Shown one piece after another: positions 1-64,000 of a DNA stretch of 64,000 bases. The notes under the pieces were generated by a model that was not told where the DNA came from, ran no database searches, and worked only from the letters and a program-made list of their open reading frames with translations. The stretch comes from Bugula neritina (taxonomy: Eukaryota; Animalia; Bryozoa). Position 1 is the stretch's first letter; each line of letters begins with the position of its first letter. The stretch covers positions 9,198,129 to 9,262,128 of the forward strand of contig OZ037769.1 of NCBI GenBank assembly GCA_964035545.1, given 5' to 3'. The position numbers were made by a program, and so were the translations under genes.

Positions 1-1363
1 CATCTTTGCTAGGCTTAGCTTATCCTAGAGCCATAACACCCAGCAACATCTTAAGCGGATTCCGAAAGCCTGGTATTTGCCCAATAGATCGCAATGCTTT
101 TGGTGATGATGATTTTCTCTCATCATATGTTACTGATCGCCCCCAACCAAGTAACCGTGTTGAAGTCGAATGTAATGGTGTAGTAGACTCTGTTTCTGAC
201 AATTCTATCAAGCAAACTACTACTTCTGAAGGCCAGACTTTTTCATCTAGTGATTCTGCAGATACCAACAACCCAAGTGCTATCACACCGGAACAGGTAC
301 AACCATTTGCTAAAGCTGGACCCAGAAAAACCAAACAATGCAACAGAAAGAGAAAAACAACTATTCTGACCAACACTCCAACAAAGATTCAACTTGAGAG
401 AGAGGAAATGGAACGGATTGCTAGAAAAACGAAAAAACCATCAATATTGAAAAAGAGAAAGATTGCTAGAGAGGAAGATAGCAGCAGTAGTGAGGAAGAC
501 TTTGCCATACCAATTGATGATACTGATGACCCATCGAGTGAGGACGAGATGGCTGATGTGGAAGCAATAACGGCAGACAAAATTAACGTTGGAAGCTACA
601 TGTTAGCAGCACTTAGGGGGAAAGAAAAATGTTCGCCATTTTCCTGGGGTTGTCCACTCTATTCAACGTGACGAAGATACAGCTGTAATATCATTCTATA
701 AGAGCGTAAGGAACATTTATTGTACCAGTGCAAGAAGATGTGGCTACAGTTGATATTTGCGACCTGGTGCTTCTGTTACCTACCCCAACAAGTTCTGGTG
801 GTACTGAGCGCACATGTAAAAAGCTCACATTCAACATTGATTTATCGCAGTATATGCAAGATTGAAGGTCTACCGTCTACAACACTCCTTACAAACTATA
901 GTTCTGGTCAACAGAATTTAGTGAATGCATTATATTAGGTTCATTATTATATCCGAACATTGCTTATTGCTTAGTGAATGTATGGACATGTTATATGTAA
1001 AATATCAATCACATCATGTTTTTAATGCTGTTATGTTACATAGAGTGCACAATATGCTTACATTTTAATAACAAAAAAAGTCCTGTGTGGTTCAAACAAA
1101 ATTGTTTCTTTTGGTCCAAAGCGCCTTATAGGGGGGGGGGGGGTTCAAACTACTCCTACTATGGGGCAGTTCGGACCTTTTGAGAAGACATTTTTAATTG
1201 ATTGTGACCAGGAGAAAATAGAGAAGTTTAATTATCTAAGTGTTTCATAGATAGCACAACATGTAAAACTAACATATTTTCTCGTTAAATTGTGCATATC
1301 ATCAATAGCGTGTTCAAAATATGTAAAAAACTCAAAAACGCTCCAGACTGCCCCACTTACCCC
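1..1363 (+). mobile_element. 3' part of a pogo/Tigger-like (Tc1-mariner superfamily) DNA transposon; frameshifted transposase C-terminus and right TIR
   Basis: ORF 6-671 begins AYPRAITPSNILSGFRKPGICPIDRNAF, the motif typical just after the DDE_1 domain, then a basic/acidic tail; coding continues in another frame to ~865. Terminal GCTCCAGACTGCCCCACTTACCCC ends at 1363 and is followed by TA; an internal inverted echo TGGGGCAGTTCGGAC lies at ~1162. Confidence 0.7.
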
Positions 1364-1379
1364 TATATATCCGGTCTAT

Positions 1380-2900
1380 TGTAAATTGTAACAGGCACAC
1401 ATACCAGCGTGGTTTTATTCAGTTGTTGAATAAGACTTTGTGAAAACAACAAGCTGGCGACGATCAATTGTTTGTATAATTATTTTGAGCTTAATACCTT
1501 TCCTAAACTACACCCATAGGCAACATTAGTTAATTTAAACACAACACTAAAGATTGGTTTATTTACGAGACCAGATTCACATCACTACGGATAGTTAATG
1601 AGATTGAAGGGGATAAACAACAAGAAGCAGCTTTTAATGCATGCCTGGAAGTGAAGCTGTGAGTCTATTAGTAAGCCTATCAGTTCCTACATTAATAAGT
1701 GATGTGACTTATACTGGCTTGCTCAAGTTGTTTGATCATCATTTTGGAGCTAGAAATGAGGTAGCTGAAGCCTACGTATTTGATACTCATACTCAATCAC
1801 CTACTGAACCAATGTCTGACATTGTACTGGCTCTTAAAACACTGTTTACTCACTGCAACTTTGGACTTACTGAGCAGGTGAAACAGAAGTTATGCAACAG
1901 GCATGTGGCTGGTGTCAGATCTGACACTATTAGACAGACATTAATAAGAGAGGGTGCAACTCCTACATGTGACAATCATGTGACATTGGCAACACAAATG
2001 AACGATTATCAGTCGAGTGCTATGGCTAAACAATCACTGCCACCAGAACCTGTGAATGCAATTTATTCTGAAAGACAATCCACCATGAGAGGTCCTCATG
2101 CATCAAAGTCCCAGGCTTCCAACAGTCACAGAGCCCCACGCCTGGGACCGCCATTACCCGCAGTTGGGTATTCATAACAAAAAATGTTGATGTGGTAGAG
2201 GCCATCATTCAGCTAGATGCAGATTTAAAGATGCCAATTGCCACTCTTGTGGAAAAAGAGGGCACATTAAGCCCATGTGTAATGTAGAGAGAGTCCAAAC
2301 AAATATTGCACAGCAATATCATTCTGAAAATTATGTACATTCATATGAAAGGTGATTTAGCATCAGAAATGGTTAATATTAAAATAGCCAACACTCTTAT
2401 GGCAGCAAAATCTAACTTTTCTAATCCATATTCTGTTACTTCAAAGATTAATGATGCTAGTGTTAATATGGAAATTGACACCGGTGCTTCAGTCTCATTT
2501 ATTCCCTATTCTATGTATCAGAAACATTTTAGCAATGTAAAACTTTCACCTTCTAATGTAAAATTTTGTAGCTTCACTGGAGATGTGGTGAATTGCGAAG
2601 GTAAAATAGAAGTAAACGTCAAGCATTTTGGCCAGGCTAAACGAATATGGCTTCATGTGCTTGGTGCTTCAGAGTTCGCCCTGTTGGGAAGAGACTGGCT
2701 GGGAGAGTTTCAAATTAATTGGCGGGCCATTAAGAGTGTGTTAAGCTCATAGGTAAATGGTATTACTAGCTATGTATCTTGATATTTTCAAAGGTCAAGG
2801 TTTGTTGAAAAGTCCCCCAGTTAAACTTGAGTTGGTTGATGGCACTACCCGCAAACTCTCTAAACCTTACAGAGTGCCTATTGCACTTCAGTCTGTAGCA
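1380..2900 (+). mobile_element. Degenerate Ty3/Gypsy LTR retrotransposon 5' part (LTR end, PBS-like site, gag, aspartic protease)
   Basis: ...ACAACA followed by TGGCGACGA (~1456); gag-like DWFIYETRF and ORF 1641-2177; protease MEIDTGASVS...LLGRDWL in ORF 2306-2752; stops and frameshifts. Confidence 0.75.
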
Positions 2901-3400
2901 GCATTATTTCAAAAATCCGGAAACAACTTGTAAGGATATACCTCCCGGCAATATTATCAATTATGACGAGACAGATCTTTCAGATGACAGGAAGAACAAA
3001 ATGTTCTTTTCAGAGAGGCTCAAATTACCCAGAAAGTGCAATGCACAGTAGCAAGAGTGCAACAAGTATGCTTGCAGGCTCATCATTAGGTGAACTGCTA
3101 CCTACATATGTGGTGTACAAGGCTGAACAGATGAGAGATGAGGGACCCATGGACATTTTGGGTCTATCTGACACTGACTAAAACCGCACCAAATCTGGTT
3201 GGCTTGAGGCGCCATGTTTTGAAGATTGGTTTCGGTGCATTGCCTTGCCATATTTGAAAAAAAAAAGAAAGGGGCAAAAGTTTTAACTGGAGATAACTTG
3301 AGCTTAAATTTTAACAAAGATGTGCTTAACTTATACCAACAGCACCAAATCAAGATTTTGTGCATTTCAAAAAATATGACATGCTCTGTTGCTACGCCTT
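2900..3400 (+). pseudogene. pogo-like DDE_1 transposase fragment (second family)
   Basis: Broken frames give MHSSKSATSM..GELLPTYVVYKAE, SGWLE..FEDWF and KVLTGDNLS, which match DDE_1 core motifs. Confidence 0.65.
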
Positions 3401-3779
3401 CTGTCCCATGAGAAAAAACACAAATCGCTCATATCTGCTTACGATGAACTTATAAACGATAGACTCACTAACGCTTCAATTATCAAAGCAGTGTCTCGGG
3501 GAGATCCTTTCACAATATATGCAAAAAATCAGTGTACTATAACAGTTTCTTACCAAAGACAGTTCGTGAAACCAAAGCTAAGCTAGGGTCACAGTAATAA
3601 CCTCTAACTCATAACACCACTGTGCAAAATAGTCGTAAGACAACAGGTTTGAATAACATGCTGGCTAAGAATTGAGGCATACTTTTGTTTTAATAGCTTA
3701 TGTTTTAATACCTGCTAAAGAAGAGGAAGTGGTTACTATATATGTGCCTAAAACAGATATTCCAAGCCTCAATTGACTC

Positions 3780-3935
3780 GGGGAAAGTTACCCGCCCAGT
3801 AAAAGCTTGTATATGTCACCCCAGTGCACAAAGGCAGAGCTAAGCTGACAGCAAGTAATTATCGCCTCACATAACTTACTAGCATCCCATGCAAAATGAT
3901 GGAACACATTGTACTTTATTATTTGAGTCAACATG
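3780..3935 (+). pseudogene. Short LINE reverse transcriptase fragment
   Basis: PVHKG..ASNYRL..LTSIPCKMMEHIVLYYL resembles the RT N-terminus of the LINE at 23870-27730. Confidence 0.55.
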
Positions 3936-3939
3936 AGAA

Positions 3940-4230
3940 AAATACTCAACAGTTCATTCCAGACTACAAGACCAAAAACTAAATATTGTTGTGCAAGGTA
4001 AGAGAACCGTTGGCGAGTACTACGTAGAGATAGCCGCAGCATGCCAATTGCCATACGCTGATGTCCCCAAAATTCACTGGAACAAATTCCTTCTCAATAA
4101 GTTTACAAAAGGGAAAAGAGATCATATATGTCGAGTGGTAGACTTAAAAAGCAGTTTATCTTTAAAGCAAGCAATAGTTAAAGCAAAGAAGGCAGAGCTC
4201 TCTGAAATTCCGCTAAAGATTACCTTTCCT
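3940..4230 (+). pseudogene. Retrotransposon gag-like fragment
   Basis: QGKRTVGEYYVEI...LLNKFTKG resembles the Gag major homology region (QG..SV.EY). Confidence 0.4.
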
Positions 4231-4239
4231 AAACTAGTC

Positions 4240-5715
4240 GCTCACTAAATGAGCTGTGAGATAGAGCCTCAGACAACAAATTGCAGACTTGAGAGAGTTG
4301 GTAGAAAGCTAAACTTGTTCTAAGAAAGAATAACTCCCAAGCAAATCCGTATCTACATGGAGGATTGTAACTTTTTTGTAGAGAATCAGCATAGTTTTGT
4401 GAAAAACCGAAACACAACTGGTGCAATAAATTTTAGAATGCTTTAAAATCTTTACCATAATCTAGATTGCGGAATGATGACACATGGTATGTTTGTGGAT
4501 TTCTCGAAGGCTTTTGATACACTTGATCACTGAATCTTGATTGAGAAATTCTAATTTTATAGTTTTTCTAAATCAGCCATTACCTTCGTAGAGAGTTATC
4601 TTTCAAATAGAAAACAGTTTGTCAATAACAGTAACATTCTATCAACTACTCAACAGGAAAATATTGGGGTGCCTCAATGCTCCATTCTTGGACTGCTGCC
4701 GTTTTTAATTTTTATTAATGATTTAGCAGAAAATATCCCAACTTCAGAAACTATAATGTTTGCTGATCATATCAGTGTTTTCTCCACAGATATTATGGAA
4801 TTACAGCATGGAATTAATAAAATCAGTCAATGATGTGTAGCTAAGAAACTTATATTAAATTCACAAAAAAACCTGGTTTTATGCATTACATAAATTCCCG
4901 GAAAAATCTGTTAAAATCTTTTAATCCTATAGTTTTGAACAACATGCCTATCTTAAATGCAAATTGTACTCAATTGTTAGGAATTGTTTTAGATTAACAT
5001 ATTCCGTTTAGTAAACATACAGTAAAGATCTGCAATAAACTAATTTATAATGTAATTTTAATGATGAGACATGTAGGACAGTACGTTAACAAAAAAACTA
5101 TGATTGACATTTGTTATTCATTTTTTATCTCTACATTTAATTTATGGTTTAGTTTTGGGGTCACGCTAGTACTTCAGAGCTAGATAAAATTTTGATTTTG
5201 CAAAAAAAGCATTGAGAATAATTCTAAAAATAAAACCAAGTGAAACAGTGGTAAGCAATTTTGTCATCTTAAAAATCATGCCCATTAAAATGCTATTTAA
5301 ATTCTGATACCTTTTACATTTCATTACAATATACTACCTTATAGCAAAATCATAATTATGAGAAGAGATTGAAAGTCAGCAATGCAATTAAAACTAACAA
5401 ATTTAAAACAAACAAAAGGCAAAGGTCTATGTTATTTATGGCTGCAAAGTTGTTTAATAAATATTTATACGATTTTGAGAGCACGGTTTCTGAGGTAGTA
5501 AAGGTAAGGTTAACGGAATGTCTATGGGCGTAGTATGGTGCTGCTGGTGCGAATGAGGCCTCTTTGCTGGACTGATGAAAAGTCGGGACTGTTTCGTTAC
5601 TAGCTTCAAGCTATCGGACAGCACCATTTTGCTTCTTTTTCTTTGTACTCCTTTTTTTCTGTATTAACTGTTAGCAGCAATAAACTGACAACAACAAAAA
5701 CAAGAAAATACAACA
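4240..5715 (+). mobile_element. 5'-truncated degenerate CR1/L2-group LINE (RT and 3' end)
   Basis: FVDFSKAFDTLDH (~4492), GVPQCSILG..FLIFINDL (~4667), MFADH (~4757); AATAAA and a (CAA)n/A-rich tail at ~5679-5715. Confidence 0.75.
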
Positions 5716-7409
5716 ACAGGCCATAACAAAAATTTTAAACACTTACAGGAATGCACAAAGTAACCGGACCTCTGCTCCAGCAGCAGATAGTCAAAAGACA
5801 AAACATCATGAATCTACCTGTTACAGCTGTAACCAAAAAAAGGACACTGGGCACGAGAAAGTTACTTAAAGTGGATCAAACTGAAAAAATGAATGACAAA
5901 GAATATGCTAAGTATATCTTAACTAGGCCACCTGAAGATACAGATTTTGTGAATATCTAAATCAAAGGAGTTTTACTAACCGGAATTGTAAGAATCCACA
6001 AAAAACAACAAAGCAAATAATAGTTTCTTGCCTCATATTTTTCTTTTAGCTATGTGCTTGCCATATAGAACTGTGATTCTCACTTTTATAGACTCTACCA
6101 TGCCACTGCTGCCAAGTAATTAAAAACTAGTAAGTCTTGCACTTACAAAAGATGTCAACTGTTTTTCTGTCTCCACATGGGAAAACTCTAATGGGTTTTG
6201 GGGGTTGCCCTAAACCTAACACAACACAGTTACTGTTAGTTTTTTGCCACTATTTACCAAACAACATAAAAAGTTATGTGTATGTCATCTGGATCCACCA
6301 ACTTCAGTTACATGCAGACTGTCATAAAGTCATGATGTGAAAACCTATATATAACTCTGAGTATACCAGAGGTATGTTACTTTTTAATTTCTTAATTCTA
6401 ATTCAACTTCTAATTTTTCATTGCTATATTCTAAAAATATTTCAAAATATGTAATCCATGGATCGTTTTACTACTACATTTTGAATGCATATACATGAAA
6501 ACCCTTTTAAATAGACAGTAGTTGCTATGTACCGATATAACTTGTAACAATGCAATTTGTTTGGTATTATTCACAATGCCTTTTTTTAACAATTACAGGT
6601 TTCACGGACCTTTATGGACTTGTTGGGACATTCAATGGATTGACAAAAATAAATGAGAGTAACAGTTCTTTGAGAAGTCTGCTAGATATTTCTAGTTAAA
6701 TAAATACTGCAAATAACTCTAAGGCTAAAGTTCCTTGAGAACTTTATAGAAATCAAGACAATGCTTTTCACTACTTTACATACACAACTCTTCAATAAGT
6801 AATTTGCTAAATACTAAAGTCTATGAAACATACTATGCATTAGGTGATATAAACATTTGTTTGGCACCTATAAATAAAGATTAAACGAAATACATAATTG
6901 GCTATAAAAAATAATTTCTTAGTACAAATATAATTGTTTAGAATTACTTAAGGACAGTAATTACTTAGTAAATGCACTAGTATAAGAAAACTGAAAACGA
7001 TTTGCTATTTTTAGGGGGTATATAGGCAGTATTAAGTTGAATTTAAAATAAAAAACAAATAATAACGTAAAAGTAAAAAACCATTAAATATATACCTTTT
7101 ATTTAGTAAGAAACATTAAAATGTGCACTAAGTCTAGTAAAACTGGAAAAATGTTGTGAAAATTTGATGTTTGACTACAGAAATTAAAAAAAAGGTCAAT
7201 AAGGTGCCAGCGTTACCAATTTTTTTACTGTAAACTCTTTGAAAGAGTTGTTTTTGTTTATAAGTTTTATTCTTTTTTGTGTAATGTCATCATGATCATG
7301 AATTGGACAAGTGCAAACATACAGTCAATAGATGATATTCATATTCTTGATAATATTAATAGTAATACTATTAGGCCTACTACTAGTACTACTACGAGTC
7401 CCAGTGGTG

Positions 7410-8512
7410 ACTAGTCAATATTCCGAAGGCCCATTACTCCGGAGTTCCATTATTCCGAAGGTGCAATGGTCCGAAGGTGCATTATTCCGAAGGTGCATTA
7501 GTCCGAAAATTAGTAGAAAATTAGTATTATATCACTGGGAATAACATAAACTTCACTCACAATCTTGCTATATTATTGCTAGCTGTGGGTGGCATGCATG
7601 GGGCCTACTTGTAATTTTTCAGCCTGAGATTACGCTATGATGCTGCCTCAATTAAGGGCCGCATCATCTATCAACATTCCATTGTGGCAAGCTATTCACT
7701 AGCCTGTCAGCTAGCAAGCCTGTAATTAGTAACCTATGCATTAGTATCTCCTCATCTCCAAGTGTTCACTGAAGTATGAAGTGTTGTGCAAGGGTGATAT
7801 AATTAGTGTTTTCATTTCACAGTTTATATAAAAATGACAGCTATAAGCAATGAACTCAAAATATTCAGTTCAATGGCTATAGTGAATGCAATTCTATTCT
7901 AGTTACAGTCAGTCAGCTTATATAGGCCCTTCATATGTTGACTATTAACTGAAAAACTAAAGTAAAAAAGAATTAAAGCCAAGCAGACATTTTGGGTCTA
8001 CTGTACTGTATTTATGATAAGTTTGGTAAAAGTTTACCTCATATTTTATAAAAAATAGTTTGCATTTGAAGTTGGTGTCAAAAAATTATTGGTATTGATT
8101 GAAATAGTAAATTTCTGGCTTGGCAGTTCATTATTTGATATCACAAATTTAATGTCTAAAATTATCTGTAAGCTGCTAAACTGCATTATTCTATGCTATT
8201 ATTCTTAATATCAGTAAATACAAACATTGGAGAAAAAATAATAAACATTTTGCACGCTACTCTAAAATTAAATAACCAAAGCTGCACACCAAACCAAACA
8301 ACCCCACAAGATCTGTAGATGAGGCCAACATTATTAGTATATAAGAGTTCAGGTCTGCCAAATAAAACCTCACCTAAACTAAAATTTGAAAACCATGTTG
8401 TAGATTTTCCTGTTGCTCAGAGCAACTATTTTGAAATGTTCAATAAATAATTTTAATTCTAATAATGATTCTACTAATTTTCGGACTAATGTACCTTCGT
8501 AATATTGCTCCG
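7410..8512. mobile_element. Non-autonomous DNA element with repetitive TIRs (~20-bp TCCGAAGG units)
   Basis: Tandem TATTCCGAAGGTGCA-type units at 7415-7518; inverted copy TTCTACTAATTTTCGGACTAATGTACCTTCGTAATA at 8469-8504. Confidence 0.55.
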
Positions 8513-8719
8513 TCCCCCCCCCCCCCTGAGTCCCATAGCTATAGACTTACACTTATAAAGCTAAAGTTTTCAGTGTAACCACGGCATATTATTACTATTA
8601 TGTAAGAGTAATGGCATTTTATTACCAGATTACTAACCCTAGGCACTAGCACTAGTACTATTTAAATTGTATTTATAATCAGTGATCAACATTGCAAAAA
8701 GAAATTACTTATAAATTAT

Positions 8720-9220
8720 AATACTAATACTAATAGTAACAATAAAATTGATATTACATTTACTCATATTACTATTAGTATTACTATAATAGTATTAGAC
8801 TTAGTATTAGTATTACTATTAGCAGTAGTACTAGTACTAGAAGTACAGTATTAGTATTACCGCTACGTCTACTAATACACTAACACTGTGCAGATACTAG
8901 GGGTAGTACTACTACTACTGTACTACTACTAGTACTAGACCGTATAAGAACTACTAAGTACTAGTACTACTACTACTACTAGTACTACCACCACTACTAC
9001 TAGTACTATTAAACTTAGTACTAGTAGTACTAGTAGTAGCACCTGCACTGGTAGTAGTAGTACTACTACTAGTAATACTAGTACAGTAGTAGTAGTACTA
9101 CTACTACTAGTAGCTGTAGTCAGTAGTGAGTAGTGTCAGACTGAGACTCAGAGTCAGTGTGAGTGTCAGTGTGCTACTGGTAGTACCCGTAGACGTAGTC
9201 TTAGGCTAGTAGAAAGTTAA
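8720..9220. repeat. Low-complexity (TAC/TAG/AGTACT)n region
   Basis: Dense interleaved TAG/TAC trinucleotides with palindromic AGTACT/ACTAGT words. Confidence 0.8.
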
Positions 9221-9916
9221 TTACTCGTTAGTGACTATCAGATATAAATACTTATAGAGATTGCAACGACTGTATCATCTATTAACTCAACTACAAAAGG
9301 GAATTACTAACAGCCACTATATTTAATTATCAGTTTCAGTTTGACTCCAAGATATTTCCATTTTATATCTTCAAAGCATGAACGAATTATTTGGTGCGGA
9401 TCTATTATTATAACTGCTTCCACCTTTTAATTTTTCCCGTTGTAATGGAAATCAGGGTGGTATATATTAGGAGTGTTGACATTAGGAAATCTTACGGAAT
9501 CATATGGGCGCCATTATGCCGAGATTGGTACCGCGAGTTTATATAAGTTATAAAGGAAAAATTTTGCAACCTTTTTTATTTAATTTTTTTCCATTTCATG
9601 TGTACATTTTTTATAGTTTTATTTATTGATAAAGTTTTTAAAGACATTTTCATTACAGACAAAATTAAAAGAAAAATTAAAACTCACTCATGCACGTAAA
9701 TATAAAGCTATAAAGTTTAAGCTTCGCTGTGATTACAATGTGAATGTGAATTGAATAATGCTTTCAATAACCATTTTACACAAAATACGTTACAGTTGCT
9801 ATAAATGTAAGACTAGTAAATTGGATGCAGAAAGGTACGGTAATATTACTTAATTTATACTATTTTTAAAATTTGTAGTAAATATTTGGCATGTATAATA
9901 TATATATATATATATA

Positions 9917-9978
9917 GCAATCTGTGGACAGCAGCTGTTTCGGGGTTTGTCCCCTCATCAGCACAGAACAGAGCACCA
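9917..9978 (-). ncRNA. Type I hammerhead ribozyme, family A (left arm of an inverted pair)
   Basis: Minus strand reads CTGTG-CTGATGA-GGGG ACAAA CCCC-GAAA-CAG CTG CTG-TC-CACAG: intact core with GUC cleavage triplet. Confidence 0.85.
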
Positions 9979-10002
9979 TATATATATATATACATATATA
10001 TA

Positions 10003-10063
10003 TGGTACTCTGTTCTGTGCTGATGAGGGGACAAACCCCGAAACAGCTGCTGTCCACAGATTG

Positions 10064-10064
<1 letters not shown>
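10003..10064 (+). ncRNA. Type I hammerhead ribozyme, family A (right arm of the inverted pair)
   Basis: CTGATGA at 10020-10026, stem II GGGG/CCCC, GAAA, stem III CAG/CTG, GTC at 10052-10054, stem I CTGTG/CACAG. Confidence 0.85.
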
Positions 10065-10132
<68 letters not shown>

Positions 10133-10133
10133 C

Positions 10134-10635
10134 CTCAATCTGTGGACAGCGGCTGTTTCGGGGTTTGTCCCCTCATCAGCACAGAACAGAGTACCATGGC
10201 CCACACCTTCGCAATACTAGAAACTTATGTTTCTACTAAAGCATATTTAAAAGGTGTGTAAACTCAAGCCAGAGTGCTCAAGTGACTCTAGGGGTCACCT
10301 AGGAGTCACGAGCCTTGCAAAATGCTAGCAGCTTGAGTTTGTGACCATGGTGAGAGAGCTCAATCACTGAATGTCATTGCTGAGCATTAAGTGAGAGCAT
10401 AATACCTCAATCTGTGGACAGCAGCTGTTTCGGGGTTTGTCCCCTCATCAGCACAGAACAGAGTACCATGGCCCACACCTTCGCAATACTAGAAACTTAT
10501 GTTTCTACTAAAAAAGCATATTTAAAAGGTGTGTAAACTCAAGCCAGAGAGCTCAAGTGACTCTAGGGGTCACCTAGGAGTCACGAGCCTTGCAAAATGC
10601 TAGCAGCTTGAGTTTGTGACCATGGTGAGAGAGCA
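10134..10635 (-). mobile_element. Tandem ~272-bp retrozyme-like / Penelope pLTR-like units, each carrying a family A hammerhead
   Basis: Unit 10134-10405 is followed by a near-identical partial unit to ~10635. Two intact hammerhead cores, with predicted cleavage at 10145/10144 and 10417/10416. Confidence 0.8.
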
Positions 10636-10657
10636 ATTTAATTATATAGATGTTGTT

Positions 10658-10708
10658 TTATTGCACTATTAATAGTTTCATGCCTCTTCGGCACTCCTCA
10701 GGTACAAT
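10658..10708 (-). ncRNA. Decayed type I hammerhead, family B, inverted in front of a Penelope RT fragment
   Basis: Minus strand: TATTGTAC-CTGAGGA-GTGCC GAAGA GGCAT-GAAA-CTATTAA-TA-GTGCAATA. A partial sister copy at ~32728-32780 retains CTA T TAG-TA. Confidence 0.6.
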
Positions 10709-10709
10709 A

Positions 10710-11122
10710 TTGACGAATTTAAATTTTTTTACATGCCAAAAAATTCACTACTCTTCAACTCTGGAAAGGCATGGGGAAAACATAACCACAACCTCTTCGA
10801 CGTGACAATGGGAGGATACGACGGCGCAGAAACATGCGAACTAGTTGGGGCGTACATTTTAAACTCAGTAACACTAAAACATGGCAAAAACTTCAGCCTG
10901 TACAGGGATGACGGCTTAGGAGTCTCCGCCAAAACACCCAGAGAAATGGAGAACATAAAAAAGGACATCTGCAAAATATTTTCTGAAAATGGATTAAAAA
11001 TAACAATCGAAGCAAATAAAAAAATTATTAACTTCTTAGACACCACGTTCAACCTAAACAATAAAACCTACACACCATACACTAAGCCAAACAGTTCTAC
11101 TAAATATATTCATAACAAATAA
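10710..11122 (+). pseudogene. Penelope-like element reverse transcriptase fragment
   Basis: FDVTMGGYDGAETCELVG, LYRDDGL, INFLDTTFNL, PYTKPN..YIH are characteristic Penelope-like RT motifs; truncated at both ends. Confidence 0.85.
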
Positions 11123-11124
11123 GA

Positions 11125-13155
<2,031 letters not shown>

Positions 13156-13460
13156 TGTTGTAATTTCCAGTTTTTGGGTTGATGTGCAATCAAGAGAGTC
13201 TATTTAGTGCGAGAGAACTTTACCAAGATAAACCGAGTTAATAAGAGTATATTTTAAGCATAATAATACATAATAAAACGATACAAAACATTCAGGAATC
13301 TACACGTCTATTTAATCTATTATACTATCCAAGACTGACTAGTAGCGCGAAGCTAACTACTGCTACTCACTAGCAGCTTCGCTAATTGGCTGAGTACATT
13401 GTTCCGGGTCAATACGTGACCCTGCGTATTGTGCTGTTGGTAGCTCCACGAGCCACCACA
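13156..13460 (-). mobile_element. Solo LTR inserted in (TA)n
   Basis: Minus strand TGTGG...ACAACA termini; ATAT on both flanks (4-bp TSD); terminus similar to other Gypsy LTRs in this window. Confidence 0.65.
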
Positions 13461-13513
13461 ATATATATATGTATATATATATATAAATATATATATATGT
13501 TTATATGTGTGTG

Positions 13514-13561
<48 letters not shown>

Positions 13562-14239
13562 TGTGTGTGTGTGTATGTATATATACATATTATACATGCT
13601 AAATATTTATTACAAATTTCAAAAATAGCCTAAATTAAGTAGTATTATCGTGCCTATTTGCATCCAATTTACTAGCCTTACATTTATAGCAACTGTAACA
13701 TATTTTGTGCAAAATGGTTATTGCAAGCATTATCCAATTCATATTCACATTGTAATCACAGCGAAGCTTAAACTTTATAGCTTTGTATTTACGTGCATGA
13801 GTGAGTTTTCATTTTTCTTTTAATTTTATGTGCATTGAAAATGTGTTTAAAAACTTTACCACTAAACAAAACTAAAAAAATGTACACATAAAATAGAAAA
13901 AAAATAAAATAACAAAAGTGGCAAAATTTTTCCTTTATAACTTATATAAACTCGCGGTATCAATTTCGGCATAATGGCGAACATATGATTCTGTAAGATT
14001 TCCTAAAGTCAACACTCCTAATATGTATCACTCTGACGGAAATCAGAGTGGTATATATAAGAGTGTTGACTTTAAAGCATGAAAAGTCATTATGCCGCGA
14101 TAAGTACCGCGAGTTTATAAAAGTTATAAAGGAAAAGTTTTGCCACTTTTGTTATTTTATTGTTATTTTTATTTTATGTGTACATTGTTTAGTTTTGTTT
14201 ATTAATAAAGTTTTTAAACACCTTTACACGCATATAAAA

Positions 14240-17200
14240 CGTGGCGACAAACCCTGAAAAGGTGTGGGCAATAGAAGACTGAGTTACTCCCTAGGATTTG
14301 ATCGAACTCCGGGCGTTTCTGGGCCTGGTAGGGTGTTACCGGCAATACATACCAGACTTTGCGAGGATAACACGGTTGTTAAACTGGCTCACCGCAAAGG
14401 GGGTAGCCTGGCAGTGGTCTCCGGTCAAACAGCAAGCGTTCGACCGCCTCAAGGGTTGCCTGTTGACGGCGCCCGTCTTGGCGTACCCTATCCCACTCGG
14501 GAGTACATCCTGGACACGGACATCAGTGACCATAATATTGGCGCTGTGTTGTCACAGGTACAGAAAGGCCGAGAAGTAGTAGTAGCCTACTACAGCAAGT
14601 CTCTCTCACTCGCTGAAAGAAATTACTGCTTTACCCAAAAGTAACTGCTGGCAGTAATCAAATCAGTAAAACACTTCAGACCTCATTTGTACGGCAGGAA
14701 GTTCCAGCTGCGTACGAACCACGCCTCCTTGATTTGGTTGTGTGAGAGAGCAGAGCCGTTCATCCAAGTCGCCAGGTGGCTCAAAATCCTGGCCGAGTTT
14801 TCTTAGCGATCGAACACCGGCCGGGTAAGAAACACGGCAATGCGGATGGGTTGAGCCGGCGGCCAGACGCAGGATACAAGCAGTGTCTCGGGATTGAGAG
14901 GAGAGACGGAGGCCCCTCGCGATCCGTTTTAGAGACACGGGTTAACCAAGAAGCAGAGTATGACTGGAACCAGGGTCAACTCAAACCGGCAGTTGGCGAG
15001 GATTCGAAGGCGGTACAAGGCCTCCGTGTCAACCCTGTTTTGGCCGATAATGTCTCAGAGCTAAGGAAACTCCAGGAAAATCTCTCTGGGGTGGTAGCCG
15101 ACATGTACCGAGTTAGAAAAGAGAGGCGGCAACCCAGCGAGGAACAACTGAGGCAGGGGTGCGTCAAACTCTGACTATTCTGCCAGCATTGGGACTCGCT
15201 GGAGATTAGAGATGACGGGCTGCTGACTATCACACTAGCCACCAACGGCAGACACCCCGAGAAGAGGAGGGTGGTCTGTTCTGCAGCCATACGCCGGGAG
15301 TTGATTTAGGATACCTATGAACAGGCTCACGCCAGAGTCCAGAGGGTGATCACCAAACTGCAACTCCAGTGGTATTGGCTCAAGATGGGGCGTGGAGTGC
15401 GACTCAAAGGGAGACAGTGCAAAATCAGCCAGGCCAGTAAGCATGGCCATCTCCCTGGTGAAGCGGGAGGGCGGAGACTGTATGCTGGAGGGCCATGGCA
15501 AGTGGTAGCTGTTGATCTAGTCAGACCCATGCCTCTAACCCCCAGGGGCAACAGCTAGATCTTAGTATTGACCGGCCACTACACCAAGCGGGCCAACGCC
15601 CTGGCTATCCCAGACGCGTCGGCTCCGACCGTGGCCAGGGTGCTAGATCAAAATGTAATCTGCTATTTCGGCCTCCCGGAACAGATACATTCATACTGAG
15701 GCGCTCAGTTCCAGTCTTAGCTGATGAGCAACCTCTGCCGCCTTTGGGGAGTAAATCAAACCAGGACCACCTCTTACTATCCACAGGGTAACAGAGTGGT
15801 GGAGCGCAGCAACTGGATGCTAGGTGATACACTCCGGAGCCTGCTACTCGGCCGCAATCAGGAAGAATAGGATACAGTATTACCGCAAGTCATGCGTGCC
15901 TATCGTAGTGCCCCACACACCAGTACTGGTGAAACTATCAATCTCCTGATACTAGGTCGAGAGACTCAGGTGACCGAACACCTTACCTACCATGTTTTTG
16001 AGCAAGATAATTCGTTCCACGAGTATGCCAGCAAACTGGTGGAGCGGATGAAAGCCACACACGAAATGCTGCGGGAGAAGCAGTGGTAGGTGCAGCGTGA
16101 AGACTCAGAGGAGCCACCCATTTACCTAGTGGAAGACTGGGTGTAGATGACCAATCACCGTAGGCGTGGCAGACAGGCGGCTAAATTACAGCCTAAGTTC
16201 ATTGGACTCTGCGTAGTAGTCAAGGCGATGCCCAACCATACTTACAAGATCGAGCGCTCAGGACAGGTGTCCATCCAGAATGAGGCTTGCTTGAAGCCAT
16301 ATTGGGTCAGTCCTGATGCAGTGGGAGGAGCCTCCCTTCCTCTCTCCTTGTTGTTAGAGCTCCGGAAGCAGACAGCAACGCACGAGCGGCAACGGCGTGG
16401 ACCAGAGTATGAGGTGGTCGTGCCGCTGAAGGAAGACCTGGCAAGAGACGAACAACCACTTTCCCCCGCAGAAGTGGGTTCGTCGCCTCTGACGCCAGGT
16501 CCAATACCATCACTTCTAGAGCCTGAGCTGGGCCCAAAAATGGAAAACCCCCACAAAGGGAGGGGCTCCATCCGGAGAATCTAGAGAAGAACTAGTCACT
16601 AATGAGTTGAAAGTCCCACCAGTGAAATTTGATAATCCACCGGTGAGTGCACCGCCTCCTCTGGAACGAGGACAGGATACCAGACAGCCCCTCTGCGTAC
16701 TTACAAGACTTCTTATGTGACTGCGTTCAAAGCGGCAAGTTTGTAAGTCCAGCAGGGTGCTATACTAAAAAACCATCAGTTAATTGTGGGAGTTGCACAC
16801 TCCTGAGAGAAAGTGAAAGTGGCTTATACTAGGGCCGAGTAATGGGCAGAAATAATCTGCGCGAGGCAAAAAGTCCCAGCCACGTGCAGCGAACATGCTG
16901 TTCAGCCTTTTCCTACGCTAACATTACTAAAAGCAGGCATGCTCTCCAATCCTCTACACAACAGACCTGAACGTTGAGTATGCTTAAAAATACCAAGTTT
17001 CAAGGTAAGCCTGCCTAGATCTAGTATTCCTATCTATGGGAACGGGTCTGTCATCAGTTAATTCTGATTTAATTGATTCAATTGAATCAAAGTTACTGGA
17101 GACTATGTGAACCGTGAATGATGAGGAAGATGTAGTAATGGCCGACGATCTTTTAGATCTGGAGCTGGACGCTATGATTCTTAGTCAGTCTACACGCTCG

Positions 17201-18450
17201 GCCCCTGTCTCTCGAGTGTCTTATAAAAAGATTGATGGCTCTCAGACTAACAAGAGTCAATTGTCATCAGAATTATATTGTAAAGATCAACTTCGATTTA
17301 ACAATAATTCTACTCCACAAACTATGTATTGCCACACGCCGTAGACGCTAAGACATGCTGGACGGCGCCAGAAACGGAACGTACAATACTCAGCCAACGA
17401 GGAGACACAAACAACATGATGTGCTACCTCTGCCAACAGCACTTCACCACCCCCCCCCCTCCGCAGGCTGCGGGTACATCTTTCTCAGCACTATATTACG
17501 ACATGTTGTCCCTGCAGAGAATGGAGCTATCATGGGGACTACATCCTCAGACACCAAAGGACTATGAACTGCTTTCCGGGTAATATTTATGATGTAGACA
17601 AAATCTCTTATCCTAGATTCTTGGAGCTAATACAGCCTTTCGTTTCCGACCCAAATCGATTAGAGAGACTATCACAACGGTTCCCAGCCCCCAGGCAAAT
17701 TACTCATGGCCCAGTCACCAAGCTTCCTAACTATCAGAAATTGGGTGCGGCATGACAAACTTCAAATTCCACCTCTCTTCTCAACTTTCTCTCTCGAGTT
17801 TTGCTAAAACGCTTAGAAACTCAGTCTTTTAGACAGCTACCGGCCAGACGTTCTCTTTCCCCGCTTCAGCCTCAAATCTACAAAAGACGGTGGAACTCCT
17901 CATCTTTTGCCCGGCGTCTGTCCCTGGCACAAAACCTGTGAGAGGTTGAACTTCGCACCAGTGAACTAGAGAGGGAAGTTCATCGGCTTGCCCCAAGAAT
18001 ATCAGCTGTGGCCAGTGAGTTACAGGCCCTCAAGGATTCGGTCGCAAGACTTAGACGGGCAGCCCAGGATGATGCCAGATAATCTCTCTCACCCTGGGCG
18101 ATGCTACTGGTCTGTGTGACCTTCTCTCCCTACCTCTTCCTTTACTGTCGTCTGTGTGACACCCTCTTCCGTCGTCTGTTGGTAACTATGGAACTCCATG
18201 TCTAGTCCCTATTACATAGTCTATGTTGATGATGGCGTCTGACAATTGACTTAGGCTATCAGCTAAATATTTAGTACTAATACTACGTAGTGATTCCAAA
18301 TATAAAAACAGCAAGGATTAGTGAAACTATGTGAGAGTTGAGTAGTGTGGAGCTTATTGGTATAGTTTTAGTGGTATGGAGTAATTTTGTTTATTAAGTT
18401 GCAGTTTTATTTGTTTAATGTAGAGAGCTTCGGCTACTTTTCGATGGTGG
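14240..18450 (+). mobile_element. Degenerate Gypsy element (RT end, RNase H, integrase, ORF3 remnant); related to 58005-64000
   Basis: Collinear similarity to the intact pol (YILDTD.SD, HRPGKKHGNADGLSR, WQVVAVDLV, KLQPKF) with many stops and frameshifts; ends near the PPT with no LTR. Confidence 0.9.
17340..18082 (+). pseudogene. Gypsy accessory ORF3 zinc-finger/coiled-coil gene (copy 2, disrupted)
   Basis: Across frames: CYLCQQHFTTP/RLRVHLSQHYITTCCPC..DYILRHQRTMNCFPGNIYDVD..FPAPRQIT and ELEREVHRLAPRISAVASELQAL. Confidence 0.8.
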
Positions 18451-18522
18451 ATTCTTTTAAATGAATGATTTAGAGCTGTTACATTGTCTATTGATATGTT
18501 TCCGTGATTAGTGGTTCATTGC

Positions 18523-18562
18523 TACTCTGAAGATGGGTACAGTGGTACCCAAAATATCAGTA
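18523..18562 (+). ncRNA. Degenerate minimal hammerhead, family D (Penelope-type 3' end)
   Basis: TACT-CTGAAGA-T-GGGTAC AGTG GTACCC-AAAA (GAAA mutated)-TATC-AGTA. Confidence 0.5.
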
Positions 18563-18620
18563 TAATTACTTTGCCTAATAAAGTAATAAATCAACAATGT
18601 TTCTCGTGTGTATATATATA

Positions 18621-18890
18621 TTACGCTCTCATTTAATGCTCAGCAATGACATTAAATGATTGAGCACTCTCACCATGGTCACAAACTCAAGCTGCTAGCA
18701 TTTTGCAATGCTCGTGACTCCTAGGTGACCCCTAGAGTCACTTGAGCACTCTGGCTTGAGTTTACACACCTTTTAAATATGCTTTAGTAAAACTATAAGT
18801 TTTACTATTGCAAAGGTGTGGGCCATGGTACTCTGTTCTGTGCTGATGAGGGGACAAATCCCTAAACAGCTGCTGTCCACAGATTGAGAT
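18621..18890 (+). mobile_element. Monomeric copy of the ~272-bp family A retrozyme-like unit, flanked by (TA)n
   Basis: Reverse complement of 10134-10405; hammerhead core has GAAA changed to TAAA (predicted inactive). Confidence 0.8.
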
Positions 18891-19269
18891 ATATATATAT
18901 ATATATATCCACTGACAGTTGATCAGAAAGATGAGAGTATTAGAAAAGAAGAGGCAAGCTGAAGAGAGATACGAATATTTATAAATCACACAATCCCAGA
19001 ATGCCTGTTCCTGCAGCAACTTACACCAAGAATAAGGTAATCTATTAGAATTAATGCTATCTAATTACATGTAATATCATAAACGCTAAGCTAAGGGAGT
19101 AGTTAATTATTTTGGGTAGCCTATATTAAAATTACTTGAAATAGTTACAATAAAAGCATCAATGTCATTGTTTTATAGCATTATTACTAACTGCAGTTAG
19201 TAGTTTGACACTAGTACTTTATTTTAATATATGTGGCATTAGCTCGTCAGTATTTGGTGTTTTTCCACA

Positions 19270-20200
19270 TGTGAAAGTGGAACTTTCCAACATGCTTAGG
19301 AAGTGTAGAAGATGGCAACCACTATACTATACAAAAACCCAATGCAGGTGGGTTTGTACTTTGTACATTTTAACTGCAGGCCACCTGACCATATTGTTCT
19401 AATGGCCCGCCATTGTGGATGCCGACTACAAGTTCCTGATCATTGGAATTGGTCAACCATGGAGTCAGAGTAAAGATGGAATCTCCAGTATTTGAAATGG
19501 CGCTAGCAAGAGGTAACTGAAGCTTTGCTGGAATTCGATCATTGTTTTGCTCAATTGTGTGCCACATAAAAAATTCTAAGTTGTTTCACTATTGGCACCA
19601 TAATTAAAAGTTTCTTTAGCTCCAAAAAATCTGCCAACTCATAAGCCTATATCACCAACTCAGTTTCTAACATACATGTTTGTTGGTAATCAGGCTTTTC
19701 CTCTGTAAACCTATTTAATGAGACCATTCCCAGGATGCCAGTTATATAGGCCTACTGATAGCAAACGTATATTTAATTACAGACTCTCCAGAGCATGAAT
19801 AATTGTGGAAAATGCTTTTGGTAGGCCTATACTTTTCTTTTTCTACTTCGTATCACTATTACTTTGATTACCTGCATTCAACTACTAATTAGCCTTATAA
19901 GCTTACATTAAATTGTTAACAATGTGAATTGCGAGGTTTGGTATAATTTTAGGAATTTTGGCACAAGGATGGAGGTTGCTATTAAGAATAGTGGCATCTC
20001 TAAGTAAAGTGGAACTACACGTGAAAACAATGTGTGCACTACACCAACAAATGATACATTCCACAACGATAGCATTGATAGTTTTTCAGCCAACAATTGT
20101 TGGTGAACATGTAGTAGCAGTGTGGTTCCAACGCAGTCACAACATGCTCCAGTTGCTGCCAATGAGGTGAGAAACATTTACATAAATTATTTTACAAGCA
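19270..20200 (+). pseudogene. PIF/Harbinger DDE_Tnp_4 transposase remnant with introns
   Basis: FPTCLGSVE(DG), VDADYKFLIIGIG, YMFVGNQAFPL*TYLMRPFPG, RIFNYRLSRA*IIVENAFG|intron|ILAQGWRL; multiple stops. Confidence 0.8.
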
Positions 20201-20329
20201 ATATTGGTAGTGTATCATGTACATGTACATGGGAATATGTGTATCAGAATTACTGTGCTGTATTGGTAAGTTAATAATAAAACTATATATGTACAACAAA
20301 TTGAAGTATTATAATTCTAATTTTTATAA

Positions 20330-23300
20330 TCATGACACATTATATGAATGTTCTATAGTGACAGAGGTGGGTTGTTGTGGCAAGTATGTCTGTGGTGTTT
20401 GATACTCACACTTAAAAAACAGTCGTTCAAGTCCTTGCCTAAATACAGTTTGCTGATAGCTAGATAAATTCCGATAGCGGATTGCCCAGCTCATGGCTGA
20501 GTAATATGCTTCATCCTGTTCTTCTTTATCATCTTCAATTAATTTTTCAACTTGCTTGTCTAAATCGTCTTGCCTTCTACGTTTCAGTGGTGGCATTGCA
20601 TATTCTGACTTATTTTTCATGGTAAGCATTAAAGATGGTGAGCTGTCTGTTAATATGACTGAAGATGTGGAGGCAGTTGGTACACTTGATGAACATGGCT
20701 GAAAGGGTGGCTGCGAGCTGACATCAGTGATGAGATTTGTCCTAATACAATATATACAAAAATAAATAAACCCATTTAAAAACATATATTATAGCAATTA
20801 AAAATTTTCAATTCACCTATCTACAAGTGCGTATAAAATGCAATAATATATTGAGAGAGCAATTTATTCAAACCTTGCTTCCTTCTTTCTTTGGAAATTA
20901 CTAAACCATTGCATATTGTCGTAATACTTCCATGAAGGTTTTCGAGTACTGGCAGCACCAGTGCTGCAGCTTTCTCGGTGCATTCTTTTATGCCTAACAA
21001 AGGAATCTCTCAGTAGACTCCACTTTCTGGATACTTCTTTATCTGCATATTGTTGTAAAATGAGGGGTTATAATAATTAAATTTGACTTCAATTTGCAAA
21101 TTAAAATCAATAACCTTCTTACAATAATTTAACGAGATTCTAATGTAACTATAAAGCATGCCAAATTCATTTGATATGAATGTTGCAATTTATACTAATG
21201 TTGGAACTATTTTATATTCATATTCTGAAAATTTAAATATTGTTGTAGTTTTGTGTACTACTAATTGGGTGTTATTGTGTGTTGATAGTTACTGCATGTC
21301 CACTTGTAAGGTTATGTAAAGAACCGGACTAGTTGATCGTTCAAAGAGAGAACTGTATTAGAATTACTTATACAAAAAAAGAGACAAACCATGAGCATAA
21401 AAGAGAAGTATAATCTGTAAAAAGTGTTACATGTAGTTAAACTAGTTTCTCTACTACTCCTTTCCAGACTGCTGTGGGCGCCGGAAGGTATCACTTATAT
21501 ATGTAGAGAGGATCCTAATTAGATAAGCCAAAGTTCCGACGGTGTCATCGTGGAGTATAAGCGGGCGCCGCGTGGGACTGCAGCATGGCTTGCGGAGTTG
21601 CCATCCTTGACAATATTCACACCATAATCTATAGAGTCATGTTTAGCATAGGACAGAGAGGGGTATACTTTCCCTAACCATTACATCCCCCCTCTAACAG
21701 AAAGCCCACTTTCTGATAATTTCAACAAGTGTAGGTAAGTACCAGTAATGGAAGTAAAATCATAAAAAACACATTATAAAAAGAAAAATATACATAAATG
21801 CAAAATTATATTATAAAATATATGAACAGGATTTGATTTGAGATATTTTCATCGCAGTTGCAACCCACAACTGTAACCAACGAAGTGGGTTGTAACGAGC
21901 AATGGGCAACTGCTACTAAAAAAAACAGACAAAGAAGAACAAGATATGAAACTAGGGAATTTGAATGTACTAAGATATAAGTATGCCTACGCTGGCGGTA
22001 CGGCTTGCCTGTCCTTGTCCTTGGCCTTTGCCACTCAGGCAGGACTGCCCGCCGCATCTGTACGGACTGCTGGTGGCTTCCCCACGGTGGAAGTCTATCT
22101 CCGGCTCGCATTTGGCAGGAATACCGGCGAGCCGTGAGAGTTTAACTCCCTGCGCCAGGGGACACTCTTTGCGGAGGTGTTCAGGACTGCCACACTCCCA
22201 AGAAGCGGCAGTTTGCTGCTGTGGCGGCCCCTACCCTCGACCTCTGAAGTATCTGGACGGAACCCATCGCAGCTGACTAGGCTAACGACGCTACCAGCTT
22301 CTCCACCGTCTCAGTCATACGAGTGACCTCAGAGTCTGGTGAAGGACCGGCGGCGGCAGCTGCCACGTGAACTGTGAGTTCCGGTTTGGGGTTATCCTCC
22401 GGTAGATTTACCTCGACCTGGCGGGAACTCACACGGCTTCTGTGTAGGTAACAGGTAACAGGTAAGCCTCAGCTTTACGCAGAGCGTTTTTGACCGTCGC
22501 GACTCCCCTCGCTAAAAACTGGTGATGGAGCCCTAAGTCATTCACCGACTACCAAATGCGTCAAAGGTGTACCGCTCACGGTTAATGGGTGACAGGTCAC
22601 GATGCGCAATTTGCGCTAGCCGTTTAACCGTAGCAGAATGTTCTTGCAGGGAAGTGCGTGAGTTGCGCTGCAACCCTTGCAAGCTGACTCGGGCGTCTAT
22701 AGCAGAGGCCAAATCGAGTCCTTAGTGCAGCGAAGATGCTGTCGACGTCAGGTTCTAACCCATAAGGTTTGACCTTCTCTGCCAACGCCATGCGCAACTG
22801 TACGAGGGCCATCCGGGGTAGCCACTAGGTAAAGGCTACCTAGTCACTTAACTCTTGAATAAATTGTTCTACATCCTCATTGCCAGTAAAGATGGGAGCC
22901 TTCAGGTGGTACCTGTCGCCAGGTTGTTCCTCGCTCCAAGGCACCAAATTCTCAAGAACATGATTTGCGGGCTCACCTCTATCTGGTCGTGGAGGCTGCG
23001 CAGGTTCTTCTACTCCGGCGGGAACTCCATTGTTAGGTGCCGTCATTCTAATCTCTTTATTGTCCGGATAGCAGTTGCATTAACACACAAATATCCCACC
23101 GCTGCCACCACTGTTGTAGTTTTGTGCACTACTAATTGGGTGTTATTGTGTGTTGATAGTTACTGCATATCCACTTGTAAGGTTATGTAAAGAACCAAAC
23201 TAGTTGATCGTTTAAAGAGAGAACTGTATTAGAATAACTTATACATAGAGATATAAATCATGAGCATAAGAGAGAACAAGTATAATCTGTAAAAATTGTT

Positions 23301-26300
23301 ACATATAGTTAACCTAGTCGTCTACTACTCCGGTCAAGACTGCTGTGGGTGCCGGAAGGTATCACTTATATATGTAGAGTGGATCCTGATTGGATAAGCT
23401 AAGGTTCTATCGTTGTCATCGTAGAGTATAAGGGGGCGCCGCATGGGACTGCGGCATGGCTTGCAGAGTTGTCGTCTTTGACGATATTCGCACCATGTCA
23501 TGTTTAGCAGGGGACAGAGAAGGGTATACTTCCTTTAACCATTACAATATGTCACAACTTAAACTTTCAATTATATTGCTAAATTACTATTATGATTATC
23601 AGCAAGAAAAGTTGTTGGCCAAAGAACACTAGAGAAAGTGCAGTTAGGCAGTTAGATTGTAATTGTATGATTATAATACTAATACTAACTAATACTAATA
23701 CCAATAGCAATAGTAATAGAGTTGGTGATTTATCCGTGTTGACGTAACTCACCTCGAAAAAATTAGAACAGGCCCAAAATTATGAGTGCCTCTTATGTTG
23801 TTTTTGTTTGTGTTTATCATGTGTAGAAATGTATCTATTCTAGCATGTAGCTAAGTTTGGATATTTTAATTGTAATGTAAAGGGGTTTTAGCACATAGCT
23901 AAGCTGAGTTTGTGTTATGAGGTGGTATCTTCAATTCTCTGATTCTTCGAGGGAGAAAACTGTTGTGAAAGGTCTGTGAGGATACAGAAATTGATGTTGG
24001 TTCTCCTCTCTTAGCACATCGAGTGTTTATTGACCGATTTGATTTTAATAGTTCATCTTGAGCAGATGAAAGCGTTTTATGGCGCTCTTCATCTGAGAGT
24101 ATTCTCATTACCAAAGTTATTCTATGGTCTCTTCGTCGGCTCGCAAGAGTTGCAAGCTGCAATTCAGTTCGAGCGTCACTGATGCCATATCTTCCTTTGA
24201 GGTTAGCGATAAACCTAATAGCTTGATTTTGAATATGTTCAATTCCCTCACAAGCACTTTTGTTAGTCGAATTCCACAACGTGTCTGCATACTCAAGGAT
24301 AGGTTTACATAGACTAAGGTACGCAATTAATTTTGCCTTCCTGGGTGCGTTGTAGATTGTATGCTTGATACAGCCAAGTATTTTGCTTGCATTGTTGACT
24401 TTAGATGTAATATGTCTGTCAAACTTTAGGTTAGACTGCATGATTACTCCAAGATATTTAGCCTCTTTAACTGTTCTAAAAGTGGTGTCACCAAGTGAAT
24501 ATAGATGAGAAGTGTCATTAGTTTTACCAAATATAATCACTTCGCACTTATTGGTATTAAATGGCATTTTCCATTTAAGTTATCAGTTATAAAGTGAGTT
24601 TAGGTCTCTCTGACAGGCTTCCTGTTGTATTTTGTTGTTAACTTCAGCATATAGAAGTGTGTCGTCAGCATAGACTAACTTTGCATGAGACAAATTGAGG
24701 GAGATCATTGCTGTAAATTAGGAAGAGTGTTGGTCCAAGAACTGATCTTTGGGAGACTCCAGATGTTACACTTAGTTCAGATGATTCCGTCCCTTTGATC
24801 ACCACTTTTTGTATCCAATTGGCAATAAATGGGTAAATTCCTTTAATTCGCCTGATTTTCTCTATGAGTAGTAAATGAGGAACTTTATCGAAGGCATTTT
24901 TAAAATCTAGAATTACTACATGAGTAGTTGATGAGTTTTCGGCTGCTCTTGCAAGGTCATGAAAAGTTGCACACAATTGAGTGTCACACGAGAGGCAACG
25001 TCTGAACCCTTGTTGTCTATTAACCAAAATTGAATCTCGTGTTTTATTTAGATAGTGTAATATAATATGTTCTAGCATTTTGCAGCGGATACTTGTCAAA
25101 GAAATAGGTCGATAATTGCATGGCTTCTCTTTTTCACCTTTCTTATATATAGAAGTGATGTTGGCAGTCTTCCATGCACCTGGGAGCACACCTTGTTTTA
25201 TTGAAGCAGCGAAGATATGCTGAATCCACTCTGCATTGATATTAGGGTTTATTAGTAATTGGCATTTGCGGATCTGGTCTGGGCCAGGTGATTTATTATT
25301 AACAACAAGTCTTTCAACACTATCTAATGTGATGGGAAATGGTGCTGTTTGAGTTGAAAGAAGTGGGAGTTTTCATATACTTTCTTGGTGGCAGAACTGT
25401 GAGTGAAAGTATTTATTTAGTTCGTTGGTGATTATCTTACTGTCAGTGGTTGAAAGGCCATCCATAAGTGTCATAGTCTCTAAAGGATGCTGTTGATTTT
25501 GTTTGTACCAAAGATGTTTCTAAAAAGGTTTGCTGTTCCCTTTTTCCAATGGCTTACAAACTTCATATAGCAAATAATTCTTTTGAGCTTTTTGAGTTTT
25601 TTCTTGTTGTTCCGGTGGTGCTGCTTATATTTATTCAAGTAGTATGGATCTCCAGTTTGTTTGTATTTTCTGTGTGTAATGTGTTGCTTGTCTATCATTT
25701 TTTAATGTTTGTTAAACCAAGGTGGTTGATCTTCATTTCTGACATGTATAGTTTCGCGTGGAACAGAATCAAGTATGGCTTCATCAAGTGATCTTTTGTA
25801 AATATCCCACATTTTATGAACTTGAACGTGTGCCTTCTGATAGACAAAGATTTCCTCGGTATTTTTACATTTGTGTTGTTGGTGCATCATTGTTTCTACT
25901 TTAAGCTTCAGGATTATAATATAGTGATCGCTTAGGCCAAGGATTACCACATCTGAAAAATCTGTTGTAAGAGTGTTAGAGAGGCATATCAGATCAAGAG
26001 TGTTTTTGTGAATGTGTGTAGGTTCTGTAACCATCTAGTGTAAGTTATGTTCGTAAAGCATGTTGAGAAATTGTAGATGAATAGCTTTGTAGGATGAATT
26101 GGGTTTAATAGTTTTGGTAACTCAGTCTAGTCCAGGAAGATTCATATCACCAAGTAAAATGATGTTGCAGTTGGAATATTTATATTTGATGGAGCTAAGT
26201 ATGTTACTTATTTGTTTGATATTTGAAGTTGATGTCCTCGGTCTATAGTAACAGCATATAGCTAGGTTTGTTGGAATAAGGATAACTACTATTTCTTCAT

Positions 26301-28165
26301 TATAAGTTTTAACGAAAACTTTTCTAGCGTTAAGCTTTGCCTTGATTGCAATCATAGCTCCTCCTCCGTGTAAGTTTCTGTCATTTCTAAAGAAGTCTAA
26401 ACCAGGTGTTTCGATTACAATTTTGCTGAGAATAGATTGATCAATATGCGTTTCTGTTAGGCAGATCAAATCATAGTTTTTTAGTTAGTGCGGTGATTTC
26501 TGCTGTTTTTCCTTTGACTGGCTTGACATTAGCAAGAAAAAGATTTAGATCTGAGATTGTTTTGTTTGTTGGTCTTTCGGTTTCAACTTTTCCCAGTTTC
26601 CCGATTAAGCTTTTTTTGAATTTTGAAATCCCTGATTCGAAATTGTATGGTTGGCTGCTCCTCTTAAAGCTTTTTAACCTGTTGAGTGTACTCTTTTTCT
26701 CTGGTTTTTTTGTTCATGTCCAGCTTGCAGAACAAGGAATCTGAGCGCAAAGCATGATTTACCTGTTTTCAAAATTCCCACTTGAACCTTTTATCTCTAA
26801 ATCGCAATTTTGTAGGGTGATTTTTGTTTTCAGTCTTAGCACCAAGCCTAACTGCTTGAACTGACTTGTTGAATTTCTTAAATAGTTCTTTGGGCATTAA
26901 ATTATTCACATCTTGCATTGCAGTATCTCTTTCAGTTGGGCCATACAAAATTGCATTGGATTTCCTCGCTCCGTTGTACTTTTTGTCCATCTTCGATGCA
27001 AGTAGTGCTTGGCTGGTTGTGGTCATTTGCAGGGTTTTTTTTGTGTTATTCGCAATTTCAATGTTTTTGCTGGTAATATCAGCCCAGGTTTTTTGGAGGG
27101 TACTGATTTCTTCATTGTTGTGTTGATGGTATTTTTCTAACTTTTTCTCAAGTTTAGAAATTTGTTGATTAATGCTGTGAAGCATTTTCATATGTTGTGT
27201 ATTGCCACCATCATCTTTTTGAGAGGAACACTCATCACAAAACCACCTAACACCTCTGTCCGACAGTCTAGTGATGGAATTCACCTCAGATAGTTGGAGG
27301 CCTTAGCATGTTCCATGGTACCATTATAGGCACACAGCCCAAGATATCCATTTTGAAGCAGCTTTTTGTTGTTTTCCGCCTTTAGTGAGAAGAAAACATT
27401 CTTTCTTGGAGCATGATGCACATAACTCATTAGGGTCTGTATTGTTGTCATCTGTAATAGATTCCAACTGAGAGCATTGCAGAGGGGGAAAGTCACCTCC
27501 ACTATGACCAATTTGGTCTTGAGACTGAGTGGGTGTGAGGAGTGACATACCTATACTTATACTATTTAATTCAAAGTGATACACCAAAACTATCAAGTGT
27601 TAAGGCTATCAATGACCAAGCTAGGCACTATCAATATCACTATGAGTATGACTATAATTACAAATTTAAACTTGATGCTAAAATAATACTTAAAGATTTG
27701 TAGTTAAGCTATGTAGGCGTAAGCAGAGTGTCTAATTTCAGGTATTTTTATTCTTTAGTTCAAGATGAATTTACACAATAACTTTAATTTAAAGCTCGGT
27801 TGTTTAAAAATTTAAATTTAGCATCCGCCATGACCTTACATTACGTATCTGATACTATGATACCGTTATTATTTAAAAAAAAGAATACTTTTACACTAAT
27901 ACTAATAGTAATACAGTCATTGAACATTGAATTATTTTTATCTTACTTGATGAAATCAAACAATATGAATATGATTGAAGTATTGGCTGTATTGCCTACC
28001 GTCTAGAGATTGGCCTGAAATTTTTACCCATTCATTAGCAATATCTGCCCAGTTGTTTCTTTTTGTTGTGGCTGCATCCCTGTAGTCTGGATGAGATAAA
28101 TCATACAAACATGGTCGACTTCTAACCAACCCAATAAACAAATTTGTCAAATCTTCTTTCGCCAT
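20330..28165 (-). CDS. Harbinger accessory MADF (Myb/SANT-like) protein, 248 aa; exons 28165-28000, 21042-20874, 20741-20330
   Basis: LFIGLVRSRPCLYDLSHPDYRD..NNWADIA / KWSLLRDSFVR..STGA..WKYYDNMQWF / RTNL..BESS-like C-terminal helix. GT-AG junctions are in phase (166+169+412 nt) with no stops. Convergent with the transposase, as is typical of Harbingers. Confidence 0.8.
21241..23546 (-). mobile_element. Gag-only non-autonomous LTR retrotransposon (LTRs 23546-23112 and 21685-21241)
   Basis: Two diverged ~440-bp TG..CA LTRs, ATAT TSD, PBS TGGTGGCAGCGGTGGGAT, PPT AGAGGGGGGA, degenerate gag (KAPIFTGNEDVEQFIQE; knuckle SWECGSPEHLRKEC); no pol motifs found. Confidence 0.85.
23093..23110 (-). promoter_or_regulatory. 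Primer binding site, probably tRNA-Leu
   Basis: TGGTGGCAGCGGTGGGAT, 1 nt after the 5' LTR end; resembles the complement of eukaryotic tRNA-Leu 3' ends (from memory, not checked). Confidence 0.7.
23870..27730 (-). mobile_element. Near full-length degenerate CR1/L2-group LINE (ORF1 with PHD finger; ORF2 APE endonuclease and RT)
   Basis: ORF1: ELCASC..AVCL*WYHGTC..WFCDEC, coiled coil, NAILYG. EN: ICLTETH, RNDRNLHGGG, LGDMNLP, TLDL, SDH. RT: DFKNAFDKVPH, GVSQRSVLGPTLFL, MPFNTNKC. Confidence 0.9.
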
Positions 28166-28742
28166 GATAATAATATTAATATTGAAGTGAATTTTGAGTA
28201 CAGAAACTGATTACTGAAGAATGCTGAAACTATAAGTCTGAATCTGTGGTAGTAACTAGCGTACAGCGAGAATATTCATAATTGCCGGAAAAATCTTTAA
28301 ATTTTAGTGCTTCATCAACTCATTGGATATAAATTGAGGTGATACATTTCTTATCCAATAGCGAGTGATTTTTTTAATCAAACAGTTAGATCCTCAACGC
28401 CACCTCTAACGTCTACGATGCAGCCCGGATGTTCTAAAAAAAAATGGCGGGCATTTGCTGTTGTCTAGTGTGTCAGGTCGACGTTACGGCAAAGTATGCC
28501 CGGCTACTGTGAGTGCACGCGTGCGCCACCTCAATCACACGTTTATAATTAGTAAGCCAATTGAAAAATATATGTTTACCCAGTCGACTGCATATAGAAC
28601 AACCCAAATTTAAAGACGAAAGGAAACGTACTATAATTGCATTTATTATGCTCGCTAAATATATAATAGAGCGCTATTTCCTGTTTCAAGTCCATATCTT
28701 ATTGGTCATGGACCAGCAGATAACTTTTGCGCAGAAAAAGCC

Positions 28743-28763
28743 CATGTGATTACAGTCACATGA
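28743..28763. promoter_or_regulatory. Paired inverted E-box/M-box motifs immediately upstream of the SMIM30-like ATG
   Basis: CATGTGA..TCACATGA, matching the MITF/TFE-type M-box. Confidence 0.4.
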
Positions 28764-28775
28764 TAGTTCGCAAAA

Positions 28776-28949
28776 ATGGAGGCGTCTGTGAAAGGTTTCG
28801 TTTTTCTAATCCTTGTGTGTCTATTTCAGTCAGTTAACGCTTTTGACGGAGGAGATGGTGTTGCCTTAGTATTGGGACTTATTATTGGAATTATAGGTAT
28901 TTTTGCGTGTATCGGATGTTATGCGAGAAAAAAAGCTGGACAAATGTAG
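28776..28949 (+). CDS. SMIM30: Small integral membrane protein 30-like microprotein, 57 aa
   Basis: MEASVKGFVFLILVCLFQSVNAFDGGDGVALVLGLIIGIIGIFACIGCYARKKAGQM*: signal peptide/TM plus TM helix; C-terminus closely matches recalled vertebrate SMIM30 (GDAIALLLG...CACLGVYARKRNGQM); good start context AAAATGG. Confidence 0.92.
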   Translation: MEASVKGFVFLILVCLFQSVNAFDGGDGVALVLGLIIGIIGIFACIGCYARKKAGQM

Positions 28950-29901
28950 CAATTTTACTTCAACGTAAAGTAAAATAACACTAGCAGTAACACTAAGTCA
29001 TAGTCTAACGGATTACTGAATTCTCGAATGCTTATAGTAATACTATGTCTATTGGTATTACTTTTACTTATAGTTATACTATCATTTTATTATTCATTAA
29101 TTCATATTGATATTTAATTGTCCGTGATAACACTTCGGTACGAAACGATATTTTGATTCATTCTATTCCATTTCCTGTGGCTAAATTATGATTACATCGC
29201 CTATACTTATAGCAAACTATGTTCATTACATGAAATTATATCTCAAGCTCAAAGAAATCTTGAGCTGCAGCCATTCTTGAGCAGTGGACGTCTGACTATC
29301 TGCAACCATCTTTACTCTGAAGATATTATGAATTGTCAGCTTACTTGTGAAGAAATAAGAAAACAAGAATTCATCCTAAAAGTCCTACTCTTAGCTGCAT
29401 AGTGATAGTAGCTTTAATTCTGAAGTTTGATGCTGCTAGTGCTACTTTCAACTCTATATCTAAGTAGAAGTGCTGGGTTATCATTGATAATGGAATTCAA
29501 GTGAAATTTCATTCAAGTATTGGCTGTTGGCTACTCACTCAAATCTAGACAGTCATGGACTCTGCTTTGGAATTCTAGTTATTGATGAACAAAACATCTA
29601 TTTTGAAATACTAATTCTTCATCACTATTAAAAATTTGCTATCCATTAGTGAAGTTACAATAAAATCAATTGAGTGGGGTTGTATGAGATTAACGTAATC
29701 ATCAATATTTTTGTCAATTTAATTTTTTAATATCAATAAAAGTAGTTTCATTATTAATTGTACTAATTTCCTATTTCATCAATGACTAATTCATTTGTTT
29801 TTACAATACTAATACTATTTAGCTACATATTCCATATTTATGATCTATTGTAATGTGTAAATTACTCAAGCTTGAAGTTCAGTTATATGGGGGTCTACAG
29901 A

Positions 29902-30070
29902 CTACAGTAGAAACTGAACTGTGAACGCATTTTTGAAGCTGCTCACGCATACATTCGACGTCACGTCCTACCTTTTGCTGTTCACACTACAAACGCTGAA
30001 CGCCAACTGTCTCTAACCCTTTCACTAAACTTTTAACCTATAGGAATGCTGTAACTCAGTTTCTGCTGTA
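29902..30070. mobile_element. Small MITE-like element
   Basis: TACAGTAGAAACTGA ... TCAGTTTCTGCTGTA terminal inverted repeats. Confidence 0.5.
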
Positions 30071-30501
30071 TCAATAGCAAAAAACAATCAAATTTAGCGC
30101 AATTCATTGAGATTTACTAGCATAATTTAATAAGATTCACTAGTTAATTTTATTCTATTTTGCTAGCTTCAATTATTCCAAATTGGTAGCTTCATTTAAT
30201 GAGATTTACTAGCTTTATTCAATCGCATTCACTAGCATAAAGAATTAAATATGCTAATAAAATTTAGACAATTTAGAATTACCAAATGTGCTGATAAAAT
30301 TCAGCTAAATTTATCTACTAAATATTCATTTTCATAATTTATCGAGATTTGCATACATAACTTCTTCATATTATTAAGTAAAATAATATAGTTTTCAAAA
30401 AACCAAATCACGTGAAATATGTAAAAACATTTAACCAATCGGGGCTTCCCTGCCAGTCAGTGATGGGATGATTGCTGAACGCAAAATTTGAGTCAAGTTA
30501 A

Positions 30502-31370
30502 TCCCCTATTCACGCTTACCGTATCGTACGCCGTAACAGCAAATATCAGCCATTTTTACAAATGTCTGATTTTCCTGTACGATGTTGCGGTACGGTAGGA
30601 TCAAGCACTGCTTGATTGAAATAAGTTGCGGCGGACTCCTATTGGACAGAACAACTATTGCGTTAATTCATTGGATAAAATTGTCCAATGAAGTGTCATA
30701 GATCGTACCTAATAGCGGTCTTTGGAAACTTCAGCCCGGACACATTAAAAATGGCTGATATTTTCCGATACGGTAAGTGTGAATAGAGGGTCACACTTAC
30801 CGTAACATACTTCGTAACAGCAAATATAAGCCATTTGTAATGTGTCCGGGCTGAAGTTTTCAAAGTCCGCTATTAGGTACAATCTATGGCACTTCATTGG
30901 ACAATTATATCTAATGAGTTGACGCAAAAGTTTTTCTGTCCAATAGGAGCTCGCCGCAACTTAGTGAAGCCAAGCAGTGCTTTATCCTATCGCATCGCAG
31001 TACAGAAAGCTCAGACATTTGTGAAAATGGCTGATATGTTACGTTATGGCGTACGATACGGCAAAATGTGAATGAGGAGTCATTCACACTCATCGTACCG
31101 TAGACCGTAACAGCAAATATCAGCCATTTTTACAAATGTCTGAGCTTCTTGTTTGGCGATGCGATAGGATAAAGCACTGCTTGGTTTCACCAAGTTGCAG
31201 CGAGCTCCTATTGGACAGAAAGCTTTTGCGTCAACTCATTGGATATAGTTGTCCAATGAAGTGTCATAGATCGTACCTAATAATGGACTTAGAAAACTTC
31301 AGCCCTGACACATTAAAATTGGCTGATATTTGCTGTTGCAGCCTACGGTGCGGTAAGTGTGAATGAGGGG
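30502..31370. mobile_element. Three abutting ~290-bp Harbinger-like MITEs (forward, reverse, forward)
   Basis: Units ~30502-30790, 30791-31080 and 31081-31370, each with TCACACTTACCG..CAGCAAATATCAGCCATTTT / AAAATGGCTGATAT..CGGTAAGTGTGAAT inverted ends. Confidence 0.75.
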
Positions 31371-32378
31371 GAAAAAAGGCCACAGTAAACATTTAAATGC
31401 TAAATATCAATTTTTATAATGGTTGAATGTTAAGCAAGTTTTTGGCATTGGGTTTGTGAAAAAAACATCTCACTTCAAATATGCAAACACGTCAGTGTAA
31501 GAAATTTAAAATACAGCTGATTTGTAAGCAAAATCTGTCATCATTTCATTTATCAAAGATCTTTGCTGAAAAGAAATATCAGTATAAACACTTTTTTTTC
31601 ACAAAATTCAAGAATTGCATGCGCTGTAATTTTGTATGCTAGCTAATATATCCTATATAAGCTCAAACTTTCTTATAAAACGGTTGTGTACTATCAGTGA
31701 TGTCTATCATTATCGCTGGTTCTTCAAATGATGCTCTTTAGTGGTAAGTAAAATTGACTAAAAAGTTTTCAACACTCATTTGTTGAGTATAGTTGCTAAA
31801 AATAATTTATATTTTTAATTAGAAGGCAGGTGATTTAGAACTATATATAGGCTACTTGTTTACATACAGCTAAGAAAGTAACTATAAAAATATTAGGTAT
31901 TTCAATCTATCTATGCTCCCATTTATCATCCATTACTGATTGTAGTATTATCTGACTTCAGTGTACAGTTCAGGTTTTTATCAGATGTGATTAAAGAATT
32001 GTCCTTATCTTGACACTGAGGAAGATTGAAACTGTTTTGCGCATTGTGGTGTTAGAAGTAAAACAAATATTCCCACATTGTAAGGTGCTTTAGACTTCAG
32101 TACTAGCTTATTTAAAATGATACAGCAACATGTACTGATAAGGGAAGAAACCCTACAAAAAACCGTTAGTACACAGATTGAGTTACATAGTTCATGGGTA
32201 AAGTTGAGGTCAAAGAAAGCTAGCTAGGCTAAAATTAGACACAGAAGTGCAGATTAAACGTTCAAACAATTGAGGTCTGAAGGCAAAGAATAGATTGTTG
32301 TGCTGACAGAAAAACTTCATGTGCTTTAGAGTTTATTGTAGTAGAGTGTTGTCACCATGAAATGTTTTAAAATAATAT

Positions 32379-32423
<45 letters not shown>

Positions 32424-32486
32424 GTAAAATGAGTGTTTATAAAACGTTACTAGAGTGCTCTATAGAAATAAATCTAGAGCATAAAC

Positions 32487-32667
32487 ATTAGAAGAAGTAA
32501 AATGAGATTTGATTAATATAATGGCATTTATTACTAGTAGTTTCGTACACAAGAACGATGTGCACTCGTCAGATAAATTAGCCACTATCTGACGAGTGCA
32601 CATCGTTCTTGTGTACGAAACTACTAGTAATAAATGCCATTATATTAATCAAATCTCATTTTACTTC

Positions 32668-32674
<7 letters not shown>
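32487..32674. ncRNA. Perfect 89-bp inverted repeat, each arm carrying a family C type I hammerhead
   Basis: CTGACGA-GTGCACA TCGTTCT TGTGTAC-GAAA-CTA C TAG-TA-ATAAAT. Stem I is complete (ATTTAT/ATAAAT) for the minus-strand copy; 10-bp spacer at 32576-32585. Confidence 0.8.
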
Positions 32675-32723
<49 letters not shown>

Positions 32724-32773
32724 AAGAAAAGAGCAATTTATTTATATAGATGTTTTATTGCGCTACTAATAGT

Positions 32774-32852
<79 letters not shown>

Positions 32853-32853
<1 letters not shown>

Positions 32854-33123
32854 CTCAATCTGTGGACAGCAGCTGTTTCGGGATTTGTCCCCTTATCAGC
32901 ACAGAACAGAGTACCATGGCCCACATCTTCGCAATAGCAGAAGCTTATAGTTTTACTAAAGCATATTTAAAAGGTGTGTAAACCCAAGCCAGAGCGCTCA
33001 AGTGACTCTAGGGGTCACCTAGGAGTCACAAGCATTGCTAAATGCTAGCAGCTTGAGTTTGTGACCATGGTGAGAGTGCTCAATCACTTAATGTCATTGC
33101 TGAGCATTAAATGAGAGCATAAT
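32853..33123 (-). mobile_element. Monomeric family A retrozyme-like unit between (TA)n tracts
   Basis: High similarity to 10134-10405; core CTGATGA changed to CTGATAA (predicted inactive). Confidence 0.8.
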
Positions 33124-33124
33124 A

Positions 33125-33191
<67 letters not shown>

Positions 33192-34747
33192 CTCTATGGT
33201 TAGAAAAGCTACAGTGTTAACACTCCTGTTTCTGTAAATTTTGAAACTGCTGAGAAATAAAAATGGTTGTTAATTATTATATGGAAATTTATAATATAAC
33301 TTTGGTGGCATGAAAATTGTAGACTTGCACATGCTAAATTCTAAAACACGGAGAGCCATTCATGACATGCCATCTCTGTAGCATATCTTCTTTATACAAT
33401 TTGAATATGAATTGTTTCTATAAAAAAAACTGTAAAATTTCTGCCCAATTTCTTGAGATATAATGTTGTACTCAAACAAAACTCTAAATCTATCCTATAA
33501 GGAAAAAGTTATATTGGTGAAGAACCAAATTAAAGTTTGCGACATTTACTAATGGAGCTTATTGAGCAATTTGTGTTAGCATTTTTAAAAAACTATAATC
33601 AAATTAGTTTTGAGAATTAAAACCACTTAAAAATTGTATAATAAAAGTAGTCAAAGCTGTTGTGTAAAGTTATTGTTTCTTCAATATAAAAATATAATTC
33701 CTAATAAGCTAATTGCAAGTTAAATATGCAATTGTTTCAACAAAGTTAAAATATTTTGTGTTAAATTTTACAACTATACTCAGTGGGAACTTATATTTCT
33801 TTATTTGAATAGGAAAACTTGTTTTTGCAGCTAACAACCCAAATTAAAAGTCAGTCATACTGACATGTGCGTCAAAGCAGCTCATATTAGCACTAACAAA
33901 GTCTCATGGGTGAACAATAATTATTGCACATTTGTACAGTTCCTATATTAGCACTATTGTTACAATTAAAAAATAATTTATTCTTATATCGGTATAGAGT
34001 AGAGGTGCATATTTTAATAAAAAGTTTGAATTTATTAAATTAATATGGAAAAACTGCGAGCATGTGGTAATCAAATAGGAGTTGTAATTCCTTTTCAGTA
34101 AAAATGTCTTGAAATTTCAACAAAATGTGAGTACCTACATGTCCTTCACAGCCAAAGCATGGCAGCTTATTTATGCAAAATACAAACCAATCATTTGAAG
34201 CTAAGATTGTTGTTAGGACAGCAGTCTAAAATTCCACCACAGATAGATAAATTTTAGTAAACCAAAATGTAATTATTTGAATTTGTTAAGTCACAGAAAC
34301 TTAATTGATACTTTCTATTGTTCAAAGAATAGTATATACTTTTTTTTCAAATCTTTCTCTGGAAGATTAAGTATTGAAGCTCTTTAAAACTGAAGGCAAC
34401 AATGCCAACAGTTGATATGTGCATTACACTGAGCTGTTGGTAATGTAGGAAATGTTCCCTGCACTGATGTTTTTATTTGGTTATTGTTATATAATATAAT
34501 ATGGTAAAGTAAGGAATATTTCACTCCGTGGCTAATAATTTCCATTTATAATTTAAAAAGAGATTTTTTGCAACCTACATTTAGAAAATCAGCTCTTTAT
34601 TAACTAGGTAATAGTAAATAACTTGTTTACAAAAATTATATGATATTTTATGTACTGAGCACAAATATATAATTATACATGTAGCAATTAGCGATGATCA
34701 ATGTGGAAAGATATCTATTTTTATCTGCTACTTTACTAAAATTCATT

Positions 34748-34862
34748 TCTAGGGGTTGGAGCGTTTCCCTAGTAAACACGAAGTCATGGGTTAAAGCCCT
34801 GACAAAGGCCATTGGTGAAGTTAAGAAGAGCATCCAGTCATAATTGCTCCTGTGCCCCATCT
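34748..34862 (+). mobile_element. Degenerate tRNA-derived SINE fragment
   Basis: tRNA-like head CTAGGGGTTGGAGCG...GGGTTAAAGCCC (A/B-box-like), then AAGAAGAGCATCCAGTCATAA resembling a common metazoan SINE body motif. Confidence 0.4.
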
Positions 34863-35902
34863 GAATAAATCCTTGGCGCTATTTAACAAAAACCCCTTTT
34901 GTGAGGGGTTTTCTCACAGGGATAGTGATACAAATTTAAGTCTGCAATTGCTTGTACTTGTACTATCCATGATTCCTACATATGATTTATTTCTTAACCT
35001 ATGTTTGCCCACTAACCCCCTCACCTTAGATAGTCAAAACTTATACCTAGTGGCTACAAGTGAATGTAATGTTAAACTAGCTATTGGTTTAAGGATGGGG
35101 CATACAACTATAAACATCTATTTAATATACATTTATATACAAAACTTTTACATTCATGAAAATTTTGTAAGTTTTGTTACTGATTGGTATGTGTGCCAGT
35201 TCCACCCATAAACTAATTGAATAATTTCTTAAATGTCCTGAGTCCTAATCCCATGTAATCCAAGTGGGCACCACCCAGGCTGGCATATTATTTATGAGAT
35301 TTAGTTGGCCTTTTAGATAGGGCGAGTGCGTAATGTAGTGTATTACTTGGCATTATTCTCCAAAAGTGGACATCCTTTCTACTGTTACCTTATAAAAAAA
35401 TTATGTTAAGGAGGCAATGAAGCAATTTAAGAGATTAAGACACCAAGTTGCATTTTACCAGAGGGAAGTGTGGCGTATCACAAGTTTTTAATTTGTATAT
35501 CAACTTAAATATTCATAAGTTTGCCTTCCTTATGCTAATCAAAATTGACATTGGTAAATAAAATAGCTAATTGCAGCTCTAAAGAATCATGAGTTGTCCA
35601 GACTTGACACATGGACATTATGTAGCTAATGTGGAGATAACATGGGCAGGACTTAATGGTATACAACCTAGTGTAATTCACTATGATTCACTCGCTTCAT
35701 TACAGCTTTGGAAATGTTATTACAGTTTAGAATATGTTTAAGTAGCAAGCAGGTTAAACTGAACTAAAAGACAAAATGAGAACATGAAGTAATTTCTGTC
35801 AGAACTTCTGAGATACCATAAGGCTTTCCCATAACTGCATGTGAGCCATTCCAGCTCTCTCCATAGCCATTTTTGCAAGTGCCCTTGAATCATAATCTGG
35901 CG

Positions 35903-35960
35903 CAGGGGTGTCCAACTTTTTCCAGCCGAGGGCTATTGAATGCTGGCGAGGGCCACATTG
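35903..35960 (+). mobile_element. hAT (Charlie-like) terminal remnant
   Basis: CAGGGGTGTCCAACTTTTT..CGAGGGC..GCGAGGGCCAC; partner end not found. Confidence 0.4.
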
Positions 35961-38900
35961 TAAAGTTCAGTTTGTGGGTGGGGGTCACAGCATCAGTATT
36001 TTTCATGATATTTTATTCCAAACTCTTAGGAATCATTACGTAAGATAAAGTCCCAATAACTACTACAGCCTGCATGTTTTGTAGCATGCATAAAATAAAA
36101 CATTAAAAATGTGGTTTGTCACTATAACTCATGTATACTGTGAAAAATTATTTTAATTGTTATGCCTTTGGGGAACACATAAATGTTAGACAGCCCTGAT
36201 CTGAAGACTATACAAAACTTAGCCAGATATCTTCCATTCTGCACACATTTCAAAGCAAGCATTGCTTGCTCAGAAGGGTGAAGACTGTGTACAGTCCAGC
36301 ACATTGCAGAACATCGGTATTTTGGATTCTGTGTTGCCATTTGACCAGCTGAGTATAAAATGTCTCAGATTTGAAAGATGGCAGCTTCTAAGTGTCTATG
36401 AAGTAACAAAAGCTACTGGACAATGTTGAGAATAAAAGAGACTGGCAGGTGACAATAGACTAGTGAGACTGACTTCTATAAACCAGATCAGTTATGTAAT
36501 ATTGCATCAGGTATCTAACATGACTGTATAGACTATAGAGAATTAGCTATAATTATAGTAAATCTAGTTGTCAGAGTGTGGAGAGTTCTGAATGCTCAAA
36601 ATATTTTTTAGTCAGTCAGAAAACTGTTAATTACAGCTTAGTAGCTCCACCACTTTAGACAACAAATATATAGTACAATTATTGACAATTATTAGTCATA
36701 ATTTTGAGTATTTATGATGTAACTGCAGCTAGACATCATTTTAAGTGTGATTATACATGCTTTATACATTCTTTCAGCTGTTCACTCTGTGTGGCTACTA
36801 GCCCAGAGCCCTACCATAAAAAACTTCGATTGGTCTGATTTAGCATTCTAATATATTTCACTACATATTATAATCTATTTTATGTTATTTCAATCTCTTT
36901 GTATTTTGTTAAATTCATCATATTCTATTTGGTATTTTATTACTTATTATGTTATGTACCATTATAGTTATCATATGAATCAATCATTTGAAATGAAAAT
37001 AATGACTATGTATATAAAACAACTGTACAACACCATAGACTTTTTTATTAAAATTTAAGAAGAAGTATATGTGAAGAAAAAGCTTTTTATTGCAGTGAGT
37101 TGAACATATCAATACAAAAATTCGTTTACTGATTTAATTAGTAAAACATCGATCCTTAGAACACAAGTTAAGATCTATCAATTGCAAAGTAACATTTTTT
37201 GAAATTGGTGCTCAGCTTGTATGCAATCTGTGTGAGAATTCACTGTCATTGCTATAATGACCAGAGATTGATTATATATGTCATTAATGCTATTAATATT
37301 TGTTTATTAAACTAAATGCTTTCAATTTAAAATCCTAATTGAGACAAATCTAAAATAAATTACTTTGTATTTTCAACAAGCTACATCTAATTGTAGTCAA
37401 TCGGCATGTAATTTGTTGGTGCTGACATGTATTGAAATGTTTATTTCATTAATTTGCAATGTCAACTTAAAAAATTAATATAATAAACTTGTCTTTATAT
37501 AAAGTGTCAAATATTGCTGTTGTTGTCATAAATGAATGCATTTATTTCCTGCTTTGACTTTAAATGTTCATCAAAAATTGTTACAGCAAAAGGAAAAAGA
37601 CTTTTTCAGAAGCGAAAATAGAGATGATAGATCATATAGTAAAACAAATATATTGAATTATAAATGTCATAATAACTTAAATTTGTATATAACACATTTG
37701 GTCAACAATCAATATGATTCATGCTAATTATATATCTACACCCATTTGTTACATTTTTATTAAAAATTTAATATCTTTCAGCAGGAACTTTATAATCTAG
37801 TAAATATCTATGCATAACAGACTCAAACAATCAACTTCAACCATATATTGCTTACATGGCTCTCATCTTGGTTGCTAATCTTAATAATATGCTTCATTTT
37901 TTATAAATATCGGCATTTATATGAAAAAGGTTAACAATTTTTTAAACATAGTGGCAAAAAGAATAAACATGAAGTGAATTTTTATTTCTTCTTAAAAAAT
38001 GTCGTTTGGAGTTTCTTTCCCTCAAGAACTTTGTAGCCAAAACGTAAGTAGAAAATATTACTTGAGGCGCTAAAGCCATAGCTATACATGATAGGAGCGC
38101 TTGCTATGAAAGTGAAACAAAGCACGCGGTACTAGACTTAGTTTTGGTCTCAAAATAAAGTATCGGAATATTACCTACAGTTAGAAGAGCATAGTTGGCT
38201 AAGCTACTAGTAGTAAATTTAGGCAATGAGTCACGTGAGCAAAGCAAACTATTGAATTTATCAAGGTCGTCTGTGATTCAGAGTAAGCAATGCCAATGGC
38301 TTGCCTCGTGTGAACTCTCTGTGTTCCCTGTTATTCTGTAAGGAACTCAGGGACGAGCACGAGTGTTGTGCTTTTTTCTGGCTTATTTTAAAAAGCCTTT
38401 GTTTTTCTTTGCATAACTTTTATACTGCACTTCCAATTTATGGCTAGACTGGCTAGCAGTAGCTAAACCAAAATTCTACCAGAAATTCTGATTCAAGTTC
38501 AAGTTGAAGTTTGACTTCAGGTTCTGATTCTCAGACTGAGGCTTCGCCTTAGGCTTAAGTCGGTTAGTGTTACTATTACTATTAGTATTAGTGAGTCAAA
38601 GTGCATGTAAAATTTTAAATGAAATTATGACTATTATCAATTATCATTATGATTATTGGATAGATAAAGATTTGCAGTTGGTGTTACTTTTAAAATAAAT
38701 TGAACAATTAAATTCAATATTATAATTATGATTATTATTTTAATTGCCATTATGATTATGAGTATAGGCTTGGAGTAATAATTATTAATATTTATTAAAA
38801 TTATTAGGATAGTTTCTATAATGGAAATAAAAATAAAAGTTAACTTATGGCTTAGGTTACTAACTTACTAACTAACTCAGGCTTTGTTAGTGACATCTAA

Positions 38901-39427
38901 TTCTATAGCTATAAGTATTAGTAAAAGTATATTTTATATTTATTAAAAATTTTCTTAGTGTTATCCACTGCTATAGATGCATATAATAATTATTATAAAT
39001 ATATGTTACAAGTGAAGTAGTTAAGTACCTCAGTAAATCTCAATCTCTTCTGCAAACTACCCTCTGAAAGTACTTGAATATTTAATATAAAAATATGTTT
39101 TCATTATTGTAGTAATTATTATTATGTGATAGTTGTCAAATTGCATTAAATTCCACTAATTATTTAAATTTATTTGTATATAAACCGCAACTTTATAGTT
39201 ATCGAGTTTATTATAGTTTGATTCATGTGGGATAATTACCACAGCTCCAGTGAAGCAATACCAGTGCATTGACTGCAGGAGTAATAAACAATCTGTATAA
39301 GGGTTGTAACTGCCATTTCAGTTGATTTTTTATCCAATTTTTTTCTAGATAGAAGTTGCAGAGGTCTAGTAACACTCTTTGAATAGCCAGAATTATTTAC
39401 TTCCTGCACATTCCAAACTAATTACAT

Positions 39428-50219
<10,792 letters not shown>

Positions 50220-51324
50220 CAGCAGAGTAGCAAATGGAATATGTATATAGCTTAGCCAATATATTATGAACATAAAGATAGTGCATTATTGCGGAACTTT
50301 GCTGTGACCATAGAAACCAAAACTAGATTAGCTCATTTGTATTGCCCTACGGATCTTCCAAAGAGTCTTTCTAGTACAGCTCATGCACTATACCAGTATG
50401 TTAGACAGGATTCAGTATTCAGGACACAGTAGAATCAGAAATCTCGGCATGTATGTGCTTTGTTCAACAATTAGTTATAATTTAGTTTTATAAATATGAC
50501 AATATGCATATAGCGTTGGAGTGTGTGTGCTAGTGTCAATTTAATTTTATGTTTTACTTTAGCTTTGATCCAATAGTAATCTTAGCCATAATCCTACAGA
50601 TATTATTTTTAAATTATTTTTTACTAAACAGTTGTCAGTCCAGCCTATTTTATTTCTGATATATTGGAATTGGGGAATTGAGGACTCTGTCAAGATTTGA
50701 CCAGAGTTATATCTGTAATTTACTTTATTTCTGCATAAAATGACAGCCAAAGACTGTCTTATTTTCTTGGAGCCACATTGCTTGCAAAGCGTTGGCATAG
50801 CCAGTCCGTGGACCAATGGAACATACATTATTTTATGTGTTTATTTTTAATAGCGGTGCTCAGACAGACAAGTCTTGTTTCCACTACTTCATTAGAGAAT
50901 TTTACCAGTTGTAGAGGTTGCTGTTTATTGAACAAGGTTGTGAATATCAACTATTACTGTAATTATTATTATTGTTGTCATCTTTATCATTATAATTATG
51001 AGATCTACTAGTTGGGATTTCAGCCTGCTGCAAATCTTTATCTATGAAAGCTGCACAATAAAATATGAAAATTAAAACAATGCATTATCATGTTGAATTG
51101 TCTAATTGTTTTAACTATTGGTGAATTACTCATGAATCTTGCTTACTCTGCTAGTAGGCATTATGCCAGCAGATGCTCAGTTGGCCTAGTTCATCTAGGT
51201 GGATAGTTCAAAGTTATAAACAAGGGTCAAAGTCTACTTATGTAATTGTATATTTGCTTAAACTGGTAAATTCTACATAGCAATAGTTTGTTTCAGAATT
51301 TATAACAATAACTAACTAAAGCAT

Positions 51325-54300
51325 TTACAATTGCAATGTTGTTACAGATTTCCCTTGCACGTACACTTCAAATTGAATGAGATCTTGTAACAACTGTCCC
51401 TCAGGTAGCACTGGAATATGGTGCTCTTGGCAATATCTCATAGCAACCTGCAGCAATAAACAAAATATTTACAACTCGTAGACACACACTTGACCTTTCT
51501 TTCCACATGGATGGTTTGTATGGTGACAAACAAAGTCAAACGTTCAGCAGCTGATCAACACTGTTGACTTCAAGTACAGTGCTTGTTGCATCATATCTTT
51601 TTGGCTAATTCATAAACTTGCACACTCCTTATCAACTGCAGTACTGTGAAATTACTAGATAAATCATATCCAGCTTAAACTGAAAAATAATTTCTTTCAG
51701 CATATTCAACAGCTGTGAAGAAAACATCATAGGTGGGGAAAGAAGGTGACCTACCCTGCCTTATAAAGTTGTTTATAGCTTCTGGAAATCAACAAACAAA
51801 TCTTGTGTAACAATAAGATACACCAAAGAGTCAGTAAATGAGAACTAATGGCAACTTCACCCTCTACTGGCACCAAGACTCTACTGGTGCCAAGAAAACT
51901 CTGTTAGTTTTATTGCTGCTCAGCAATAAAATAAGCAACAGATAATTTTGGAAGTTGGCCAACAATTGAATAAAGTAAAATGCAATTTCAGAGGTGTTTC
52001 TAGTGTTCAACATTGGAGAATATTCTTAAAAGATTGAGATCAACTGGCAACATTTCCATCTTTATACCAAATGTTTGTGTTGCTGGCTAACAATTATACT
52101 GCAAGTAACACTAGAAGTTTTGCACCTAATGCTACTTTTTTCTCCCCATCTCCGATTTCTCTTGTTCGGGTAGAGGGAAGCACTTAATGCTACTGTCATA
52201 ATAATACTAAGATGAGTCATAGGAGCTTGAAAATAAACAATAGAGACACAACTCACGAAGTAATGGCTACTTAGGTAATGCTTTCTATAGGCGTACATAA
52301 ATGAGCTCAACATGAATGAACCAAAAAGTTATTTTGCTTTATTGCTGCAAATATCGACCTAATGTACTGTTTTATAGTTTAAATAAAGAAAAGACATTTA
52401 CAATACCAGAGTTAAAGAAGACAACTCCATATTTACTATTGGTAAAATGTTCACACACTGCCATACCGTACGACATAAAAGTACAAACAAAATGGGGCCG
52501 CTGTTACGTTTTGTCAACAGGCGTTCACACACACTGACGTAAAAGTACAACGCATGACGTTGAGCTGTGACCAATCATAATAAGGCTAATTCTTGTCTGC
52601 GTGAACTTGTACACCTTAGGATATTGTTCACAAATTATTTTGCAACATTCTTTTCAAAAGATGTTATATAAATGCTATTGACTAAATAAAAGCAATTAAA
52701 AGGAAACAATCTCCTTTTTAAATATATGTGTCCTTAAAATAATTGTGCCAACTAATTTGAATAACATATTATATTTTAGCCGTCCAAATAATTGTGATTA
52801 GGGAAAGCTAGATTTTTAAGCTGAGTTTGATTTAAACAAGCCGGATAAAGATTTTTTAATCCTTTAAAACTTTTGAATTGGTTAAATTAAATCAACAATA
52901 AGCGATTAAAATAAACTAGCGAAAATGTTCTTTAAATTTTAGTACCAGATCAACTCTACCCAATGGGAGCCCTCCGTGATTTTTTTCATCAAGCACTGCT
53001 TGATCAACGCCACTACTTATTCAGCGATTCAGCCCGGGTGTTACTAAAGATGGCGGACATTTGCTGTTACAGTACGGCAATGTGTGAACAGGAGGTTAAA
53101 AGAACAGCTTCCACCAAACCTTTGAAATCTGACTGCAATCTCAAACAAGTCATCTCAAAACTGCGGTGAATTATACAAAGTTTCTATTAATCTGAAATAA
53201 ATATCTATACACTTTCTTGCTGAGCAAAATTTAAACCCATTTCAAATGAAATGAAAGACATAATATAATGAACCATAATTATACCATGGAGAAGTTTTCA
53301 GAGACTAAGGAGGCAAAGCCAGAATAGTGAAATCAAATCATCTGTCATTATTTGTAATGTTGGTCATAAATTAGTAAAAGGACAACTTCCTACCAGCAAA
53401 AGAGATAAAGAGATAAAACAACTCCAATAAGTTTAGATGGCAGGCAGTTTCTTACAGTTGAAACTGAAAATTACCTTTAGAGTGCATTTGGTTTTGACCA
53501 TCAAATACACAAGACAAACAGCGGCAGCACTGCTCAGTATGTCAGAGGAAGTGACAGCCACTGCATTATGTTGATCTACAATCAGTAGCAGATATATTAG
53601 AGACAGCCAGAGAAACATGGTGACACATACTAACATACTCTTGTTGACATGGTGATACATACTAACATATTCTTGTTGACATGGTGACACATACTAACAT
53701 ATTCTTGTTGACATGGTGACACATACTGGCATACTCTTGTTTACATGGTGACACATACTGACATACTCTTGTCGACATGGTGACACATACTGACATATTC
53801 TTGTTTACATGGTGACACATACTAACATATTCTTGTTGACATGGTGACACATACTGACATATTCTTGTTTACATGGTGACACATACCAACATACTCTTGT
53901 TTACATGGTGATACATACTAACATATTCTTGTTGACATGGTGACACATATTCACAAAACCAAACATAAATTACAAGGTCTATTCATACATGTATATATAC
54001 AATTGATATAGTAGGGTAGTTTTTAATAATAATGTTAATAGAATGGCAAAATTACTATCAAAAATAAAAAGATAAATCATTTTGATGCATCATAACCAGT
54101 TTATTTCATAAATATGTTATCTTGTGTCTGTCTCCTATTTACACTTTAATAATCACTTCAAAATGTTGTAGTCGACTTTATTTTTAATTCTCGAAATTGT
54201 AATCATATAATTGTTTTCATTGCACAGGCAATTGCAGCAAATTGATATTTATGCCAAAAATGTTAAAATTCTTTTGGTAAGCAAACACTGGGCATTAGAG

Positions 54301-56990
54301 ACCCACTTCACCACTATGTCAACATAAGTACACAATACAACTAACCAATAAATGTAACAAGTTTAACCACGTTTGCTGGAATGAGATACCCTCCACCAAC
54401 ACCAGCTCTGCATTGCAGGTTAAACACTTCGACTTCTTCATCACCCTGCTCTGCATCCCAAAGTCTTCCAACAGATAACCTGTTACTACAATAGTACATG
54501 TGACTTTATCAGCATCTCACAGCAAGTTGGCAAATGTGACAACAATGTCATGTGACTAAACAGAGGGTGACATACAGTAAGAGACAGCAACTACAAACCT
54601 CTGGTAGCTACTCATGCAGTTGATATAGCCAGTTAACTTCAGGTGTTGCTGAAATATGACGCTATGACACTGCTGCCAGTTAGCTATGTAGAGCTTTCGA
54701 GGCAAAACCTCTAAAGGGTAAGTACTGTACGCATCTAGTGCCTGAAATGTATACTTTGGTTAGACAACAAGTTATCATCACAGTGTTGATATACTATGTG
54801 TGCATGTAGCAATGCAGATGGGTTACTGGCACAAACATGTTCTGCAACAGTAATATTAGCTCAACACTAAATTAAGGTGAACAGCAGAGCTCAACATTCA
54901 AGGTTATTTGGTAAACAAAAGCAACTTAATTAAAACGAAGAGAAATAAATAACAATAGAAACATGAAAAGTAGAAGTAGCAGAGCCCCAACATGCCATCT
55001 GCTTCATTATGGAAGCATTGAACTGTTCTCCCGTTTAACAATTTGAGTAGATAAATTCAACAGAGTGTGTCATCTCCTAACCAGTGAGTGTGAAGCTGGC
55101 ATTACTTCTCAGAATACAGATTAATAACTAATATAGATTTGGACTTTAACTGTAATCATCATACCTCAGCAGTTAAAAATGTTCATTTTTTCCTATTCCA
55201 CTTTTTTTTAAACTCTTTTTTTAAACTCTTGAAAGTATTTTTAGTAGTAACTTCAATTTAAAAAAACTGTGACTGAAACTTATTCATTTGCAAGGGAATT
55301 TCAAAGTTGGCAGCAAATAGTGTAGCCCCATAAGGTAGTATTGAATCTGTTAGAGCTGGAGAATGTACACGCAGAGTTTGGCATGTAAGAGCTGTGGGTT
55401 GTAATAGGAAGCAAGGAGAAACTCACAGTATGCAGGTAGATTATTTGGTTAGTTCTGAGAAAGGGGTAGTATCTAGAGAAAAGGATGTAACCCCCTAGGG
55501 GTAGCATGTAATGACTATTAATGCACAGCATATTATATAATAATTTCAAATGCTTAGGAGTGAATAGGCCTAACTGTAACTGTACAGGGGAATGTGGAGC
55601 TGCAAAGGAACACTGGAATAGAGCAGTTATGCAGTCAAACTAAAGGCTAACTCTTACCACGCAGCACTTTGATTGGATGCCTGGCACCTGCATTGTACAG
55701 CATTTTGGCAAGAACTGTAGCTTCAGTTTTAATGTGTACACCTGAAGACAAGCAATAACCATATTAGAGGGCGTAACACAAGGAGTCCACCATTTACAAG
55801 CCTATAACAGAGCACACAAAATAAATAGATATAAGTTAAATCTTAAACTTAGAAAATAGATCTCATTGCATACATATATAGAAACTCATCAATACAAACT
55901 TAGCAGCTGCCAAGTGTAATTTCTTCTAACTGTAGTCTTGTGCATGATAAACTTGTTTAGATGTATATAGCATGATTATATAAGTATACTATATATTATA
56001 ACAAGAGTATATCACATATTATAAAATGAGTATATTATATATTACAACATGAGCATATTATATATTACAACATGAGCATATTATATATTACAACATGAGC
56101 ATATTATATATTACAACATGAGCATATTATATATAATTAAAATATGAATGAATTATTACACCTCAGCACCCAGGTGAAAACAAATGAGAAGACAATTCAG
56201 TACCAACCATCAACTTTGAGCACTTCAGTTCGGTTGTCATACACGACTACGTGTTGAACAGTCTCTATTCCAGCATCATATGGGAGTTGATATTCACCAC
56301 TAGATGTCTAGAACACAAAGATTTGTGTGTTATAGCAGTGACATTACGGTACACTGTAGACCACAATGAAGGACACCCATATAGTATATAATATATGCAG
56401 CAGTGTACCTTAGAAATACAAGAGTACATCATACAGTACCTTAGACGTAAACTTGGCAAGTTGAATATGTGATTCATCATAAGTCTCTCTTCTACGTGCA
56501 TCTGTTTCAACACATTTAATAGATACAGTATAGTTCAACATCATAGAAATAAAACCCACACCAACTAATACAACAACCAATACCACAAGTTACTGTAGAA
56601 ATGTTTAAATGCCCAGTAAAGTAAGGTATACACCACACCTAGTAACAGCATATAATTTGGATCAGCAACCTTTGGATGAGCACCATGCTCTCTGGCCATC
56701 ATTAGATTGAACAGTTGCAGAGGCTCTATTACTGTAATGCCATCCACTGTATTGGGGGTTTCAGTTGCTTCAGTGACCCTCTTGTTCAAGTTGAAGCCAT
56801 GACTCTTAGGAGGATTGAGCAAACAATCGGTATCTAACACATGGTCACTGAAAATGCGACGCTTTCTCCACTTCTCAAACTGATAAATGGGCACTTTTTC
56901 TGTTGCCAATACCACAGGGTTTAACTTTAGGTCTTTGAGAGCATTGGGCGGTAATGCTTTAAGATGATCAGCAGCAGGTTTGGAAGCCAT
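51325..56990 (-). CDS. STYXL1: STYXL1/MK-STYX-like rhodanese + DSP pseudophosphatase; exons 56990-56639, 56501-56440, 56307-56208, 55741-55658, 55494-55427, 54741-54599, 54479-54346, 53575-53475, 51447-51325
   Basis: IEPLQLFNLM..DPNYMLLLDARRRETYDESHI, VVVYDN, PIKVLRGGYILFSRYYPFLRT, ALDAYSTYPLEVLP.KLYIAN, degenerate P-loop, QLLQDLIQFE; all introns GT-AG and in phase. Confidence 0.88.
52449..53097. mobile_element. Harbinger-like MITE in the last STYXL1 intron
   Basis: GTTCACACACTGCCATAC ... GTACGGCAATGTGTGAAC; subterminal TTCAGCCCGG..ATGGCGGACATTTGCTGTTAC shared with 30502-31370 and ~28420-28465. Confidence 0.6.
53614..53950. repeat. 32-bp minisatellite (~10 copies)
   Basis: (ACATGGTGACACATACTAACATACTCTTGTTG)n. 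Confidence 0.93.
56025..56135. repeat. 23-bp minisatellite
   Basis: (ATGAGCATATTATATATTACAAC)n, about 4.5 copies. Confidence 0.85.
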
Positions 56991-58633
56991 TATGGCTCCA
57001 GCTTGCTCAGGTGCAAATCTAAGCTGAAATTGACAATGTAAACATTACTACACCAAGTAAAAAGTGTCGTAGAATTGCGTACATCCTAGTAACTTTGCAC
57101 AAATTATCTTTATTTTTTGCTTTTGTATGATACAATTGCGTACTTTTATTCCTAATAGCTATGTGTGTTTTCCTCTTTATTTCGTTATAATGGCATGTTC
57201 TAGAACTGATTAGGGCAATGCAAATCCACACATATAAAAGGAGGCGCACAGCCCAGAGTAGTCAGTGAGGAGCTGACACTGGATAAGACCACTTCTACCA
57301 GCTATCACGATATAGTTATATTATCCATATATATAACTACTTTTACTACTTATGTGAGAAGTTACCTGCTCAAACCTCTAAAAAAACAAGTTGTAATGCT
57401 GCAGTGTGTTGATTAGTAGTGGTGAATTAAACTTGATAATTATTTTTGCTCGTTCACTAGTTCAATTAAATAATTTAGAATGTTTCAATTGCACTTGCAT
57501 ATATGTAGTTGGTGTGAGTGTCACTATTAAATTTAATTGTTATACACATTTGTAATTCATCAGAATGAAAAATATTACTATTATTATTATTACTATTTAA
57601 TCATCAAAGATCTAATAAAACACAAATCTCACACCAGTAAAACTAAAACTAAACAGCTATTGATAGTCATTGTTTATGTTATCTTGTATTTAATTTTATA
57701 ATATTTCGGGTTAGTTCAGGTTGCTTCTAAAATGTTAAATTGAAATCATCTTATAACTGTAACTTATAGTTATACTTATAGCTATAGCTTAGGATTTATA
57801 ATATAAGTCCTAAGATCAAATATAAGTATAAACTTAAAGTTACTGTTCTACTTATATTTATAGCATAATTATAAGATTAGGTATAACTTAAACTTAAACT
57901 ATAACTATAAGGATAAGTCATAGTGATAACTGCATTGAAGCTCAAAGTTATACTGATGATGATACTAGGCCTATAAGTATAAGTATAATATTTACTTTTA
58001 CTATTGTAGTAATTTGTGCAATTACCGTGCGTGAGTTCCTAGCTTGTAATTATAGTCTATTTATCCACATCAATAAAGTATTTAAATAAGATTCAACGAG
58101 ATTTATTTACTACTAAGTATAATAAGAGATACAAAAAGTACGCAGATTAAAAACACTACATCTTTACTCTTTTAGTACGCTCTCTCTACTACTTTCTACA
58201 TCGCTGGGGGTTATCACATGACGCACTCTTATTGGCTAAAGGGCTTGGGGGGACGCGCGTATTACGTACTCACTACACCGCCCCCCCCAGCAGAAAGCCC
58301 TACTTTCTGATAACACAGATACAGTTAATACTAAGACACAAAAAACGTTACAAAAAAAACTATAAAACTGAGAGAGCGTATGGCACATAAAAGAAAGAAC
58401 ATGACTATGTACAACAATAAAAAAATAGAAAAATATAACAGTAAAACACACTATGACACTGACGGGAGAGGCACTTATAAGTGAACAGTCCATAGAGTTA
58501 GAGATGTATACTTGTAGGTTACTATAGGATTGTCACACTGAGGAATTGTTCGTTAGCACCGGGCATGAGAGGGGTTCGAGATGGGGCACCACCTGCGGTA
58601 CCATCACGGGTAGGGAGTTTGGGGATGTCGTCT

Positions 58634-59407
58634 TCAAGCGCTTCCTTTCATTCGGGCTACAGAGGCAGAGAGGGCCCGGAGTTCAGATGCGGCGGCAGAG
58701 ATTCTCGGTGTCAGCCTTTGCACTTCTTTCTCTAGTTCTCGTATCCGTTCTTCTGCTTCTCCTAGGTTCCGGGCGGGGGCAGAGTGCCGGTTGGGAGACG
58801 AAGATGGCCAACGCCGTTTGCGAGAAGGCCTTGGGGAGACGGGGGGAGAGGGACGCCATCGCTGTGGTACTTCGATGCGTCGTAGCACGACTTTGGGTAT
58901 GGAGTCGGGGCGGGGCACTGTGCGTGCGGGGGGTGATGGACGGGGTACGCGCGGTCTCCTATATCCGGGTGGTTTAGGGCAGGGTCCTTGTGTGATGGCC
59001 CTGGGTGCGGGGAACTCCTGACGCAGCCGTTCATAGCGAGTCGGGTCTGATATAAATGGTCGGATGAGATCAAGGAATTGTGGGAAGGAGGGTTCGTCGA
59101 CTTCGAAAAGATGTCCAACATGGCATCCCATGGTCCGCTGGTGACGGAGGATGTAGTCCCTGTGGTAACTATATTCACCACAGGGACAAAAGGTGGTGAA
59201 ATAATGTTGGGGAACGTGAACTCGAAGTCTTCGTGGGGTGGTGAAGTGAAGCTGGCATAAACGGCAGGTGGTGCATTGGTCATCGCCCTTGTATTCTCGA
59301 ATAAGTGCTTCTGTGTCTGAGGTAACCCAGCATGACTGGTGTAAGAGTGCTTCCGGAAGTGTAGTGGGAACAGGTTCCTCGTTCCAAGCCATTTTCAATG
59401 ACGGCAT
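58634..59407 (-). CDS. Gypsy accessory ORF3: C2H2 + C2HC zinc-finger, Pro/Arg-rich linker, coiled coil (copy 3, open)
   Basis: CRLC-x12-HVPQH, CPC-x12-H-x5-C; C-terminal EAEERIRELEKEVQRL..ELRALSASVARM; in-frame acceptor CTTTTAG at ~59435. Confidence 0.8.
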   Translation of the reverse strand: MPSLKMAWNEEPVPTTLPEALLHQSCWVTSDTEALIREYKGDDQCTTCRLCQLHFTTPRRLRVHVPQHYFTTFCPCGEYSYHRDYILRHQRTMGCHVGHLFEVDEPSFPQFLDLIRPFISDPTRYERLRQEFPAPRAITQGPCPKPPGYRRPRVPRPSPPARTVPRPDSIPKVVLRRIEVPQRWRPSPPVSPRPSRKRRWPSSSPNRHSAPARNLGEAEERIRELEKEVQRLTPRISAAASELRALSASVARMKGSA

Positions 59408-59785
59408 GTCACAAGGAAGAGGAGAGAGTGGTATCTAAAAGAGCAGAATTACTGTTAGATCGAGTGTGATCTTTACACCATAATTCTGATGACAACCGAC
59501 TGTTACTAGTCTGAGAGTCATACATCTTTTTAGATGGCACTCAAGAGACTGAGTCGTGTCGTGTAGACTGACAGAGAGACATAGTGTCAAGCTCCAGATC
59601 TAGTAGATCGTCGGCCATTGTTATGTTCTCGTCGCCTTTCACGTAGGACTCAGTCTCCAGTAGTCGTGATTCAATCAGGGCGATTAAATCAGAACTGACT
59701 GATGGTAGACTTGCTTCCATGAGTGGAAATGTTAGGTCAGAGCAAGCTTACCTGAGAACCCGGTATTTGTAATCATACTCAGCGT

Positions 59786-62700
59786 TCAAGCTTGGATGTC
59801 CGTGGATTGAGTTTGGATGCGTCTGCCCTTGACAACGTCAGCGTAGGAAAAGACTGGGCAGCGTGGTTGTTGCGCACGGCTAGAACTATTTGCCCCGGGC
59901 GTAGTAGTTTTGTTTACTACTCCGCCTTCGCAAAAGTTGAGATTTCCGTGGTGTTCACAACTCCCACGCTTTGTTGCCAGTCCTTCCGTACGGCGCCCAG
60001 CTGGACTTTCGTAACTGCCGTTTGTAACACGGTCACATACGAAGTCTTTCAGGTATGCTGGGGGTTGTCTAGTACGCTGGCCCCGTTCCAGGGGAGGTGA
60101 CGTATTAGCTGGAGAGGGGGGTGTAGTTGTTGGTCGGGGCGGTGTACTCACTGGTGGGCTATTTTGCTCCACTTGTGGTGTTTCTGGCCCGCCGTTGGTG
60201 ATGGCATTTCCCTCTCCGCTGTTGTCTCCGGATGGAGCCCCTCCCACGGGGGGGTTTTGCACTTCCGGACGCGGATGCGGATCCGGAAGTGGTGGGGGTA
60301 GACTTGGTACTGGGGGCGGTGGGCGCACTTCCGTTGATGGGAGTGGCGTTTCCTGCCTTACCAAGTCCTCCTCCCGCGGCACAACCACTTCGTATTCTGG
60401 TCCATGCCGTTGCCGCCCGCGCGTTGCTGTCTGCCTCCTGGGCTCCAACAACGGGGGGGCTGCTCCTGCTGCTCCTGGGCTAGCCCAATACGGTTTCAAG
60501 CGGGCTTCATTCTGGACAGAGACCTGTCCAGATCGCTCCAGCTTGTACGTATGATTGGGCATCGCCTCAACTACTACGTAGGGTCCCACAAACTTAGGCT
60601 GGAGCTTAGCCGCTTGTCCTCGACGCCTACGGTAGTTGATCATCCACACCCAGTCCCCAGTTTGATAGAGGGGTGGTTCCTGAGAGTCCTCCTGCCGTAC
60701 CTGCCACTGCTTTGCCCGCAGTATTTCGTGTGCGGCCCTCAGGTCCTCTATCAATTTACTGGCATACTCGTGGATAGTATAGTCTTGCTCTGGGATGTGG
60801 TATGTGAGGTGGTCAGGCACTCGCGTCTCTCGACCAAGCATCAGGAGGTTAGGGGTTTCCCCCGTACTGGTGTGTGGTGTACTACGGTAGGCCCGCATGA
60901 CTTGCGGTAGTACCGTATCCCATTCCTCCTGACCCCGGCCGAGGAGCAGACTGCGCAGTGCATCGCCCAGCATGCGGTTGTTGCGTTCTACCACCCCGTT
61001 GCCCTGAGGATGGTATGGGGTGGTCCTGCTTTGGTTTACTCCCCAGAGGCGGCAGAGGTCGCTCAACAGTTGAGACTGGAATTGAGCCCCCTGATCCGAA
61101 TGTATCTGCTCGGGTAGTCCGAGGTAGCAGAATACATTTTGGTCTAGCACTCTGGCCACCGTCGGGGCGGACGCATCTGGAATAGCCAGGGCGTCCGCCC
61201 ACCGTGTAAAGTGGTCGGTTAATACTAGTATCCAACTGTTTCCTCTGGGGGTGACGGGCATGGGTCCGACTAGGTCGACAGCTACCACCTGCCATGGCCT
61301 CCCAGCATATAGCCTACGCCGTCCCGCTTCGCCAGGGAGACGGCCATGCTTGCTGGCCTGGCAGATTTCGCATTGTTTGACTCTACGCCGTACCTCACGC
61401 TCCATGCCGGGCCAGTACCACCGGAGCTGTAACTTGGAGAGCACCCTGCTTACCCCGGCGTGGGCCTGTTTGTGGGTGTCCCATACTAACTCCCGGCGTA
61501 TGGCGGCTGGGCAGATCACCCTCTTTCTTCCGTACTGGCTGTTGTAGGCGGCCACTGTGATGGTCAGCAGACCATCTGGCCCGATCCGCAGGGAGTCCCA
61601 ACGTTGGCAGTACGACCGTAACTCGGTGCATCCCTGCCGCAGCTGTTCTTCACTGGGTCGTCGCCCCTCCTTTTTGGCTCGATATACGTCGGCTACTACT
61701 CCGGGGAGGTCCTCCTGGAGTCTTCGTAGCTCCCTGACGTTATCAGCCAAGACAGGATTGGCACGGAGACGTTGGATAGCCTCCGGGGGCGTAGTGGCCT
61801 TCTGTAGGAGTTGACCCTGGTCCCAGTCATACTCCGTTTCAGGGTGGTTCAATGCCCTCAACTCGGATTTTGGGGGACCTCCATCCCTCTTCTCGATGTT
61901 GAGGCACTGTTTACACCCCTCGTCCGGTCGCCGGCTCAGTCCATCAGCATTGCCGTGTTTCTTACCGGGCCGATGCTCGATCCGGTAAGAGAACTCGGCC
62001 AGGACTTCGAGCCATCTGGCGACTTGGCTGGACGGTTCTGCTCTCTTGCATAACCAAATCAAGGAGGCGTGGTCGGTCCGCAAGCGGAACTTCCTGCCGT
62101 ATAGATAGGGTCTGAAATGCTTCACCGACTTGATTACTGCCAGCAGTTCCTTTCGGGTAGTGCAGTAATTTCGTTCAGTGGGTGAGAGAGACTTACTGTA
62201 GTAGGCCACGACCACTTCGCGGCCCTCCTGCACCTGGGACAGCACAGCGCCGACATTTTGGTCACTGGCGTCGGTATCTAGGATATACTCCAGGGCAGGG
62301 TCTGGATAGGCTAAGATAGGGGCCTCTAGCAGGCGGCCCTTGAGGCAGTCGAACGCTCTTTGTTCGACGGGAGTCCACTGCCAGGTCACCCCCTTTGCGG
62401 TGAGCCGATTTAACGGCTGCGCTACCCCCGCAAAGTCTGGTATGTATTGCCTGTAATACCCTACCAGCCCCAGGAAGGCCCGTAGTCCGGTCAAATCCTG
62501 GGGGGTTACCCAATCTTCTATAGCTCGTACCTTTTCAGGATCCGTCGCCAAACCGTGACGGCCGACGACGTGCCCCAGGTACTTCACCTCTGGCTGCAAG
62601 AGAGCGCACTTGGAGGGTTTGAGCTTCAGATTGGCACCTCGGAGTCGATTGAAGACCTCCCGCAGACGGCTGATGTGTGTTTGAAAGTCTGGGGAGATCA

Positions 62701-64000
62701 CGATGACGTCGTCGAGGTATACCAGCAGTGTCTTCCAGTGGAGTCCACTGAGGCCCTGTTCCATGAGCCTCTGGAATGTGGCGGGGGCAGAAGTCAGTCC
62801 AAAGGGGAGGACTTTCCACTTCCATAAGCCGTCCCGCGTGATGAATGCCGCCTTCTCCTGGGCGTCGGGGCTGAGGGGGACCTGCCAGTAGCCGCTCAAC
62901 AAGTCTAACGTACTGAAGTACTTGCTGCCGGCCAAGGCGTCCAGAGATTCGTCGATCCTGGGTAAGGGGTAGGCGTCCTGTATGGTCACGCTATTGAGCT
63001 TGCGATAATCCACACAGAACCGCCAACTGCCGTCTTTCTTTCGGACCAGGACGACCGGCGAGCTCCACGCACTATGTGCTGGCTCGATGAGGCCGCGGTC
63101 CAAAAGATCCCGGACTTGTTGGCTGACCTCCTTTTCCTTCTCGGGTCCCAGCCTCCTAGTGGGCTGTCGAATAGGGGTAGTCCCTGCAGCTAGCGGTATC
63201 TCATGACGGACGGCCGTGGTCAGGCCGACGTCATGGTCCCCGCTGCTGAACACGTCGCTATAATCACGTAGCAACTGAGCCATGGCCTGGCGTTCCACGT
63301 TGCCCGTGCAGCCGTCGCACGCTGCCTGGTATAGCTCTTTGACGTGTGGTGGGACGGTCCCCCGCCTAACTGACGGGCTCTGTTGGGGACCTTCCGTCGC
63401 AGCTCCCAGCGACGGCCCTATATCTTCCTCCTGGATGGAGTGGAAGCGGCCCAGCATGGATCCTGACGGTAATTGTACCGCTTCGGAGAAGGGGTTGACA
63501 CACTGCACCAAGATCTCTCCTCGGTCAGTCAGCCGGTTGAGACTGCTGGCGAGTTGGATTCTTGTGTGCGCACCTTCGACAACCCCTAACCCCGAGAGTT
63601 GGCTATTGTTCACTCTGCAGTGAACGGTAGCCCGGGAGCGGCCGGGTATAGTACAGTTCCGTACTACCTGCACGCCTCCCGCTAGGGGACGACCGAACTT
63701 GTCGACACAGGCGAGCTCCCTGCCGCCCATTAGCATGGCTGACTTGCTAAAGTCAATACGGCACCCGTGTCTCTTCAAGAACGGCATCCCCAGTATAGCA
63801 TCCTCTTCAAGTTGGCTGATGACGAAGGTTTCCTGGATGGCCTGGTCGCGGATGCGCCCAGTCAGCTCTATGATACCGTAGAAAGGAATCCGTGACCCGT
63901 CAGCTAGGGTGCCCGGTTCCCCGGTATAGGGAGCTAAGGCTCCCCTCTCCCTAGGGGGGAGGGTGTCAAAGACCCGACGGCTGAGGAGATTAGTGGTACA
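59786..64000 (-). CDS. Gypsy Pol (protease-RT-RNase H-integrase), frame open to the window edge
   Basis: Upstream in-frame CTTNLLS..LADGS..DAILGMPFL (protease); RT LDLLSGYWQ, LPFGL, YLDD; RNase H DTDAS; integrase H-H-C-C, DLVGP, DQG, ERNNR, GPY. Confidence 0.95.
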   Translation of the reverse strand, partial: CTTNLLSRRVFDTLPPRERGALAPYTGEPGTLADGSRIPFYGIIELTGRIRDQAIQETFVISQLEEDAILGMPFLKRHGCRIDFSKSAMLMGGRELACVDKFGRPLAGGVQVVRNCTIPGRSRATVHCRVNNSQLSGLGVVEGAHTRIQLASSLNRLTDRGEILVQCVNPFSEAVQLPSGSMLGRFHSIQEEDIGPSLGAATEGPQQSPSVRRGTVPPHVKELYQAACDGCTGNVERQAMAQLLRDYSDVFSSGDHDVGLTTAVRHEIPLAAGTTPIRQPTRRLGPEKEKEVSQQVRDLLDRGLIEPAHSAWSSPVVLVRKKDGSWRFCVDYRKLNSVTIQDAYPLPRIDESLDALAGSKYFSTLDLLSGYWQVPLSPDAQEKAAFITRDGLWKWKVLPFGLTSAPATFQRLMEQGLSGLHWKTLLVYLDDVIVISPDFQTHISRLREVFNRLRGANLKLKPSKCALLQPEVKYLGHVVGRHGLATDPEKVRAIEDWVTPQDLTGLRAFLGLVGYYRQYIPDFAGVAQPLNRLTAKGVTWQWTPVEQRAFDCLKGRLLEAPILAYPDPALEYILDTDASDQNVGAVLSQVQEGREVVVAYYSKSLSPTERNYCTTRKELLAVIKSVKHFRPYLYGRKFRLRTDHASLIWLCKRAEPSSQVARWLEVLAEFSYRIEHRPGKKHGNADGLSRRPDEGCKQCLNIEKRDGGPPKSELRALNHPETEYDWDQGQLLQKATTPPEAIQRLRANPVLADNVRELRRLQEDLPGVVADVYRAKKEGRRPSEEQLRQGCTELRSYCQRWDSLRIGPDGLLTITVAAYNSQYGRKRVICPAAIRRELVWDTHKQAHAGVSRVLSKLQLRWYWPGMEREVRRRVKQCEICQASKHGRLPGEAGRRRLYAGRPWQVVAVDLVGPMPVTPRGNSWILVLTDHFTRWADALAIPDASAPTVARVLDQNVFCYLGLPEQIHSDQGAQFQSQLLSDLCRLWGVNQSRTTPYHPQGNGVVERNNRMLGDALRSLLLGRGQEEWDTVLPQVMRAYRSTPHTSTGETPNLLMLGRETRVPDHLTYHIPEQDYTIHEYASKLIEDLRAAHEILRAKQWQVRQEDSQEPPLYQTGDWVWMINYRRRRGQAAKLQPKFVGPYVVVEAMPNHTYKLERSGQVSVQNEARLKPYWASPGAAGAAPPLLEPRRQTATRGRQRHGPEYEVVVPREEDLVRQETPLPSTEVRPPPPVPSLPPPLPDPHPRPEVQNPPVGGAPSGDNSGEGNAITNGGPETPQVEQNSPPVSTPPRPTTTPPSPANTSPPLERGQRTRQPPAYLKDFVCDRVTNGSYESPAGRRTEGLATKRGSCEHHGNLNFCEGGVVNKTTTPGANSSSRAQQPRCPVFSYADVVKGRRIQTQSTDIQA

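Follow-up and report, generated by a model that had tools for sequence, protein, structure and literature searches.

A conserved zinc-finger accessory gene in the env position of a Ty3/Gypsy element from the bryozoan Bugula neritina

Little is known of accessory genes other than env in the LTR retrotransposons of animals, and CERV is the characterised case that was found. The present locus, a stretch of 64,000 nucleotides from Bugula neritina (assembly GCA_964035545.1, contig OZ037769.1, positions 9,198,129 to 9,262,128 of the forward strand; hereafter the window), makes testable by ordinary assays the long-standing question of whether LTR retrotransposons bring their own transcriptional or RNA regulators, like complex retroviruses. 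This gene, referred to here as ORF3, is a conserved, selected, non-Env accessory gene of one Gypsy clade. The family is deep and selected, with a confident fold, two expression modes, a candidate RNA control element and host-gene derivatives, and it suggests that host zinc-finger genes may have retroelements as their source, not only act on them as targets.

Copies of ORF3 in the window

Three copies (A, B, and C) are present in the window, and their features are as follows.

59786..64000, minus strand: pol of copy A, open and running off the window edge, with reverse transcriptase (RT), RNase H, integrase, a Tf2-1-like SH3 and a proline-rich tail
59430..59790, minus strand: structured RNA region of copy A, between the pol stop and the ORF3 core
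58634..59434, minus strand: open part of the copy A ORF3, a 266-codon open frame (257 aa from ATG 59407)
59000..59338, minus strand: core domain of copy A, with a W-helix, finger 1 (C2H2), finger 2 (CxC-x12-H-x5-C), the EVD strand and a helical hairpin
58637..58771, minus strand: C-terminal long helix (residues 215-256), a predicted coiled coil
58005..58277, minus strand: probable 3' LTR of copy A, 273 bp, TGTAGT...ACTACA, with a G-rich polypurine tract ahead and CCAAT and AATAAA inside
11200..11480, plus strand: long stem-loop at ORF B, just upstream of and overlapping its start
11385..12350, plus strand: copy B, an open ORF3 of a distant subfamily, first ATG at 11496
14205..18082, plus strand: copy C, with decayed pol (14205-16958), structured spacer (16965-17325) and decayed ORF3 (stops, frameshifts)

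In copy A, the pol domains are ordered RT, RNase H and integrase, and the protease (PR) comes first in the related protein P0246, which is the Ty3/Gypsy order. Pol ends at a TGA (59788-59786), and ORF3 follows on the same strand, in the slot that env occupies in retroviruses. The probable 3' LTR and the polypurine tract of the element are inside the window and its 5' LTR is outside; a single-copy flank contig ends at 58034, within the probable 3' LTR.

A first, sequence-only reading of this DNA had placed a same-strand ORF in the env position behind a Gypsy pol, and this placement is borne out by the open frame 58634-59434, located after the pol stop at 59786. The span which it had assigned to the ORF, 58634..59785, holds only for that open frame, since 59435-59720 is interrupted by a stop and a frameshift. 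Relatives of ORF3 are about 360 aa long and begin at a Met that matches 59720, and the start motif matching this Met opens 29 of 93 relative proteins; set against the 360-aa relatives, this part of copy A is interrupted in frame by a stop at 59541-59543 and shifts frame near 59421. Despite both lesions, the core and the coiled coil downstream are intact.

Homologous ORFs elsewhere in the window, also reported by that reading, were recovered. Copy B is open and shares 35% identity with the copy A ORF3 over 233 aa, and its core is 85% identical to P0107. In copy C, a frameshifted homology at 17329-18064 (52% identity over 205 aa) lies within an ORF3 region of about 17040-18082. The order of pol followed by ORF3 is the same in copies A and C, for which the description as third gene of a Gypsy element stands; it does not extend to copy B, whose place in an element is presumed only, because no pol occurs upstream of it within the window. 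An RT-like fragment (YRDDGL; 10676-11122, plus strand) without a Pfam match lies directly upstream of copy B, and from its appearance we take it to be Penelope-like.

The ORF3 protein and its selection

The metal-ligand pattern CxxC-x12-HxxxH-x5-CxC-x12-H-x5-C is located at 59266-59123 in copy A, and the intact zinc-ligand motif occurs twice in the window and in none of 100 shuffled windows. Several protein features noted earlier, namely this tandem motif, an EVD block, a Pro/Arg linker, a C-terminal coiled coil and the lack of a transmembrane segment, were all confirmed: the block reads FEVD...FLDLIRP...DPTRYERL...FPAPR, the linker and the C-terminal helix are present (the coiled coil being predicted), and hydropathy in a 19-residue window exceeds 1.6 in just 1 of 69 dereplicated relatives, with a maximum of 0.96 in P0001. 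Near-complete conservation of the metal ligands had also been claimed, which is true of seven, invariant in 30 diverse members, and not of the eighth, which is a Cys at +5 in only 93 of 177 motif-bearing proteins and elsewhere a Cys or His at other spacings. Env proteins of the errantivirus F-type or gB-type have a transmembrane anchor and a fusion fold, whereas ORF3 has neither and its model consists of zinc fingers and a helix.

Finger 1 is a classical C-x2-C-x12-H-x3-H finger with weak PDB and Pfam matches, and it is joined to finger 2 by a five-residue non-canonical linker. Across 30 members, Pfam C2H2 models gave weak matches for only 8-9, and Pfam detected nothing in P0001. AlphaFold predicts a compact domain with a pLDDT of 95-98, to which generic C2H2 pairs are the only matches; folded without an alignment, the core reaches a pLDDT of 39. 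With queries other than the core alone, Foldseek gave no match at E 0.001 or better against PDB and viral models, and matches in a wide fold search were swamped by coiled coils, neither of which is proof of a new fold. In the Atlas, only unnamed or generic C2H2 clusters were matched. Compared with the tandem C2H2 fingers of Kaiso/ZBTB33, ZBTB24, and SALL, finger 1 is canonical and the finger pair overlays DNA-bound pairs (at about 3 A), whereas finger 2 has a CxC and a variable last ligand, a TGEKP-type linker is lacking, and the fingers are embedded in a 110-residue domain with extra helices. A conserved basic helix is presented by finger 1 and is kept across unrelated LTRs. According to the model, the two fingers are packed in one compact domain with a basic first helix, and DNA binding is predicted. 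We infer zinc binding, nuclear location and dimerisation of the protein, and likewise its target and its splicing.

The ORF3 core is under purifying selection. For copies A and C, the core (109 codons) gives a dN/dS of 0.12, with dS close to saturation; pol gives 0.14-0.18, the linker 0.54 and the wrong frames 1.5-1.7. The comparison of A with B is saturated. The core value lies far below 1, the level at which the idea of a selected gene had been said to fail. In public-contig copies, 13 of 16 ORF3 variant sites are third positions (p = 1e-4; among 40 of 655 variants listed), the corresponding figure for the N-extension being 12 of 32 (Fisher p = 0.006; listed variants, sites not independent). 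The contrast is clear, and selection on the N-extension of the A subfamily is weak.

The synonymous distance between A and C (59000-59380 against 17350-17700) was 2.4 in the core and 0.74-0.84 in pol, a difference of about threefold, and it was lowest in the spacer. The higher core value may reflect exchange of ORF3 between subfamilies or, alternatively, saturation noise.

Carrier elements, bryozoan gene models and previous descriptions

About 150 divergent relatives of the ORF3 core were found, three candidates (P0122, P0137, and P0196) having been dropped as repetitive false matches. A profile search added almost no further relatives, and above 576 aa a further search yielded no additional protein that was named or fused to Pol. 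DNA scans for the core produced 164 pattern matches in metagenome contigs and 94 in viral contigs, none of them confirmed. The integrase scan of viral contigs was blank, so the element context was taken from the pol scan.

The finger domain is often the C-terminal part of Pol instead of a third gene, a form that the first reading had overlooked, along with the structured RNA ahead of the core and the bryozoan gene models. P0246 is a single 2091-aa frame with PR, RT, RNase H, integrase, linker, fingers and helix, in which about 450 low-complexity residues separate the tail of the integrase SH3 region from the finger domain, and L002, a near-complete element with pol and a gag-like frame, carries the finger domain in frame after its integrase. 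The L002 core begins with an acceptor-like site, which was discarded on inspection by eye, as it would cut conserved residues. In P0170/P0234 and P0189, protease is fused in frame to the finger domain in the absence of RT or integrase, which makes them candidate non-autonomous elements. In copies A and C, a conserved stop separates ORF3 from pol.

In a quick RT tree of unnamed loci, copy A, P0246, and L002 fall within one seven-member clade (SH-aLRT 95). The other four members could not be scored because they end at or soon after pol; one of them, L003 (5471-6527), has a Pol tail of about 300 residues with a stop 26 nt before the contig end. Among 81 Gypsy loci fetched by pol, L002 alone carries the finger domain, and it is absent from all 32 loci outside the clade with at least 1.5 kb behind integrase, many of which are close kin (for L010, the distance was taken from a separate integrase fragment). 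Since the carriers in this sample are confined to one RT clade and occur in both fused and separate forms, the domain looks like a clade trait that switches between a Pol tail and a separate gene.

The domain was also found in annotated genes. Organism names were available for 5 of the 30 clusters looked up, all bryozoan (Watersipora subatra and Bugula neritina). A single clade of the annotated bryozoan genes with the domain is rejected (AU p = 2.75e-5), and P0255, a Bugula gene model, nests beside copy B (98/95), within the A/B subfamily, in an unrooted tree of 117 columns and 35 sequences chosen from 87, with many open forks. The domain thus occurs in bryozoan gene models of at least two separate lineages, and no close single host-gene donor, raised earlier as a possible source, appeared. 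Repeated domestication by bryozoans would be the simpler reading of this tree, and some of the models may be element copies. P0243, P0247, and P0177 (Bugula and Watersipora models) have a common N-terminal motif, GYTG..LYH..T.....W, before the finger domain, with no Pfam match, and are likely a conserved bryozoan host gene family.

Accessory genes of other LTR elements differ from ORF3 in several respects. CERV of Cer1, a Ty3/Gypsy element of C. elegans, is translated from a spliced mRNA, and export of the genomic RNA depends on it; it has an N-terminus in common with Gag, a G-protein-like domain and a putative C4 loop, and outside Caenorhabditis it lacks obvious homologues (PMC10309623); ORF3 occupies the same env slot but differs in its tandem ββα fingers, C-terminal coiled coil and Pol-fused forms. 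Plant and fungal LTR elements such as Grande (gene23), Retand, and Boty have extra ORFs at the 3' end, those suspected of regulatory roles being antisense (PMC7264820), whereas ORF3 is on the sense strand and in animals. The word 'zinc' is absent from the main text of this review and from the main texts of two annelid LTR surveys (PMC8220671 and PMC8556966), whose supplements could list such ORFs, and 'zinc finger' does not occur in the accessible text of a study of metazoan env-carrying Gypsy elements (PMC13524379). The existence of a previous characterisation had been named as a check; no description of the family was found in the accessible full-text literature (including PMC10547256), and an unnoticed annotation in Repbase, Dfam or GyDB is possible. 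This accessory zinc-finger module of one Gypsy clade is apparently undescribed. The Pol-fused forms, the confinement of the sampled carriers to one RT clade, the spacer RNA structure with likely splice sites and the bryozoan gene models with the domain are new here.

Spacer RNA structure and possible functions of ORF3

In the spacer between pol and the ORF3 core (59430-59790), it is the nucleotide sequence and not the protein that is conserved, with a dS of 0.45 and a dN/dS of 0.55 between A and C. Its predicted fold has a z score of -5.0 in A and -2.8 in C; both sides are changed in 6 of 103 predicted pairs between the two copies. Among 40 listed variants, 6 disrupt a confident pair, where 13.7 would be expected. 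Ahead of ORF B, a stretch of 280 nt gives a z of -6.5, and the RNA model built on A and C does not detect this stem-loop, with which no homology was detectable. The z score also falls to -3 or lower in 11 out of 76 windows along element A, in 4 out of 53 along C and in 2 out of 20 near B, and no Rfam family was matched by the spacer structure. A reading of the N-extension as a duplicated RNase H end was set aside, as RNA structure accounted for its conservation.

Potential splice sites coincide with this structure. The sole AG|GTAAG of the 5.7-kb sense strand sits in the spacer, with a predicted donor after 59752. An ATG at 59776, kept in A and C, is in the pol frame 9 nt behind the pol stop, and the predicted donor follows it by 25 nt. 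A branch point, pyrimidine tract and YAG acceptor ending at 59435 are also predicted, and stems span the donor and the branch point. Across the acceptor YAG, 53 relatives always have L/S/V/I and then D/A/E/G, as a fixed YAG allows, a pattern that is suggestive only of an acceptor. The predicted join is in phase in the relatives' frame, and copy A has its frameshift between the acceptor and the core. The sequences of P0255 and P0112, its twin from metagenomes, part at a similar point just ahead of the core, and none of the joints listed (15 of 84, plus one further joint) is a contig joint at the predicted intron. It is predicted from these signals that ORF3 of the A/C subfamily is expressed from a spliced message; the alternative would be reinitiation at ATG 59720.

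With regard to function, the reading ranked first, if tentatively, is that the ORF3 product is an element-encoded nuclear regulator that transactivates its own LTR. The acidic, zinc-finger, basic and coiled-coil layout would fit that of a dimeric transcription factor. The fingers and the basic first helix are predicted to bind DNA, the basic linker to act as a nuclear signal, the coiled coil to dimerise the protein, and the acidic-hydrophobic N-terminal region to recruit coactivators, like foamy-virus Tas, so that transcription from the element's own LTR would be switched on. In the A/C subfamily, splicing or reinitiation, under the control of the hairpins that lie between pol and the core, would provide the message for the protein; in sister lineages Pol would have to release it. 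In the available text on foamy-virus Bel1/Tas, this 3'-end gene product is nuclear and its C-terminal acidic activation region acts on the virus's own promoters (PMC517496). The likeness of ORF3 to Tas would be one of layout only (nuclear location, acidic activation region and own promoters being assumed for ORF3), as no homology was detected; furthermore, Tas comes from an env-bearing retrovirus and carries its acidic domain at the C-terminus, whereas that of ORF3 is N-terminal. As for the nucleic-acid-binding regulator maintained by selection that had been proposed at the outset, a selected non-Env gene whose layout fits a nuclear regulator stands, and the specific roles suggested (transactivation, anti-silencing or targeting) are candidate ones.

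Other roles were weighed against transactivation. Chromoviruses have a chromodomain at the integrase C-terminus, and ORF3 might fill the same slot as a tether for integration or nuclear import, riding with the integration complex (fused to integrase or via the coiled coil) and gripping chromatin or element cDNA. The in-frame fusions at the Pol end in P0246 and L002, which likewise add an extra domain there, the N-terminus of P0224, presumably an integrase tail, the basic helix kept across unrelated LTRs, and the small-exon ATG predicted in the pol frame just past the stop in A and C, as if fusion-derived, all favour it. However, the fold is different, no chromodomain was detected on pol of A, P0246, L002, or L003, the domain is a separate frame behind a conserved stop in A and C, it is kept in proteins without integrase, and the long low-complexity stretch of P0246 holds it far from integrase, which leaves a tether rather unlikely. 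A Rev- or CERV-like factor would bind the spacer RNA and export intron-containing genomic RNA or set the splicing ratio; it would share the slot of CERV (PMC10309623), and the structured regions in A, C and upstream of B, the paired changes, the shortage of pair-breaking variants and the stems over the predicted donor and branch point are consistent with it. Its standing is weakened, to the point of being unlikely, by the failure of the A/C model on the B structure, by the frequency of low z windows in element A, by the lack of enrichment in export-signal-like patterns (a crude measure; 9 of 35, where 10.4 would be expected), and by the lack of any sequence match seen to CERV, not compared directly, or Rev.

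Counter-silencing, in which the protein would bind host silencing proteins or compete for the sites of host zinc-finger repressors with its acidic region as a decoy, is quite improbable: the linker diverges fast around a fixed core, host-annotated copies exist, and the core dS (2.4 against 0.74-0.84 in pol) may mean ORF3 exchange, but the latter may be saturation noise and no known anti-silencing or enzyme domain was found. That ORF3 is a passively captured host zinc-finger exon, useless to the element, is largely refuted and very improbable. Annotated Bugula and Watersipora genes do carry the domain, and P0255 is near copy B; on the other hand, there is purifying selection between element copies, the domain occurs in three distant members of one RT clade, the annotated genes are not one clade, and P0255 lies inside the A/B subfamily. 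Returning to the transactivator, it is possible, though doubtful as a whole, that a deep invertebrate Gypsy clade follows the plan of a complex retrovirus without env and encodes a zinc-finger transcription factor of its own, from an undescribed family, which is produced through splicing under the control of RNA structure or as a Pol tail, and that bryozoans domesticated this factor several times into host genes.

Several other features were observed in the window. Gag/protease fragments of another LTR element, together with LINE RT and ORF1-like fragments, occur at 1638-2752 (plus strand), 23899-25372 and 26769-27302 (both minus strand). A small repeat family, possibly a MITE, has inverted arms around (TA)n and copies 93-98% alike (9898-10634, 18611-18908, and 32764-33197). 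Minisatellites with 40-, 22-, and 32-nt units (42745-43581, 44455-45800, and 53551-54030) create long spurious open frames. Short exon-like frames without a Pfam match are located at 39422-39829 and about 43500-43624 (plus strand); we take them to be exons of a Nemo-like kinase gene, and if this is true, the host gene spans long repeat-filled introns.
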